The position numbers and the translations under genes were made by a program. Positions 1-64,000 of a DNA stretch of 64,000 bases are shown here, in pieces. Each line of letters starts with the position of its first letter. Position 1 is the stretch's first letter. The notes under the pieces were generated by a model. That model did not search any database. It saw only the letters and a list, made by a program, of their open reading frames with translations, and had not been told where the DNA came from. The DNA is from an uncultured Desulfovibrionaceae bacterium (GTDB taxonomy: Bacteria > Desulfobacterota > Desulfovibrionia > Desulfovibrionales > Desulfovibrionaceae): NCBI GenBank assembly GCA_964440345.1, contig CAYTSA010000008.1, positions 1,830-65,829 of the forward strand, in the 5' to 3' direction.

Positions 1-534
1 GACCAGCGCCGCTCAGCCAAGACCATCAACTTCGGCCTCATTTACGGCATGGGCCCGCAAAAGCTGGCCCAGGAGCTGCAAATCACTTTGAAAGAAGCCA
101 AAGAATTTATTGCCAAATATTTCGAAAAACTCTCCCGGCTCAAGGAATTCTACGAGGAAGTAGAAGAAAAGGCCAAGGAGCAGGGCTACGTGACCACCTG
201 GGCCGGGCGGCGGCGGCTGCTGCCAGACCTGCACTCCCGCAACGCCCAGCTGCAGTCCCAAGCCCGACGCCAGGCCATCAACACAGTCATCCAGGGCAGC
301 GCCGCGGACATCATCAAGATGGCCATGATCAAGGTCCACTCCGACGAGAAGCTGGCCAAACTTTCCGCGCAGTGCATTCTGCAGGTGCACGATGAATTGC
401 TGCTGGAAACGCCGGCGGACACGGCGGCCCAGGCAGGCGAGCGGTTGCAGGAAATCATGCAGTCTGTCGCCTCGTTGTCCGTACCCCTATTGGTGGACGT
501 AGGCGCAGGCGATAACTGGGCCCAGGCGCACTGA
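1..534 (+). CDS. polA: DNA polymerase I, C-terminal fragment (N-terminus lies upstream of the window)
   Basis: Frame open from base 1. Family-A polymerase motif B (RRSAKTINFGLIYG) and motif C (QVHDELLLE). Stop at 532-534. Confidence 0.95.
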   Translation, partial: DQRRSAKTINFGLIYGMGPQKLAQELQITLKEAKEFIAKYFEKLSRLKEFYEEVEEKAKEQGYVTTWAGRRRLLPDLHSRNAQLQSQARRQAINTVIQGSAADIIKMAMIKVHSDEKLAKLSAQCILQVHDELLLETPADTAAQAGERLQEIMQSVASLSVPLLVDVGAGDNWAQAH

Positions 535-623
535 GCGTCAACTCGGGTTGCCCTTATGTTTGCATACATAAAGGCAACTCCTTGCACTGTCCTTTCTCAC
601 AAAACTGAAAAGCAGAATAGTAC

Positions 624-1823
624 ATGAAATCACTCTATCTGAAAAAAGGCGAAGACCGGCGCATTCTGGCCGGGCACCTGTGGATATTTTCCAACGAAGT
701 GGACGCCAAGCGCAGTTCGCTGAAGCAGTTCGAACCCGGCGAGGGTGCGCGGGTATACAGCGCCTCCGGCCGGCCCCTGGGCGCGGCAACAGTGAATCCC
801 CACGCGCTCATCTGCGCCCGTCTGCATTCCCGGGACCCTGGCCAGGAGCTGGACGCCAATTTGCTGCGCGAGCGTGTTTCCCAAGCCCTGGACCTGCGCG
901 AGCACCTGTACGGTTCACCGTATTACCGGCTCATCTACAGCGAGGGCGACTCCCTGCCCGGGTTGATCGTGGACCAGTACGGTGACGTGCTGGCCGTGCA
1001 GCTGCTCACTGCAGCCATGGACCGCCGTAGGGACATGGTGCTGGAAGTACTGAATGAGCTGTGCGACGTGGAATCCATTGTCCTAAAGAACGACGCCCCT
1101 GTGCGGGAGCTGGAGGGGCTGGACAGGGTTGTCGAAGCCGGGATTGGCGAAATTCCGGAGACAGTGGACGCCTTTGAGGGACCGAACCGGTTCATCGTTC
1201 CCTTGGCCCGGGGCCAAAAGACCGGTTGGTTCTACGACCAGCGACCGGCCCGAGAAACGTTCTGTCAGGTCTGCGCCCGGCTGGGATGTACGTTGTCGCA
1301 GTCCGTGTCCGCGCTGGACGTGTACAGCTACGCCGGCGGTTTCGCCCTGGCCGCGGCCCGGGCTGGCCTGGCGGCAACGGCGGTGGACAGCTCCCAGCGC
1401 GCCCTGGAGGCCGCCCTGGAAAGCGCGCACGCCAACGACCTGGAGCTGGAGGCCCTGAAAGGCGACGCAGCCGAGGTCATGCAGGCGCTGCAGCAAGAGG
1501 GCCGCATGTTTGCCGCAGTCAGCTTGGACCCGCCAGCTTTTGTAAAACGTTCCAAGGACCTGAAAAAGGGGCTGGCCGGCTACGCCAAAATCAACCGGCT
1601 GGGCCTGGCCCTGGTGGAGTCTGGCGGGGTGCTGCTCTCCAGCTCCTGCTCACAGCACGTTTCCTATCACGATCTGCGGTCCACCGTGGCCGCGGCCGCG
1701 GCAAAGATGGGACGACGGGTGCAGCTGTTGGCCAGCACCAGCCAGGGTCCGGACCATCCTGCCCACCCCTCCATGCCCGAAACCAGCTATCTGAAAGGGC
1801 TGCTGGTCCGGGTGCTGGACTGA
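624..1823 (+). CDS. rlmI: rRNA (cytosine-C5) methyltransferase, RlmI-like (PUA-like N-terminus + class I SAM methyltransferase)
   Basis: 399 aa, colinear with E. coli RlmI as I recall it: HLWIFSNEV, YRLIYSEGDSLPGLIVDQYGD, QKTGWFYDQR, LDVYSYAGGFALAAA, SLDPPAF, C-terminal SYLKGLLVRV. Confidence 0.85.
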   Translation: MKSLYLKKGEDRRILAGHLWIFSNEVDAKRSSLKQFEPGEGARVYSASGRPLGAATVNPHALICARLHSRDPGQELDANLLRERVSQALDLREHLYGSPYYRLIYSEGDSLPGLIVDQYGDVLAVQLLTAAMDRRRDMVLEVLNELCDVESIVLKNDAPVRELEGLDRVVEAGIGEIPETVDAFEGPNRFIVPLARGQKTGWFYDQRPARETFCQVCARLGCTLSQSVSALDVYSYAGGFALAAARAGLAATAVDSSQRALEAALESAHANDLELEALKGDAAEVMQALQQEGRMFAAVSLDPPAFVKRSKDLKKGLAGYAKINRLGLALVESGGVLLSSSCSQHVSYHDLRSTVAAAAAKMGRRVQLLASTSQGPDHPAHPSMPETSYLKGLLVRVLD

Positions 1824-1917
1824 GCTATGGCAGTGCCGCCTCAAACGCGCTCAACCCTTGCGAAGCAGCCCGGTTCCATGCATAGTCAGTGTGCAATTCG
1901 CCACAAGGAGCAACACC

Positions 1918-2307
1918 ATGTCTGAAGACAAGGATTTTAAAGTAACGAACCACAGACCAGATGTTGACGGCCAAGGCACGCAACCGTGCGGTGGCGGCGG
2001 CCACAAGCAGGAGCAAGCGGCCCAGGCCGCAGAACAGGCGGCCGCAAGCGTTTCAGGCCTGTACCCCAAGGTGACCTTTTCCACCTTCATCCTGTCCATG
2101 AGCTCTTCCTGTCTGGTGCATCTGGGCGAAGTGCCGGAGCCTGAAACCGGCCGCTACAACGAGGACGTGGCCCTGGCCAAGCACACCATAGATATTCTGT
2201 CCATGCTCAAGGACAAAACTTGCAAGTGCCTTGACGCGGATGAATGCCGGCTGCTGGACGGCGTGCTCTACGATCTGCGCATGAAATTCGTGATGAAGCA
2301 GAAATGA
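1918..2307 (+). CDS. DUF1844 domain protein
   Basis: 129 aa from ATG 1918, with AGGAG 7 nt upstream. DUF1844-type core FSTFILSMSSSCLVHLGE...LAKHTIDILSMLKDKT. Its stop overlaps the argC start (ATGA). Confidence 0.8.
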   Translation: MSEDKDFKVTNHRPDVDGQGTQPCGGGGHKQEQAAQAAEQAAASVSGLYPKVTFSTFILSMSSSCLVHLGEVPEPETGRYNEDVALAKHTIDILSMLKDKTCKCLDADECRLLDGVLYDLRMKFVMKQK

Positions 2308-3371
2308 CGGAGACTGCCATGAGCGCTATTCCCGTGGGGCTGGTGGGCGTGACCGGCTACGCCGGCATGGAGCTGGCCCGGCTGCTGGCCGTGCATCCTT
2401 CGTTTGTGCTGGCCCGGGCCACGTCCCGGTCTGAAGCCGGCCTGAAGCTGGCTGAGCTGTACCCCTTCATGCAGGGGCTGGACATGGCGGACCTGGAAAT
2501 TACCCAGCCAGACCCGAGCGACCTGGCCAAAGCCTGCGAGGTGGTCTTTCTGGCCGTGCCTCACGGCGCAGCCATGGACGCCGCGGCCGAGCTGCAGGCC
2601 AAAGGCGTGAAGGTTGTGGACCTGTCCGCGGATTTTCGGCTGCGCGACCCAGAAGTCTATGCCCAGTGGTACGGGCTGGACCATCGCCACCCGGCCATGA
2701 TCGACGACGCTGTGTACGGCCTGATTGAACTCTATCGGGAACAGATAGCCGGGGCGCAGCTCATAGCCAACCCCGGGTGCTACCCCACCTGCGCCATCCT
2801 GGCCCTGCACCCGGCCCTGCAGGCAGGGCTTGTTGAAACCCGCGGCATAGTGGTGGACGCCAAATCCGGGACCTCCGGCGCAGGCCGCAAAGCCAGCGTG
2901 GGGACGCTGTTTTGCGAGGTGCACGACACATTCCGCGCCTATAACCTGGGCAAACACCGGCACACGCCGGAAATTGAGCAGGAGCTTTCCCGGGCTGCCG
3001 GGGAGGACATGCGCATATCCTTCAACACTCACCTGCTGCCCATCGATCGAGGCATTCTTTCCACCATATATACGCAGCTGCAGGACAACGTGGACATGGC
3101 GCGTGTCCGGCAGGCGTACCAAGCCGCCTACGCCGGAGAAGGCTGGGTGCGGCTGCTGCCCGAGGGCAAGCTGCCGGAGACGCGTTTCGTGCGGGGGACC
3201 ATGTTTTGCGACATTGGCCTGGTGCATGACCCGCGCACCAACCGGCTGCTCATCGTAGCGGCCATCGACAACCTGTGCCGCGGCGCCTCTGGCCAGGCCT
3301 TGGCCTGCGCCAATCTCATGTGCGGGCTGGAGGAGTCCCAGGGACTGCGCCTGCCCCCGCTCACACCATAA
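2304..3371 (+). CDS. argC: N-acetyl-gamma-glutamyl-phosphate reductase
   Basis: 355 aa. N-terminal Rossmann motif VGLVGVTGYAGMEL. Active-site cysteine motif ANPGCYPT. The ORF track starts at 2244, but ATG 2304 gives the canonical N-terminus. Confidence 0.95.
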   Translation: MTETAMSAIPVGLVGVTGYAGMELARLLAVHPSFVLARATSRSEAGLKLAELYPFMQGLDMADLEITQPDPSDLAKACEVVFLAVPHGAAMDAAAELQAKGVKVVDLSADFRLRDPEVYAQWYGLDHRHPAMIDDAVYGLIELYREQIAGAQLIANPGCYPTCAILALHPALQAGLVETRGIVVDAKSGTSGAGRKASVGTLFCEVHDTFRAYNLGKHRHTPEIEQELSRAAGEDMRISFNTHLLPIDRGILSTIYTQLQDNVDMARVRQAYQAAYAGEGWVRLLPEGKLPETRFVRGTMFCDIGLVHDPRTNRLLIVAAIDNLCRGASGQALACANLMCGLEESQGLRLPPLTP

Positions 3372-3399
3372 GGCCGAAGCCTCACTGAGTGTTGCGATG

Positions 3400-3458
3400 A
3401 CTTTCGTTGCGAGTTTGAAGAATACTCGCAGCAGACAGTTGGTTAAAAAAACAGGCCC
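3400..3458 (+). repeat. Short (internally deleted) copy of repeat family A
   Basis: actttcgttgcgagtttgaagaata..gcagcag|acag...acaggccc matches both ends of the 178-bp copies at 24295 and 51167. It lacks the segment between two GCAGCAG direct repeats. Its 3' end abuts the stop codon of the minus-strand ligase gene. Confidence 0.6.
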
Positions 3459-4774
3459 TAGTCCCCGTACCGCTCGTCCACCACACGCTTGGTCTTGCCA
3501 AACGAGCGGGGCAAGGCGCCCGGGTCCGTGAACTCCACCTCTGGCCGGGCCATGAGCGATTTCTGCAGCGCCCCGGCCACGGCTTTGGCCAAGTCCGCGT
3601 CCATGCCGCTGCTCACGTCGGGTTTGCGCTCCACCTTCAGGCTCATGAAATCCTTGCCGTCCTTGCGGCGCAGGGTGATCTGATACTCGGAGCTGGCCTC
3701 GGGAAAGCGCTCTAGAACTTCGGCTATCTGGCCGGGGTAGATGTTCACCCCGCGGTAGATGATCATGTCGTCGGAGCGGCCCAGTATCTTGTCGTGCCGG
3801 GGCATGCACGCCCCGCAATCGCACTGGCCAGGCAACAGCCGGGTCAGGTCCCGGGTGCGGTAGCGGATAAGGGGCGCGGCCTCCTTACACAAGGTGGTCA
3901 CCACCATCTCGCCCACTTCGCCGGGCGCCACGGGCTGCAACGTGTCCGGGTTCACGATTTCAAGGATGTAATAGTCCGCCCAGTAGTGTATGCCGGCGTG
4001 CGCCCGGCACTCCAACCCGGCGCCAGGGCCATAGAGTTCGGTCATGCCGGTGATGTCGAAACTGTCCTCCAGGCCCAGGCGCTGCTCGAAATTGCGGCGC
4101 ATCTTGGGGCTGTGGGTCTCCGCGCCAAAGATGCAGCGTTTCAGCTGCACCCTGTCGTGCAGGTTGTGCTTTTCTACTTCTTCGGCCATGAGCAAGGCCA
4201 TGGACGCTGTGGAGCAGAGGACTGTTGCCCCCAGGTCGGTGAGAATCTGCAGCTGTATCTCCAGGTTGCCCGGCCCCAGGGGCAAGGCCATGGCCCCGAA
4301 ATGCTCGCAGCCCAGTTGGAAGCCGGCCCCGGCCGTCCACAGCCCGTAGCCTACGGCTATCTGCACCCGGTCCAGCTGGGTCAGGCCGGCCAGCTCGTAG
4401 CAGCGGGCGAACATCTCTTTCCATACGTCGATGTCTTTCTGAGTGTAAGCGAGGATTTTCCTCTTGCCCGTGGTGCCGGAGGAGGCGTGGATGCGCACTA
4501 CCTGCTCCTGCGGTACTGAGAGCAAAGGAAAGGGGTAGCCTTCCCGCAAATCTTCCACTGTGGTAAAGGGCAGGCCTGTCAGCTGGTCCAGAGAATCGAC
4601 TCCCTTGGGGTCCACCCCGGCGGCGTCCAGCTTGCGGCGGTAGGCGTCGCAGTGTGCGTAGGCGTGGGCCACTGTCCAGCGCAGGCCGTCCAGTTGTTTT
4701 CTGGCTATCTGTTCCTCATTCAGTTCTGGTATGAATCGCGGCTGCATGGAAATCTCGCTTGTTCCCTGTTGCAA
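3458..4774 (-). CDS. Phenylacetate-CoA ligase family (PaaK / coenzyme F390 synthetase-like) adenylate-forming enzyme
   Basis: 438 aa. AMP-binding loop SSGTTGKRK. The size and overall pattern are those of the PaaK-type short adenylating enzymes. Confidence 0.85.
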   Translation of the reverse strand: MQQGTSEISMQPRFIPELNEEQIARKQLDGLRWTVAHAYAHCDAYRRKLDAAGVDPKGVDSLDQLTGLPFTTVEDLREGYPFPLLSVPQEQVVRIHASSGTTGKRKILAYTQKDIDVWKEMFARCYELAGLTQLDRVQIAVGYGLWTAGAGFQLGCEHFGAMALPLGPGNLEIQLQILTDLGATVLCSTASMALLMAEEVEKHNLHDRVQLKRCIFGAETHSPKMRRNFEQRLGLEDSFDITGMTELYGPGAGLECRAHAGIHYWADYYILEIVNPDTLQPVAPGEVGEMVVTTLCKEAAPLIRYRTRDLTRLLPGQCDCGACMPRHDKILGRSDDMIIYRGVNIYPGQIAEVLERFPEASSEYQITLRRKDGKDFMSLKVERKPDVSSGMDADLAKAVAGALQKSLMARPEVEFTDPGALPRSFGKTKRVVDERYGD

Positions 4775-4915
4775 TATTTATTACCTTTAGCGCATGCGGC
4801 GCAGCCCAAGAGAGACCGGCCCGCTGCAATGAAATATCTTCTAGCACGAAACTGCCTGCGGGAAAAGGGAAACCCCGCCGGCAGGCAGGCTGATTAAAGC
4901 CAAAGGAGAATACGC

Positions 4916-6184
4916 ATGCGCATGCTGATAATCGGTTCCGGCGGCCGGGAACACGCCATGGCCTGGAAACTGAAGCAGTCCCCCCTGGTGAACAAGCTCA
5001 TCATTGCCCCGGGCAACGGCGGCACGGCCATTTTGGGTGAAAACGTCAATGTAGACGCTGACGACCTGCCGGGCATTGTCTCCCTGTGCAAAGAACGCAA
5101 CATAGACATGGTGGTCGCTGGGCCAGAGCTGCCCCTGGTTCTGGGACTGAAAGACGCCCTGGAGCGCGAAGGCGTTATGTGCTTCGGGCCCAGCGCCTTT
5201 TGCGCCCAGCTGGAGGGCTCTAAAGCCTTTGCCAAGCGCACCATGCGCGCCGCCGGCGCGCCAACCGCAGCGTTCGAAGTTTTTGACGACTACGACCAGG
5301 CCAAAGACTACCTGCAAAGCCGCACCGCGCCCATAGTGGTCAAGGCAGACGGCCTGGCCGCAGGCAAAGGCGTTATCGTGGCCAAGACCATGGACGAGGC
5401 CATGCGCGCCCTGGAAGACATCATGGTCCGCAAGGTCTTCGGCTCCGCCGGCAACCACGTGGTCATAGAGGAAGCCCTGACCGGCCAGGAGGCCTCGTTC
5501 ATGGCCTTTTGCGACGGAACCCACGTCGTTCCCCTGCCATCGTCGCAGGACCATAAACCCATAGGCGAAGGCGACACCGGGCCCAACACCGGAGGCATGG
5601 GAGCCTATTCGCCCGCTCCCATTCTGCCTGAATCCCGCTACCAGGAAATGGCCGACATGGTCATTGCGCCCATCACCCGGTTCATGGCCTCCCGGGAAGC
5701 GCCCTTCGTGGGCATGCTCTACGCCGGGCTGATGATCGACGGCGACGACATACATGTGCTCGAATACAACGTGCGCTTCGGCGATCCTGAATGTCAGCCT
5801 CTGCTCAGCCGGTTGGACACGGACCTGGCTGAGATCATGCTCGCCTGCTGCCAGGGCCGGCTGCACGAAATAGACATAAAATGGAAACCGGAGACCGCCA
5901 TTTGCGTGGTCATGGCTGCTGAAGGCTACCCGGCCAGCTATCCCAAAGGCATGGAAATCACCGGTCTGGACGAGGCTGAAGAACTTGACGGCGTTACCGT
6001 GTTCCACGCCGGCACAAAGCTGGACCAGGGCAAAATCACCGCCGCCGGCGGCCGGGTGCTGGGCGTCACATCACTGGGCAAGGACCTGGCTGCCGCCCAA
6101 AAGACCGCTTACGCCGCCGTGGACAGAATACACTTTGACAACAGCTACGTCCGCCGGGACATTGGCGCCAAGGGACTGGCGTAA
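4916..6184 (+). CDS. purD: Phosphoribosylamine-glycine ligase
   Basis: 422 aa. MRMLIIGSGGREHAMAWKL N-terminus, ATP-grasp core, EYNVRFGDPE motif. AGGAG 6-7 nt upstream of the ATG. Confidence 0.95.
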   Translation: MRMLIIGSGGREHAMAWKLKQSPLVNKLIIAPGNGGTAILGENVNVDADDLPGIVSLCKERNIDMVVAGPELPLVLGLKDALEREGVMCFGPSAFCAQLEGSKAFAKRTMRAAGAPTAAFEVFDDYDQAKDYLQSRTAPIVVKADGLAAGKGVIVAKTMDEAMRALEDIMVRKVFGSAGNHVVIEEALTGQEASFMAFCDGTHVVPLPSSQDHKPIGEGDTGPNTGGMGAYSPAPILPESRYQEMADMVIAPITRFMASREAPFVGMLYAGLMIDGDDIHVLEYNVRFGDPECQPLLSRLDTDLAEIMLACCQGRLHEIDIKWKPETAICVVMAAEGYPASYPKGMEITGLDEAEELDGVTVFHAGTKLDQGKITAAGGRVLGVTSLGKDLAAAQKTAYAAVDRIHFDNSYVRRDIGAKGLA

Positions 6185-6206
6185 GGGCTGAATCGAAAAC
6201 AGCCGG

Positions 6207-6236
6207 GAGGGGAAACTCGTTACTGAGTTTTCCCTC
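6207..6236. terminator. Hairpin between convergent purD and oxidoreductase genes (possible bidirectional terminator)
   Basis: 12-bp stem gaggggaaactc / gagttttccctc (one G-U pair) with a 6-nt loop. A T-run follows only on the minus strand (ctgttttcg). Confidence 0.4.
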
Positions 6237-6250
6237 TCACGCTCTACCTT

Positions 6251-7357
6251 TCAAGCAGAGCTGCCCATTGTGCGCATAAAACGCCGGTCGATCCAATCTT
6301 TCAGCTTCATGGCCAGGACACTGCGAAACACGAAGGGCGGCCGGAAAAGCAGTCCGGTTCCGTCGCCCAGGTTGATGATAAGCATAAACTTCTGTACCGG
6401 CTTGAAAATCCGCAGAGGCTCGCCCAGGGCCCGGGCCGGGACGTTATGCAGTAGAATTGCGGCTTGCTTCACAGCGTGCACGCCCACCTTTTCCAGGGGC
6501 TGCGGCTGAAAGTCGATGCAGTCCCCGCCGCCAAAGATATCCGGCCATGCTACGCTCTGCAGACAGCCATTGACCAGCAGCCCGCCCGCGCCGCCCACGG
6601 GCAGGCCCGAGTCAGCAATGAACGGCGAAGGCCGGGCTCCTATGGCCAGCAGGGCAAGATCGTATCCGGACTCTGTTCCCGCTTCGCTACGGGCGACGCC
6701 CTCGTCCAGCGACTCCACCCGCTCGCCCTCGACCAGGGCCACGCCGTGTTCCTGAAGAGATCGTCGCACCAGAAGCCTGGCTTTGTCTGAAAATCTGTCC
6801 AGCAGCGTTCTGCCGGCGTAGAGCGTCACCCGCGGAGTTCCGCCGCACAGGCGAATCCAGCGCGCTACGTTGCCGGCTGTCTCCACCCCGGCGGCGCCGC
6901 CGCCAGCCACGGCTACGCGGACCTCTCCCTGCGCCGCCAGCTTTTCCAGCCGTTCCCTGGCCAACGCCAGGTTTTCAATAGGCTTTACCGGCAGAACGTC
7001 TTGCCTGCCCCCGGCCTGCAGCGGGTCTGGGACCACACTGCCCACATTAATGGAGAGCACGTCGTACGGCAGAGTCCGGCCTGACCCTGTGCCTACAGTT
7101 TTTGCGTGCGGGTCAATGGAAACCACCCGGTCCTGAATGAATTCCCCGCCCCCGGATTCCGTCATACGCTGCACAGGAAACCGCAAGTCGTCCGGCTCGT
7201 AAAAGCCTCCCAGCATGCCTGGCCCCATGCCGGAATAGGCGTGGGTAGGCTCCGGCCCGACGACAACCACGCTGCAGCCGTGTCGACGCAGGCTACGCAA
7301 AGATTTGACGAGGGCCAGATGGGCGTGGCCGCCTCCAGCCAGAACGATGCGCTTCAC
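6251..7357 (-). CDS. FAD/NAD(P)-binding pyridine nucleotide-disulfide oxidoreductase family protein
   Basis: 368 aa. Two dinucleotide-binding motifs (IVLAGGGHAHL; VAVAGGGAAGVE). From memory it resembles the stand-alone form of the flavoprotein domain found N-terminal to SelD in some species. Confidence 0.75.
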   Translation of the reverse strand: MKRIVLAGGGHAHLALVKSLRSLRRHGCSVVVVGPEPTHAYSGMGPGMLGGFYEPDDLRFPVQRMTESGGGEFIQDRVVSIDPHAKTVGTGSGRTLPYDVLSINVGSVVPDPLQAGGRQDVLPVKPIENLALARERLEKLAAQGEVRVAVAGGGAAGVETAGNVARWIRLCGGTPRVTLYAGRTLLDRFSDKARLLVRRSLQEHGVALVEGERVESLDEGVARSEAGTESGYDLALLAIGARPSPFIADSGLPVGGAGGLLVNGCLQSVAWPDIFGGGDCIDFQPQPLEKVGVHAVKQAAILLHNVPARALGEPLRIFKPVQKFMLIINLGDGTGLLFRPPFVFRSVLAMKLKDWIDRRFMRTMGSSA

Positions 7358-8094
7358 GCTGGGGATGCGCCGTCCGGCGTATCGCGGGCGTTCGTTTCTG
7401 GAACAAGGGAAAGGGCGCGGGCGGCGCGCATGGTGTAGGATTCAGCAAATCCGTTGCTTCCTCCGTGCCGCAGCAGGTGCGCAAGGTCCTCTACTGTATC
7501 CACGTCCCGCCACGGCGGCAGCATGGCTACGCTGCATCCAGCCTGCTCCAAGGCGGTCAGCGTCTGGTCCAGCACAAGGCCCGTGGACCAGTCTATGGAT
7601 TGGAAAACTTGACGACAAAACGTTTCTTTGCGCATGGCGATAAGATAATAGCCGCCGTCGCGGGCCGGTCCGAGCACGGCGTCTGTGCGGTTGAGTTCCC
7701 GATCTGCCTGGCGAATGAGCGATGGGGGCAAATCCGGCAGGTCCGATCCTATCACCGCGGCTTTTTCGGCGCCATTGTCAAACGCCGTCTGCATGGCGTT
7801 GGCCATGCGTTCGCCCAGGTCGGCGCCTTCTTGGGCCATATAAACATGCTCATCGCCAAGCCATTGACGCACGGCGTCAAGCTTCTCCGGCGGATGCACA
7901 CACAGCGTGAAACACAGTCCAGCCCGGGCGCATGTTTCCAGGCTGTCCAGTACAAAGGCGTTATACAGCGCAAGAGCAGTCTCGTTGCCGACTGCGTCGG
8001 CAAGCCGCGTCTTCACTTTCCCTGGTTCCGGGTGTTTCACAAAAAGCAGGAGCCGCATGGGCGGGCATTCGTATGAGACCATGGTAGACCCCAT
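7354..8094 (-). CDS. DUF2064 family (TIGR04282-like) nucleotide-transferase-fold protein
   Basis: MRLLLFVKHPEPGKVKTRLA is the hallmark DUF2064 N-terminus, so the alternative start at 8058 is likely. 4-nt overlap with the downstream oxidoreductase gene. Confidence 0.75.
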   Translation of the reverse strand: MGSTMVSYECPPMRLLLFVKHPEPGKVKTRLADAVGNETALALYNAFVLDSLETCARAGLCFTLCVHPPEKLDAVRQWLGDEHVYMAQEGADLGERMANAMQTAFDNGAEKAAVIGSDLPDLPPSLIRQADRELNRTDAVLGPARDGGYYLIAMRKETFCRQVFQSIDWSTGLVLDQTLTALEQAGCSVAMLPPWRDVDTVEDLAHLLRHGGSNGFAESYTMRAARALSLVPETNARDTPDGASPA

Positions 8095-8204
8095 ACACCA
8101 TTATACTGTTTTTTCCAACCCTGGATGACAAAAGGAGTCTGAAATAGAGCAGCGCAGCCATGCTGTACACGACCGCGCTGCAAAAAATCAATAAACACGA
8201 TATA

Positions 8205-9527
8205 CTATACGTTCAGATTATATGCTTCCACAAAATCCTTCATGCGCTGGCGGGACGCAGTGAGCGTTTCCCTCAGCCATTTTTTGTAGTCGGCCATGTC
8301 TGCAATGGGTTCGCGGGCCACGCCAGTGTCCATGGCGGCCTGGGCCACAGCCGGGGATTCCCACTCAATAACCCGCAGGTCCAGCGCTTTGGGGATGATG
8401 TAATCCACGCCAAACGAGCACTCCTTCAGCCCGTAGGCGTCCATCACTTCGCTGGGTACAGGCTCTTTGGCCAGTGCGGCCAAGCTTGTGGCGGCTGCGA
8501 CCTTCATTTCTTCATTGATGGAGGCGGCCCGCACGTCCAAAGCGCCGCGGAAAATGAACGGAAAACCAAGCACGTTGTTCACCTGATTGGGAAAATCCGA
8601 GCGGCCGGTGGCCATGATGCACTCAGGCCGGGCTTCTTTGGCGTCGTCGTAGCTGATTTCCGGATCCGGGTTGGCGCAGGCAAAGATGATGGGGTCTTTG
8701 GCCATGGCTTTGACCATGTCCTTGGTGACCATGTTGGCTACAGAAAGGCCCAGGAAGCAGTCTGCGCCCTTGAGAGCGTCGCCCAGGGAGCCTGGGTTAG
8801 TAGACTGAGCGTAGGCTTTCTTGGACTCGTTGAGGTCCGTGCGGTCAGTATGCAGGCACCCTTTGGAGTCATACATCCAGATATTTTCCCGCTGCACGCC
8901 CAGGTTTTCGAAAAAACGGGTGCAGGCGATGGCCCCGGCGCCGGCGCCAGACACCACCAGTTTGATGTCCTCGGCCTTTTTGTTGGCTATTTCCAAGGCG
9001 TTGATAAGCCCGGCGCCGGAAATAATGGCTGTGCCGTGCTGGTCGTCGTGAAAGACTGGAATACCCATTTCTTTTTTCAGCGTCTCTTCAATGTAAAAAC
9101 ACTCCGGCGCCTTGATATCTTCCAGATTGATCCCGCCAAAGGTGGGCTCAAGCATTTTGGTAAACTCGATCACCTTGTCCGGATCCAGTTGGTCAATATT
9201 GATGTCGTAGCAGTCCACATTGGCAAAAATCTTGAACAGCACGCCCTTGCCTTCCATGACTGGCTTGCCCGCGTAGGGGCCTATGTTGCCCAGCCCCAGC
9301 ACAGCTGTGCCATTGGACACCACCGCCACCAGGTTGCCCCGGTTGGTGTAGGCGTAGGAAAGGTTTTGGTCCGCGGCAATGGCGCGGCAGGCCTCAGCCA
9401 CGCCCGGGCTGTAAGCCATGGAAAGGTGCTTTTGCGTGTCGCAGGGTTTCGCGGGAATGGTTTCCAGTTTCCCGCGGTGGCCTACTTCGTGATAGGCGAG
9501 AGCTTCTTCTTTGGTGAACAGAGCCAT
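8205..9527 (-). CDS. NAD(P)-dependent malic enzyme (short form, no PTA-like domain)
   Basis: 440 aa. Malic-enzyme N-terminal and NAD-binding domains ([25 protein letters not shown]). Confidence 0.9.
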
Positions 9528-9550
9528 GTGCAGCCTCCAGGTGACGGTTA

Positions 9551-9700
9551 GCAGCCTGTTGAAAAAACCACTATGGCGGCGTTACTTCAAAAAGTTCAAA
9601 TACTTGTGCAGTCTATATACAGGTCGATCTTGAACTTTTTTTGCGCCTTGCCCTCGTGGTTTTTGAACAGCCTGCGAAAAGGGACTTTTTCAACACTCAG
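9551..9700 (+). repeat. Repeat family C copy 1 (MITE/REP-like, about 150 bp)
   Basis: Near-identical in reverse orientation to 52698-52850. Terminal inverted repeats ctgttgaaaaa / tttttcaacac. Internal 9-bp stem aaagttcaa / ttgaacttt. Confidence 0.8.
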
Positions 9701-9889
9701 CTAGCATGAAAGGCTTGCACAATACCGCGCAACCGGCTCTTTTGCAAGAACTGCAGGCGCTTTGTTTGCTCTTTTCTGCACAATTTTTGCTAGACTATTT
9801 CTTGCACATTTGTAGCACACACGGTAAAGGAACCTCTGCAACAGCCGATAAGGGTATATGTAGGCATAGCAACCATCAGGAGAACACCA

Positions 9890-10081
9890 ATGACCCATCC
9901 CGCCGTACTGCTGTTTAACGACGAAACTGCCAATATCGCAGCACAATCCAAACATATCCACACTGACGGGCAGACCGCCGGCCAGAAAGACGCCCCCCGC
10001 CAGTATACGCCGGAGACAGGCTGCCCTTCCCAGCCGTGCATCGTGGAGGAAGACTACTATTTAGGCGAGTCGCTTTTTTGA
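9890..10081 (+). CDS. Hypothetical small protein (63 aa)
   Basis: ATG with AGGAG 7 nt upstream. GC-rich third codon positions like neighbouring genes. No recognisable family. Lies in an otherwise gene-free 570-bp gap. Confidence 0.3.
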   Translation: MTHPAVLLFNDETANIAAQSKHIHTDGQTAGQKDAPRQYTPETGCPSQPCIVEEDYYLGESLF

Positions 10082-10100
10082 CGCCGTTTGCCGTAAAAAA

Positions 10101-13100
10101 CTACACTGGCGCCAAATTACACTGAGATTTTGCAGGCAGCCAGGACTTTACTCTGGCGTGCGGGTCCATTTCACGGCCCAGCTGTTGCAACGAAAGGGCC
10201 GCAAAATCCCGTAGCGACAATTCCAGCACGTCCAGTCGGTTCGTCACATCTTCGCAAAACAGTTCGCCCCAACTGGAGGCGTAGACCAGCGTGGCGCGCT
10301 GCGCTTTTTTTGCCTCTCGCGGGGCGGTAAAATTGGCGGCTATGAACACGCGGACCACCTGCTCCCGCTCCAACCCGGCGTCTATGTCTGCGTCAAACAC
10401 TTTTGAGGCCGGAAAAAACTCCCGCAAAGCCTCCAGCATGTCCGTCACGTCTGGCATAGAGACCGGCGATTGCAGCGTGCTGGACCCGCGCAAGGGCATG
10501 TTGGCGTAGTACAACCCGTTGACCGCCAGCCAGGCGAATAGCCGGACGGGGTTCACATCCCGGGCTGCTTCCTCCACAGTGCGGCCTTTTTTGCCGCCTC
10601 CTTTGGTCATTTCCCCTTCGGCAACCCAGGCCACGGAAGCGCCTTGCACGCCCTCGCAGGAAAACTGCAAAGCGGAAAAAACCTCTTTGCGGGAGGTCAG
10701 CAACTGAATGCGCTTGATCTTGTTGGGCGCTTCCTGAAAGGTGCTGAATATTTTGCGGCCCAGCTTGGTCATGTCGTCGCCAGTTATGGCTATGTCGTAC
10801 TGCTTGCCGGCCAGTTGCTTCTGAATGCCGGCGTAAGTAGAAAACATGAACCGGGACAGCCGCTCGCTCAACGCCATCAGCTCGGCAAAACCCGGCAGGT
10901 CCCGGCCATGACGGCGCACGCCGTCCGGGTCCGCCACTGCCGGCGTAAGATTTTTCTCCATGGGCGACTCGCTGTACGGAAAAAAATACTCCACATAGCT
11001 GTCGCCGCGCATCTCAGTGCGGCGGCCCGTGGTCCGGGACAGGGGGTCAAACCCGGTTTTTTGCACAAAGGCCAGCTCCATCAAATCCCGCTCGTCCTTG
11101 CGCTCTGTTGCTTCATAGTGTTCATACAATTCGCGGAACAGCGCAGCGTAAGGGTCCACGTCCCAGACGTCGGCTTCGCCCCGGTACAATCTTTCTTTGA
11201 TTCTGTCGCACAGCAAGTCCCGATTCTCTGGATTGTGCACGTAGCGGTCCATAAGCGCCAGCTTCATGATGGATTTAAATGGAGACTTCAGGGCCTTGAC
11301 AATTTGCCACAGACAGGCGCCAAAAAACTCTTCCGGCGGTATATCGCCCAGATGCCCCAAATCCACCAACTGGGCCGCTTGAGCGCTACGGATCATGGGA
11401 GAGCGGACAACAGTGTGCAGCTGCTTAACGTAGGCTTTCTCGCTCAGCGCCGTAGGCAAGCAATGCCAAGCCGGTATCTTGCCGGCCAGCAGCATGGCCG
11501 TGCGGTAGAATTCCTCTTTAAGCAGCTTGGCCTGGGCCGAGCCCGCAGACTCCTGGCTGGAAAACCCAAAGTCGTTGGCCCGAATTTTATCCAGGTCCAT
11601 CAGAAAAAAATGCGTTTCCAGATTGAACGCTGTGTCCGCCCAATCCTCCAGAGCAGAGAGCTTATCCTGCAGTTCATTAAGCTTGTCATCGGGTATGCGC
11701 TCACGCTCATAACACACCCACAGGTCCAGATCCGACGTCCGGGTCTGGGCTATGGCCCCTGTGGAGCCTATGGAATAGACCGCCTCTATGGGTAAGCCGG
11801 AACGCTTGGCGCTCCAATCCACGTTGTCTGCCCCCAGGTGCTCCTCCAGCAGCATCACTGTCTCATGGTTCGGAGCGTAGCCGGAAATGATGCACTGCAC
11901 TGAGGGAAATACGTAGCTTTCCCCCCGGGAAACGCCTGGTGTTACAGGCGACTCGATAAGAGCGGGCAGCATTTTTAGAAAAGCGGCCTGTTCGCCCAGC
12001 TTCCACATCGTCCAGGCCAGGCGGTCAGCGTTGCGGGCCAGAAACACCCGCCTGCGGGCCGCCGCCTCCTTTTCGCTGAACCAGAGAGAGAGCAGCTTGT
12101 ACATGAAGCGCACGCCCTCGGCTGCGCCCAGCTCTGAGGGCAGGCCTGTTGCCTTGACTCCTTGGGCGGCTGTTTCCAGCTGGTCAAATAAGCTCTCATG
12201 CTCGGCCTGCAGCATCGCCGGGGAGTCGGAATCCAGCAGATGCACGCGCAGGTCGCTGCACGCCACACCGGTGAAACGCGCGCTGGTAACCGAGGAAGAA
12301 TGAATGAACGCTTTTTCAAACCGGGCGTCTTCAAAAGCTGCCCCGTGGCATTGCCACTGCCGCATGGCGCAGTGGGAAAAATTGGCGCTGGTGAAGCCGC
12401 ACCGTTCTACCTCCCAGTGAATCAAGGACGCGCCCCAGAAATCGTTTTCATAGAATTGGGAATCAGCGCACCGCAGATGCTCTGCCCTGGTCCCGGCAAA
12501 ATGGGCGGCGGTCAGTTTGCAGTGGTCAAACCGGACCCGCTTCAAAGCGGCGCCGTTGAACCGGCAATTCGTCAGAACGCACTTTTCGAAAACAACAGAT
12601 TCTAAAACTGAGCCTGTGAATTCCACGTTGCTCAGTTTGCAGCCTGTAAAATGGACGCCTTGCATGGCGCTGCGAGAAAGGTCCAGGTTTACCAGCGCCA
12701 CCTTGACGAACCGGTTCCTCTTGAAAGAGCACCCCGGCAGCGCCCCGTTCTGATACGTTTTTTCCTGCACGTTCTGGCCAGACTGCAGCTTGGTCAGAGC
12801 ATGTACGGCCCCTTCCGGGGCCTCTTCGTGCACGCCCATGGCCTTTTTCACCTGGGTTAAAAAGCCCCCCCCCTCCTTTGTTTCTGTCTTCCGGCTCACA
12901 GCCAGCGACGCCTTGGGCGGTTCGTACTCCGGTTTTCTGGCCAGGGGCGCAAATGCTTCCAGATACTGCTGCAAAGCTGTAACCACGTGCGAGCCGGTCT
13001 GTTCCTTGCTTGCCCGGGCGGCGGCCTTAACGCCGTGGTCCATCCATTCCGGCATGGCCCTGTGCACCATGACCAGCAAAAAAGCTAATGTTTGGGCGTG

Positions 13101-14069
13101 GTCGGTGGCGGGCAGAGACTTTATGTACTGGCTGAACTCCCGGGCGCTGCAGCGCATGAGTCTGGGGTTGACCTGCGGCCGCATAGCTGGAAACCGGGTG
13201 TGTAAAAACCCTGCCGCTGTGACAGCCTGACGAGCGCCCAGCGCCAGCAGGCAATCCAGCGCCGCCAGTTTGACGGCCGGATGCGGCTGCTTGAGAAACA
13301 GAGCCAACTGGCGCACCAGCTTCTGGTCCCCCCGCCGGCCAGTGCGGCCCACGGCTTCCAGCACGGCTATAAGGGATTCAGACCGCAATTCTCCGGCCCG
13401 GCGCAACAGGTCTGCAGCCAGCGAAGCAGACCGCAGCCGGCCGGCTGTTTTGCCCATGTAAGCTATCTGCGTTTCATCCAGGTCCATTTTTAGCAGCTGC
13501 CCCAGCCAGATGCCGAAACGGCCCTTCAACAGCTCGCGCTGCATGGGCAAGGCTGGCTCCTGCCGGCGTTCATCCAACTTTTCCAGGTAGAGCAGAGCCT
13601 CTTCCGGGTCTTCGCTCTGGTATATTTTGGCCAGGTCAAAGGCCCACTGCAAAAACCAGGGCTCCACCTTGCGCGGAGAGCGGAAAAACTGGTCCAACAA
13701 AATAAGCTGCTGATTCGGTTCGTAATTGGAAAGAAAAGCCCCAAGAGCTTCCGCCCGGACCTTGCCTTTGTGCAGATAGCGGCCGGCCAGGTGTTCCCCT
13801 ACTGGCCCAAGCTCCAGTAAAAGGCCGAAACCGGACGAGACAGTGGACTGGTCCTGGGTGTTTTCTATGATGGTGGAGATAGTGTGCGCCAGGTCTGAGG
13901 TGTAGCGCTGGCCCTCCAGCGAGTCCATGTCCTCCCGGGCGAGCAGGGAAAGGGCCTGGTCGATGAGCGGACGCGAGTCAGACGGAATGAACGGAGGCGA
14001 GGTGCGCAGCATTGACCGCACAGACCCGAGCAGCTCATCCAAAGGGGCGTGCATGGGAGAATCGGACAT
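10101..14069 (-). CDS. cyaA: Class I (CyaA-type) adenylate cyclase with N-terminal HEAT-like and pentapeptide-repeat extension
   Basis: 1322 aa. The C-terminal ~600 aa align with E. coli CyaA as I recall it: VYSIGSTGAIAQTRTSDLDLWVCY (Ec: [24 protein letters not shown]), LLKEEFYRTAMLLAGK (Ec: LLLDEFYRTAVRLAGK), EEFFGACLWQIVKALKSPFKSIMKLAL (Ec: [27 protein letters not shown]). Residues ~445-625 are pentapeptide repeats. Residues ~1-440 are helical and HEAT-like. Confidence 0.85.
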   Translation of the reverse strand: MSDSPMHAPLDELLGSVRSMLRTSPPFIPSDSRPLIDQALSLLAREDMDSLEGQRYTSDLAHTISTIIENTQDQSTVSSGFGLLLELGPVGEHLAGRYLHKGKVRAEALGAFLSNYEPNQQLILLDQFFRSPRKVEPWFLQWAFDLAKIYQSEDPEEALLYLEKLDERRQEPALPMQRELLKGRFGIWLGQLLKMDLDETQIAYMGKTAGRLRSASLAADLLRRAGELRSESLIAVLEAVGRTGRRGDQKLVRQLALFLKQPHPAVKLAALDCLLALGARQAVTAAGFLHTRFPAMRPQVNPRLMRCSAREFSQYIKSLPATDHAQTLAFLLVMVHRAMPEWMDHGVKAAARASKEQTGSHVVTALQQYLEAFAPLARKPEYEPPKASLAVSRKTETKEGGGFLTQVKKAMGVHEEAPEGAVHALTKLQSGQNVQEKTYQNGALPGCSFKRNRFVKVALVNLDLSRSAMQGVHFTGCKLSNVEFTGSVLESVVFEKCVLTNCRFNGAALKRVRFDHCKLTAAHFAGTRAEHLRCADSQFYENDFWGASLIHWEVERCGFTSANFSHCAMRQWQCHGAAFEDARFEKAFIHSSSVTSARFTGVACSDLRVHLLDSDSPAMLQAEHESLFDQLETAAQGVKATGLPSELGAAEGVRFMYKLLSLWFSEKEAAARRRVFLARNADRLAWTMWKLGEQAAFLKMLPALIESPVTPGVSRGESYVFPSVQCIISGYAPNHETVMLLEEHLGADNVDWSAKRSGLPIEAVYSIGSTGAIAQTRTSDLDLWVCYERERIPDDKLNELQDKLSALEDWADTAFNLETHFFLMDLDKIRANDFGFSSQESAGSAQAKLLKEEFYRTAMLLAGKIPAWHCLPTALSEKAYVKQLHTVVRSPMIRSAQAAQLVDLGHLGDIPPEEFFGACLWQIVKALKSPFKSIMKLALMDRYVHNPENRDLLCDRIKERLYRGEADVWDVDPYAALFRELYEHYEATERKDERDLMELAFVQKTGFDPLSRTTGRRTEMRGDSYVEYFFPYSESPMEKNLTPAVADPDGVRRHGRDLPGFAELMALSERLSRFMFSTYAGIQKQLAGKQYDIAITGDDMTKLGRKIFSTFQEAPNKIKRIQLLTSRKEVFSALQFSCEGVQGASVAWVAEGEMTKGGGKKGRTVEEAARDVNPVRLFAWLAVNGLYYANMPLRGSSTLQSPVSMPDVTDMLEALREFFPASKVFDADIDAGLEREQVVRVFIAANFTAPREAKKAQRATLVYASSWGELFCEDVTNRLDVLELSLRDFAALSLQQLGREMDPHARVKSWLPAKSQCNLAPV

Positions 14070-14071
14070 GC

Positions 14072-15376
14072 TTAGCCTGCCTCCGACACTGTATCAGCGT
14101 AGTAGTTTATCTGCTTGCTCGGGCTCAGGTACGCAAACATCTCCCGGGAAAGCTCTTCCGGCCGCAGCGTTTTGATAATGTCCAGATTGGTCTCAATGGT
14201 CAGGTCCACAATGAGGGCCTCCTTTTTGGGCACCTCAGGATGGTAGACCAACACGCCAGGCCGGGCCGCCTTTTGCAAGTTGGTGGAGACGACCATGCCG
14301 TACAAACCGTTGGACAGTTGCACCACAGTGCCTGGCGGATAGACGCCCATGTTGCGGATGAAGGCGGAAAGAATTTTCCCGTCCAGCATTTTCTTCATGG
14401 ACGAATACATTTTCTTCAACACGTCGTGGGGCGTCAGGGCCCCGCCGTCTCTGGGGTTGCACAGATTGTCGTAGGCGTTGGTCACGGCCACTATCTTGGC
14501 CAGGGGAGAAATATCGTTTCCTTGAAGTTTTTTCGGAAAGCCCGAGCCGTCAATGTTTTCATGGTGCTGCAGGATGATGTGCCGGGCCTCTGAAGGATAT
14601 GCGGCCATGGATGTTACCAGTTTCACGCCCAAGGCCGGGTGCTGCTTGTAGTACTTTTCCGCCGCCGCCTTGATGGAGAGCACCTTGTTCTCCTTTAGCG
14701 CGCTCATGGGTATGCGGCCCTTGCCAATGTCGTGAAACAAAGCGCCCATGCCCAGGTAATGCATGGTCTTGGAGTCCAGGCCGAACTCCTTGCCCAGAAT
14801 CATCGACAGCACTGTGACGTTCAGGGCGTGCAGGTTCTGCTGCCCCTCTGCCGGTTTGTTGGTCATCAGGTTGATGACAACGTCGCGCTCAGATAAAAAC
14901 GTACCCACCATGGCGTCCACAGCCTGGCCGGCCTCCTCCATGGCGTCCTCGGCCTTGCCTGAGGCCCGGCGCAAAATGGTGGTTATGGACGACACCGTGG
15001 CTTCATACTGTTTCTCGCACCGGGCAAAGCGCTCTTTGCGCTCCTTGTTGCGCTCTATGGTCTCCCGTTTCAGTCCCAACAACTGCCGCGACACCGGGGT
15101 CTTCATCGGCACCTTTTTTTTCTTTTTGGCTTCTTCTTCCTCCAGAGAGGGGGCGGCCTTGCGCTCCAACGGGATGGGCAGAGTGTCGCTCTTGTTCAGC
15201 ACGCAGGTCACGTGGGTGAAGCCGGCTCTTTTAATCTTCTCCACCTGCTTCTGGTTCTTTATCTTAAAGCTGTTGCGCAAAAAGGGAGATTTGGCGCGGC
15301 CTGAGGACTCCAGGCGCACGAAAAGGCCGGGACACAGCTGGTCCACGTGGATGGGATACTCAGAAAAGTTGCTCAT
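14072..15376 (-). CDS. DUF3391 + HD-GYP domain phosphodiesterase
   Basis: 434 aa. DUF3391-like N-terminus (VDQLCPGLFVRLE..SPFL). HD motif HDIGK. HHENIDGSGFP (the GYP motif reads GFP). Its stop lies 3 nt from the cyclase start. Confidence 0.85.
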   Translation of the reverse strand: MSNFSEYPIHVDQLCPGLFVRLESSGRAKSPFLRNSFKIKNQKQVEKIKRAGFTHVTCVLNKSDTLPIPLERKAAPSLEEEEAKKKKKVPMKTPVSRQLLGLKRETIERNKERKERFARCEKQYEATVSSITTILRRASGKAEDAMEEAGQAVDAMVGTFLSERDVVINLMTNKPAEGQQNLHALNVTVLSMILGKEFGLDSKTMHYLGMGALFHDIGKGRIPMSALKENKVLSIKAAAEKYYKQHPALGVKLVTSMAAYPSEARHIILQHHENIDGSGFPKKLQGNDISPLAKIVAVTNAYDNLCNPRDGGALTPHDVLKKMYSSMKKMLDGKILSAFIRNMGVYPPGTVVQLSNGLYGMVVSTNLQKAARPGVLVYHPEVPKKEALIVDLTIETNLDIIKTLRPEELSREMFAYLSPSKQINYYADTVSEAG

Positions 15377-15472
15377 TGCCGCCGCCCGCCCCGCAAAGCA
15401 TTGCTCCGGCGCGCAGGCCTGGAATATTCCATCTGCCTTGCTTAGCCCCTGGTCTTTACGCGTGTCAATGCT

Positions 15473-16516
15473 TCAAGCGCAATTGCAGAGCGGTTCCTGC
15501 ATGCAAAGGCAGTGTATTGCCCCATATCCCAGGATGAGGTCCCCGGCGTACACGCCGTAGGCTGGCCGGCCTGTCAGTTCTGCAAGCAGGCCCAGCGCAC
15601 GACAGTCCGCCGGGTCGTTAAAGGTGGGAACCAACAAGCCAGCGTTGCACACAGCGTAGTTGGCGTAGCTGGCCGGCAGGGGCCAGCCGTCAAAAAACAG
15701 GGGCTGCGGCATGGGCAGGTCCACAATCTCGGCCCGGGAGCCGTCCTCCAGCACGGCGTCCTGCAGCCTCTCCCGGTTTTCCTGCATGGCCCTGTAGTTG
15801 GGGTCGCCGGGATTATCCGGCCTGCATAAGACCAAAGTCCTGGCGTCTACAAAGCGGCAAAAGTCGTCCACGTGGCCATGGGTGTCGTCGCCAGCCACGC
15901 CCCGGCCCAGCCAAATGGCGTTGGAAGCGCCCAGCCACTCTGCAAACAGCGCTTCGTACTGCGCCTTGCCCATGCCCGGGTTGCGCACTTGCACCGCCGG
16001 GTCCAGCAAGCATTCCTCGCTGACGATGATGGTCCCCCGGCCGTTCACCTCTATGGCGCCGCCCTCCAGCACCGCCGGACCGGCCTTCCATTGCGGCCGT
16101 GACAGAGGCAGCCCCAGCCAGCCGGCCGCCCGCTCTGGAATCCGGGCGTCCAAAACCCAGTCAGGATACTTGGCCCAGCCGGTGAAACCAAAACCAACGA
16201 CGGCGCGGCCTGCGGCGGAATCTTCCACCACACAGGGTCCGCTGTCCCGCAGCCAGCCCCTGTTAGTCTCCATGTGCAGAAAATCCACGCCGCCACTATC
16301 CACCCCCGCCCGGGACAGGCAGCGCCGGGCCTCTGTTTCCAAACGCTCGTTCTGCACCAGCAACCGCACCCGCTCACCCTGCAGGATGCGCCGGATGATC
16401 TCCACGTACACCCAGCGGATGGACGCGAATTTTCCGGGCCAGTCCGAGCTTCTGTGCGGCCAGCACAGCCACGTGGCTTCGTGCGGCTCCCACTCTGCAG
16501 GCAGACGACAGGCCAT
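15473..16516 (-). CDS. aguA: Agmatine deiminase (peptidyl-arginine deiminase superfamily)
   Basis: 347 aa. EWEPHEATWLCWPH N-terminal motif and C-terminal catalytic-cysteine motif GAIHCLCMQEP. Confidence 0.85.
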   Translation of the reverse strand: MACRLPAEWEPHEATWLCWPHRSSDWPGKFASIRWVYVEIIRRILQGERVRLLVQNERLETEARRCLSRAGVDSGGVDFLHMETNRGWLRDSGPCVVEDSAAGRAVVGFGFTGWAKYPDWVLDARIPERAAGWLGLPLSRPQWKAGPAVLEGGAIEVNGRGTIIVSEECLLDPAVQVRNPGMGKAQYEALFAEWLGASNAIWLGRGVAGDDTHGHVDDFCRFVDARTLVLCRPDNPGDPNYRAMQENRERLQDAVLEDGSRAEIVDLPMPQPLFFDGWPLPASYANYAVCNAGLLVPTFNDPADCRALGLLAELTGRPAYGVYAGDLILGYGAIHCLCMQEPLCNCA

Positions 16517-16525
16517 GAAAACGCT

Positions 16526-17623
16526 CTATCCTTTGCGCTTGCGCAGCCGCTGGTCCAAACCCTTAACAAGCAAGGGCCAGGCAATGGTGGCGTCACTGTG
16601 CACCTCGGCGTAACGTCCGCCCTGCTCCGGCGGGGCGAATTTGCCCCAGCTCACGCCTTCAGAATAGGTGCAACCCGAAAGGCCGCCCCAGTGCACGGGC
16701 TCAGGACATACTCGCACGCCGTACGTAAAACGCCGAGCCGGCAAATCCATCTTAGGAACCCGCTGGGAGGCAATCTCCACAAACGGTCCCACCTGCTGCG
16801 CCCAGTTGCGGGGCACGCCGCCGCCTATGGTAAAAATGCCCATTTTTTTCGCCTTCAGGCAGCGCTGCGTGTAGCTGTAAAGGTCAAGAAAAGGGTTGAA
16901 CTGAAACGGCAACTGCGACGGTTCCACTCCTTCAGTCATCAGCTGTGCATTGGCGCGCATCATGTGCGTGGCCACGTCCAGCGCCAGCTCCGAATCCGTA
17001 AACGCCGGGATGTAGACCGGCACGCCCTGGCGGTAGGCGGATTTCAGCACGCCAACGCCTTCGTAGTGCGCGTCCAAATGCTTGCCAATGGCCTGGCACA
17101 AAGACTCCGAGCACATGAAAGGCTCGCCTTCCAGCTCGTCCAGAACGCGGCTGAGCACCTCCTCGGCCTGGGTAAAGTTCGACTCCGGCTCCAGGGTGTC
17201 GTAAACCCTGTTGTACCCCTTGGAAAACAGCGCCTTGTCGTCCATGCGGCCGAATTCGTACTTGTAGTGCTTCAGGCCTATGGACTCTACGAAACCGTGC
17301 GCCATAAGCGCGCCTGTGGAAATGACCACGTCCACCCAGCCGGCGTCGATCATCTTGCACAAGACGCCGGTCATCTTGGCCACAGTCATGGCGCCGGACA
17401 AGGTGGCGACCACCATGCAGTCTTCGTCCGTGACCATGGCCTCCAGCACGTCCAGCGCCTCGCCCAGGTTCCGGCCGCCAAAGGCCGTCCGAGACATGGC
17501 GGAGAGCATGTCGTCAATGTCTTCCAGGGCGTCCGGGTCCAGGGTCTGCAGTGGTGTCAACCCGTCCTTTTCGGCGTTTCCCAGCTCCTCCAGAGAACGC
17601 ATTCCGTTCTTGGCGTGTTCCAT
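16526..17623 (-). CDS. Deoxyhypusine synthase family protein (bacterial homospermidine-synthase-like)
   Basis: 365 aa. Typical DHS-family pattern (TLSGAMTVAKM, VISTGALMAHG, IPAFTDSELALD, GGGVPRNW). Confidence 0.8.
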   Translation of the reverse strand: MEHAKNGMRSLEELGNAEKDGLTPLQTLDPDALEDIDDMLSAMSRTAFGGRNLGEALDVLEAMVTDEDCMVVATLSGAMTVAKMTGVLCKMIDAGWVDVVISTGALMAHGFVESIGLKHYKYEFGRMDDKALFSKGYNRVYDTLEPESNFTQAEEVLSRVLDELEGEPFMCSESLCQAIGKHLDAHYEGVGVLKSAYRQGVPVYIPAFTDSELALDVATHMMRANAQLMTEGVEPSQLPFQFNPFLDLYSYTQRCLKAKKMGIFTIGGGVPRNWAQQVGPFVEIASQRVPKMDLPARRFTYGVRVCPEPVHWGGLSGCTYSEGVSWGKFAPPEQGGRYAEVHSDATIAWPLLVKGLDQRLRKRKG

Positions 17624-17636
17624 GTCGCTCCTTAGG

Positions 17637-18188
17637 TTACGGCAGCAATACGGCCACCGCCAGGGTTGTTGTCCACATGCCCCCCTGTCCGTTGGTTACG
17701 CAGGTCTTGGACAAAGAGTCAATTATCTTCCCGGACATCATGTAGATATTGCGGCGCTCGTCATAATCGTGCTCGGGGTCGAAATCGATGCCCAGCGTGG
17801 TGGCCAGCATGGTGGAGGCCAGATCCTCGGCAAAGTCTCCCATTTCTTTCTCATCCTGGCCGAAACCGGTGTGCTCGGAAATGTAGCCGTACTGGTTCTT
17901 GTCCGCTGGAAAGGCCATGCCAACGGCGGAGCCCACCAGCCGGCCCTTCTCGTCGGTGGCGTTGCGGGCCATAACGCAAAAGGTGATCTGCCCGGGGCAC
18001 AGATGTTTCACGCCCTCGTCAACTTCCAGAATTTCAGCCTGAGGCGGCAAAATGGACGACACGTACACCAGATTCTGCTTCTCTATTTTTGCTTCGCGCA
18101 GAGCCAGCTCAAAAGACTGCAGCTTGTTCTTGTGCCGGCCAATGCCGCGTGTGAAAAACACTTTTTTGGGGACAAACGTGCATTGCAT
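17637..18188 (-). CDS. pdaD: Pyruvoyl-dependent arginine decarboxylase
   Basis: 183 aa from ATG 18188 ([17 protein letters not shown]). Ser-Ser self-cleavage site context VYVSSILPP. The ORF track extends to 18248. Confidence 0.8.
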
Positions 18189-18385
18189 GGTCAGGGTTAC
18201 CTCCTTGAGCGGCCTAAAGGGTATATAGTTCACGTCAACATGATCCAAATGCGACGCTTTGTAACATGCTGCGCGTCATGTCAAGCGTTCATGCTGGGGC
18301 CAGGTCTCTGGAAGGCGATTTCTTTTTTAAAAATCCGCTGCAGCCTCTTGCTTCCTTTGAAGAATAGCCGCGCCATTCAAATCTG

Positions 18386-19834
18386 TCACTCCCCCGCCAA
18401 ACGGCCCAGCGTTTTGATTCCAGAGTCCATGCGCTCGTTCCACACCCCGTTGCAGCTGAGCCGGATGCAGTTGCGAAACGAGTCGTGGGCAGAAAAGATA
18501 TTGCCTGGAGCGACGCCAACGCCAAACTGCTTGGCCCGGTAGAACAGCTCCACCCCGTCCCGGAGTCCCGGGCCGTTTGGGGGCAGTTCCACCCACAGAG
18601 CGCTGCCCCCAGCCGGATCGGTAACCCGCGTCCCAGCAGGAAAATGCCGAGCCACAGCGTGGCGCATGGCCTGCATCTGGCTTTGTATAGCCGTGCGCAG
18701 CTGCTTCAGGTGGCGGTCGAAGTTGCCCCGGTTCAGGTATTCAGCCACCGTCAGCTGCGTCAGCGAAGGGCAGCAGACGTTGGTGGTGGCTTTCACCTCC
18801 AAGGCTTTGTCCATAAACCGGCCTGGCGCCATGTAGCCCACCCGGTAGCCAGGCGCCAGCACCTTGGAAAAGGACGAGCACAGGATGACGTTGCTCTCCT
18901 CGCCCGGCCTGTCATATCCTTTGCACGCCCTGGGCCGCGGCCCGCCAAAATGCAAATCCCCGTAAACGTCATCCTCCACAAGCGGAACCTCGGCCCGGTC
19001 CAAAATGCGCACGATTTCGGCCTTGACTTCCTCCGGAACTAGGCTGCCGTCCGGGTTGTTGAAGCTGGGGCACAGAATGCAGGCGGCCACAGGATAGGTC
19101 CTCACAGCCTCATCCAAGTGGGCCGGGTCCACCCCGTCCTCCGGGCAGGAAGGCAGCTCGATGGCCCGCAAGCCAAGCGTTTCCAGCAACTGCAGAAAAC
19201 AGTAATACGTCGGGGACTGGATGATCACCGTATCCCCGGGCCGGGTGAGGCAGCGCAGGGAAATGTACAATGCCTCCAGAGCGCCCCCTGTGATGATCAG
19301 CTCTTCCGGCTTGATGGACGTTCCCCAGTCCGGCGCACGGAAGGCCACGGCCCGGCGCAATGCGTCCAGGCCATGCACCGGCCCGTAGCCCAAGGCCGCG
19401 TCGGGCTGCTCCTGCAGCACAGCACGGGCCATGCGGGCCAGCGTCTTGCCGGGCAAAACCTCTTCCGCAGGACAGACCACAGCCAGGGGCAGCAGCTCAT
19501 GGTCGCCCACAGCCTCCAGCACTGTGGAGATAAGCCCGCCGCGGGTAACCGCGCGCGGGGTTTCCGCCGCCCGCGCCTTGCGCTGGGGAGTTTGCACGCT
19601 GCGCACGTGCCGCCGCACGAAAAAGCCGGACCTGGGCCGGGCCTCGACCACGCCCTTGCGCTCCAGCTCCACGTAAGCGCGGTTCACCGTGGCCACAGAA
19701 AGCCCCATGCAGCCGGAAAGCCTCCGCAAGGACGGCAGACGCGCCCCGGGCGACAGCTCGCCGGCGTCCATCATGGCCAGCAGTTGTTGCTCCACCCGCC
19801 TGTAGTGTAAGTCAGCATCCGGGCTGCGAGCCAT
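18386..19834 (-). CDS. MocR/GabR-type transcriptional regulator (GntR wHTH + fold-type I aminotransferase domain)
   Basis: 482 aa. N-terminal GntR HTH (LPSLRRLSGCMGLSVATVNRAYVELE). PLP-lysine motif SFSKVLAPGYRVGY. Divergent from azlCD. Confidence 0.85.
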   Translation of the reverse strand: MARSPDADLHYRRVEQQLLAMMDAGELSPGARLPSLRRLSGCMGLSVATVNRAYVELERKGVVEARPRSGFFVRRHVRSVQTPQRKARAAETPRAVTRGGLISTVLEAVGDHELLPLAVVCPAEEVLPGKTLARMARAVLQEQPDAALGYGPVHGLDALRRAVAFRAPDWGTSIKPEELIITGGALEALYISLRCLTRPGDTVIIQSPTYYCFLQLLETLGLRAIELPSCPEDGVDPAHLDEAVRTYPVAACILCPSFNNPDGSLVPEEVKAEIVRILDRAEVPLVEDDVYGDLHFGGPRPRACKGYDRPGEESNVILCSSFSKVLAPGYRVGYMAPGRFMDKALEVKATTNVCCPSLTQLTVAEYLNRGNFDRHLKQLRTAIQSQMQAMRHAVARHFPAGTRVTDPAGGSALWVELPPNGPGLRDGVELFYRAKQFGVGVAPGNIFSAHDSFRNCIRLSCNGVWNERMDSGIKTLGRLAGE

Positions 19835-19885
19835 CTGTTATGCTCCTTTTTATGAAAAACTGTGTCTGTTCAGTAGACAGAATTT

Positions 19886-20635
19886 TTGCTGTACTCCACA
19901 GCCATGAACCATGCAAGCCAAACCCTTACTCGTCGGAGATGGGAAATGCCGCCGGAAATTATGAGAGGAATAAAGCAAACCCTGCCCATTGTCCTGGGCT
20001 ACATACCAGTGGGCTTCGCCTACGGAGTGCTGGCCCGCAAGAACGGCCTGGCCGTGGACAACACGCTGCTCATGTCGGTGCTTGTGTTTGCGGGATCAGC
20101 CCAGCTCATCGGGGTGGGGCTCATCGGCGCAGGCGCTTCGGCCGCTTCGGTCATCGTGACCACGTTTATCGTCAACCTGCGGCATCTACTCATGTCCGCG
20201 GCGCTGGCGCCGCATCTTTCGCGCTGGCCCAAGTGGCTGATTGCACTGTTCGGCTTCCAGCTGACGGACGAGACCTTCGGGTTGCACTCCTTGCGCTTTC
20301 CCAAGGGCGAGACCGAAGTAACAGAGACGCTGGCCGTCAACATGACCGCCCAGGGAGCCTGGGTGCTTGGCACGGCCCTGGGCGTCTTCTCCTCCTCGCT
20401 GATCACGGACGTGGAGCCCATCGGTCTGGACTTTGCGCTGCCAGCCATGTTCATCGCCTTGCTGGCCGCGCAGTTGAAAAACAAGAACCACCTGGCCGTG
20501 GCCCTGGCCGCGGGGCTATTCTCCACCCTGCTGGCGCTTTACGGCCTGGACGGTTGGAACGTCATGGCCGCCACGGTGGCGGCCGCAACCATAGGAGTGT
20601 TGTTACCCTCATGGACCAGAGCACAATCTTCCTGA
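19886..20635 (+). CDS. azlC: AzlC family branched-chain amino acid exporter subunit
   Basis: Multi-TM protein with IVLGYIPVGFAYGVLA and AGSAQL motifs. The likely true start is ATG 19946 (GGAG 7 nt upstream) or 19904. Confidence 0.8.
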   Translation: MLYSTAMNHASQTLTRRRWEMPPEIMRGIKQTLPIVLGYIPVGFAYGVLARKNGLAVDNTLLMSVLVFAGSAQLIGVGLIGAGASAASVIVTTFIVNLRHLLMSAALAPHLSRWPKWLIALFGFQLTDETFGLHSLRFPKGETEVTETLAVNMTAQGAWVLGTALGVFSSSLITDVEPIGLDFALPAMFIALLAAQLKNKNHLAVALAAGLFSTLLALYGLDGWNVMAATVAAATIGVLLPSWTRAQSS

Positions 20636-20937
20636 CCATATGCGGCATGGCCGCAGTGACCGCGCTGCCGCGCATTCTGCCGGCGTTGGCCCTGGCCTCG
20701 CGGCCCCTGCCGCAACTGTTGACCCGCTGGCTCAGCTTCGTTCCCGCGGCCGTGCTCTCAGCCTTGCTCTTTCCCGCCCTGCTGCTGCAGGACGGCAAGC
20801 TGCGCCTGAGCCTGGACAACGTCTACCTGCTGGCCGCCGTCCCCTCCATGCTGGTTGCCTGGCGGTTCAAAAGCTTCTTCGGGGCCATCGCCGCGGGTAT
20901 GGCCGCGGCGGCGCTGCTGCGGCTGGTTGTGGGGTAG
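20611..20937 (+). CDS. azlD: AzlD family branched-chain amino acid transport protein
   Basis: 108 aa, hydrophobic (MDQSTIFLTICGMAAVTALPRILP...). Corresponds to the last third of the artefactual 365-aa ORF 19840-20937. Overlaps the azlC 3' end. Confidence 0.75.
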   Translation: MDQSTIFLTICGMAAVTALPRILPALALASRPLPQLLTRWLSFVPAAVLSALLFPALLLQDGKLRLSLDNVYLLAAVPSMLVAWRFKSFFGAIAAGMAAAALLRLVVG

Positions 20938-20966
20938 AGGGGAAACGCCGCAGGCCTGTCTCATGG

Positions 20967-22637
20967 CTACTGCAGCAACAGCTGCAGTAGCGGCCCGGTC
21001 CCCACAGCCGGCGCTGGCGGCCACTCGGCGGCAAACACGCCGAATTTGGAGAGGCCAAGGTCTACATGATATAATGCCAGAACAACCTCCGTGCCGGCGT
21101 CATTGACGGCCCTGCCTTTCAAAGGGGCTTTGGCGTCATAAAACGGAGGAGTTGCCAAGCCGCCCCATAAAATATTGGTAAAGCCGAATACGCCAAATCC
21201 CGTCCGTGTCGCGTAGCGCAGCGCTCCCTGCTCCATGACTGGCAAGCCCGGGTCGTGCCCCGCCCACACCGCCATGGATTCGTCGCCTTCAAGGTACACC
21301 CCGGCGGCAAACGGCGTGCTGGTATTGAGTTCGTCCAACCAGCCGCTCAACTGGACCTCTGACATCCAACCGCCGCCGCTATTGGCCCGGCGCATGCTCC
21401 AGTAATAGGCCAGTTGCGAGCCGGCTGGCTGTGCGGCGTCCTGTCCGCTGAATAACAGCAAGACTTCGCCGCCGTCCTGGCGCATGGCTATGTCCATTAT
21501 GTCTGGCGAATTCATATTTGAACCGAAGAACGACTCCGTGCTCCATTGGCTGCCCGGGTCGCGGTATGTGGCGTACACCGCCTTTGCCGTGCCGGTTATC
21601 TGCCCCAGCCAGGCGAGCACGGAATAGCCCCCGCGCATGTAGGCCTGCAGGTCCTCCACCGTGTTCAGCGCAAAAATGTTTGAGCTCCTGTCAGGAGAAC
21701 TCCAGCTGTGCGAGGCGACTTGCCAGGTGGCGGACCAGATGTACACGCCGGTTCCGCCGGGATTCTTGGCCGCCCAGGCAGCCAACACCGACCCGTCGTC
21801 ATTCATAACCGGCTGGGCCAGCCAATTCACCTTTGTAGGGTCTTCCGGCTCCACGCCGGTGACCACTGTGTCAGTCCCGGAGGAAGGAGTCCACGCCGTA
21901 GCCGCCGGGTCCCACCAGCGCGAGAGCAGCGACCAGTTGTTGCCCATAACCCCGGAGGTCTGCCCCCAGAGCACGAAAACTTCGCCGGCGTTATTCACAA
22001 ACACATAGCACCCGTCCATGCCTTCGTTGCCTGTGGCCGAGTCCAGCCTCTCTATGGGCTCCCAGGCAAAAGCGCCATTGAACAATCTCGTGGCGTACAG
22101 CTGGCACGGCCCCTGGTCCGACAAGCTCGGGTTTGTCGCCTGGGTGGCCACCCAGCACACCGCCGCGTCGCCCGTCTCGCCCACAGATACGTCCACGTCT
22201 CGTATGTGTATCTCGGTGGAGGAGACCTGCTCAGTAGTCCAAGAGCCGGCTGCGCCGCGTCGAGACACATTGACGTACTGGCCAAACGCGTTGACTTCCA
22301 CCCAGGCGAACCAGACCGTTCCATCCGGGCCGACCGCCGCCGCCGGCGAAACAGAAGAATATTGCGCAGCGGACATCCAGCCGGTTATGGACTGCGCCTC
22401 CCTCCAGGGTTTGCCTGACGGCTTGACCGCAGCGGCATGCTGAATAGTGGTGCTGGAAGTGTCCATCTCAGTCCAGAACGCGGCGCTGTCCCCGGAGCTG
22501 TTCATCTGCACCCAGACTTCCGTTATCAGGTCCGCCCACCCAGAGCGATTTTTGGGCGTGCTCCACTCAGCCCATGACGTAGCTGTACAAGCCGTCACCA
22601 CAATAATAACTGCAACAAACATAACCAAACGCTGCAT
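20967..22637 (-). CDS. Secreted repeat protein, probable beta-propeller (no family recognised)
   Basis: 556 aa with an N-terminal signal peptide (MQRLVMFVAVIIVVTACTATSWA). Seven or more degenerate ~60-aa repeats of the form D-G-x-V-(L/W)-x-A-W ... W-(S/T) (e.g. PDGTVWFAWVE, DDGSVLAAWAA, QDGGEVLLLFS). Confidence 0.6.
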   Translation of the reverse strand: MQRLVMFVAVIIVVTACTATSWAEWSTPKNRSGWADLITEVWVQMNSSGDSAAFWTEMDTSSTTIQHAAAVKPSGKPWREAQSITGWMSAAQYSSVSPAAAVGPDGTVWFAWVEVNAFGQYVNVSRRGAAGSWTTEQVSSTEIHIRDVDVSVGETGDAAVCWVATQATNPSLSDQGPCQLYATRLFNGAFAWEPIERLDSATGNEGMDGCYVFVNNAGEVFVLWGQTSGVMGNNWSLLSRWWDPAATAWTPSSGTDTVVTGVEPEDPTKVNWLAQPVMNDDGSVLAAWAAKNPGGTGVYIWSATWQVASHSWSSPDRSSNIFALNTVEDLQAYMRGGYSVLAWLGQITGTAKAVYATYRDPGSQWSTESFFGSNMNSPDIMDIAMRQDGGEVLLLFSGQDAAQPAGSQLAYYWSMRRANSGGGWMSEVQLSGWLDELNTSTPFAAGVYLEGDESMAVWAGHDPGLPVMEQGALRYATRTGFGVFGFTNILWGGLATPPFYDAKAPLKGRAVNDAGTEVVLALYHVDLGLSKFGVFAAEWPPAPAVGTGPLLQLLLQ

Positions 22638-22717
22638 GCTGGCCCCCTTTGTTAATGTTGTCTGGAGTGCTCCCCGTTCACGTCCTGTTTTTGTAAATGA
22701 GTTTACTCCATTTTTGC

Positions 22718-22733
22718 AGCAATGGCGACACCT
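22718..22733 (-). promoter_or_regulatory. Candidate sigma-54 (-24/-12) promoter for the beta-propeller gene
   Basis: The minus strand reads aGGtgtcgccaTTGCt. GG and TTGC have the canonical spacing of TGGCACG-N4-TTGC. It lies about 80 nt upstream of ATG 22637. Confidence 0.25.
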
Positions 22734-22762
22734 GCAAACTGAATGGCGAACTGGATGGCCGA

Positions 22763-23884
22763 CTATTCCGGCGAACCGTACTCATACATGGAAAAATCGT
22801 ACGCTATCTTCCCATGGGCCAGCTGGCATGCTCTCAGCTCCCGGTCCGCAAGCCTGAGCACGCCGCCTTTTTCCAAGGGCGCCAACATATCGCGGAAGAA
22901 CGGCGCGTCCTCTCCATCCGGGGCCTTCTGGCCGCGTTCTTGCGCCCACAGTTCCGGGAGGTCCTCGCGCAGCAGGGCCAACATGGTCGGATGCGGACGC
23001 AACGTCGCATCAACAATGTAGGGCAATGCGCGCACAACTGACTGCGGCGCCCGGCCAGAAGCAGCGGCCCAGGCGGCTAGGTCATGCACGGCGTTCACCA
23101 CGTAGAGAATTTCCATGTAGATGAAAACAAAGCGCTGCTGCTCTATATGCCGGGTGATGCGCTCATAAGCCTGGGGCGTAAAAAAAGCCGCGGCCACCTC
23201 CCACAAGGATGCGCCGCCGGCTATGTGTTGCTTCACCTGGGCTTCGAACCAGGTCCAGGTTTTGCGGGCAATGGCCCTGCGGGAAAGCTGGCGCACCTGG
23301 GTCGCCAGTGCGCCCGGCTCCACCGCCAGCACATACCCGTGCTCCCGCAGCTTGCGGCAAAAAAAGTGGTCTTCGTGGATGCGGCCATTGTGCCCGGCAA
23401 ACCCTTTTACGGAGTCCCAGGCCTCTTTGCGCAGCAGCCACGCCCCGCCGGTAAGAAACTCCACTGTCTCAGCAGCGCCGATGTTGTGTGCGTCGCCGTA
23501 AATTTTCCAATACTGCGAGGCGAAATCCGCTGTTTCTTGCTGGCGTAGAGGACTCGAAACCAGCGTAGCGCCGGTTGCCTCCATTTGTTTTTCGCACAGA
23601 GCCGCCCAGTCTGGCGTCAACCGGATGTCGCAGTCCAGCGACAGGACATACGGCGCCTGGGCCGCCTCTATGCCTCTGGACTTGGTAAACGTGGTACCCC
23701 TGTTCCGGTCATTGCGCAGCACTGTCACGCCGTCAACGCCTACAGGGGGCGCATACGTCTTCTCTGAGCCGTCGTCCACGACGATGATGCTCCCTGGCTG
23801 CAGCGTCCATTCGGCAACACTGCGCAAAAGCCCGTCCACAAGAAAAGCGTCGTTATACGTATATGTAGCTAGTGCATACTGCAT
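22763..23884 (-). CDS. Glycosyltransferase family 2 with an extra C-terminal domain
   Basis: 373 aa from ATG 23884 (MQYALATYTYND). GT-A signatures VVDDGS and DCD (DXD). The last ~140 aa match no family I recognise. The ORF track extends to 23995. Confidence 0.8.
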   Translation of the reverse strand: MQYALATYTYNDAFLVDGLLRSVAEWTLQPGSIIVVDDGSEKTYAPPVGVDGVTVLRNDRNRGTTFTKSRGIEAAQAPYVLSLDCDIRLTPDWAALCEKQMEATGATLVSSPLRQQETADFASQYWKIYGDAHNIGAAETVEFLTGGAWLLRKEAWDSVKGFAGHNGRIHEDHFFCRKLREHGYVLAVEPGALATQVRQLSRRAIARKTWTWFEAQVKQHIAGGASLWEVAAAFFTPQAYERITRHIEQQRFVFIYMEILYVVNAVHDLAAWAAASGRAPQSVVRALPYIVDATLRPHPTMLALLREDLPELWAQERGQKAPDGEDAPFFRDMLAPLEKGGVLRLADRELRACQLAHGKIAYDFSMYEYGSPE

Positions 23885-24173
23885 GTAGCGGATTCCTCTA
23901 GTATGATTACAAGGCCGGCAATGCAGGCAGCAGGGCGAGCGCCTCTGCAAAGTTTCTGGCTCAGTGCACAGAGGCCTTGAATGTCTTTTTTGCATACACT
24001 ATGGCTGCAAAAAACGCCAAACGGCAGTATTCCCCCTGCTGGCGATTGAACAGGACGGGGCGTTGGACGCCAAACGTTCTTTCACCTCAGTGTTTCCTCC
24101 GTAGGCTTTCACCTGATCCACCACCAAAAAACAAAGCGCCTCAAAGAGGCCTGCTGCGGGGGAAGGGACGCGA

Positions 24174-24231
24174 GCGTCAAGCGCAATGGAGCGTCAAGCG
24201 CAATGGAGCGTCAAGCGCAATGGAGCGTCAG
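24174..24231. repeat. Tandem repeat, 17-bp unit GCGTCAAGCGCAATGGA x 3.4
   Basis: Three perfect contiguous units (24174-24190, 24191-24207, 24208-24224) plus a partial fourth. Located in the 626-bp divergent region between GT2 (minus) and the wzz operon (plus). Confidence 0.95.
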
Positions 24232-24294
24232 GCCTGGCGGTGGATTTAGGGCTGTTTTCCAGATTGTTATTCACCCCGTTTCAATGTAGTAGGC

Positions 24295-24472
24295 AGGGTC
24301 TGTCTCTACATAACTTTCGCTGCGAGTTTGAGGAATAATTGCAGCAGGCAAGGCTGCAGCGAAAAATGGCTAGCAGGCGTAGCAGCGCTACGTCAAAAGT
24401 CATTTTTTGCTGAAAACGCAGCATGATGCAAGTATAACCAAGCGCAGCAGACAGGTATTGAGAGACAGGCCT
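24295..24472 (+). repeat. Repeat family A copy 1 (MITE/REP-like, 178 bp)
   Basis: Roughly 90% identical by eye to 51167-51344. Imperfect terminal inverted repeats gggtctgtctctacataac / ggtattgagagacaggcc. Internal hairpins cgtagc-agc-gctacg and aaaaatgg...tcattttt. Confidence 0.85.
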
Positions 24473-24510
24473 TAGTTTTCATTTCATTTCGTGTTTTTTA
24501 CGGCGACAAC

Positions 24511-25929
24511 ATGGAACTACTTATACTATTCGATATTATCTGGAGGCGTCTCTGGCTTTTCCTTCTGGTGTTCTGCAGTTTTTTTGCTGTGGTTGCCGTG
24601 GGCTCCTTTGTCGCCACCCCAGTCTATAAGGCCAAGACTGTTATTCTGCTCCAAAGCTCCGACGCTTTCAGCAACTTGATGGGCGTATTGAATATTCGTC
24701 AGCAAGGACAAAGCCGCCAGGCGGAAAAACCATTTGCCAAGGACGCAGTTCTGGCTACAGCACGGCCCGTAGCCGACCAGGTCATAGATCAGCTTGGCCT
24801 GAAGAACAAAGACGATGAGCGGCTGGACGCTGATGATTTTACTGACACGGGGCTGCTCAACGTGTTCAAAGCCGGCCCTTTTGTAGAAGCGGAACTGGAT
24901 GACGACGCTGACGACCTGCTGGGGCTCGTCTGTTCGTCTCCTGACCCCGAATTCGCCGCCAGAATATGCAACGCCATGGGCGACGCCTTTCTCCGCTACC
25001 GGGGACGGCTGATGCTGCAGGACTACAAAAAGGCTTCGGAGTACGTGGCCCAGCGCATAGACCAGGTTCGTGTACAATACTATCAGGCCCAGGCGGCTCT
25101 GGTTGCTTATCAGCGTGAACACTCCGCCGTAGACCTGAACTTTGAATCACAAGGGCTTATCACCAAGGTACAAAACGCCAAAACCGCCGTGCGGGAGAAC
25201 GAGACTGTCATCGCCAACATGGAGGCGGAGGCCCGTTCTGCGCGCCAAGACCTGGCCATCGTCAACAAGTTCCGTGACGAAACCATAGACTTGCGAAAAA
25301 GCGAGAACCTGAACGAACTTGTAAGCAAGCTAAATGACTTATTCGTCAGCTTGACAGCGCGGCGCGTTGAACTCACAGAGTCGCACCCGGACATTTTACA
25401 GTTAAAAGAACAGATCAACCAAGTCAAAGAGCTGATAGGCGACAACACAGGACTGACAAAGGAAGGCGTTCGCCAAGCCATAAATCCCTTGCACGACTTT
25501 TTGCAAGAACGGCTGGCGACATTGCGCATGAACCTGCGCGGAGCTTTGGCAAAGAGGGAAGCGCTGGCAGCCTCAGTTGACCTGGCCATGGCGGAACTCA
25601 TTGAGATGCCCCAAAAAGTTGCAGACAGCTCAAAACTATCGCAAACGTCTTCCATGTACCGGGAACTGTACGAAAGCTTGATGGAACATCAAGCCCGGCT
25701 GAAGCTCATTGAGCAGAGCCCTCTGTCTGACGGGGCTGTTGTTGAAGCAGCCGCGCCCCCTGAAGACCAAAGTTTTCCGGACAAGAAATTGAATTTTATC
25801 TTGGGCTTTATCCTGGCAATATTTTTCGCCCTGGCGGCAGTGTTGTTTGTGGAATATATAGCAGTGGCCCGCCAGGAGCAACAACGCAAAAACGCCTCCC
25901 CTGCCGGCACAGAAACAGCCCAGCCATGA
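24511..25929 (+). CDS. Polysaccharide co-polymerase / chain-length determinant (Wzz/GumC-type, no kinase domain)
   Basis: 472 aa. N- and C-terminal TM helices flank a long coiled-coil periplasmic region. Wzz-type N-terminus (FVATPVYKAKTVILLQ). Confidence 0.8.
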   Translation: MELLILFDIIWRRLWLFLLVFCSFFAVVAVGSFVATPVYKAKTVILLQSSDAFSNLMGVLNIRQQGQSRQAEKPFAKDAVLATARPVADQVIDQLGLKNKDDERLDADDFTDTGLLNVFKAGPFVEAELDDDADDLLGLVCSSPDPEFAARICNAMGDAFLRYRGRLMLQDYKKASEYVAQRIDQVRVQYYQAQAALVAYQREHSAVDLNFESQGLITKVQNAKTAVRENETVIANMEAEARSARQDLAIVNKFRDETIDLRKSENLNELVSKLNDLFVSLTARRVELTESHPDILQLKEQINQVKELIGDNTGLTKEGVRQAINPLHDFLQERLATLRMNLRGALAKREALAASVDLAMAELIEMPQKVADSSKLSQTSSMYRELYESLMEHQARLKLIEQSPLSDGAVVEAAAPPEDQSFPDKKLNFILGFILAIFFALAAVLFVEYIAVARQEQQRKNASPAGTETAQP

Positions 25930-27269
25930 AGCAACATCTATTCCACGTACTTGAGAACCTCGATTTCAAGGAGCTTTTCCGGGGCGCCGCCGCCGGCTTC
26001 GCCGTGCGCATTGTGGGCACGGCGTGCGGATACCTGCTTACCCTGGCCATTACGCGCATCTACGGCGTGGAGGTCATGGGCCAATACGCCTTTGCCATGT
26101 CCGTGCTCATGATCGTCAGCCTGCCGGCAGTGCTGGGCTTCGACTCCTCCCTGGTTAAGTTCGTCTCCCAGGCTGTGGCCAAGGGCCGTAGCGGCGAGGC
26201 CCGGACGATATACCGCATGGGTTTGCTGGCGGTGTTGCCCACAGCCGCCGCCGTAGCCTTGGCTCTTTGGCTGTGGGGCTGCACTTTGCTGGGAGGGCGG
26301 CTGAGCCCGGAAGCGGTGTTGTGGCTGGCCGCCATCATGACGCCCTACGCCTTGTACAAGGTGAACGCCGCCTGGTTGCAAGGAATGAAAAAGATGGCCA
26401 AGCAGTCCGCCCTGTACAACACCACGCCACAACTTTTTGCCTTGCTGCTGCTGTGGCCTGCGGCGCAGGCAGGTTTTGGGGGCATGTCCCCCCTGGCGGC
26501 CATGGGCGGCTCCCTGCTGCTGTCCGCAGTCCTGAGCGAATGGTGGCGGCGGCAATCACTCATGGAGATGGACGCGCCAAAGTCTGTGGATATTTCCATG
26601 CGCGGCGTGCTCAGCCAGTCCCTCTCCATGATGCTGGCTGGCTCGTTGCTGTTCATGTTCGGCTGGATCGACCTGTTCATGATAGGTCTTATGAACGACA
26701 AGGAAAGCGTGGGCCTCTACAACGTGGCGCTCAAGTTGGCCATGCTCATCAATTTCACCATGGTTTCGGTAAGCGCCATTGCCGCCCCAAAATTTGCGGA
26801 ACTAAGCCAGGACAGGGACAATACTCGATTCGCCGTGCTTGTCCGGCGGGCTTCCAAGCTCATCTTTATGTCAGCGTTTCCGGTGTTTCTGGTCCTGACC
26901 ATTTTTTCCGGCTTCGCCCTCAGCATCTTCGGGCCGGAATTCCGGGCCGCCCAGCCCGTCCTCATCGTCCTGTGTTGCGGCCAGTTGGTCAATATCTGCT
27001 GCGGATCAGTCGGCGCACTGTTACGCATGACCGGCCATCACGTCATATTCCAGAACATACTCATCGCCGCCACCTTGCTGAACATCGTGCTGAATCTGAT
27101 ACTCATCCCCATACTGGGCGAGCTGGGAGCAGCCATTGCCAGCGCCGCCGGATACGCCTGCTGGAACCTGCTTTCCGTGGGGTTTGCAAGACGCTTCTAC
27201 GGCTTCTATACAATCTATTTGCCTGGGTTGGAAAGAATATTTGGCAATATACGGCCAAATAAGATATGA
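25926..27269 (+). CDS. Wzx-type oligosaccharide flippase (MOP superfamily polysaccharide biosynthesis protein)
   Basis: 447 aa with about 12-14 predicted TM helices. ATGA overlap with the upstream gene. Confidence 0.8.
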   Translation: MKQHLFHVLENLDFKELFRGAAAGFAVRIVGTACGYLLTLAITRIYGVEVMGQYAFAMSVLMIVSLPAVLGFDSSLVKFVSQAVAKGRSGEARTIYRMGLLAVLPTAAAVALALWLWGCTLLGGRLSPEAVLWLAAIMTPYALYKVNAAWLQGMKKMAKQSALYNTTPQLFALLLLWPAAQAGFGGMSPLAAMGGSLLLSAVLSEWWRRQSLMEMDAPKSVDISMRGVLSQSLSMMLAGSLLFMFGWIDLFMIGLMNDKESVGLYNVALKLAMLINFTMVSVSAIAAPKFAELSQDRDNTRFAVLVRRASKLIFMSAFPVFLVLTIFSGFALSIFGPEFRAAQPVLIVLCCGQLVNICCGSVGALLRMTGHHVIFQNILIAATLLNIVLNLILIPILGELGAAIASAAGYACWNLLSVGFARRFYGFYTIYLPGLERIFGNIRPNKI

Positions 27270-27338
27270 TACACAGGTTTTTTGCCAACGTCTGCGTAAC
27301 TCCACACGCGCCTCAAAACTCCAACAACGCAAAACATC

Positions 27339-28958
27339 ATGACACAGAAAATTGCCATCATCGGCTTTGACGGAGCCACCTTCGACGTTATTACGCCACT
27401 GGCCAAACGCGGCCTCATGCCCAACTTTAAGCGATTTATGGAAGAGGGGGCCCACGGCCCCCTTGTTTCCACATTGCCCCCTCTTAGCCCAGTGGCCTGG
27501 ACTTCCATGATAACCGGAGTCAATCCAGCCAAACATGGCGTTTTTGACTTCATCGTGACCAAACGCCATGAGAACGAGCGGCGCATCCACTTCAACAGCG
27601 GCGGCGACCGCAAGATTGCCCCCATCTGGAGCCATATTGGCGAATACAAAATGAAATCCGTGGCGCTGAACGTTCCCATGACTTACCCGCCGGACAAGAT
27701 TCCCGGCGTGATCGTCTCCGGCATGGACGCGCCAAGCGTGGATTCCGACTTTGTCCACCCGCCAGAGGCCAAGGAAAAGCTGCTACAGGCAGCTCCTGAA
27801 TACGTCATTGAAATGCACATGGACCGCCGCTACCTGAAACGCCAGGACCTTTACCTGAAAGACCTCTTCGCCTCTGAAGAAGCCAAACTGAAAGCCAGCC
27901 TGCACTTTGCAAACACCGAAGACTGGTCTTTCTACATGACAGTGTTCACCGGTCTGGACCGTACGCAACACATGTTCATGGACGTTTTCGACTTTACAGC
28001 GCCAGCGCAGGAACTGGCCAAGAACCCCGTGCTGGCTACATACATGAAAATGGACGAATACCTCGGCCGGCTGATGGAGCAGCTGGGCGACGGCATCAAC
28101 GTGCTGGTGGTTTCAGACCACGGTTTCGGTCCTGTCCGCAACTTATTCTCCTTGAACAAATGGCTCATCCAGAACGGCTACATGAAGCTGGCCAAAGAGC
28201 AGGACCGGCAGAAAAAGTTTTTACAGGACAACATGGGCAAAATACGCCGCAAAATACAACGCATGCTTTCCCCGGGCGGACCGGTTGAGTCAAGCATGTT
28301 CGGCGAGCTGGAAGGACGCTCCGTCTTGCGCAACGTAGACTGGGAGAACACCCAGGCTTTCAGCTTTGGCTCCGCGCCGTCCATCTATATCAACCGCGAG
28401 GCAGTGCCAGACCCCGCCGAGCGCGTCCGGCTCATCGAGCGGATGACGACGGGGCTGCGACAAATCAAGGATCCAATGACCGGCGAATACATCTTCCGCC
28501 AAGTAGAGCCCGCGGACACAGCCTATGAGGGCCCGCTTCTTGAGCAAGGACCGGACATTGTGGCTGAGCACGCTGCAGGCTGGCAATATGAACAGATGAT
28601 GCTTTTCGGGTCTGAGCGGGTAAGCGGCCAGGGCGACCCCATCTCCCGCCAGCCTGGCTCCTCTGGCAATCACGTGCGCGAAGGAATACTGTTGGCAAAA
28701 GGTCCGCTCGTAAAACAGGGCGCCCTGCTCACTGCCAATATCATGGACATAGCCCCCACCGCCTACTACTGTCTGGGCATGGAAATTCCCGGCAACCTGG
28801 ACGGCAAGCTGCTTACCGAAATGCTGGACCCGGCCAGACTGCAGTCTGCCCCGCCGGCATACGGTCCGGACCTGCCCATAAGCGGCCAGGAGGGCGACTA
28901 TTCCGACAGCGAGAAACAGGCCATTGAGGAACGCCTGAAGAACCTGGGCTACATGTAA
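27339..28958 (+). CDS. Alkaline phosphatase superfamily protein (type I phosphodiesterase / nucleotide pyrophosphatase family), soluble
   Basis: 539 aa. IAIIGFDGATFDV metal-ligand motif. Nucleophile region TLPPLSPVAWTSMITG. VVSDHGF metal-ligand motif. No TM segment or signal peptide seen. Confidence 0.75.
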   Translation: MTQKIAIIGFDGATFDVITPLAKRGLMPNFKRFMEEGAHGPLVSTLPPLSPVAWTSMITGVNPAKHGVFDFIVTKRHENERRIHFNSGGDRKIAPIWSHIGEYKMKSVALNVPMTYPPDKIPGVIVSGMDAPSVDSDFVHPPEAKEKLLQAAPEYVIEMHMDRRYLKRQDLYLKDLFASEEAKLKASLHFANTEDWSFYMTVFTGLDRTQHMFMDVFDFTAPAQELAKNPVLATYMKMDEYLGRLMEQLGDGINVLVVSDHGFGPVRNLFSLNKWLIQNGYMKLAKEQDRQKKFLQDNMGKIRRKIQRMLSPGGPVESSMFGELEGRSVLRNVDWENTQAFSFGSAPSIYINREAVPDPAERVRLIERMTTGLRQIKDPMTGEYIFRQVEPADTAYEGPLLEQGPDIVAEHAAGWQYEQMMLFGSERVSGQGDPISRQPGSSGNHVREGILLAKGPLVKQGALLTANIMDIAPTAYYCLGMEIPGNLDGKLLTEMLDPARLQSAPPAYGPDLPISGQEGDYSDSEKQAIEERLKNLGYM

Positions 28959-28960
28959 TC

Positions 28961-29914
28961 ATGAAAGACAGACTGACCGAAACAGCCAAGTCGGCGTTCC
29001 TGGCCGTGGCCAAGAGAGTGTTCCCCCAAGCCCCGCATGCGGCGCTGCATCGGCTGGGCGACCTTGTCGGCCCCATCATGATAGGCGAAAAGGGCCGCAT
29101 CATCAGAGAAGAGCTGGGCGCGCTGTTGCCGGAGCTTTCCAGCCAGGACCTGGACGACGCGCTATACAAAGCCATGCGCAACTTCCGTAAGGATCTGTTC
29201 GAGATATGGTCCTTCCCCGGCCTGACCCAGGAAAAAGTGAACCGCTTGTGCATTCTGGAAGGCCGGGAACATCTGGACAAGGCCCTGGAAAAAGGCAAAG
29301 GCGCCATTATCTGCCTGACCCATTTCGGCTCCTGGAAAATCGTCCTGCCAGCCCTTGCCTTCAACGGCTACTCCGTGCACCAGGTGGCGGCCGATCCCAT
29401 GACCTTTGTGCGCGACGGGGAAAGCCCGGCCCACAACCAGATCATGTCATTTGAACGGCAATGTGAGGCCAGCTTGCCTGTGCAGTTCATCTACGTAAAC
29501 GACAAAGCAGTCCACAAACCGCTGTACAAGGCCCTGCAGAAGAATGAAATTGTCGTTGTCGCCCTGGACGGCGTCCTGGGCCGGGAACGGCTGTTTTGCG
29601 ACTTTCTGGCCGGCAGTCTGGGACTTTCCACCGGACCCGCGTCCTTGGCGCACCGTACGGGGTCGGCCTTGTTGCCGGAATTCGCCATCCGGGGCAGTGA
29701 CAACAGGCACAGGGTGACCATGCACCCGCCCCTGGACGTTTCCACAGAGCTGGACAGGGAAACCTTCATCCGCCAGTGGTGCGAACGCTTTGCCCGGCTT
29801 TTTGCCGCTCAGGTGCGCCAGCATCCAGACCATTACGCCAGGTTCCTGTTCACCTTGCGCAAATACCCGGTGGAAGGCATAGGGTCGGTCATCCGCGCAA
29901 AGGAAGCAGCGTGA
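28961..29914 (+). CDS. LpxL/HtrB-type lysophospholipid (lipid A-like) acyltransferase family protein
   Basis: 317 aa. Family-typical GKGAIICLTHFGSWKIV block. The usual H-x4-(D/E) dyad reads H-F-G-S-W-K here. Confidence 0.7.
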   Translation: MKDRLTETAKSAFLAVAKRVFPQAPHAALHRLGDLVGPIMIGEKGRIIREELGALLPELSSQDLDDALYKAMRNFRKDLFEIWSFPGLTQEKVNRLCILEGREHLDKALEKGKGAIICLTHFGSWKIVLPALAFNGYSVHQVAADPMTFVRDGESPAHNQIMSFERQCEASLPVQFIYVNDKAVHKPLYKALQKNEIVVVALDGVLGRERLFCDFLAGSLGLSTGPASLAHRTGSALLPEFAIRGSDNRHRVTMHPPLDVSTELDRETFIRQWCERFARLFAAQVRQHPDHYARFLFTLRKYPVEGIGSVIRAKEAA

Positions 29915-31272
29915 AGATATTGCTTGTCCAATCCTGGCTCGGTCCCAATCAGGACTACCCAGTCTACCCTTTAGGGCTGGCTTACCTGGGCACAGCCCTG
30001 AGGAACGCTGGCAGGGAAGTACGCATTTTCGACCCCAACGTGAGCGGCGCGCCCCTGGAAGAACTGAAGGCAAAAATACGGCGTTTCGGGCCGGACGTTA
30101 TCGGCCTCTCCCTGCGCAACCTGGACAACCAGGTGCGCATCGACTTCGTGTATTATTACAATTTTTTCCAGGAGCTGCTGGCCACAGCCTGGCAAAGCGC
30201 TCCAGACGCGCTCCGTATTGTAGGCGGCGCCGGGTTCTCCATGTTCGCCAAGCAGATCATGCAAGACAACCCCGCCATAGACATGGGCGTATTTCTGGAA
30301 GCTGAGGATTCTTTTCCCCAACTGCTCAATAATCTTTCCGCGCCGGAACAGGTAAAGGGAGTCTACTACAGGCGCGACGGCGAGATTCGCTTTACTGGCG
30401 AGGCGCCTGTCCCGGACTTTGCCGCTCTGCCCTATCCACAACGGGATTTCAATGACCTGACGCAGTATAAAAAACATTTTTCCGCTTTCGGCGTGCAGAC
30501 CAAGCGCGGCTGCCCTTTGCGCTGCGCCTACTGCAACTACCCCTTCCTCAGCGGCAAGCGCTGGCGCATGCGCAGCCCGGAACACATTGGCGAAGAGCTG
30601 GAATACCTCCAGTCCCTGGGCGTCTCCTCCTTTGTCTTTGCCGACTCCATTGTCAACTTGCCCTATGACTACTCCGCCGCCATTTTCAATGAAATGATCT
30701 CCCGCAAGGTGAACCTGGAGTGGGTTGGCTACATGCATCTACAAGGAATGACAAAGGAATACATGCTCCTGGCCAAGAAGGCCGGCTGCAAAGTCATGGT
30801 CTTTTCGCCGGACGCCGTTTCAGCCCAAGCCTTGCAAGCCTTGCAAAAAGACATTGATCCGGAAGAGGTCAAAAGAATCTACGCCCTGGCCTGCAAGGAC
30901 CCGGACCTGCGAGACATATATTTCCATTTCAGTTTTTTCATCAACCCGCCCGGGGAGACCTTCTCTGGACTGGCCAAGACGCTTTGGCGCTATGCTGAAG
31001 CCAAGCGGCGCGTTTTTAACCGACGCATCATTGTTTTCATCAACTGGATTCGGGTCGAGCCCCACTCCGAGGTGTACAAAACCGCCCTGGAACAAGGCGT
31101 CTTTACAGAACAGACAAACCTGCTGCCTGCTTCTGCAGACCAAGCCAGCCAATGCTTCTACTCCAACCCGTCGCTACGCTTTATGGACGGACCCATTCAG
31201 TCACTGCTCAAAACGCCCGGCCGCCTGAAAAGCGTGCTGAGAAAAATCAAACCTGCTCCACCAGGAGCCTGA
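29911..31272 (+). CDS. Cobalamin-binding-domain radical SAM enzyme (class B-like)
   Basis: 453 aa from GTG 29911 (VKILLVQSW..., overlapping the upstream stop). Rossmann-like B12-type N-domain. CxxxCxxC cluster motif CPLRCAYCNYP. Confidence 0.8.
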   Translation: MKILLVQSWLGPNQDYPVYPLGLAYLGTALRNAGREVRIFDPNVSGAPLEELKAKIRRFGPDVIGLSLRNLDNQVRIDFVYYYNFFQELLATAWQSAPDALRIVGGAGFSMFAKQIMQDNPAIDMGVFLEAEDSFPQLLNNLSAPEQVKGVYYRRDGEIRFTGEAPVPDFAALPYPQRDFNDLTQYKKHFSAFGVQTKRGCPLRCAYCNYPFLSGKRWRMRSPEHIGEELEYLQSLGVSSFVFADSIVNLPYDYSAAIFNEMISRKVNLEWVGYMHLQGMTKEYMLLAKKAGCKVMVFSPDAVSAQALQALQKDIDPEEVKRIYALACKDPDLRDIYFHFSFFINPPGETFSGLAKTLWRYAEAKRRVFNRRIIVFINWIRVEPHSEVYKTALEQGVFTEQTNLLPASADQASQCFYSNPSLRFMDGPIQSLLKTPGRLKSVLRKIKPAPPGA

Positions 31273-31284
31273 CGGCAAGAAAGC

Positions 31285-32790
31285 ATGGTTCGCGCACAGC
31301 CGCACATACTACGATTTGCATCCTTGATACGATGCTGTGCGTGCGCCTTGTGCGTCGCGCTTGTGTGCGCAGACGCAGCGCACGCTGCAGAAGAAAACCT
31401 GTCCGTGCTGCTTCCGGTAAAGGGCGAGCGTGCTTACTACTCGCCGGCCGTGCCCCCGTTTCCCGCCGGGGCTCAGGTCCCTTCTTCGAACAAAGCGTTT
31501 CCGGAAACAGTGCTGCAGGCCAAACAGGGTCGCGTCGCCGTCTCTTTGGGCCGAGCCCCGGTCATTGTCGAAGACGTTGCGGCCAGGGCCTCCAGCGGAG
31601 AGGGACCGTCGCCCATGGGTTTGCACCCCCCGCACACCTACGCCAAACCTCCCAGCAGCCGCCGTCAGTTGCCGCCGCCCAGCCGCCTTGGCTACATGTA
31701 CGACGACGCCGTTGCGCTCAACGCAGGTTGGGGCCGTCCGGAATACTACGTCCGCTGGGGTCTGGTGCAACCCACAGACGAAGACGTAGCGCGCAACCGG
31801 TTTGACTGGTCCAGCACCGACTACGTAATACAGAGCGCTCCTGCAGACATGGAACTGCTGGTCAACGTTGGCGGCGTCATCTCCCGGCTGAAGGACGGCC
31901 GGCGGGCCGGCCCCACCGCCACGGGAAGCCCTGGCCAGCAGTTGGATTTCGAATTTGCCAAAGAGGAATACGAAGAACGGTTCGCCCAGTTCGTCCAGGC
32001 AACAGTGGAGCGCTATGACGGCGACGGCGTAGCGGACATGCCGGGCCTGCAAAACCCCGTCACCCATTGGCAGGTCCTGAACGAGCCTGATTTTTACGGC
32101 TCTGACGCAGAGGGCTATGGGCGCTTGCTGGCCCTGGCCTCCCTGGGAATACGCCGGGCCTGCCCGGAGTGCCGCATAGCCTGCGGCGGGGTCTCCCGGT
32201 TTCTGGAACAACGCGTTTTCGATGATTTTTACGTACCGGCCCTCAAGCAGTTGGAGCCAGGCGATATTGATATTTTCGACGCCCACCTGCTCACCCAGGC
32301 CGGGGTGTGGGAAAAGGATATTCTAAAACGCATGGAACACGCCCGCAATACTTTGGACTCGCTCGGATTTCGCAATGTGGAGCTCTGGTCTACAGAAGCT
32401 GGAACCTACAGCGGTTCGCCCTTGCATTTTTCCAAGACGCGAAACTTTCCTTACCAGAGCGAACAGGTTCAGGCCGCCGATCTGGTCAAACGCTTCGTCA
32501 GCCTGTTCGGCCTGGGCGCGCGAAAGGTGTTCTGGTCCTTTGGCATAGAGGAAGGATTCATTGGCGACGGCACATTTTTCGACAACTTTGGCCTGATCTA
32601 TGACGGCAAGGGGGATGAGGACCCGGGCCGCGGGGTCCGCAAGCTGGCTTACTATTCTTTTGCCAGGCTGGCGCAGATACTGAAGGGCGCGGACGTTGCC
32701 CGGGCCCGCACGCTGGACCTGGGACCAGGCGTCACGGCTGTGCAGTTTCTCAAAGGCGGCGGGTCTGTCGTTATACTCTGGGCGGACTGA
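31285..32790 (+). CDS. Secreted clan GH-A (GH5/GH39-like) glycoside hydrolase
   Basis: 501 aa. Signal peptide ending AHA-AE. Acid/base motif WQVLNEPDF and nucleophile motif ELWSTEAG, with the spacing expected for a (beta/alpha)8 retaining glycosidase. Confidence 0.65.
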   Translation: MVRAQPHILRFASLIRCCACALCVALVCADAAHAAEENLSVLLPVKGERAYYSPAVPPFPAGAQVPSSNKAFPETVLQAKQGRVAVSLGRAPVIVEDVAARASSGEGPSPMGLHPPHTYAKPPSSRRQLPPPSRLGYMYDDAVALNAGWGRPEYYVRWGLVQPTDEDVARNRFDWSSTDYVIQSAPADMELLVNVGGVISRLKDGRRAGPTATGSPGQQLDFEFAKEEYEERFAQFVQATVERYDGDGVADMPGLQNPVTHWQVLNEPDFYGSDAEGYGRLLALASLGIRRACPECRIACGGVSRFLEQRVFDDFYVPALKQLEPGDIDIFDAHLLTQAGVWEKDILKRMEHARNTLDSLGFRNVELWSTEAGTYSGSPLHFSKTRNFPYQSEQVQAADLVKRFVSLFGLGARKVFWSFGIEEGFIGDGTFFDNFGLIYDGKGDEDPGRGVRKLAYYSFARLAQILKGADVARARTLDLGPGVTAVQFLKGGGSVVILWAD

Positions 32791-32800
32791 GGCAGAGACT

Positions 32801-34279
32801 ATGCAAGCCGCTTCAGCGAAGAGACTCGCTCTGCCCCACCCCCTGGCCGCCGGCGTCGCCATCTTGCTCCTGGGCCTGGCCACGGCTGCGGCCGCGGTTC
32901 CCTTTCCTGCGCACACCGCCCTTGCCGTGCTGGGCGCAAGCCTGCTGCTCCTGTTCTGGCTCAAACTGCCTGTTATCTACAGCGTCACCCTGCTGGCTTT
33001 TCAGACCATTGTCGTCAGCCTTGCCTGGACAGAGGGAACAGTCAAATTTACCCTCAAGCCTTACGATATTCTGTGCATTCTGTGCCTGTTCAGCTTTTTT
33101 ACAGCCCGGGCCATGAACCGCGTCAAGCCATACGCCGCCAAGCCGGGAGACTTGTTGGCCTTTTGCTTGTTTGCCCTGGGCGTCGCCAGTCTGTGGTGGT
33201 CGCACGACGTGGACCGCGGCGTATACGAGCTGCTCCGGCTGTCCGGCGCCTTGTTTTTCGCTCTGGTCCTCACCCCCGCGGTCATCGATTCCGAGCGCCG
33301 GCTCAATCTGCTCATGCATCTGCTCATCATCGCCGGCGTCGTCAACGGCGCCATCTCCATTTTCGCCTTCTACACCTATCCGGACTTTCTCTCCCAGGTG
33401 CTGTACAAAGACCAGACCTACACCATCTCCCTGCTCTTCAACGACCTGACCGTGCAACAACGCGGGCACGGCTTCACCCATCCGTTGAACACGTCCATAT
33501 GGCTGGACATGGCTCTGTTCATGGTTGCCGCCAAGTTTGTGACCATGCCTGCCTCGCCCCAGCTTCTCCGCGGGCGAGCAGGCATAGCGATAACCGGATT
33601 ATTCATTCTTGCCAGCCACTTAAGCACAATGAGCAAAGGCTCTGTATTGAGCATGCTGGCTGTGGCCGGGCTGATTATCCTGGCGGTGCGTCATTTGCGG
33701 CTGCGGCTCTTTCAGAGCGCGGCGGTCGTCGCGTTGGCTCTGGTCTGTTGCTTTCTGGCTGTTCACAGTGTGGACCTGGTCAAACACATCAAGGTCATTG
33801 GCCAGCAGACGCAGGTAGGCGGGGAGCGCAGCTCCGCCAACGACCGCGTGGTCTGGTGGGGCCAGGCCCTGGATAAAACCATGGAAACCGACGGCGCGGG
33901 CGTGGGCGCTGGGGGCATATTCCAGTATCTGGACCCATGGGGCCCACACGCCCACTCCATCTACCTGTCCACCCTGTCAGAATTGGGGTTTCCCGGGCTC
34001 ATTCTTTTTTTACTGGTCTGCATCGTCTCGCTGGTCCACTTCTGCTCCGTCATGCGGCGCTGCAAGAACACCACCAACCAGCTGCTGCTGCTCATGTTCA
34101 CGGCTAACTGGGTGAACATGCTTGTCTACGGCTTTCTGGACCTCACCTACTCCGAAGCCACGGTCTGGGCGCCGCTGGGCATGGCCCACGCCGCCTGCAT
34201 TCTGGTCATGCGGGCGGAAGCCGCCGGCCGGTCCCTCTTCCCCAAGGCCGCCACACAAGAGACAGGCCGTGCACTATAA
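32801..34279 (+). CDS. Wzy-type polymerase / O-antigen ligase family membrane protein
   Basis: 492 aa from ATG 32801 with about 10-12 TM helices. Has the large periplasmic loop typical of Wzy_C/O-antigen ligase proteins. Confidence 0.75.
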   Translation: MQAASAKRLALPHPLAAGVAILLLGLATAAAAVPFPAHTALAVLGASLLLLFWLKLPVIYSVTLLAFQTIVVSLAWTEGTVKFTLKPYDILCILCLFSFFTARAMNRVKPYAAKPGDLLAFCLFALGVASLWWSHDVDRGVYELLRLSGALFFALVLTPAVIDSERRLNLLMHLLIIAGVVNGAISIFAFYTYPDFLSQVLYKDQTYTISLLFNDLTVQQRGHGFTHPLNTSIWLDMALFMVAAKFVTMPASPQLLRGRAGIAITGLFILASHLSTMSKGSVLSMLAVAGLIILAVRHLRLRLFQSAAVVALALVCCFLAVHSVDLVKHIKVIGQQTQVGGERSSANDRVVWWGQALDKTMETDGAGVGAGGIFQYLDPWGPHAHSIYLSTLSELGFPGLILFLLVCIVSLVHFCSVMRRCKNTTNQLLLLMFTANWVNMLVYGFLDLTYSEATVWAPLGMAHAACILVMRAEAAGRSLFPKAATQETGRAL

Positions 34280-35480
34280 ATTCGTAAAACCCCGCACCCG
34301 ACGCATCATGTTCTGCATCGACGCAGCCGGTTTCTGCGTCTGGACGCTGCTGCGGCTTTTCCAGCCCTGGACCTGGTTCCGCTCCCGGAAAATACCTGAA
34401 AACCCCAAAAGACTGCTCCTCATCCGGGCAGACTACATTGGCGACGTTCTGCTGGCCACGCACACCTTCCGGGCCATCAGGCAGAGGTTTCCGCATACGG
34501 AAATAACTCTGCTCACCTCCACCAGGGGGGCGACCCTGGTGCAGGGCAATCCGTACATAGACCGCGTCATGGCCTGGGACCCTCCCTGGTTCTTCCCGGA
34601 CAAGCGCAAGACGGCCTGGCCGGAATGCAAACGCATCATCAAGGAGCTGCAAGCATGCTCCTATGACCTGGGAGCTGACTTTCGCGGCGACCTGCGCAAT
34701 ATCGCCGTGCTGCTCGTTGCCGCGGGCGTGCGCTTCAGAGTCAGCTTTGCGGCGTCAGGGGGGTTTTACCTGCTCCACAAGGTTGTTCCCTACGCTAATG
34801 ACCTGCACGAAGCCGCACACCACACCCGCGTGGCCCAGGCCCTGGGAGCCGACGTGCAGCTCCACGACTCTCCACAGGTGTATGTGGACCAGGAGGAACG
34901 CGCAGCTGTGGACAATTTTATGCAGCGCCACGGTCTGGAAGCCGGCAAGTGCGCGGTGATAGCCCCGGGCGCCCGCAAAAAAGTGCGGCTGTGGCCGCCA
35001 GAAAGATATGCAGAGCTTGGCAGACGGCTGCAAAAATCGTATGGCCTGCGGGTTATTCTGGCCGGCCCGCCTGAAGAAAGGCCCCTGCTGCAACATGTCG
35101 CAGACATGATGGGCGGAGAAGCGGCCTTTAGCTGCGACGGCGTGGCGGACCTGCGCCAGCTTTACGAACTGTTCACGCGCTGCCGCCTATACGTCGGCGT
35201 CAGCTCTGGCCCGGCCCACCTGGCTGCTGCGGCTGGAGTGCCGCAAGTTCTGCTTTTCGGGCCAGAACTGCAAAGCCAGTGGAAGCCGCTCGGCGTTGCA
35301 CACCGCATCATCCAGCACCTTTTCCCATGCAAGCCGTGCACCCAAAACGACTGCCCCAGGCTGGAGGACAACTGCATCAAGGCCATTCGCACGGACGAGG
35401 TTCTGGAGGCCGTGGACGAGCTGCTACGCGCCAGCAGCCCGCATGCTGAAACACATGGCGACTGCCATGAAACTGCATAA
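34269..35480 (+). CDS. Glycosyltransferase family 9 (heptosyltransferase-like)
   Basis: GT9 hallmark LLLIRADYIGDVLLATHTFRAIRQRFP. C-terminal GVSSGPAHLAAAAGVP. The start is either GTG 34269 (overlapping the upstream stop) or ATG 34308. Confidence 0.8.
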   Translation: MHYKFVKPRTRRIMFCIDAAGFCVWTLLRLFQPWTWFRSRKIPENPKRLLLIRADYIGDVLLATHTFRAIRQRFPHTEITLLTSTRGATLVQGNPYIDRVMAWDPPWFFPDKRKTAWPECKRIIKELQACSYDLGADFRGDLRNIAVLLVAAGVRFRVSFAASGGFYLLHKVVPYANDLHEAAHHTRVAQALGADVQLHDSPQVYVDQEERAAVDNFMQRHGLEAGKCAVIAPGARKKVRLWPPERYAELGRRLQKSYGLRVILAGPPEERPLLQHVADMMGGEAAFSCDGVADLRQLYELFTRCRLYVGVSSGPAHLAAAAGVPQVLLFGPELQSQWKPLGVAHRIIQHLFPCKPCTQNDCPRLEDNCIKAIRTDEVLEAVDELLRASSPHAETHGDCHETA

Positions 35481-35621
35481 ACTGCCGGCGTATTCACGCA
35501 TATTCACGCATTGGAAACTGCTCGGCTCCGGTCGCGTTCCCTACCCGCCGGAACATATTTCCATAGAGGCGACAAACGCGTGCAGGGAGCTTTCGGAGGG
35601 GCTGAAGACTCGCTTTGCCCC

Positions 35622-36191
35622 TCAGGCTTTTTCCCGGTGCAGAGCCGGGTCTACAACAATGGACATGGCCTCAGTGTCCAACTTTTTAGACAAAAAACCC
35701 TGGACTTTTTGCGCCCATTCTGTGGGATTCGCCAGGCACTGGCGATAATCCACATACAGCACGTCCATGTTCCGCCTTTTTGTCAGCCACTCCTTCACCC
35801 TGGCCAGGTGGCTGGAAAAAAACACCTCCATGTCTGCGTCAGAAAGGTCGTCTCCCTTGCCCATGCGGCGCATCATGGCCTGCTGCGAGGCCAGCACTTC
35901 CGCGATGGGCCGCAGCATGAAGACCACCTTGCACGGCGTATTCTCCGGCATATGCTGCAGCATCGGAGAGACCACCTTGACCACACGGCCCTCGCACTCC
36001 GCCAGCCAGCTGTTGTCCTCGCGCAAAGATTTCACCTTATCCAACTCGTAGTACCCCTTGGGGTTGCTTGCGTCAGCGGCTCGCTTCCCGTCGGCCGCTA
36101 TATCCAGCCCGCCGGCGGCAAGCATCTGCATCATCATGGACGTGCCGGAACGCGGCAGGCCAGAAACAACAATTATAGGCTGTTGCGTCAT
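35622..36191 (-). CDS. PAPS-type sulfotransferase family protein
   Basis: 189 aa from ATG 36191. 5'-phosphosulfate-binding loop VVSGLPRSGTSMM. ATGA overlap with the upstream DUF362 gene. Confidence 0.7.
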   Translation of the reverse strand: MTQQPIIVVSGLPRSGTSMMMQMLAAGGLDIAADGKRAADASNPKGYYELDKVKSLREDNSWLAECEGRVVKVVSPMLQHMPENTPCKVVFMLRPIAEVLASQQAMMRRMGKGDDLSDADMEVFFSSHLARVKEWLTKRRNMDVLYVDYRQCLANPTEWAQKVQGFLSKKLDTEAMSIVVDPALHREKA

Positions 36192-37567
36192 GTTTGTGTC
36201 CTTTTGGATGAATGTGCCTGCGCGCATTCGCGTATGCAGTGAGCGTAGCGCCGCTGGTTCTCTTCCAAAAAACCCAGGTTGCCGTCATGCGCCACCGCTT
36301 GCTGCGGGCAAGCCAGAAAACAATAAAAACAGTCAATGCACTCGCTGCAGGCGGCCCCGCTTTCGCCCACAGGCGGCAGGTCTCGGGCTGGGTCCAGGCC
36401 CGCGGGGCAGTAGTCTTTGCACACGCCGCAGCCGTTGCACGCGTCCCTGTCCACCCGCAACCGGCCCAGGTCTGGCTCCTGTCCCAAAAAAACGTCCTGA
36501 CGCAACTGCAACAGACACAGCAACTTTCCGAACCACCCAGTGTCGCACAGATATTTGAACAACTGGGTGTTGCGTACGGCCAGAAACACTTTTTGCCGGC
36601 CCGGGCTGTGGATGAACGAGGCCAGCGCGTTGGCCCGGGGCGGTTCAAACTGTCTGGCCCAGGCGGCAAGGTCCAGACTGTCCACTTCGGCCATCATGTT
36701 TGAAGTCAGCATTCCCATGCGCGTGGCCAGGGCCAGTGGGCTCACCTGCTCCAGAGAAAAGCCGGCCAGCTTCAAACACAGGTAATCCAGCACAAATGGG
36801 TCCGTCCCGGCGGCGACCAGGTCGAGCGGCACGGGCCGGCCCCGGGTGGGGCCCAATCCCTCCATGGCCGCCAGCCCGTCCACTATGTGCAGATGCGGCT
36901 GCAGCTGCTGGTTCAGTTTCAGTATATTCAGGGCCAGGTTGTCGTGGACCTTTTTTTTGCTCTCCTGGCCGACCAGGCAACCGATGAGATTTTTCAAGCA
37001 CACGGACATGCCGGTTTCCATATGCGTCTTGATCACCGGCAGATTGATCAAACAAGCAGCCTCGGCGGCTTCCCTCGCCACGCTGGCCTGCAGCCCACGG
37101 TCAAACTCCACCAGACTCGTTTCGGAATAGTTCAGATCAATAACCGGAACTCCATAGCGTTGAGCCAGACGCCGAACGCCCAGCAGCGAGATGACGTCTA
37201 TCTTGTGCCGGTAAAAACCGCTGTTGGTTCCTTCGCCAATGGTCACGTTGGCGTAGCCGGCGTCCTTGAGGACGGCTAGCACAGCAGCCAGCAGCCGCAA
37301 ATCTGTGGTGTTGCCGGTCAGAGCCGTCATGTTTGCGTTCAGGTTCGGCTTCAGCAGCACAGGGGCCTGCTTGTCCTGCGGCAATGCACCGGCAAACCGG
37401 GAGCATATTGCTTCCACAGCCTGACAGGCGGAATCCAGAGAGCGGACCTTGCGCAGCAAAAAGCCCGCGCTATCCGGGAAGGGGGGGGCGGCGCCAGAGC
37501 CCCTGGAGCCGGTATTCTGTATGGGCATGATGACGGTAAAGTGACCATGAAGCCGGGAAAAAAGCAA
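36188..37567 (-). CDS. DUF362 domain protein fused to a 2x[4Fe-4S] ferredoxin domain
   Basis: 459 aa. DUF362 blocks LLKPNLN, INLPVIKTHM, VDGLAAMEGLGPTRG. Two cluster motifs near the C-terminus: CNGCGVCKDYCP and CIDCFYCFLACP. Confidence 0.8.
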   Translation of the reverse strand: MLFSRLHGHFTVIMPIQNTGSRGSGAAPPFPDSAGFLLRKVRSLDSACQAVEAICSRFAGALPQDKQAPVLLKPNLNANMTALTGNTTDLRLLAAVLAVLKDAGYANVTIGEGTNSGFYRHKIDVISLLGVRRLAQRYGVPVIDLNYSETSLVEFDRGLQASVAREAAEAACLINLPVIKTHMETGMSVCLKNLIGCLVGQESKKKVHDNLALNILKLNQQLQPHLHIVDGLAAMEGLGPTRGRPVPLDLVAAGTDPFVLDYLCLKLAGFSLEQVSPLALATRMGMLTSNMMAEVDSLDLAAWARQFEPPRANALASFIHSPGRQKVFLAVRNTQLFKYLCDTGWFGKLLCLLQLRQDVFLGQEPDLGRLRVDRDACNGCGVCKDYCPAGLDPARDLPPVGESGAACSECIDCFYCFLACPQQAVAHDGNLGFLEENQRRYAHCIRECAQAHSSKRTQT

Positions 37568-37572
37568 GGACT

Positions 37573-37587
37573 TGGAAATTGACCTGC
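37573..37587 (+). promoter_or_regulatory. Candidate sigma-54 (-24/-12) promoter upstream of the wza-like operon
   Basis: TGGaaattgacCTGC has the canonical GG-to-GC spacing. It lies about 75 nt upstream of ATG 37662. The -12 element is CTGC rather than TTGC. Confidence 0.2.
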
Positions 37588-37661
37588 GCCCGCGCCAGTG
37601 ACAAGCACGCAGAGCCGTGGTATATACGCTGCTACACGCGCTGCATATTCAGGTACGCTCC

Positions 37662-38453
37662 ATGTTCAGGACACATACTTTATTGACGACAATCCTCCGG
37701 CTTATGACGGCGTTATTTCTGGCCGTTGCATTGCTCGCTTGTGCTGTGTCGTGCTCCCGCACTCAATACCCGGCTGTTGACTACGCCGACGCGCCAGCTC
37801 CAGACCAGGGACCACTGGTGCTTGGTCCGGGCGACGAGGTGCGCATCAGCGTATGGCGCCACGACGACATGAGCCACAGCCCTACTCTGGACATGACCGG
37901 CCGTATCTATCTGCCGCTGGTTGGCGAGATCAAAGCCGGCGGCATGACCCCGGACGACCTGCGGGAGCATGTCGCCACGAAACTCTCCGCCTATGTGAAA
38001 AACCCCCATGTCACGGTCAGCGTGTCCAGCGTGAGCAGCATGCGGGTGCACGTGCTGGGGGAAGTGGAAAACCCCGGGACAATAGCCATGAAACGCCGGC
38101 TGACACTGTGGGACGCTTTGGCCAGCGTCGGCGGGTTGAACACTTACGCAAACGAAGAGCGCGTGCTGCTCATCCGCCATGATGCTGAAAAAGCCCAGGT
38201 TATGGCCCTGAGCGCCAGCCTGCCGGATGCACCGGACGGCGACATGCCGTCCACCCGCTTCTGGCTGCAAAACAACGACATCATCTACGTAACCCCAACC
38301 AGATTGGGAGAGGTAGAGCGGTTTATGACTAAGCTCAACGCTTCCATGGCGCCCTTTCTCACCGTCGGTCGCGCCACGCTGCTGTATCCGGACATAAAAT
38401 CCATCATCGAAACTGGTGAGAGGTCTACTGAAGCCAGCATCATTGTTGACTGA
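37662..38453 (+). CDS. Wza-type outer-membrane polysaccharide export lipoprotein (Poly_export + SLBB)
   Basis: 263 aa from ATG 37662. Lipobox LLAC. LGPGDEVRISVW...IYLPLVGEIKAGGMTPDDL matches the polysaccharide-export signature. Confidence 0.85.
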   Translation: MFRTHTLLTTILRLMTALFLAVALLACAVSCSRTQYPAVDYADAPAPDQGPLVLGPGDEVRISVWRHDDMSHSPTLDMTGRIYLPLVGEIKAGGMTPDDLREHVATKLSAYVKNPHVTVSVSSVSSMRVHVLGEVENPGTIAMKRRLTLWDALASVGGLNTYANEERVLLIRHDAEKAQVMALSASLPDAPDGDMPSTRFWLQNNDIIYVTPTRLGEVERFMTKLNASMAPFLTVGRATLLYPDIKSIIETGERSTEASIIVD

Positions 38454-38491
38454 AGTTTGCGCCTTCGCCATGCCTACCGGGAGAACCATCC

Positions 38492-39961
38492 ATGCACGTG
38501 GTGGCGCTGAACGCGCCGTATTTTGACAAATTTTCCCGGCCCCAGCGCAGCCCGGCCGTTACCAAAAGCGGGACCATCTATTTCCCCATCTGGCTGGCCT
38601 TTGCCGTGGCCGTGCTGGAACAAGCCGGCTACGACGTGTCCTTCATCGACGCGCCAGCCAGAGGATATGACCTGGAGGAGACCTTGCGCCAAGTCACAGC
38701 GGTCAAGCCTGGCCTGGTTGTCATGGACACCACCACGCCCAGCGTGGACAACGACGGCGCTGTGGCCCAAGCCATAAAAGAAGCGCTGCCTGACACTGTC
38801 ATCATCTTTGTGGGCGTTCACAGCTCAGCCCTGCCGGAAGACACCTTGCGCCGATGTCCGGCGGTGGACGCAGCAGCCGTGCGCGAATACGAACACACTG
38901 TGCGGGACCTGGCCGCGGCGATTGAAGCCGCGGGGGGACTGCCCGAAACTGGCGTCCTGCGCACGGTCGAGGGGATAGCGTTTCGCCACGCCGACAACAT
39001 CGAACGAACGCCGGACCGGGAATTCATCGAGAACCTGGACGAGCTGCCCTGGGTAAGCCCGGTGTACAAAAAACACTTAGACATCCGCGACTATTTCAAC
39101 CCCAACGCCCGCTACCCCATGGTCACGCTCATCACCAGCCGGGGCTGCCCTTTTCGCTGCAGCTTCTGCGTCTACCCCCAGACCATGAGCGGCCGGCGCT
39201 ACCGGTTCCGATCCATCGCCGACGTTGTGGACGAAATGGCCTGGGTCAAAGAGCAGTTCCCGGAGGCCAAATCCATTTTCTTTGAAGACGACACCCTGAC
39301 CGCGGACAAGAAGCGCTGCCAGGAGTTCAGCCGGGCCGTCATAGACCTCAACCTGGGTCTGAGCTGGACTGCCAATTCGCGCATAGACCTGGACTACGAA
39401 ACCATGGCCCTGATGCGCAAGGCCGGCTGCCGCATGCTCTGCGTGGGCTTTGAAAGCGGCGACCCGGAAGCGCTGAAGGCCATGCGCAAGGGCGTCAAGC
39501 GCGAGCGCATGCTGGAGTTCATGCGCGACGCCCGCAAAGCCGGCGTCCTCATCCACGGCTGTTTCATTTTCGGCTTTCCCGGCGAGACTGCAGAATCCAT
39601 CCGCCGGACCATAGACTTCGCCATGGAGCTGGGTCCAGACACCGTGCAGTTCTATCCCATCATGGTCTACCCCGGCACAGAAGCCTACGACGACTACCTC
39701 CAGCGCGGCTGGGTGACCGTGAACGATTTCAGCCGCTGGCTGACTCCGGACGGGCTGCACAACTGCGTAGTGCGCAACGAGAACCTGACCGGCGAGGAGC
39801 TGGTCCGGCTGTGCGACGAGGCCCGGCGGAAATTCTACCTGCGGCCAGGGTACATGGCTTACAAGCTGCGGCAAGTAATCACCCAGCCCCAAGAATGGAG
39901 CCGCACGGCCAAGGCGGCGCGAACTTTTTTCAAACACCTGATTCTCGGATCCCGGGTATGA
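38492..39961 (+). CDS. Cobalamin-binding-domain radical SAM enzyme (class B-like), second copy
   Basis: 489 aa. B12-type N-domain. Radical SAM motif TSRGCPFRCSFCVYP. C-terminal region typical of this family (FYPIMVYPGTEAY). Confidence 0.8.
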   Translation: MHVVALNAPYFDKFSRPQRSPAVTKSGTIYFPIWLAFAVAVLEQAGYDVSFIDAPARGYDLEETLRQVTAVKPGLVVMDTTTPSVDNDGAVAQAIKEALPDTVIIFVGVHSSALPEDTLRRCPAVDAAAVREYEHTVRDLAAAIEAAGGLPETGVLRTVEGIAFRHADNIERTPDREFIENLDELPWVSPVYKKHLDIRDYFNPNARYPMVTLITSRGCPFRCSFCVYPQTMSGRRYRFRSIADVVDEMAWVKEQFPEAKSIFFEDDTLTADKKRCQEFSRAVIDLNLGLSWTANSRIDLDYETMALMRKAGCRMLCVGFESGDPEALKAMRKGVKRERMLEFMRDARKAGVLIHGCFIFGFPGETAESIRRTIDFAMELGPDTVQFYPIMVYPGTEAYDDYLQRGWVTVNDFSRWLTPDGLHNCVVRNENLTGEELVRLCDEARRKFYLRPGYMAYKLRQVITQPQEWSRTAKAARTFFKHLILGSRV

Positions 39962-40773
39962 ACGCGGCAGAGGGCCGGCTGCAATGCTCCGTTATTGTTC
40001 CGGCGTACAACGCCGCGGCCACGCTGGACTTGTGCCTGCGTTCCCTGACCTGCCAGACCTTTTGTCGTTCGGCGTATGAAATCATTGTCGTGGACGACGG
40101 CTCCGCGGACAACACCGCGGCCATAGCCGAAAACCACGACGTCCGGCTCGTCCAGCAGCCCAATAGGGGCCCGGCTGCAGCCCGCAACCGCGGCGCCCAG
40201 GAAGCCCGGGGCGAGATCATCGTCTTCACGGACGCAGACTGCGAGGCGGAAAAAGATTTTCTGGAAAAACTGCTGGCCCCCTTTGCAGACCCGGGAGTGA
40301 GCGGCGCGCAAGGGGCTTATCTGACCCGGCAAACTTCACTGACCGCCCGTTTCGCCCAGGTGGAGTTTGAGGACCGCTACGCGCTCATGGCCAGGTATGA
40401 CTCCATAGACCTGGCCGCCACCTACGCTGCGGCTTTTCGCCGGGAGCTGTTCCTGGCCATGTCTGGCTTTGACGCGTCCTTTCCCGTGGCTAACAACGAA
40501 GACACCGAGTTCTCCTACCGGCTGTGCAACGCCGGCTGCACACTGGTTTTTGCGCCAGACGCGTACGTCTACCATCAGCACCCGGAGACCCTGCGCCGCT
40601 ACCTGCGCACCAAGTACTGGCGCGCCTACTGGCGCATGGTGGTATACCGCAAATACCCGGAAAAAGCGGTCAGGGACCGCTACACCTCCACGCCAGTCAA
40701 GCTCCAGACCATGTTCATGCTGCTTTTGGCCGCCGACCCTGCTGGCAGCCTTGTTTTTGTGGATAGCCACTGA
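39958..40773 (+). CDS. Glycosyltransferase family 2, probably frameshifted near its 3' end
   Basis: MNAAEGRLQCSVIVPAYN, VVDDGS, DAD (DXD). ATGA overlap with the upstream radical SAM gene. After about codon 258 the expected membrane-anchoring C-terminus continues in the +1 frame (ORF 40469-40963). Confidence 0.75.
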   Translation: MNAAEGRLQCSVIVPAYNAAATLDLCLRSLTCQTFCRSAYEIIVVDDGSADNTAAIAENHDVRLVQQPNRGPAAARNRGAQEARGEIIVFTDADCEAEKDFLEKLLAPFADPGVSGAQGAYLTRQTSLTARFAQVEFEDRYALMARYDSIDLAATYAAAFRRELFLAMSGFDASFPVANNEDTEFSYRLCNAGCTLVFAPDAYVYHQHPETLRRYLRTKYWRAYWRMVVYRKYPEKAVRDRYTSTPVKLQTMFMLLLAADPAGSLVFVDSH

Positions 40774-40928
40774 AGTATCGGGATACGCGCTCATCCGCAG
40801 AGCCTGGAAACAGTCCAAGATGCTGGGCCTGGCTGCGCCGGACATCATCCTGCTGCGCGGGCTCGTCTTTGCCGCCGGCTCGCTGCACGGACTGGCGGCC
40901 TGTGTGCTGGGCATAACCGAGGGCGCTC

Positions 40929-41035
40929 GCGCATTTTCGCGTAGAGACAACGCTCGCTCCTGAAACAATGTATACTTGTTTCAGGAAAATGCATAAGAGC
41001 ATCTAAACATTTCAATGGTAAAATGCTCTAAAATG
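40929..41035 (+). repeat. Repeat family B copy 1 (MITE/REP-like, about 107 bp)
   Basis: Shares gcgcattttcgcg..gagacaacgctcgctcctg...gtttcagg...ctctaaa with 52851-52958 and 56534-56606. 9-bp termini gcgcatttt / aaaatgcgc. Perfect 9-bp hairpin cctgaaaca / tgtttcagg. Confidence 0.8.
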
Positions 41036-41061
41036 CGCCCAGTGACGGCCTTAGGCCAGGC

Positions 41062-42300
41062 TCAATCCACGCAGGAATCCTGCTCTCTGGCTTTTTTGTA
41101 TTCCAGATAGAAATCAAGAATGTGCGGCGGGCAACCCGGTATGAACTTGCCCACACGGCCGTACTGCCGGTAGTCGTGCACCAACTCCGCGGCGCAGTTG
41201 CCAAAGCACCACAGCTGGCCCTCTTTCTGGCGCAGGTTTTGCCGGTCTGGCATGGGCTTGCCCACGTATACGTTTTCCACAGCGCGGTCAGCAAAAAGCC
41301 CTTCAATGTGCAGTTTGTCCAGAGCGTGGCGCAGGGCGGAAAGGCAGCCAAAACAAGCGCCCCCCTCGACAACACGCACCTGGGGATACGCAGCGATGGA
41401 ACTGATGACCGGCCGGCGAAACGGCCGGCGAACCTCTTCTATGCCTGCCCCGCTCACCTGAATCTCACCCTCCGCCATGGCCCCCAGTCCTTCAGCGTGA
41501 GCCATGCGCAGCATGGTCACCTCAAACGGGTCCACAGACATAACCCGGGCCGCTGTCCCGTCCACCGCCAGCACGTCCCTGCCGGCAATGATGGTGTTCA
41601 TATCGTCCACCACCGCCCCGGAAAGCGGCGCCTGCCCCTGCACGGCCATTATACCGTCCAGTATAGTCAGGTCCGGCTTGACCACCCGCAGTATGTCCAC
41701 CAGCTTGATGTTAATGTCATTTCGATGGAAGGACATCCGGTCCTCGTCCAGAATGAGCCCATACTGGTTCTTCACGCCCAGGGTCAGCAGGGTGTGCATG
41801 TGCGTCTTCATCTTGGGCAGGTTGATGTACACGTCTGCGTCTACCAGGCACTTGGGCACGGTGACCGGGTCGTAGAGCACGGCATTGGGATTCTTCAGGG
41901 CAACCCGAGGCTCGCCGTCAAAAAAGCGTATGGTCGCGCCGGCGGCCTCAAGCCGCTCCCGAACCTGTTCGGTCTGGGCCAAAGCCTTTTTCAGGGGCAG
42001 GCCCCAGCCCGGGTTGTCGCCTATCCAGACCTTTTGGGCGCCAGCGTCGCGCAGCAGCTGCACCAGGGCGATAATCACCCGCTCGTCGGTAACGATGGCG
42101 TAAGGGTTGTGCGCGCTGGGCCGTACGTAGTTGGGCTTAATAAGCACGGTCATGCCGCTCACCAGCCGTTGCAGGTCCACAGCCAACGCCACAGCGTCCG
42201 CCATCAGGTTGCGGATGACAGAAAGTGACTTTTCCGAGTATTCGCCGGGTTTTTCCGGCACGCGCCCGGCCTTTAACAGGCCGACGACAGCTTTTTCCAC
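41062..42300 (-). CDS. DUF362 domain protein (no ferredoxin domain; Cys-rich C-terminus)
   Basis: 412 aa. Shares LIKPNYV, INLPKMKTHM and LDGIMAVQGQAPLSG blocks with the protein at 36188-37567. C-terminal cysteines GGACFGC...CFGNC...GCPPH. Confidence 0.8.
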   Translation of the reverse strand: MEKAVVGLLKAGRVPEKPGEYSEKSLSVIRNLMADAVALAVDLQRLVSGMTVLIKPNYVRPSAHNPYAIVTDERVIIALVQLLRDAGAQKVWIGDNPGWGLPLKKALAQTEQVRERLEAAGATIRFFDGEPRVALKNPNAVLYDPVTVPKCLVDADVYINLPKMKTHMHTLLTLGVKNQYGLILDEDRMSFHRNDINIKLVDILRVVKPDLTILDGIMAVQGQAPLSGAVVDDMNTIIAGRDVLAVDGTAARVMSVDPFEVTMLRMAHAEGLGAMAEGEIQVSGAGIEEVRRPFRRPVISSIAAYPQVRVVEGGACFGCLSALRHALDKLHIEGLFADRAVENVYVGKPMPDRQNLRQKEGQLWCFGNCAAELVHDYRQYGRVGKFIPGCPPHILDFYLEYKKAREQDSCVD

Positions 42301-43862
42301 GCTACTTTACCTCCAGGCGTTCTTGGCAACTCGTCAATAATTTCCACAAGACGCGGAGTCCTGTAGCGGTGCAGCCGGCGGCTGCACCATTTGCGGATAT
42401 CCGCCGCCGTCAATTGGCGTCCCTCTTTTGCCACCACAAAGGCTTTGGGAATCTCACCATGCAAGGCGTCGTCGTTTTTTACCACCGCCGCCTCGGCCAC
42501 GTCTGGATGGGCGCGGATCACATTTTCGATTTCTATGGGATAGACCTTTATGCCGCCCACCTTCATCATGCCGGAAATGCGGCACTTAAAGTAAAAAAAT
42601 CCGTCCTCGCCCTGACACATCACATCGCCGGTGTGGAACCAGCCTTGCGCGTCCGTAACCGGAACCAGTTCTCCGTGGCCTGTCAGATAGTTATGGCACA
42701 CGGCCGGTCCGCGGATGAGCAGCTCGCCCACCTGGCCGGGGTCGGCCTCCTGGCCGCTTTCGTTTGTGATAATGGCTTGATAACCCGGGCAGGGCCGGCC
42801 CACCGAGCCCGGCGGCGCCTCCAGATCGCGGGGGTTGTTGTCCTTCATGCGGTTGGTCAAGGCAACGCCGGCTGTTTCTGTGGAGCCCCAGACGGCTTGG
42901 ATGGGCAAGCCGAACCGTTCGGCAAAGGCCTGGCGCAAGGCGGGTGTTACATGCATGCCGCCGCTCTCCGGCGCCCGCAAGCTGGAGAAGTCCCAGCCTG
43001 TTAAGGAAGGCAAACGAACGAGCGTTTCGTATATGGACGCCACCGCCATCAGCGTGGTCACCTTGTGTTCATGCAGAGCCTTGGCGATGGTCTTTGGCCG
43101 CACGCCATCCAGCAACACAGCCGTTCCGCCCAGAAAGATTGGCCGGGCGTAGATTTCATGCGGGTGCACAAAGGCTGGAAACATACACAGGTGAACGTCT
43201 TCTTCCGTGAACCCAAAGGCGCGGACTGCAGCGATGGTGTTGGCGTCCATGTTGGCGTGAGTGGTCACCGCCGCCTTGGGCCTACCAGTGGTGCCGGATG
43301 TGTAGTTCAGGTACGCTGGATCGTCCGGAATGATGGCCGGCATGGCGGCTGGCCGGCTCATATAGGTTTCATGCTCGGCGTAACTGCGGCGGCCTGCGCC
43401 CCCCATTGCCGCGCCCAGGAAAAAGGTGGCGGCCGGTTCCGGCGCGTCCTGGGCGTTTTGCAGCATGCCGGCCAGTTCGGCGGCGACAAACAAGGCCCGT
43501 GGCTGTGCCTGTTCCAGCACACTGTGCAGCGTTTCCCGCGGCATGTTGCAATCCAGGGGAAAAAACACTCCGCCGCACTCCATTATGGCCAGGTGGCAGA
43601 GCATGGCTTCAGGCGTTTTGGGCCCCAGGCAGCCCACCTTATCGCCCTTGCGCACCCCGGCGTCAGCCAGCATGGCGGCCAGGGCGGACGTACGCTCCTG
43701 CACCTCCTGGTACGATATGCGCACATCGTCATAGATAAAGGCTGCTTTGCCGGGAAAAACGTCCGCGCTGCGCCGCAGCCGTTCGCGAAACGTGCGAAAG
43801 TCTCCTGGAGCGGCATGCGCTGGCTCCGCCGCTATGTTGGTCTTGCCGGTAAAAGCGTACAT
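42273..43862 (-). CDS. AMP-dependent synthetase/ligase (acyl/aryl-CoA ligase superfamily)
   Basis: 529 aa. Core motifs YTSGTTGRPKA, GWFHTGD and PRTPGGKV. 28-nt overlap with the downstream DUF362 gene. Confidence 0.85.
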   Translation of the reverse strand: MYAFTGKTNIAAEPAHAAPGDFRTFRERLRRSADVFPGKAAFIYDDVRISYQEVQERTSALAAMLADAGVRKGDKVGCLGPKTPEAMLCHLAIMECGGVFFPLDCNMPRETLHSVLEQAQPRALFVAAELAGMLQNAQDAPEPAATFFLGAAMGGAGRRSYAEHETYMSRPAAMPAIIPDDPAYLNYTSGTTGRPKAAVTTHANMDANTIAAVRAFGFTEEDVHLCMFPAFVHPHEIYARPIFLGGTAVLLDGVRPKTIAKALHEHKVTTLMAVASIYETLVRLPSLTGWDFSSLRAPESGGMHVTPALRQAFAERFGLPIQAVWGSTETAGVALTNRMKDNNPRDLEAPPGSVGRPCPGYQAIITNESGQEADPGQVGELLIRGPAVCHNYLTGHGELVPVTDAQGWFHTGDVMCQGEDGFFYFKCRISGMMKVGGIKVYPIEIENVIRAHPDVAEAAVVKNDDALHGEIPKAFVVAKEGRQLTAADIRKWCSRRLHRYRTPRLVEIIDELPRTPGGKVAWKKLSSAC

Positions 43863-43867
43863 GGGAT

Positions 43868-44632
43868 CTATTGTTTTTTACTGCTCTTTACAACGCGGTT
43901 CTGACAACCTGTAAAGTGCAGCAGCAGCCTGGCCACAGTCCACATGGTGAGAGCCGCTGTCTTGGCCACAAGCTTGCCGTCATACCAAAAAGACTGATGT
44001 TCCAGATAGTGTTCATCATGTTCTATGTGGTCGCCAATGGGCAGCGTTCGGTGGGGGCTGAGCTGCCAGGGCCCGGTCACCCCCGGCGTCACGTTCAGCC
44101 GGCGGCGCTGGCGGGGAGAATACTGATCCACCAGAAACTGCATCTCCGGCCGCGGCCCGACCACGCTCATGTGGCCGCGCAGCACATTGTAAAACTGCGG
44201 CAACTCGTCCAAGCCTGTCCTTCGCAGCAGACGGCCCACCCGGGTAACCCTGGGGTCGCAGCTGTCATCTTTGGGCGTTGTCGCATATTTAGGGGCAGTG
44301 ATGAACATGGTTCTGAATTTGTACAGAGTGAAGAGCTTGCCGTTTTTTCCAACGCGTTTCTGAGAAAAAAATACCGGGCCCGGGCTTTCCAGCTTCACCG
44401 CCAGGGCAATAATTAGGCTCACAGGCGCAGAAAACACGATGATTGCGCTGGCAAAGCATAGGTCAAACAGCCTCTTTGCCCGCAGATAGCCCCTGGATTG
44501 ATTCGGAACGCCGCTTGTATTCCCCGCGTTGCAATTCTGGCCGCTGGTCCCGGCTTCGAGTGGCGCGGCCTCCTCGCAAGCCATTGCAGCCTGACGCGAC
44601 GAGGCATTATTCCTGTTTGTCATCTCCCCCAC
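43868..44632 (-). CDS. Polyprenyl-phosphate sugar-phosphate transferase (bacterial sugar transferase, small WbaP/EpsL type)
   Basis: 254 aa with one TM helix. Conserved SQKRVGKNGKLFTLYKFRTM and LRRTGLDELPQFYNVLRGHMSVVGPRP. Confidence 0.85.
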   Translation of the reverse strand: MGEMTNRNNASSRQAAMACEEAAPLEAGTSGQNCNAGNTSGVPNQSRGYLRAKRLFDLCFASAIIVFSAPVSLIIALAVKLESPGPVFFSQKRVGKNGKLFTLYKFRTMFITAPKYATTPKDDSCDPRVTRVGRLLRRTGLDELPQFYNVLRGHMSVVGPRPEMQFLVDQYSPRQRRRLNVTPGVTGPWQLSPHRTLPIGDHIEHDEHYLEHQSFWYDGKLVAKTAALTMWTVARLLLHFTGCQNRVVKSSKKQ

Positions 44633-44815
44633 CCCTTATGGCCAGCTCACTACACTTCTGGGAATGGCGCTTACCAGCAAGTGCAAAGCTCAATAACGAA
44701 AAGACATACGCTGTTAACTGAAGAGGAATTGGTACTACACTCAGAGAAAAAAAACAATGCTGCGGTGAAGTTTATAACTGTCTCGCGCTGGAAAAAAACT
44801 GGGGACACAGTACTC

Positions 44816-45226
44816 CTAAGCACATACATGCAACACAACTGTATTAGCGTCGCCCTCCCGGATGTATTCCATGCGCTCTGTCATTCTGCGGACAAAGAAA
44901 ACCCCCAGCCCGCCAATGCCGCGTTCCTCTACGCCCAGCGACGTGTCCGGCGCAGGGGCTGAGGCAACAGGATCAAAGGATCCGCCCCAGTCTGTAATCC
45001 GCAACACAAAGCACCCCCGGTCGTCCAGACTGCAGGCAACCTCCACCTCCCCTTCAGAATCCGGGTAAGCGTAGCGCATCACATTGACCAGCAGCTCTTC
45101 GAGCACCAGATCAAGCTTGGGTTCCAGGCCCTCGGCTTCTGGAGTCAGCAAAGCAGCCTGCTCCAAGACAAAAGACCGGAATCGCTCTAAATTGTCCAGC
45201 CTGGCCGGCAGGCGCAAGGCAACCAT
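44816..45226 (-). CDS. Anti-sigma-factor-type serine kinase (RsbW/SpoIIAB-like HATPase)
   Basis: 136 aa. N-box EELLVNVMRYA and G-box GIGGLGVFFV. Confidence 0.8.
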   Translation of the reverse strand: MVALRLPARLDNLERFRSFVLEQAALLTPEAEGLEPKLDLVLEELLVNVMRYAYPDSEGEVEVACSLDDRGCFVLRITDWGGSFDPVASAPAPDTSLGVEERGIGGLGVFFVRRMTERMEYIREGDANTVVLHVCA

Positions 45227-45235
45227 AGCCAGGGC

Positions 45236-45568
45236 CTATAGTTTCTGCAGGGCTTCATCCAGACTGTCCGCCATGGGAAACATGGATGCAAAGCCGGAAA
45301 CCTGAAATACTTCTTTGACCATGCCCGAAAGGTTGCAGAAAACCATCTTCCCGCCGGCAGACTTGAGCTTTTTGGCTGTGGCCAGAATGGACCGCAACCC
45401 TGCGCTGGAGATGAACTCCAGCCCAGCCAGGTCCACAACCATGACAGTTTCGCCAGCGTCAATGTGCTTTTGGCACTCATTTTCAAATTCCGGCGCTGTG
45501 ACCGCGTCCATACGGCCAAACACTTGCAACGCCATCGCGGCGTCCCTTTTTTCTGCTTTGAATTCCAT
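45236..45568 (-). CDS. STAS-domain anti-sigma-factor antagonist (SpoIIAA/RsbV-like)
   Basis: 110 aa. Phosphorylatable-serine motif DLAGLEFISSAGLRS. GAGGA 9 nt upstream of the ATG. Confidence 0.85.
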   Translation of the reverse strand: MEFKAEKRDAAMALQVFGRMDAVTAPEFENECQKHIDAGETVMVVDLAGLEFISSAGLRSILATAKKLKSAGGKMVFCNLSGMVKEVFQVSGFASMFPMADSLDEALQKL

Positions 45569-45641
45569 GGCGGGCTATCCTCGTTTAGAGTGTATGATGC
45601 ATCAACCTGAACATGCTGCATGTTGCGTATCGCACGGGGAA

Positions 45642-45670
45642 AATATGCCTCAACCCCGCCAGTTTCGCAA
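45642..45670 (-). promoter_or_regulatory. Candidate sigma-70 promoter for the STAS/kinase pair
   Basis: The minus strand reads TTGCGA-N17-CATATT, about 70 nt upstream of ATG 45568, in the 133-bp gap after the permease gene. Confidence 0.25.
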
Positions 45671-45701
45671 GCGGTTAGCAGGGAAACCGCGTCCACAGTT
45701 T

Positions 45702-46883
45702 TCAAGACCGCAAGGCGTCAATAGGGTTCAGCCGGGCTGCAGACCTGGCCGGATAGAACCCAAAAAACACCCCGACCGCTGCAGACACGCCCACTCCCAA
45801 GCCGATGGCCCAGTACACGACAAAAAAATGCCAGTTAGAGTAGTGAGCTATGACCCAGGAAGCGCCAACCCCCAATGCTATGCCCAGCGCGCCTCCAACC
45901 AGAGAAAGGAGGACGGACTCGATGAGAAACTGTCCTTGTATATCGCTACGCTGAGCGCCCAGCGCCCGGCGGACGCCGATTTCCTTTTTGCGTTCAGTGA
46001 CTGAAACAAGCATGACGTTCATGACTCCCACGCCGCCCACAATGAGCGAGATGGACCCCACCGCGCCCAGCAGCAGGGTGAACATGCGCTGCTGGCTCTC
46101 CATGCGCTGGATCAACTCTTCTGCAGTGCGGACGCTCACCTTCAGATTCTTTTGCCGCGCAGCAAAGAAATCGTGCACTTCCGCCGTGGCCTGAGCTGTT
46201 GCGTAGCCTTTGGCCATGCGGCCCATGACGGCGCCTATGGAGGCGTCGGGGCTCATCCGCAACGCTGTGGCGATATGGGTCATCAGGCCCTCGTTTATCT
46301 CATAGGGGCGCATGCCCCCAGCCGGGGCGTTCTCCAAAACGCCGGCCACAGTAAACAGACGGCCGCTGAACTTCACTTGCGCTCCCACGGGGTTCAAAAG
46401 CCCTTTACCCCGCAGCTTTTCTGCCGCGTTGGCCCCCAGCACGCAATAATACATGCGTTCATCCATGTCGGAAATGATCCGGCCACTGACAACAGCAAGC
46501 TTGTTGATGCTGAAGAACGTTTCAGTCACCCCCAAACCGGGAATGGAGAAACGTTCTCCTTCATACCCCATGTCGCCGTAGATCGTAGTATAGGGCGCCG
46601 TAAGCGCCACAGACGGACATGCGGCCGGAATATCCAACGCGTTGTCCAGGCTGATAGAGGTTTTACCAGCCCCGTCTCCGCCGTAGTCTTTGCGGATGAG
46701 CATAATGTCCGTGCCCATTTCCACAAACTGCCGCAACACCTCTGCCTGGACGATGGAGCCTACAGACACCATGGCAATGACAGAGCCAATGCCGATGATG
46801 ATGCCGATGAGCGCCAGTATGGTCCGCTGTTTGGCGGACAAAAGCGATTGCGCCGCCTCGCGCAGATTTTCCCGCAATTGCAT
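45702..46883 (-). CDS. ABC transporter permease, MacB/FtsX type (stand-alone)
   Basis: 393 aa. One N-terminal TM helix, a large periplasmic domain, then three C-terminal TM helices (FtsX fold). N-terminus REAAQSLLSAKQRTILALIGIIIGIGSV. Confidence 0.85.
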   Translation of the reverse strand: MQLRENLREAAQSLLSAKQRTILALIGIIIGIGSVIAMVSVGSIVQAEVLRQFVEMGTDIMLIRKDYGGDGAGKTSISLDNALDIPAACPSVALTAPYTTIYGDMGYEGERFSIPGLGVTETFFSINKLAVVSGRIISDMDERMYYCVLGANAAEKLRGKGLLNPVGAQVKFSGRLFTVAGVLENAPAGGMRPYEINEGLMTHIATALRMSPDASIGAVMGRMAKGYATAQATAEVHDFFAARQKNLKVSVRTAEELIQRMESQQRMFTLLLGAVGSISLIVGGVGVMNVMLVSVTERKKEIGVRRALGAQRSDIQGQFLIESVLLSLVGGALGIALGVGASWVIAHYSNWHFFVVYWAIGLGVGVSAAVGVFFGFYPARSAARLNPIDALRS

Positions 46884-46910
46884 AGTTCTTCAGATTCCCT
46901 TGGCGACCCT

Positions 46911-47627
46911 TTACGCCGCAAAAATCACGCCGTCCTTCATGCGCACAGAGCGCGTGCACTGCCCGGCTATGCTTGGGTCGTGCGTTATGATGAGTATGGC
47001 GACGCCTTCGGCGTTCAGCTCCAGAAACAAATCCATGACGCCCTGCCCAACCACCGTATCCAGGGCGCCCGTAGGCTCGTCAGCCAATATCAGCGAAGGG
47101 TCGCCGCACAGAGCCCGGGCAATGGCCACCCGCTGCTGCTGCCCGCCGGAAAGCTCTGCAGGCTTGTGCTCCATTCTCTCAGCCATGCCCACGCGCTCCA
47201 GCCTGGCCACTGCCCTCTCTTTGCGCTCCTTTTCCGACGCGCCGCGATAAACCAGAGGCAAACAGACATTCTGCAGAGCTGTGAGTTTGGGCAACAGATG
47301 GAACTGTTGGAAGACGAAGCCAATTTTGCGGTTGCGTATGGAGGAAAGCTGCTTGTCGGTCAGGGACGAGGCGTCCTGGCCTTCAAAGCGGTACTCGCCG
47401 GCCGACGGAGTGTCCAGAAAACCGATGATGTTCATGAGCGTGGACTTGCCGCAGCCGGAAGACCCCACTATGGAGGTCAACTCCCGCGGCTGCATGGCAA
47501 AATCGACGCCCTTCAGAACTTCCAGGGGCACTGGCCCCAGCTGAAATGACTTGCGAATGGCGCGCAGCTCTAGAAGCGGGACGGCCGCAGCACTACTCGC
47601 CGCCACATCCAACACCGGCTGCATCAC
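46911..47627 (-). CDS. ABC transporter ATP-binding protein (MacB/LolD type)
   Basis: 238 aa. Walker A GSSGCGKST, signature LSGGQQQRVAIARAL, Walker B ILADEPTGALD. ATGA overlap with the adaptor gene. Confidence 0.9.
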   Translation of the reverse strand: MMQPVLDVAASSAAAVPLLELRAIRKSFQLGPVPLEVLKGVDFAMQPRELTSIVGSSGCGKSTLMNIIGFLDTPSAGEYRFEGQDASSLTDKQLSSIRNRKIGFVFQQFHLLPKLTALQNVCLPLVYRGASEKERKERAVARLERVGMAERMEHKPAELSGGQQQRVAIARALCGDPSLILADEPTGALDTVVGQGVMDLFLELNAEGVAILIITHDPSIAGQCTRSVRMKDGVIFAA

Positions 47628-49384
47628 GGCAGCACCACCGTATCCCCCGGCTGCAGGCCCTGCGTGATTTCTACGGAGTTCAAGGTGGTCAGGCCGGTCT
47701 GCACCGGCACAAGCACAGGCTCTCCGTCCTTGAGCACTGTGACCGTCCGGCTGTCAGAACCGCGCCCCACTGCAAAGATGGGCACAAGCAGAGCTTGGGG
47801 ATTCTCATAGACTTTCACCTCCAGGTTGGCGGACATGCCAATGCGTACTATGGCCCGTTCTTTCTCCGTGAGGGAGGACACCTGCACCACTACTTCAAAG
47901 GTGGCTACCCCGCCGGAGCCTTTATCAGCCTGGGAGGATATGTGGGCAATTTCCCCGTTCAGCTCCACATCCGGAAATGCGTCGCCAAACACTCGAACCT
48001 CTTGCCCAATGCTAAGATTGCCGATGTCCACCTCATCCACCTGGGCCTTCACCACCAGTCCGGACAAGTCGCCTATGCCCAGGAGAATCTGCCCTTCCGA
48101 GACTTTTACGCCCTGCTCTATCTGCTGCTGCTTGTTGTCCTTGCCGGTTTCCGCCGGCTTGACCACAATGCCGGCCAATGGCGCCGCAATAACGCTGGCA
48201 TTACGCTTCTGCTCCAGCTCCTGCAGCTCGAACTGGGAGTTCTCCAGCTCCAAGTGTGCTATGCGGACATTTTCTGCGCTGCCTTGTTGGAGTGTAGAGT
48301 CCAGCTCCTCCTTGGCGGCTTTGAAGTCCAGCTCGGCGTTATCCAGGCTTTGCTGTGCAGAGTCCAGATCATTTTTGGGAACTATGCCTTTGCCGTATAG
48401 CAACTTGTTTTCTTCGAGCTTGCGGCGGGCGGCGTCCAAGGTGCTCTGAGCCTTGGTGTAAGACCGCCGGGCCCGAGAAACTTCGTTGCTTTGAGTCCAG
48501 TTGACTATCTGCTGATACTTTTGCTTGGCCTGGATGAATGTTGTCCGGGCCTTGCGCAGCTTGACCTCCAGCTTTGCGGGGTCCAGCTCCAGCAACACAT
48601 CTCCCTTATTAACGATTTGCCCGTAGTAAAAGTTCGTTTCCTTAACCCGGCCTTCATACGGAGCCGCCAGATGCACCTGCCGCAAAGGCTCAAGTTCGCC
48701 GGTCAGTGAAATGGAATTGGAGACTGGCCGGGGTTCAATGCGCAGAGTATTAAGGTGCTGCGCATGTTGGCCAGAGCGTTTACCCTCTGCATCCTTCACC
48801 AGGCTGGCCAGGGCGCCTGTGGCTGGGGACCATTGCCAGTAGCCCAAGCCTCCCACCAGGCCGATGATAAACAACGTAGCCAGAACACGCACCACCTGGA
48901 CTTTTTTCAGGGCAGAGCGCAAACTTTGGTTGGTCTCCTCCAGCTTGCGGTAACTTTCCGCCAGCTGGCGGTTCAGCTCTTGCTGGGCTTCCTGCAGCTG
49001 CTGCAGTTGGGTAACGTCGCTGAACACAACGATAACGCCGCTGTTGGCTTCTTCACTGTCCTCAGATGCGTCTTTAAGAAAGGAGGACGTCACAGACAAG
49101 TTTAGTTTTGTCCCGTCCTGGCGGGTATACTCCACCACGCTTTGGCTTCCCACGCCAGTCTGATACACCGCGTCAAGGACTGCCTGATTGAAGCCGTCGT
49201 TGCCCTCCATTTCCATCATGAACACTTCGGCAAACCGCCGGCCCAGCACCCGCTCCGGCGCCAAGCCCAAGATGCGGGCTGCGGCATGGTTGAACATGAT
49301 GACTGCGCCGGAAAAATCCAGAGTCATGACGCCTTCATTCATGTTCTGCAATATATTGGTATGGAAGGAGGACTCGTCCTGCAT
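47624..49384 (-). CDS. HlyD-family periplasmic adaptor (membrane fusion protein) with N-terminal cytoplasmic PAS domain
   Basis: 586 aa. Residues ~8-120 are PAS-like (ILQNMNEGVMTLDFSGAVIMFNHAAARILG...VVFSDVTQLQ). TM helix VLATLFIIGLVGGLGYWQW. The rest has lipoyl/coiled-coil/beta-barrel MFP architecture (VNKGDVLLELD, IAAPLAGIV). Confidence 0.8.
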   Translation of the reverse strand: MQDESSFHTNILQNMNEGVMTLDFSGAVIMFNHAAARILGLAPERVLGRRFAEVFMMEMEGNDGFNQAVLDAVYQTGVGSQSVVEYTRQDGTKLNLSVTSSFLKDASEDSEEANSGVIVVFSDVTQLQQLQEAQQELNRQLAESYRKLEETNQSLRSALKKVQVVRVLATLFIIGLVGGLGYWQWSPATGALASLVKDAEGKRSGQHAQHLNTLRIEPRPVSNSISLTGELEPLRQVHLAAPYEGRVKETNFYYGQIVNKGDVLLELDPAKLEVKLRKARTTFIQAKQKYQQIVNWTQSNEVSRARRSYTKAQSTLDAARRKLEENKLLYGKGIVPKNDLDSAQQSLDNAELDFKAAKEELDSTLQQGSAENVRIAHLELENSQFELQELEQKRNASVIAAPLAGIVVKPAETGKDNKQQQIEQGVKVSEGQILLGIGDLSGLVVKAQVDEVDIGNLSIGQEVRVFGDAFPDVELNGEIAHISSQADKGSGGVATFEVVVQVSSLTEKERAIVRIGMSANLEVKVYENPQALLVPIFAVGRGSDSRTVTVLKDGEPVLVPVQTGLTTLNSVEITQGLQPGDTVVLP

Positions 49385-49387
49385 GCG

Positions 49388-51058
49388 CTACTCGTTTTGC
49401 TCGCCTGTTCCGCCAGCGCTGGTTTGTGGTTGCGTAAACGTCTGCAGTTGTCTGTTCACGTCATCCATGGTTTCCCGGGTTTCGCGAAATTCTATGGACC
49501 ATGTTTCCAGGGTCACGCCCATGGTTTGGTTCAAGTTGGTCACGGCGTTGCGGTAGTTGATCATAGACTGCAAAGCCGTGGTCTGGGAAGAGACCAGGTC
49601 GTTCTCAAAGCTGACCACCTGAAAGTTCGTGGACCGTCCCAGCCGCAGTTTTTCCTTTTCTATTTCCAGCTTGCGTTTGGCAAGCTCCAAAGCCTGCTTG
49701 GAAAACTGCAACTGCCGCGACTGGGCGTGAACCTCCCGCACGGCGTCGCGCACCTCCACCCGAAGGTTGGCCTCCAGCTCTTTCAAGTTCACCTGGGCGT
49801 TGCGCAGGGCCACCTTGGCGGAGACAAGCTGCTGGCGCCGGCTAAGGTCGCCGTATAAAGGCGCCGCAAGACGCAACCCCAGCCCCCAAGTAGACGCGTC
49901 CGAATCCGAGCCCGGGTCTACGTCGGAGAAATTGCGGGCGTAGGTGGACTCAAGGTCCAGCGTTATAAGCATATTGTTCTCAGCCAGCACGAGGTTTATC
50001 TGCGCCTGAGTGAGCCCAATCAGAGCCTGCAAGTAGTCAGTCCGGTTGGCCAGAGCCACGGCCAGGACCTCGTCAAACGCAGGGTCCACAGTCTCCAGGG
50101 GGTCCTCTTCCACAGTGGCGAGGGGCGTATCTTCGTCTATGTCCAGCACCTGGATAAGCCGCAGCCGGGCGCTGACCACAGAATTTAAAGACTCTTCATA
50201 GGAGAATTCTCTGTTGGCGATGTCCGCTTGGGTCTGGACAATTTCCATGGGCGCCATGCGGCCGGCCTGGATAAGCAGCTTGTTGACTTCCAACTGCTTT
50301 TTAGAACGCTCAAGCGAGGTCTTGCTGATGTCCACCTGCCAGCGGGCCTGCTGGTAGCTGCGGTAGGCGCTGATTATGGAGTTGACGGTGGAGACAAGCG
50401 TGGCTTTCAGGCCAAGGACGTTGGATTCTTCTGAGAGCCGCGCCTTACGCAAACTGGCGGTGGCGACGCCGTACCCTGCGTTTTTCAGCAGCGGCTGGGT
50501 GAAACTGAAGTTCCATCCCCATTTTTCCGTATCAGTGCGGTCGCTCCCTTTGGTCTTGCGGCTGGAGTAGCCAGAATTTAGCGACAGGCTCAAGGAGCCG
50601 CCAATGGCGGTCTTTTCCGAAAGCACAAACGACCAGTCCATGGCGTTTGTTTCGCTCCAGCTCTTGGAAGAAGGTGAAGTGTACGAAGATTCCGAGCCGC
50701 TGGTATTGAGATTGCCCTTCACGTCCAGATTGGGGACAAATTCATCTTCCGCCACTTTCAAACTGAATTTCTGGACGATGCGGCTCAGATAGGCGCCGGT
50801 GACGGAACGGTTGTGGCGCAGGCCAACAGCAATGGCCTCCTGCAGCGTCATGGGCACGGTGTTGAGGGTGTGCTCGTCGCTTTGCACCGCAGCTACTGCA
50901 GCAGACTCCACCGGATATCCGGACGCCTGGTCTGCGTTGGCCGGGGCGGCCGCATTTGCGCTGGCGGCCTCAGCTGTACACATGCTCCCCGGGGAGCAGA
51001 TTACCGCCAAAAAAAAATAACAGGCGCAGCAGAAGAGTATGCGTTGCAAACGAACCAT
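49388..51058 (-). CDS. TolC-family outer membrane efflux protein
   Basis: Two OEP repeats with coiled-coil segments. Signal peptide from ATG 51058 (MVRLQRILFCCACYFFLAVICSPG). The ORF track extends to 51109. Confidence 0.85.
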   Translation of the reverse strand: MVRLQRILFCCACYFFLAVICSPGSMCTAEAASANAAAPANADQASGYPVESAAVAAVQSDEHTLNTVPMTLQEAIAVGLRHNRSVTGAYLSRIVQKFSLKVAEDEFVPNLDVKGNLNTSGSESSYTSPSSKSWSETNAMDWSFVLSEKTAIGGSLSLSLNSGYSSRKTKGSDRTDTEKWGWNFSFTQPLLKNAGYGVATASLRKARLSEESNVLGLKATLVSTVNSIISAYRSYQQARWQVDISKTSLERSKKQLEVNKLLIQAGRMAPMEIVQTQADIANREFSYEESLNSVVSARLRLIQVLDIDEDTPLATVEEDPLETVDPAFDEVLAVALANRTDYLQALIGLTQAQINLVLAENNMLITLDLESTYARNFSDVDPGSDSDASTWGLGLRLAAPLYGDLSRRQQLVSAKVALRNAQVNLKELEANLRVEVRDAVREVHAQSRQLQFSKQALELAKRKLEIEKEKLRLGRSTNFQVVSFENDLVSSQTTALQSMINYRNAVTNLNQTMGVTLETWSIEFRETRETMDDVNRQLQTFTQPQTSAGGTGEQNE

Positions 51059-51166
51059 GACGCCGCCTTGGACTGATAGTGTAAAGGTCCAAAACGCAAA
51101 ATACCTCATTGCCTCAATGTTTGCAACATGTTGCTAAACTTACTGCGCGTACCGGACAACGAGGCG

Positions 51167-51344
51167 AGGGTCTGGCTCTACATAACTTTTGTTGCGAGTT
51201 TGAGGAATAATTGCAGCAGGCAAGGCTGAAGCGAAAAATGGCTTGCAGGCGTAGCAGCGCTACGTCAAAAGTCATTTTTTTCTGAAAACGCAGTATGATG
51301 CAATTATAACCAAACGCAGCAGCCAGGTATTTAGAGACAGGCCC
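51167..51344 (+). repeat. Repeat family A copy 2
   Basis: See 24295-24472. The 3' terminus ...gacaggccCTA abuts and shares the TAG stop of the minus-strand lipoprotein gene. Confidence 0.85.
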
Positions 51345-51835
51345 TAGCTCTTGTGGTCCACGATCTCCCACGTGCCGTCCGGCCGGCGGCAGGCTGTGCC
51401 TGTGGCGGTTTCCTGCTTGCTGTCTATCCATATTTTCTGCGTGTATTCGCGGCAATACCTGCCGCTTTCCGGCTGGTACGTCCGGGTTGGCGTCACGGCG
51501 TATTCAGCTCCAGTGTCAGGATTGCGCCACCTGTCGGTTTGGCCTGTCTTGTTGTATTCTAGAGTTTTGTTCATTTCCAGCCGGTCGGCCTCGTCCATGC
51601 GCGAGCCGATGTAGCTGCCAGCCGCTGCGCCTACCAGCACGCCGGCAATGGTGGCGGCTGTCTTGCCGGAGCCGGAACCGAACTGCGAACCGACGACGCC
51701 GCCGGCTATGCCGCCCAGCAACCCGCCTACCTGCTGCTGGTTGACGCCCCCGTTTTTGGAACATCCCGGCGCGGCGGCGAAAACGCTGATCAAGACAACT
51801 ATCAAGAGCAACGACCTGACGTGTGTACACTTCAT
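51344..51835 (-). CDS. Glycine-zipper (17-kDa surface antigen-type) outer-membrane lipoprotein
   Basis: 163 aa from ATG 51835. Lipobox AAPGC. Glycine zipper GGLLGGIAGGVVGSQFGSGSG...GVLVGAAAGSYIG. The C-terminal ~80-aa domain contains two Cys residues. Confidence 0.7.
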   Translation of the reverse strand: MKCTHVRSLLLIVVLISVFAAAPGCSKNGGVNQQQVGGLLGGIAGGVVGSQFGSGSGKTAATIAGVLVGAAAGSYIGSRMDEADRLEMNKTLEYNKTGQTDRWRNPDTGAEYAVTPTRTYQPESGRYCREYTQKIWIDSKQETATGTACRRPDGTWEIVDHKS

Positions 51836-52014
51836 ACTGATTCCTCCAACTGTTTTCTTGACTATAGTATACTTTGGAGAGCTAACAGGGTCAAAGTCTC
51901 CGGGAAAAATATTGATAGAAAATGCTGGACAACACCCTCTTCGCACATAGTACATAGGCAAAGCACAACCTGTTTCGCATTGCAGGTTTCGTATACCATA
52001 GAAGGAGATTGTGT

Positions 52015-52611
52015 ATGGCTCGCTACACAGGCGTCAACCACCTGGCCATGATCACTGCAGACATGGACGCAACCATCCGCTTCTGGCGGGACCTTTTGGG
52101 CATGCCTTTAACGGCCGGCATGGGCCGGCCAGGAAGCAGACACTACTTTTTCAAAATATCAGCGCACGACATGATCGCGTTCTTCGAATGGGACGGAGTG
52201 GAACCGGCGCTGGAAAAGGAGCACGGAGCGCCGGTCAAGGGACCAGCCATTTTTGATCATGTGTCCTTTGGCGTGGAGAGCGATGATGATTTGTGGGAAC
52301 TCAAAGACAAGCTGGAAGCCGCCGGATTTTGGGCCTCGGAACTCGTCAACCACGGTTTCATCCATTCTTTGTACGCCTTTGACCCGAACGGGATTCCCAT
52401 TGAATTCAGCGCCTGCACGCCTGACGTAGACTTGAGCAAGACCCCGCGCATGACGGACCGGGAGCCCTGCCCGTGCGCCATGGAGGGGCCCTTGCCCCAA
52501 CCAGGCAAATGGCCGCCGGTACATGAGCCCACGCCCGAGGAAGATAAACAGATATATCCTGGGGAAGGGGAGGATTTTTTACACAAGGCGAAAAACAAAT
52601 GGAGCGAATGA
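52015..52611 (+). CDS. VOC (glyoxalase/bleomycin-resistance/dioxygenase) family protein
   Basis: 198 aa from ATG 52015, with AGGAG 7 nt upstream. VNHLAMITADMDATIRFWRDLLGM and FDHVSFGVES are typical VOC modules. Confidence 0.8.
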   Translation: MARYTGVNHLAMITADMDATIRFWRDLLGMPLTAGMGRPGSRHYFFKISAHDMIAFFEWDGVEPALEKEHGAPVKGPAIFDHVSFGVESDDDLWELKDKLEAAGFWASELVNHGFIHSLYAFDPNGIPIEFSACTPDVDLSKTPRMTDREPCPCAMEGPLPQPGKWPPVHEPTPEEDKQIYPGEGEDFLHKAKNKWSE

Positions 52612-52697
52612 CCAGAGCCACACTGTGTCTGGGCCTGCTGCCCTGGCCTGCCGCGGCTGGACAACAACCCTGACTGGCGTCAGCCTGCTTCCCCTTT

Positions 52698-52850
52698 GCA
52701 GCGTGTTGAAAAATCCTTATTCGCAGGCTGGTTAAAAAAAATACGAGGATAAGGCGCAAAAAAGTTCAAAATCGACGTGTAGATGTAATACACGAGAGTT
52801 TGAACTTATTGAAGCAACGCAGCCATAGCGGTTTTTTCAACAGTCGGTTA
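52698..52850 (-). repeat. Repeat family C copy 2 (inverted relative to copy 1)
   Basis: The reverse complement aligns end to end with 9551-9700. It directly abuts family B copy 2. Confidence 0.8.
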
Positions 52851-52958
52851 GCGCATTTTCGCGCTGAGACAACGCTCGCTCCTGGTGCAATGTACACGCG
52901 TTTCAGGCAACTTCATAAGCGCATCTACCTATTTACAATGTTAGAGCGCTCTAAATAG
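52851..52958 (+). repeat. Repeat family B copy 2
   Basis: Aligns with 40929-41035. The second hairpin shows compensatory changes (agagcat/atgctct in copy 1 versus agcgc/gcgct here). Confidence 0.75.
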
Positions 52959-53120
52959 CAGCCAGGAAGGTTTCGTTGTTTACATCATTGCAACGGGAGC
53001 AGACAGCAATTCTCTGTCTGCTCCCTCACAGGCAGTATTGCGAAGTTAAAGCAGGGGTCTTTGTCAGCGTGTTGCTTAACGGTATGAAGCACCGCCGCAC
53101 AAGAGCCATACCAGTGGCGT

Positions 53121-53561
53121 CTATGACTTCTTGCCTCGCTTTTCCCAGAGCTTCATTTCCTTCATTTTCTTGCGGCGCTCCCGCTGCAGGGACTTGCAGA
53201 CCAACGCAGAACCCTTTTTGTAGCCCCACTTGGACCGATACTCTTCTGGAGTAATATTGTGGGTGGCAAGATGCTTGCGAGTGAGCACCTTGAATGATTT
53301 GCCGCACTCCAGACAGGTGATGGACTTCTCCTTGATGGCCTTCTTGGGGTCCATAGCAGGCGTCTGGTTTTCTTCTGAGGAGACACTTCCTTCAGCAATG
53401 TTGCGAATCTCATCTGAAAGTTTTTTTACCATGAGGGCAATTTCTTCTTCTGCCATGGTGCGCACACTTGCCTGAGCCTTGACGATTTCAAGCGCTTCCT
53501 TCAAATAGTCGTCCATTAATTTTTCCTCCGAGAGTCCCTTCTGCGTTGCCGCCTTCGCCAC
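53121..53561 (-). CDS. MucR/Ros family zinc-finger transcriptional regulator
   Basis: 146 aa. ITCLECGKSFKVLTRKHLATHNITPEEYRSKWGY matches the Ros/MucR zinc-finger core (CLECGxxxKxLxRHLxxxHxxTPxEYRxKWG). Confidence 0.9.
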   Translation of the reverse strand: MAKAATQKGLSEEKLMDDYLKEALEIVKAQASVRTMAEEEIALMVKKLSDEIRNIAEGSVSSEENQTPAMDPKKAIKEKSITCLECGKSFKVLTRKHLATHNITPEEYRSKWGYKKGSALVCKSLQRERRKKMKEMKLWEKRGKKS

Positions 53562-54037
53562 TACACGTAACTATAACATTTCCATAAAGACAGCTACGCA
53601 ATACTGAATGAGAGACAACGCGTCAATGCATTTATTCTATAATTTTTTAAAAAAAGAACTTGCCTCAGCATTCTTCATGCTATGGAGATACTACAGCAGC
53701 TATCTGTGTAGCATCAATTCTAGAGTAAATCTAGAAGCCATATACTTCCAATTAGCACCTGTGAAGCAACGCCATATGCAATGCTTGCTTGGACTAGGCT
53801 TAAGCACTACATCGCCGTACCTTAGACGCAGCAGAAAATTTGCGCTGCAGCGTTGCACAAGAAAAGCGCCGCAGCTGGCTCAGTCTGCTGAACACGGGAA
53901 AGTCAACTTTTTGACAACCCAGCCGCCAGCACCAGCATCGACACACAACATGTTAGAATAAAATAATAATTTTACTGGCAGACTTTTTGCTTATGTTCCT
54001 GTGCATTTTGACAACTAACGCAACAGAGGAGTGAACC

Positions 54038-54421
54038 ATGCTTTTCCTGCTCAGCAAAGACGAGAAGAAACACAAGCAACATAGTGCAGCAAACAACGAA
54101 GAGATGGACCGAGTCAAGGAGCTGTTCAGCACGGGGAAATTTCCCGTAGTGACCACAGACGGTATTACAGACCGGGAAATTGACAAAGTCCTCGGGCTGG
54201 TCGCCTGCCGGGGCTATGACTCTGAAGAAGCTTTTTTCGGCATGACCAACCGTGCAGTCAACAAGGGCGCACAGGCCATCATCGGCTACCAGGAAAATGT
54301 CGCTTTTCATCCAGACGGGTCGAAATATTTTTCTTGTTACGGAACCGCTGTGCAGCTGGCCAAGCGGTCCAAGGCCCTGCCGCCGCCCAAGAGCGCGCAG
54401 TCGGTCAACGCCAGGGCGTAA
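54038..54421 (+). CDS. YbjQ/UPF0145-like (heavy-metal-binding domain family) protein
   Basis: 127 aa. FPVVTTDGI..IDKVLGLVACRG and C-terminal CYGTAVQL resemble the YbjQ family pattern. The assignment is tentative. Confidence 0.45.
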   Translation: MLFLLSKDEKKHKQHSAANNEEMDRVKELFSTGKFPVVTTDGITDREIDKVLGLVACRGYDSEEAFFGMTNRAVNKGAQAIIGYQENVAFHPDGSKYFSCYGTAVQLAKRSKALPPPKSAQSVNARA

Positions 54422-54585
54422 GGGCCGGCACAAAAAAGCCGGCAGATCAAAAGCTGCGCCGGCCCCTGGGGAGGGGAGTACCGACGCAGCTTTTTTTTCT
54501 TGCCAAAATTTCCAGCCAGTTTCGGAAAAAAGCAGTCCTATAAAAAAATCACTCTCGCCGCCCTGCCGCGGAGACGGCCGGGGGG

Positions 54586-56520
54586 CTATTCCTCCTTAAA
54601 GCGTTTGCGAATAGCGAGAATGACGTCATATATCTGAAAAAAGGCTTCGACCACGCTGGGATCAAAGTGTTTGCCTGATTCTTCTTTAATGATACTGAGC
54701 ACCTTTTCGTCCGGCCAGGGGTCCTTGTAGGTCCGCCGGGAGCAGAGCGCGTCAAAAACGTCTGCCAAGGCGACAATGCGCGCAGCGAGGGGAATCTCCT
54801 CGCCTTTCATGGGCGTGTCCATGGGGTAGGAATCAGCCATGATGTCGTCCACCACGCCGGGGTATCCTCCGCCGCTCCATCGTTCGTGATGGTGCATGGC
54901 GATGTCGTAGCACATATTGTCCAAGGCGGAGGATGAATCGTGAAATAATCGGCCGCCATAGATGGTATGCCACTTCATGGTTCTGAATTCGTCTTCGTCG
55001 AGCTTGGCCGGTTTTTTCAATATTGCGTCAGCAATGCCCACCTTGCCCACGTCGTGGAGCATGGAGGCCAGGCGCAACAAGTCCCGCTCGCGGCGGATTT
55101 CTGCAGAGGGGACGCCCCGGTTCTTGGCCCAGCGCTGGTATATCTCCCCCGAGTAGCCGCCCACCCTCTGCACGTGGGCGCCGGTTTCCTTCGGGTCGCG
55201 CAGCTCGGCCAGCTTCATCATGCGCAATACCCGGTCCCGGGTCATAATCCCTCGCTCCAACGCGACCGCAGCATTGCCAGCAAAAAGCGGAGCGTATGTC
55301 TTGCTCTCCTTGGCAAAAGGCACGTGCTCGCCGTGCTCGCCTTTGGCGTTGAGAATCTGCATGACGCCGATGAGCCGGTTTTGCTGCGTCTTCATGGGTA
55401 TCGTCAGAATTGACGTGGTCTTGTAGCCGGACTGTTTGTCATACGAGGAGTTGAACGAGTAAGGCAGTTCCGGAGGCAGGTTGTACGCGTCGTCAATAAC
55501 AACAGTTTCCCCCGTAAGTGCGGCGTAGCCCACAATTGAACTTTCGCTGATGGGTACGGAAAAACTTTTATACGTCGCCTGCTGGGCCATGGAGCCGGTG
55601 AACAAGGTATCGTTGTGTACATAGCTAAAGGTCAGCTTATCGCCGTCAACAAGAAAAATAGAACCCGCGTCTGCATGTGCTATCCGCCTGGCTTCGTACA
55701 ATATCTTGTCTAAAATTGTATCCACGTCGTTGAAGTGGTTCACTTCTTCTATAGTGCGCAAAATGTTGGACAGTTTTTCATACTGGTAGGAGCTTTGCAC
55801 TGGCGGACCGACATAGGAGGCAATCATGCCCAGCATTGCCAAATCCTCTTCACCATAGCGTTCCGCTTCAACAGAAAAACAGGCAATAACGCCCAAGGGC
55901 TGCTCGTTCACCTTGAACGGAGCGTACATGACAGACAGTATCTCCCCGCAGCCCATGGACAACAATTCCTGGTATTCGCCCTCCACAGCATCGCGGCAAA
56001 AGCTGACGCCGGGTTCTTTCATGGAGTCTCGAAGCCACAGGTCCACATGAGGCGGCGCTGTTTCGCTGGTATTTGCCAGTAAATCAAAGGTTTGTTCATT
56101 ATCGTTGCGCAAGTATATGGCCGCGATTTCAGAGGCGAACTTTTTTTCAACCTCTTCAAGAATGAGCATGGCCACTTCGTCCAGCTCCATGGTCGCGGCC
56201 AACCTTTCCGACAAGCCGTGCAGCATGGCTATTTCGCAACTCTTGTCGTTGGCCATTGCCGCCAGCGCTACTTTTTCCGCCTCCCGCTTTATGAGGATTG
56301 ACAGCACCATGGCCAGCGTAGCGGCCTCTTTATCCCCCAGCACTACAGCTGCGCGCCTCCCGTCGAGAAGCACCTCATGCTCATGAACGCTTGCCGGTTC
56401 TCCGCCAGCAATGTACTCGCCTTCTGCGCCGAGCAGCCGCACCTTGTTTTCCCCCATGTATCCGACCAGTTCATGAATTTCTTGCCGCCGGAAAAAATCT
56501 TGAATCAAGGAAGATTCCAT
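54586..56520 (-). CDS. GAF-domain HD-GYP phosphodiesterase
   Basis: 644 aa from ATG 56520, with GAGGA 5 nt upstream. Two GAF-like regions. HD motif HDVGKVGI and HHERWSGGGYPG. The track's extra 18 N-terminal codons lie inside repeat B3. Confidence 0.85.
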   Translation of the reverse strand: MESSLIQDFFRRQEIHELVGYMGENKVRLLGAEGEYIAGGEPASVHEHEVLLDGRRAAVVLGDKEAATLAMVLSILIKREAEKVALAAMANDKSCEIAMLHGLSERLAATMELDEVAMLILEEVEKKFASEIAAIYLRNDNEQTFDLLANTSETAPPHVDLWLRDSMKEPGVSFCRDAVEGEYQELLSMGCGEILSVMYAPFKVNEQPLGVIACFSVEAERYGEEDLAMLGMIASYVGPPVQSSYQYEKLSNILRTIEEVNHFNDVDTILDKILYEARRIAHADAGSIFLVDGDKLTFSYVHNDTLFTGSMAQQATYKSFSVPISESSIVGYAALTGETVVIDDAYNLPPELPYSFNSSYDKQSGYKTTSILTIPMKTQQNRLIGVMQILNAKGEHGEHVPFAKESKTYAPLFAGNAAVALERGIMTRDRVLRMMKLAELRDPKETGAHVQRVGGYSGEIYQRWAKNRGVPSAEIRRERDLLRLASMLHDVGKVGIADAILKKPAKLDEDEFRTMKWHTIYGGRLFHDSSSALDNMCYDIAMHHHERWSGGGYPGVVDDIMADSYPMDTPMKGEEIPLAARIVALADVFDALCSRRTYKDPWPDEKVLSIIKEESGKHFDPSVVEAFFQIYDVILAIRKRFKEE

Positions 56521-56533
56521 GCAGTTCCTCGCT

Positions 56534-56606
56534 AGCACATTTTCGCGTTGAGACAGCGCTCGCTCCTGAAGCAATGTACAAATGTTTCAGGAACATGCTC
56601 TAATGT
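56534..56606 (+). repeat. Repeat family B copy 3 (short form)
   Basis: agcacattttcgcgttgagacagcgctcgctcctgaagcaatgtacaaatgtttcagga|acatgctctaatg. It lacks the segment carrying the second hairpin's 5' arm. Fills the folD / HD-GYP intergenic gap. Confidence 0.7.
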
Positions 56607-56610
56607 TTGA

Positions 56611-57474
56611 TTACTCGGCGCCTGTCCGTTTGCAAAACGCTCTCACTGTATTCTCCAACAGCATGGCGATGGTCATGGGACCCACGCCGCCCGGAACCGG
56701 CGTCATGGCGGACGCCACATCCTCCAAGCCGGCAAAATCGCAATCGCCAACTAAACCATGCTCTGTACGGTTCATGCCCACATCCACTACCACGGCCCCA
56801 GGCTTGACCATGTCCCGGGTCACAAGTTTTGGCTTGCCCACTGCAGCGAACACAAAATCCGCCTTGCGGCAATGGGCCGCCAGGTCTGGCGTGCGGGAAT
56901 GACACAACGTCACTGTGGCGTGGCCCATGGGGTGATATCCCGAAAGCATGACCGCCAGGGGCCGGCCCACTATGTTGCTGCGGCCGATGACCACAGCCTC
57001 CTTGCCGGCCGGCTTCAAGCCGTACCGCTCCAACAACAGCATAACCCCGGCCGGGGTGCAAGGCGCCAGCCCGTCCAGGCCCAGGACCAGCCGGCCCATA
57101 TTCATGGGGTGAAATCCATCCACGTCCTTGTCCGGATCAATTCGTTCCAGGCAGACCCGGCTGTCCACATGCTGGGGGACGGGCAACTGGAGCAAGACGC
57201 CGTCCACCTCCGGCCGGGCGTTCAATTCGTCTATCCGGCGGAGCAGCTCCTCCTGAGAGGTTTCTTCGGGCAGCCTGACTGTTTCTGAGAAAATGCCCGC
57301 CTCAGCACAGGCTTTCTCCTTGTTGCGCACGTATATCTGCGACGCAGGGTCTTCGCCCACAAGCATCACAGCCAACCCGGGCCGGCGGTCCGTTGCAACC
57401 TGCAGGGAGTCCACCTTGTCCTTCAATTCAGCCCGCAGCGCTTGCGCTGTGGCCTTGCCGTCCAAAAGCATCAT
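56611..57474 (-). CDS. folD: Bifunctional methylenetetrahydrofolate dehydrogenase / methenyl-THF cyclohydrolase
   Basis: 287 aa from ATG 57474 ([14 protein letters not shown]). Motifs [30 protein letters not shown] and [14 protein letters not shown]. Confidence 0.95.
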
Positions 57475-57581
57475 GCAGCCATACTCCAATCACCCCGAAA
57501 AATCGCACCATTATACGGGATTGTCATGTACGTTTTGTGTTCCATATCCTACTGTTGGAAAAGTGACCACTATCAATATAA

Positions 57582-59702
57582 TCACAAGCCGGCGATTCTG
57601 TCGCGGACCAGCTCTGGAATGGACGCCAGGTCCTCGCAGACCACCACGCCGGCGTCAGCAAGAGCCTGCAGCTTAGAGTCCGCCGTGCCCGAGGCTTCGT
57701 CCAGAATGGCCCCGGCGTGGCCCAAGCGCTTGCCCTCCGGCGCCGTGCGGCCGGCAATAAACGCAAACATGGGCTTGTCAAAACGGGTTCTGATCACATA
57801 CTCAGCCAGCCTCTCTTCCTTGTCGCCGCCAATTTCTCCGAGAATGAGCACGCCCTTGGTGTCTGCGTCATTGCGCACTGTTTCTATGAGCGTGGCCAAG
57901 CCGGCCCCTACAAAAGGATCACCGCCCACGCCGGCGCATACAGACTGACCAATGCCCGCCGCCGTAAGCCTGGCTGCTGTTTCGTAGGTCAACGTGCCGC
58001 TACGGGAAAAGACCGCGATGGGCCCAGGAGCGTAGGCCTGCTCAGGCATGATGCCAAGCTTGAAACGCCCCGGGATGATGAGCCCGGGGGTATTGGGACC
58101 AATGAGGGTGGTCTGCAGTCCAGCCAGTTTTTCCCGCACAGCCAGCATGTGCGCCTGGGGCACGCCTTCGGTAATGCAGACAACGAGAGGAACCCGGGCC
58201 TCTGCTGCTTCCAGAATGGCGTCCGCTGCATAAGGACCGGGCACAAAAATAATGCTTGCGTCAATACGGTGGTTTCGGGCGGCCATGCGCACGCTGTCAT
58301 AAACAGGCGCGCCCAGAACCGTCTCGCCTCCTTTAAAAGGAGTCACCCCAGCCGCGATGTTGACGCCATATTGCTGCATGCGTTCTGTATGCAGCCGGGC
58401 GGCCTTGCCTGTAATTCCTTGCACGAGCACGTTGCTCTCCGGCCCCAGCGACAGCAAAGGAAAGCATGACGCGTCTGGCTCCGCCGGGGAAAAGTCTAGC
58501 CTTTTTCCGCTGGCAACGATGCACAAAGCCGGGGTCTGCTCCGCCGGCTCCACCCCCAGTTGTTTGGCTATCCTGCGCAGCATCTCCATGGCCTGGGCCA
58601 TGGACCGGGCCACGTGCACGTCTGGCTGCTCCAGGGCCGCCAGCAGCTCCCGTGCTTCATATTCGCCTGTGCCGGACATGCGGGCGACCAGGGGTTTAGG
58701 CGGCGCCCCATCCGGGTATTCCTGCAAGGCCTGCTTAATGGCCCGGGCCACAGTGGCGCAGGAGACAATGCCCCCGAACAGATTGACGCAGACCGCCTTG
58801 ACTTTGGGATTCGTGAAAAGAATGTCCAGGGCCACGGCCATGCGCTCTGCGTCTGCGGCGCCTCCCAAGTCCATGAAATTGGCTGCAGCCAGACCGCTGC
58901 GGTTCAACTGGTCCATGGTGGCCATGGCCAGGCCAGCGCCGTTGCCCATCAAGCCCACCCAGCCGTCCAGGTCTACGAACTGCAGCCCGGCGTTACGGGC
59001 TTTGTTCTCCACCTCACTGGCGTGCTCAGGCTGGTAGTATTCGTCCAGGTCCACCCTGGAGTCGCGAACCATGTCGTCAATCTCCGCCTTACCGTCCAAG
59101 GCCAACCATTCTCCGCCGGCCAAGGCGACAAGAGGATTGATCTCAGCCAGCAACAACCCGTAATCATAAACAGCCTCGTACAGTGAAAACACGAGTTTTT
59201 GGAAAGAAGGCCAATACTCCCGGCCCAGTCCTGCGCTTGCAGAAAGGTTAAAAAACGCCGTGCGGACATGACGCGGCCGCAGTCCCTCCAAAGAGCTGAG
59301 GGGTTGGATACACATGCTCGCGCTAGACTGGGACTCCACGTCGACGCCGCCGGCTCCCACCGTAAGCACATAGGCTTCTGCCTTGCGGGAGACCGCGAAG
59401 GACATATAGAATTCGGTAATATACTGTACCGCCGGCTCCACCCGGACCAGCGGCGCGCGGTGGCCTTTGATGGTCAAGTCAAACAGCTTGCTGCAGACGT
59501 CTGCCAACTCTTCTTCTGTAGAAGCGGTAACCACTCCCCCCGCCTTGCCCCGTCCCCCGGCGAGCACCTGGGCCTTGCAGCACCAGGGAGCTGGGAACTC
59601 AGGCTTTTCGATCTTCTGGCCGGGCTGCACAAGCATCCCCGGCGGCACAGGGACGCCTTTTTGGGAAAACAAACGCTTAGATTGATGTTCATTCAACAAC
59701 AT
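57582..59702 (-). CDS. Fused SucC-like (ATP-grasp) / SucD-like (CoA-binding, phosphohistidine) CoA ligase
   Basis: 706 aa. N-terminus MLLNEHQSKRLFSQKGVPVP resembles the succinyl-CoA synthetase beta subunit. The C-terminal half resembles the alpha subunit (VLVQGITGKAARLHTE, SRSGTLTYE, active-site LGHAGAI). Confidence 0.8.
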   Translation of the reverse strand: MLLNEHQSKRLFSQKGVPVPPGMLVQPGQKIEKPEFPAPWCCKAQVLAGGRGKAGGVVTASTEEELADVCSKLFDLTIKGHRAPLVRVEPAVQYITEFYMSFAVSRKAEAYVLTVGAGGVDVESQSSASMCIQPLSSLEGLRPRHVRTAFFNLSASAGLGREYWPSFQKLVFSLYEAVYDYGLLLAEINPLVALAGGEWLALDGKAEIDDMVRDSRVDLDEYYQPEHASEVENKARNAGLQFVDLDGWVGLMGNGAGLAMATMDQLNRSGLAAANFMDLGGAADAERMAVALDILFTNPKVKAVCVNLFGGIVSCATVARAIKQALQEYPDGAPPKPLVARMSGTGEYEARELLAALEQPDVHVARSMAQAMEMLRRIAKQLGVEPAEQTPALCIVASGKRLDFSPAEPDASCFPLLSLGPESNVLVQGITGKAARLHTERMQQYGVNIAAGVTPFKGGETVLGAPVYDSVRMAARNHRIDASIIFVPGPYAADAILEAAEARVPLVVCITEGVPQAHMLAVREKLAGLQTTLIGPNTPGLIIPGRFKLGIMPEQAYAPGPIAVFSRSGTLTYETAARLTAAGIGQSVCAGVGGDPFVGAGLATLIETVRNDADTKGVLILGEIGGDKEERLAEYVIRTRFDKPMFAFIAGRTAPEGKRLGHAGAILDEASGTADSKLQALADAGVVVCEDLASIPELVRDRIAGL

Positions 59703-60001
59703 GGTTTTTTCTCTGCTCCTCTGGCAAGGATTTCATGTTCCTCTGCCCGCTCGGCGCGCGGCAAATGGACGCAACTGCAGGCGGATGTTTACCATTGAGG
59801 CTTTCTTGCTATCCAAAAACATGCATCATGTAGCACTGTAATGGGAAATGGACAATAAGTAGTAATCAGCATATCCCGCCATAGTTGTAACCAAACAGAC
59901 ACCTCAGTTACGCGTTTGTCGTGTTTTATTTTGACACCCGCCAGGCAAACGGATAATTTGGCTTCTGCTAGCGCCCACACAAGCGGCGCCGCGGGGGGCT
60001 G

Positions 60002-62563
60002 ATGGCCGGCAAATCATATAAAGCAGGAAGCAACGCAACTAAAGAAGACCTGCTGCTTGAAATTGCTTCTCTTCGCAACAAACTTGCAGAGATGGAACGG
60101 AGCAAAACCCGCCAGAAAGAGGTGGAGATATCTTTTTCGTATGTCTTCAGGGCGTTGCGGGTGTTGCGCGAATTCAAGCAGTTCTCTTTGCGCGCAGAAA
60201 GCGAGGCAGAGCTGAACGCGCTGGTCTGCCGCATTATTGTTGAGCAGGGCGGATACAGCATGGCCTGGGTTGGCTATTCCGAACCAGACGGCGCGATCAC
60301 GCCTGTAGCCAGCTGGGGCGACAGAAGCGGCTACCTGGACTCCATAACCGCCCGCTGGAGCGACGAACCTTTAGGCCACGGGCCTACAGGAACAGCCATC
60401 CGCACCCAAGAAACCCAGCTGGTGCGCAACCTTGCAGACGCCCCCGACTTTGCCCCATGGCTACAAAAGGCGAAGGAACGAGCCTATGTCGCGGTGTTGT
60501 CCTTGCCACTCATCATTGAAGGCGAATCCTTCGGCGCTTTGACCATCTATTCATCTGAGCCGGATACATTCAATAACGAAGAGCAGGCCATGCTCGCCGA
60601 CCTGGCGGTTGATCTTTCCTTCGGGGTTCGCCGGTTGCGTGAAATGGAGCGCATATCCCGCGAGCGCCAAGAATTCATTTCCATGTTCGACTCCATTCAG
60701 GAGGCTGTCTATGTCTCCGATCCTGTAACGTATGACATTCTTTACGCAAACAACGCCATGGTTTCACTTTTTGGCAATATTTTGGGCAAAAAATGCTATG
60801 AAAGCATCCAAGGCCGGCAGGAGCCTTGCTCGTTCTGTTCCAACCCCATCATTATGAAGCAAGCCCGCACGCCCCATGTGTGGGAATACTACAACTTACA
60901 AGTAGAGCGCTGGATTCGTTGTATCGACATGGCCATTGAGTGGCCCGACGGGCGCCTGGTCCGCTACGAGATGGCCCTGGACATCACTGATTTGCGGGAC
61001 GCCGAGGCAGACTTGCGTTCATTTCGCACTGCTTTGGACACGTCTGCAGACTCCATTTTGCTCATTGAAATGGAGACCATGCAGTTCAAGGATGTGAACG
61101 AAACCGCTAGTACAGCCCTGGGCTACACGCGGGATGAATTGCTGCAGATGGGGCTGCACGATATTACGCCGGATTTCTCCCGGCAAAACTTGGCTGAATT
61201 TTTTGACGAAATGCTGCGCAGCTACTCTGAAGTGCGCTTGTTGGAAAGCAGCTGGCAGCGCAGGGACGGCTCCACCTTTCCGGTGGAGATTGCTTTTCGG
61301 ATCATGACAGAGGGCGACGCCCCGCTTCTGGTGGCGACAGCGCGGGACATTTCCAAACGCATCAAGGACCGCAAGGAACTGGAAAGAGCGCTGGAACAGG
61401 CTGAAGCCGCCAACAAGGCCAAAAGCGAATTTTTGGCCACCATGAGCCATGAAATACGCACGCCCATGAACGGCGTCATCGGCATGACAGAACTTGCCCT
61501 GGATACAAAAATCGACGATGAGCAGCGCGACTACCTGGAGACTGTCCGCACATCCGCCCGGTCCTTACTTACGCTTATCAACGACATTCTGGATTTTACG
61601 CGCATTGACGCTGGCAAGCTGGAGCTGGAACAACAACCGTTCTCATTGCAGGGAACCGTGGATTCCGTCGTCAGCCTGATGCAGCGCAAAGCGATGAAAA
61701 AGAAACTGCTGCTGTCGGCAACCGTGGAGCCTGGAACGCCTGATGAATTTGTTGGCGACGCCAGCCGGCTGCGCCAGGTGCTCATCAACCTGATCAACAA
61801 CGCCATAAAATTCACGGAAACCGGGGAAGTGGCCCTGCACGTCTCCTGCGAACCAGACACCGGCTATATGGAGGAGAACACAGCCACGCTTCTCTTTGCC
61901 ATCCGCGACACCGGCGTCGGCATTGCCCCGGACAAAATTGATAATATCTTCGAACTGTTTACCCAAGCAGACAGCCAACTGGGACGTCAATACGAAGGAG
62001 CCGGCCTGGGACTGGCCATCTGCCGCAAGCTGGTCAAGCTGATGGGCGGCCGCATCTGGGCTGAGAGCGAACCCGGCAAGGGCAGTGTCTTCTCATTCAC
62101 CATCACCTTGCCTTTGCTGGAGGCGTATCCGGATGATTCATATGCCTTGCCAAACGCCCCGCAACAGCCTGCAGACGAGAAGCAGCCGTCCTTGCAGGTG
62201 CTGCTGGCTGAAGACAATCCGGTAAACCAACGGCTGGCGCGCATTCTGCTCGAAAAACTGGGACATTCTGTCCTGGTGGCGTCCAACGGCAGGGAAGCGC
62301 TGAAACTGCTCTGCGAGCATACCTGTGATCTGGCCCTCATGGATGTGGAAATGCCGGAGCTGGACGGGATCGAGACTACCCAGCGCATCCGCAACGGCGA
62401 ATGCTCTGAGAATAACTGCGGCATCCCTATCATCGCCATGACAGCCCATGTGCTGCCAAAGGAACGCGAACGCTGCATGAGCGCAGGCATGAACGGCTTT
62501 ATGTCCAAGCCCATTGACTTGGACAGTTTGCGCGCAGCCATAGACCAGACCATGGCGGCCTGA
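60002..62563 (+). CDS. Hybrid sensor histidine kinase (coiled coil-GAF-PAS-PAS-HisKA-HATPase-receiver)
   Basis: 853 aa. H-box [12 protein letters not shown]1 DTGVGI, G2 GAGLGLAI. The receiver domain has [10 protein letters not shown] and [11 protein letters not shown]. Confidence 0.9.
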
Positions 62564-62587
62564 TGTCAGTCTGGAGCCAGGTTCTTG

Positions 62588-63241
62588 CTATATCCCCATA
62601 TTCTGGTTGATGAGAACCACGGCTATTCTGCCTTTTGGATAGGATTTCTCCGAAATAACCCAAACGTTGCATATCCTGTCCGGACTCTTGCAATCCTGGC
62701 ACTCAGACGTCTTGACGCACGGCGTTTTCTTGTCCAGCCGCATGGCGTTGACGGGAGAGGCGTAGTCCTTGATCCGGAGCATGGCGGTGTCCAGGTCCGG
62801 AACCAGCTTGTTGCGGCCAGCCAAGACAATGACGTGCTTGGGGCCAAAAGCCAGGGCTGCGACGCGGTTGCCGAACATGTCCAGGTTCACGAGCACGCCG
62901 GACTCAGTGAGCGCGTTGGTCCCGGTAAAAAAACAGTCAGCCAGCAAGGCTTTGCGCCGGCGTTCCAGCACTGCTTCGGGCCCGCCGTCTTTTACGTACG
63001 TGTCTATCACTTCCACATCGCTGCGCTGCGCCAAGGCGTCGTACAAACCTGCCGCCTTGAACGTGCCAGACCCACCCCAAGATATGGATTTTGGAGCCAT
63101 GGACGGCAGCAGATCATCCAGGACAACATCACGCGCAGCTTCAGCCGTTTCGGCCAGCCGTACTGTGAAATTATTTTTTTCAAGAGCTTCTTTGACGCTC
63201 TCCAACCGAAGCTTCCAATACTGTTCAGTAGGATCATCCAT
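62588..63241 (-). CDS. LUD-domain (LutC/YkgG-like lactate utilization family) protein
   Basis: 217 aa. Family-like blocks SWGGSGT, FFTGTNALTESGVLVN and VIVLAGRNKLV. C-terminal CxxxxxCxxC cysteines. Confidence 0.65.
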   Translation of the reverse strand: MDDPTEQYWKLRLESVKEALEKNNFTVRLAETAEAARDVVLDDLLPSMAPKSISWGGSGTFKAAGLYDALAQRSDVEVIDTYVKDGGPEAVLERRRKALLADCFFTGTNALTESGVLVNLDMFGNRVAALAFGPKHVIVLAGRNKLVPDLDTAMLRIKDYASPVNAMRLDKKTPCVKTSECQDCKSPDRICNVWVISEKSYPKGRIAVVLINQNMGI

Positions 63242-63536
63242 TATCCTCTCTCCTTTGCAGCTGCAGGCTCAACAGATCAACAACAGACCAGTAGATAAAC
63301 GCATCAGCATAGTACGGGTCTTCCATCAACTTTTTCATTGGCGTGGGCTTGGGCAATCCCTTTTTGGCGGACAACAAAGCCTCCACCCGTTCTTGAAGCT
63401 TGGCTTCGGCTTTTTCCCTGGCTTGCTCCAGGCTGCTCCCAGAGACAATGCATCCCAAAAAATCCGGGTACTCAATGACATAGTCCGCGCCAGGAGAATG
63501 GCGGACAACGCCTATGTATTGCTGCTGCTTTGCCAT
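63234..63536 (-). CDS. HicB-like (antitoxin-fold) small protein
   Basis: 100 aa. YIGVVRHSPGADYVIEYPDFLGCIVSGSSLEQAREKAEAKL matches the HicB N-terminal fold pattern. No DNA-binding tail is evident. 8-nt overlap with the downstream LUD gene. Confidence 0.55.
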   Translation of the reverse strand: MAKQQQYIGVVRHSPGADYVIEYPDFLGCIVSGSSLEQAREKAEAKLQERVEALLSAKKGLPKPTPMKKLMEDPYYADAFIYWSVVDLLSLQLQRREDNG

Positions 63537-63541
63537 GGGGA

Positions 63542-64000
63542 TCAGGTCATGAAGATGATGGGCGCTGCTTCCTCAATGGTGGTCAGCCCCTGGACCACTT
63601 TGTTCAGCGCGTCTGTCTGCATGGTGCGTAGGGCCTTTAACTTAACGGCGTTTTTGGCCAGTTCCTTGGGAGGCGTCAGCTGCATGATCATCTGCTGCAC
63701 TTCGTCAACCATGGAAAGAACTTCATAGATGCCAAGCCGCCCCTTGTAGCCGGTGTTGTTGCATGCGTTGCATCCCTTGCCGTGGTAAAACGTAATCTTC
63801 TTGTTGAATTTTAAGGCGTCTATGTATTTCTGCTCCGGCTCGTACTCTTCCTTGCATTTTGAACAGACGCGGCGCACCAGCCTCTGGCCTATGGCGCACA
63901 GCAAGGTGGAGGCCACCAGAAAGGGCTCCACGCCCATGTCCATAAGCCGGCTCACAGCTGCAGTGGCGGTGTTGGTGTGCAAAGTGGAGAGCACCATATG
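63542..64000 (-). CDS. GspE/PilB-family secretion ATPase, C-terminal fragment (continues beyond the window)
   Basis: His-box LSTLHTNTA. Tetracysteine motif CSKCK...GKGCNACNNTGYKGR. The frame is open to base 64000. Confidence 0.85.
   Translation of the reverse strand, partial: HMVLSTLHTNTATAAVSRLMDMGVEPFLVASTLLCAIGQRLVRRVCSKCKEEYEPEQKYIDALKFNKKITFYHGKGCNACNNTGYKGRLGIYEVLSMVDEVQQMIMQLTPPKELAKNAVKLKALRTMQTDALNKVVQGLTTIEEAAPIIFMT

Follow-up and report, generated by a model that had tools for sequence, protein, structure and literature searches.

A conserved pairing of an AMP-forming ligase with a LarA-like DUF362 protein beside a priming transferase in a Desulfovibrionaceae locus

The window analysed here, a 64-kb stretch of DNA from an uncultured Desulfovibrionaceae bacterium, contains three tightly spaced minus-strand genes, which encode a PglC-type priming transferase (254 aa; 43868-44632), an acyl-CoA-synthetase-like AMP-forming ligase of the ANL superfamily (529 aa; 42273-43862), and a DUF362 protein whose C-terminal domain is rich in Cys (412 aa; 41062-42300), hereafter DUF362cys. 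The open reading frames and the junctions read in the sequence agree with the initial annotation, which had described a 5-nt gap followed by a 28-nt overlap: the TAG stop of the transferase (43870-43868) is separated by 5 nt from the ligase ATG at 43862, and the GTG start of DUF362cys at 42300, preceded by GGAGG, overlaps the end of the ligase gene (stop at 42273) by 28 nt. Two observations support this GTG start: the N-terminus is conserved in 46 orthologues, and overlaps of 8 to 28 nt occur at the same junction in related loci (25 nt in L001, 8 nt in L019, and 28 nt in L022).

The transferase possesses a PF02397 (Bac_transf) domain at residues 53-228 (E = 1.9e-59; 200.6 bits, above the cutoff of 27), and matches the PglC-type monotopic phosphoglycosyl transferases in domain, size, and DE/PRP motifs. 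Its score against TIGR03025 (253.9 bits) falls below the cutoff of 295.55, with a match limited to the C-terminal part of the model (positions 251-437 of 445). Unlike the WbaP/WcaJ-type models, the window transferase consists of the catalytic domain only, which explains the sub-cutoff scores against them.

The ligase belongs to the ANL family by virtue of its AMP-binding (PF00501; E = 2e-77, 261 bits) and AMP-binding_C (PF13193; E = 1.5e-20, 74 bits) domains and the core motifs YTSGTTGRPK, GWFHTGD, and PRTPGGK, including the C-terminal catalytic Lys, all readable in the sequence. The top NCBIfam match is the long-chain-fatty-acid-CoA ligase model PRK06187 (366.5 bits versus a cutoff of 476); no NCBIfam equivalog was reached, the rest of the best 25 of 106 families lying further under their own cutoffs. 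In the PDB, the ligase comes closest to feruloyl-, oxalyl-, and malonyl-CoA synthetases and FadD5, with full-length matches (E = 1e-54 to 1e-49). Searching the 64-kb window in all six reading frames uncovered no ACP- or PCP-like ORF (phmmer and a small ACP/DltC HMM of limited sensitivity; best E = 0.66), and the small intergenic ORFs inspected for a carrier protein comprised a STAS protein and junk only. The initial annotation was therefore right, within the sensitivity of the HMM, that the locus holds no carrier-protein gene; to single out a ‘carrier-less’ ligase as a notable trait was less apt, because the best matches of the enzyme are free-standing acyl-CoA synthetases that use CoA. A carrier-protein-dependent adenylation system (NRPS- or DltA-like) is accordingly not supported within the six-frame search of the window.

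A second DUF362 protein (459 aa; 36188-37567, minus strand), hereafter DUF362fer4, combines PF04015 (149 bits) with a C-terminal 2×[4Fe-4S] ferredoxin domain of the Fer4 families. The two paralogues are 24% identical over 266 residues (E = 4e-16), and their alignment bears out the earlier recognition of KPN, INLPxxKTHM, and DGxxAxxGxxP blocks in both. In this window alone, a sulfotransferase gene (35622-36227, minus strand; PF00685, E = 2e-13) shares a transcript with DUF362fer4; the two genes have an ATGA start/stop overlap at 36188-36191 if sulfotransferase translation begins at Met13. On the plus strand are: (i) a Wza-type polysaccharide export protein, encoded divergently from DUF362fer4 (37617-38453; PF02563 and SLBB); (ii) two B12-binding radical SAM enzymes (both PF02310 and PF04055), of which one (38492-39961) is HpnJ-like below cutoff (TIGR03471, 414.8 bits versus 577.6) and the other (29776-31272) has BzaD and rSAM_ladder_B12 as its nearest NCBIfam models, both below cutoff; and (iii) an LpxL/HtrB-family acyltransferase (28961-29914; PF03279, E = 1.5e-25), a candidate user of an activated acyl group.

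Gene neighbourhoods across related genomes provide a view of which of these associations are conserved. An ANL ligase adjoins the DUF362cys orthologue in 15 of 21 informative loci (the window, L001, L003, L004, L005, L006, L007, L011, L012, L013, L016, L017, L018, L024, and L025). These loci come from at least six lineages and extend from Desulfovibrionaceae through uncultured phyla and Sumerlaeota to Bathyarchaeia; their ligases fall into three ANL subfamilies, and the two genes occur in either order. The ligase adjoining the orthologue in L017 and L018 belongs to a 22%-identical subfamily, and PaaK-like ligases lie downstream of the orthologue in Bathyarchaeia. As a control, 27 loci of distant DUF362 relatives were compared, and AMP-binding did not figure among the neighbour families that recurred there (≥2 ORFs). 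The neighbours of DUF362 are thus not random, a point on which the initial annotation had asked for gene-neighbourhood statistics, and functional coupling of the ligase and DUF362cys is supported. Polysaccharide loci are mosaic, and promoter and terminator scans returned nothing above background, as might be expected if unrelated genes without any functional link had been juxtaposed by chance; however, the recurrence of ligase adjacency in bacteria and archaea, set against its control, and the occurrence of the trio in L022 as a free-standing operon away from any polysaccharide locus largely refute this explanation, which we consider scarcely credible. The ligase is missing near the DUF362cys orthologue in five or six loci (L008, L009, L014, L020, L023), indicating that DUF362cys can work without a ligase nearby. 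The core of the three-gene operon is the ligase–DUF362cys pair, conserved from bacteria to archaea, and not the trio; in the window, the pair is embedded in a locus for a cell-surface sugar polymer. The operon originally described is real, but the transferase is a member of the unit only among the closest relatives (the window, L003/L022, and L004), where its gene likewise precedes the ligase.

The neighbourhood data also bear on the relationship between the two paralogues. The initial annotation had treated DUF362 as a generic accessory of group-transfer enzymes, one paralogue serving the sulfotransferase and the other the ligase, and the tightness of both window junctions (the 28-nt and ATGA overlaps) is in keeping with this idea. 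However, tblastn found no match to the sulfotransferase in any of ~100 related loci, its adjacency to DUF362 was found nowhere else, and the Fer4-type orthologues adjoin the ligase instead. Specifically, in three Desulfovibrionaceae genomes (L001, L005, L006) the gene immediately upstream of the same ligase is an orthologue of DUF362fer4 (50-55% identity), which suggests that both paralogues take part in a single pathway. DUF362fer4, which is 3.5 kb from the ligase–DUF362cys pair in the window and contiguous with it in related genomes, is the probable partner of that pair; a distant tail-type DUF362 gene is likewise followed directly by a DUF362-Fer4 gene in L095 and L097. A generic accessory role is accordingly very improbable: the proposed link between ligase and DUF362 survives as functional coupling, and the assignment of a separate group-transfer enzyme to each paralogue finds no support.

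The wider contexts of DUF362cys genes point to glycans or carboxylic acids. Glycan-type surroundings include a PGT, flanking Wza and Wzc, and GT2, flippase, and LpxL-like genes, with Wza directly upstream of DUF362cys in L008, L009, and L014. DAHP synthase/DHQ synthase genes occur in L001, L005, L016, and L025, and aldehyde:ferredoxin oxidoreductase in the archaeal loci. Such heterogeneity (glycan, shikimate-type, and oxidoreductase contexts) suggests that the substrate may differ between lineages.

To what fold the DUF362 domain belongs is indicated by structure prediction. DUF362cys passes the gathering score of PF04015 at residues 52-251 (E = 2.5e-43; 148.9 bits versus a cutoff of 24), and its AF2 model (pLDDT 91.8) was compared with the PDB using Foldseek. 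Every one of the top 18 matches is a LarA-family structure (E = 2e-6 to 2e-4, probability 0.99-1.00), and no significant match lies outside that family, with a TM of ~0.4 to LarA homologues implying that essentially one domain superposes. The DUF362 and LarA families are grouped in Pfam clan CL0471 (PMC11770544), and bona fide LarA proteins match PF04015 at E = 1e-5, the match covering residues 82-245 of true LarA. DUF362 thus has the two-domain α/β type of fold of LarA, the nickel-dependent lactate racemase. Neither Lar_N (PF09861) nor LarA_C (PF21113) was matched in the N-terminal part and tail of DUF362cys at E ≤ 5, compared with E = 1e-75 and 1e-70 for true LarA proteins. The initial annotation had not noticed the LarA fold.

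The LarA_N-like domain of DUF362cys (41548-42147, minus strand) carries nine residues that are 100% conserved among 57 diverse DUF362 sequences: K55, N57, K165, H167, K177, N178, G181, H192, and D215. In three profile builds, H167, K177, and H192 (codons 41800-41802, 41770-41772, and 41725-41727, minus strand) fall opposite LarA H174, K184, and H200, and profile alignments place N57 and R60 opposite LarA D72 and R75; this residue correspondence, statistically weak alone (hhalign E = 0.08-0.2), depends on its consistency with the fold comparison and with the PF04015 match on true LarA (residues 82-245), which brackets the alignment. In LarA, His174 acts as acid/base, Lys184 tethers the cofactor, and His200 binds nickel (PMC12393405); Asp72 and Arg75 bind ribose and phosphate. 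An equivalent of LarA H108 is absent from DUF362, the position aligning with W99 and being variable across the family (T/L/Y/W). Of the two catalytic histidines of LarA (H108 and H174), DUF362 appears to keep an equivalent of the second alone, the invariant H167. Other differences are evident at the domain level, in that DUF362 lacks the LarA_C substrate domain and carries Fe–S-type domains that LarA does not. No larB, larC, or larE was found in the 64-kb window, in annotated related loci, or among the recurring neighbour families of the 27 distant loci. A single acid/base residue together with putative Fe–S clusters would suit an oxidoreductase working in one direction better than a racemase.

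The C-terminal domain of DUF362cys (residues 296-412; 41065-41415, minus strand) stands at the position of the ferredoxin domain in its paralogue and contains the motifs GGACFGC, CFGNC, and GCPPH, as initially annotated. Across the 47 orthologues aligned, four cysteines (C316, C319, C369, and C390) never vary, while C365 does. An AF2 model of the tail alone (pLDDT 82) has a β-α-β fold with every Cys just past a strand; the tail has no Pfam match and no significant PDB fold match by Foldseek. Among 1.84 billion proteins, phmmer located it in only 37 representatives, nearly all of the same architecture or fragments. The tail, a small α/β domain, probably holds one Fe–S (probably [4Fe-4S]) or metal site. 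In Cys motif order, local sequence, and its flavodoxin-like α/β domain, it resembles the proximal [4Fe-4S] site of the [NiFe]-hydrogenase small subunit and NuoB (CxxC...GxC...GCPP). However, the PDB profile match is non-significant (E = 1.4), and these PF01058-type families were not recovered for the tail by Pfam, phmmer (over the same proteins), or Foldseek; the motif likeness is therefore a lead rather than evidence of membership.

A Cys-rich or ferredoxin domain in both paralogues would also suit separate functions for the paired genes, with the ligase an ordinary fatty-acyl-CoA or acyl-ACP synthetase feeding the LpxL-family acyltransferase, and the DUF362 Fe–S proteins serving as dedicated electron donors or accessory redox partners of B12-radical-SAM enzymes without acting on the ligase product. 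The PRK06187 match of the ligase fits this scheme, as do the LpxL/HtrB-family genes found in the window, in the polysaccharide locus L008, where DUF362cys is also present, and, in L101 and L102, beside distant DUF362 genes. Furthermore, among the 144 ORFs that neighbour distant DUF362 genes at 27 loci, Radical_SAM is the family met most often (10 ORFs), and B12-radical-SAM genes occur in at least seven DUF362cys loci, lying ≤10 kb from DUF362 genes in L012/L019, L013, L017, L018, L024, L025, and L097. Nevertheless, the ligase/DUF362cys stop-start overlaps are conserved across phyla, non-orthologous ligases have been recruited beside the same DUF362cys neighbour, the pair occurs without a radical SAM gene within 10 kb in L001 and L022, and the approximately nine invariant polar residues of the LarA-like pocket would be needless for a mere electron carrier. 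We therefore regard separate functions as unlikely, though with some residual weight.

Our preferred reading, held tentatively and with somewhat less than an even chance of being correct, is a priming transferase combined with a two-enzyme ligase–DUF362cys module that includes DUF362fer4: the ligase would activate an acid, both DUF362 Fe–S proteins would alter it through redox reactions, and a glycan would be decorated with what they produce. The ligase may convert a carboxylic acid to acyl-AMP and, most likely, then transfer it to CoA, with no need for a carrier protein. The DUF362 proteins could perform hydride or redox chemistry beside the carboxyl group, of the 2-hydroxy/2-oxo-acid type, in a LarA-like His/Lys/His pocket where only one histidine would act as acid/base, their Fe–S clusters carrying the electrons. 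In this genome, the tailored acyl or acid group would pass to the polysaccharide or glycolipid begun by the priming transferase, and might be attached by the LpxL-family acyltransferase of the locus.

A more speculative and rather doubtful extension is that DUF362 (PF04015) constitutes an unrecognised branch of the enzymes using the nickel-pincer nucleotide or a related pyridinium cofactor, with a Lys-tethered, His-ligated cofactor wired to Fe–S clusters. If so, the ‘hidden’ hydride shuttle of LarA would become a net oxidoreduction, linked to ferredoxin, of 2-hydroxy/2-oxo acids activated by the ligase, and the window locus would represent a new kind of glycan tailoring. DUF362 would also add to the ‘missing’ cofactor users in genomes with larBCE and without larA, whose identity has been stated as an open question (PMC11796402), with the AKR-type NphT as a partial answer (PMC13524815).

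Comparison with known systems places the window ligase close to the free-standing ANL acyl-CoA synthetases (PRK06187/FadD-like), with which it shares both Pfam domains, the core motifs, full-length matches, and independence of a carrier protein. Unlike these enzymes, it scores under every curated family cutoff, and its translational coupling to a DUF362 protein has not been described for them. Pathways that pair a CoA ligase with an Fe–S enzyme are known from 2-hydroxyacyl-CoA dehydratases and benzoyl-CoA reductases, which carry out 2-hydroxyacyl-CoA and aroyl-CoA chemistry. Although the protein folds are unrelated and the ATP-dependent activator of those systems is absent here, the proposed pathway would follow them in logic alone: an acid is first activated as a thioester, and Fe–S-dependent redox chemistry then takes place at the carboxyl carbon or its neighbour.

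The operon consists of three minus-strand genes, assigned by family to a priming transferase (Bac_transf, 254 aa; 43868-44632), an AMP-binding ligase (529 aa; 42273-43862) and a DUF362 protein with a Cys-rich tail (412 aa; 41062-42300), hereafter DUF362cys. The ORF coordinates bear out the tight packing described in the initial annotation, with a gap of 5 nt between transferase and ligase, and a GTG start of DUF362cys that overlaps the ligase stop by 28 nt. GGAGG lies 9 nt 5′ of this start, which agrees with the conserved N-termini of 46 orthologues, and the ligase/DUF362cys junction also overlaps, by 8-28 nt, in three other genomes; the two genes are probably translationally coupled. Scans for promoters and terminators returned nothing above background. 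Directly upstream of the operon (44816-45568, -), a 110-aa ORF, judged by sequence alone to be of the STAS type (anti-anti-sigma-like), accompanies an RsbW-like HATPase_c_2 protein, and the two could form a partner-switching pair regulating the locus.

Across genomes, the ligase-DUF362cys pair is conserved, with a ferredoxin-type (Fer4) DUF362 as recurrent partner. Orthologues of DUF362cys, each roughly 400-420 aa long and 38-80% identical, occur in Desulfovibrionaceae, Solidesulfovibrio, Acidobacteriota, Sumerlaeota, several uncultured bacteria and Bathyarchaeia; those 72-75% identical to the window protein mark its source as Desulfovibrionaceae-like. An adenylate-forming ligase is the next gene or the next but one at 15 of the 21 informative loci. 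Locus counts are based on tblastn and the collection's own gene calls, greedy ORF calling being affected at high-GC loci; the orthologue tally excludes a 33-36% identical clade (L031-L037) with different neighbours (sigma-54 activator, LplA/B and SDR). The partner is an orthologue of the window ligase in L001, L003/L022, L004, L005, L006, L007, L012/L019, L016 and L025, and belongs to another subfamily (22% identical) in L017 and L018. In Bathyarchaeia and related archaeal contigs, DUF362cys is followed by a PaaK-like ligase with AMP-binding_C_2 and then by an aldehyde:ferredoxin oxidoreductase, or AOR (L011:10001-14308; L013; L024:10001-14337); polysaccharide deacetylases and a B12-radical-SAM gene lie further downstream in L024. 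As a control, we collected 144 ORFs lying near distant DUF362 genes, mostly of the ferredoxin type, at 27 loci; AMP-binding was absent from the neighbour families seen at least twice there, and the commonest family was Radical_SAM (10 ORFs). Because AMP-binding does not recur in the control, the ligase link is specific to the DUF362cys clade and far beyond chance, making a fortuitous juxtaposition of the genes barely credible; the check for random neighbours suggested in the initial annotation thus found those of DUF362cys to be non-random. We consider it very likely that the ligase and DUF362cys, with or without the ferredoxin-type paralogue, constitute a conserved functional module. The priming transferase is part of the unit in the closest relatives only, and in L022 the trio stands isolated, with no polysaccharide locus around it; two methyltransferase genes lie 2-5 kb downstream there, and in the representative protein P0246 (640 aa) a class I SAM-dependent methyltransferase is fused to the C-terminus of DUF362cys.

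The ferredoxin-type paralogue in the window (DUF362fer4; 36188-37567) is 24% identical to DUF362cys (E 4e-16) and has a 2x[4Fe-4S] ferredoxin domain at its C-terminus. The KPN, INLPxxKTHM and DGxxAxxGxxP blocks common to both proteins, and the Cys tail (GGACFGC, CFGNC, GCPPH) in place of the ferredoxin domain, were correctly read in the initial annotation. In L001, L005 and L006, the gene order is DUF362fer4-ligase-DUF362cys, the ligase being immediately preceded by a ferredoxin-type copy 50-55% identical to that of the window; L095 and L097 each have a distant tail-type DUF362 with a DUF362-Fer4 as the next gene downstream. Both window proteins weakly match NCBIfam NF052623, a cyanobacterial 'Npun_F2552 family' model, and cyanobacteria make the nickel-pincer cofactor without having lactate racemase, LarA (PMC11796402). 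The initial annotation had assigned each DUF362 paralogue to one group-transfer enzyme, here the sulfotransferase and the ligase. In the window, DUF362fer4 and the sulfotransferase do share an ATGA overlap (36188-36191), formed by the DUF362-Fer4 stop and an internal ATG (Met13) of the sulfotransferase ORF; from this overlap and an AAGGA upstream of the ATG, the sulfotransferase probably starts at 36191, not 36227. The sulfotransferase has no counterpart in any of the ~100 related loci, and a conserved sulfotransferase-DUF362 pairing was therefore rejected, leaving one DUF362 per transferase a very improbable arrangement.

The ligase has all ANL core motifs, including the C-terminal catalytic lysine. 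It stayed below the cutoff of every family model listed (the best 25 of 106 families), and the proteins most similar to it are CoA ligases of the free-standing kind (feruloyl-, oxalyl-, malonyl- and benzoyl-CoA ligases, FadD5 and PRK06187). No carrier-protein ORF was found in the 64-kb window, so the description of the ligase as carrier-less stands, but given these relatives the missing carrier is expected rather than strange. A second adenylate-forming enzyme, PaaK-like (AMP-binding_C_2; 3458-4774, -) and of the same subfamily as the archaeal DUF362cys neighbours, lies 37 kb from the trio.

In the window, the trio is embedded in a polysaccharide or glycolipid locus (22-45 kb region), which combines assembly and export functions (GT2 enzymes, GT9, Wzz, a Wzx-type flippase, a Wzy/O-antigen-ligase-like protein and Wza) with modification functions (a type I phosphodiesterase, an LpxL-family acyltransferase, two B12-radical-SAM enzymes and the sulfotransferase). 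Proteins of 501 aa (31285-32790, +) and 556 aa (20967-22637, -), within or bordering the locus, have zero Pfam matches. ABC-transporter/efflux-type genes flank the locus (45702-51109, -; permease, ATPase and outer-membrane-factor calls read from translations), among them that of a 586-aa membrane-fusion-like protein apparently starting with a PAS-like sensory region. Elsewhere, a 1322-aa protein with pentapeptide repeats and class I adenylate cyclase domains (10101-14069, -) is followed by an HD-domain protein (14072-15376), and a polyamine-type cluster (15473-18248, -) encodes a PAD_porph-family protein (peptidyl-arginine/agmatine deiminase type), a deoxyhypusine-synthase-like protein and a pyruvoyl-dependent arginine decarboxylase. 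In related genomes, Wza is directly upstream of DUF362cys in L008, L009 and L014, a Wzc-like gene is directly downstream in L008 and L009, and B12-radical-SAM genes (at least seven loci) and LpxL-family acyltransferases are recurrent neighbours. L019, an uncultured-bacterium locus that includes the ligase-DUF362cys pair and a gene set resembling that of the window, has a sulfatase-family gene followed by a radical SAM/SPASM gene (anaerobic sulfatase-maturase-like; L019:3669-6582), adjoining two B12-radical-SAM genes and GT2 genes. These neighbours bear on an alternative in which the ligase only supplies fatty acyl groups to the acyltransferase, and the DUF362 proteins serve as redox partners of B12-radical-SAM enzymes. 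Although radical SAM association extends across the whole DUF362 family, the coupling is conserved even with non-orthologous ligases and some loci lack any radical SAM gene, and we regard this alternative as unlikely. Genes of the DAHP-synthase family and/or dehydroquinate synthase adjoin the ligase-DUF362cys pair at four loci of different lineages (L001:11309-13626; L005; L016:9187-10008; L025:~13400-15400), a recurrence that may point to a shikimate-type or 3-deoxy-ulosonic acid as substrate.

DUF362cys combines a LarA-like fold, an invariant His/Lys/His set and a four-Cys domain. The tail cysteines C316, C319, C369 and C390 are invariant, and an AF2 model of the tail (pLDDT 82) forms a small beta-alpha-beta unit with each Cys just past a strand, the usual cofactor edge in flavodoxin-like folds. 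The domain is rare: among 1.84 billion cluster representatives, phmmer recovered it in 37, almost all of them fragments or proteins with this DUF362 architecture. In the order of its motifs, the tail is reminiscent of the proximal-cluster site in the small subunit of [NiFe]-hydrogenases, a motif-level likeness (PDB profile match, E 1.4) that we take as a lead only. A hydrogenase/NuoB identity was not confirmed, as Pfam gave no match for the tail and neither phmmer nor Foldseek returned such families; the best Foldseek match (E 0.045) was a flavodoxin-like wing domain.

The AF2 model of the full protein (pLDDT 91.8) has 18 significant PDB fold matches, all to the LarA family (lactate racemase and homologues; E 2e-6 to 2e-4). 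Searching the PDB by sequence, whether with DUF362cys itself or with a profile of 47 sequences, gave nothing significant, nor did an HMM against single LarA sequences, and hhalign of thin DUF362 and LarA profiles found no match. Richer profile-profile alignments, built in three ways, reproducibly gave the same register, weak on its own (E 0.08-0.2), with ends within a few residues of the independent Pfam mapping. Among 57 diverse DUF362 proteins of both tail types, K55, N57, K165, H167, K177, N178, G181, H192, D215, P225 and D247 are 100% conserved. In this register, H167, K177 and H192 fall opposite LarA His174 (acid/base), Lys184 (to which the nickel-pincer nucleotide is covalently tethered) and His200 (nickel ligand), and N57 and R60 fall opposite Asp72, which binds the cofactor ribose, and Arg75, which binds both the substrate carboxylate and the phosphate of the cofactor (PMC12393405). 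The alignment suggests that the DUF362 family keeps the cofactor-binding His/Lys/His of LarA. A nickel-pincer reading of DUF362 is weakened by the search for the cofactor-synthesis genes larB, larC and larE, none of which was found in the window or in the neighbourhoods scanned around DUF362 genes.

We propose that the ligase forms an acyl-adenylate and probably converts it to a CoA thioester, that the DUF362 proteins would perform hydride or redox chemistry adjacent to the carboxyl group, and that the product may be attached, possibly by the LpxL-family acyltransferase, to the glycan started in this genome by the priming transferase. LarA enzymes act on 2-hydroxy acids via a 2-oxo intermediate, and DAHP/DHQ synthase and AOR are likewise enzymes of 2-oxo/hydroxy-acid and carboxylate chemistry. 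For DUF362, the single acid/base histidine and the predicted Fe-S clusters make a one-way oxidoreduction likelier than racemisation. The full mechanism is offered tentatively, at somewhat less than an even chance.

To our knowledge, DUF362 is a large, uncharacterised family, and the list of nickel-pincer enzyme scaffolds is very short. In the searchable literature DUF362 appears only as the outgroup of LarA trees (PMC11770544). The three families and the DUF362-LarA clan link are already known; searchable papers do not describe the conserved module of ligase and DUF362cys (with or without DUF362fer4), the apparent retention of LarA cofactor residues throughout the family or the four-Cys domain. 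Recent work anchored on larBCE has revealed users of the cofactor other than LarA (PMC13524815), and larBCE without larA is noted for ~15% of genomes (PMC11796402), neither paper mentioning DUF362. The module is real, conserved and uncharacterised, and the cofactor hypothesis is testable and potentially important. New handles are a DUF362 clade paired with an acid-activating ligase, the co-occurrence of Cys-tail and ferredoxin types, and the LarA-type His/Lys/His. If true, the cofactor idea would add nickel-pincer scaffolds tied to Fe-S electron transfer; if false, the module would still flag an unknown acid-derived envelope-glycan modification in sulfate reducers and several uncultured lineages. 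Overall, three lines of comparison with LarA agree, namely the fold matches, joint membership of DUF362 and DUF2088/Lar_N in Pfam clan CL0471 (PMC11770544), and matches of bona fide LarA proteins to PF04015 (E 1e-5, residues 82-245). DUF362cys lacks the LarA_C domain, and a variable aromatic or aliphatic position in DUF362 lies opposite LarA His108, the other catalytic histidine. The spacing His-10-Lys, then Lys-15/16-His, is common to LarA and DUF362cys.
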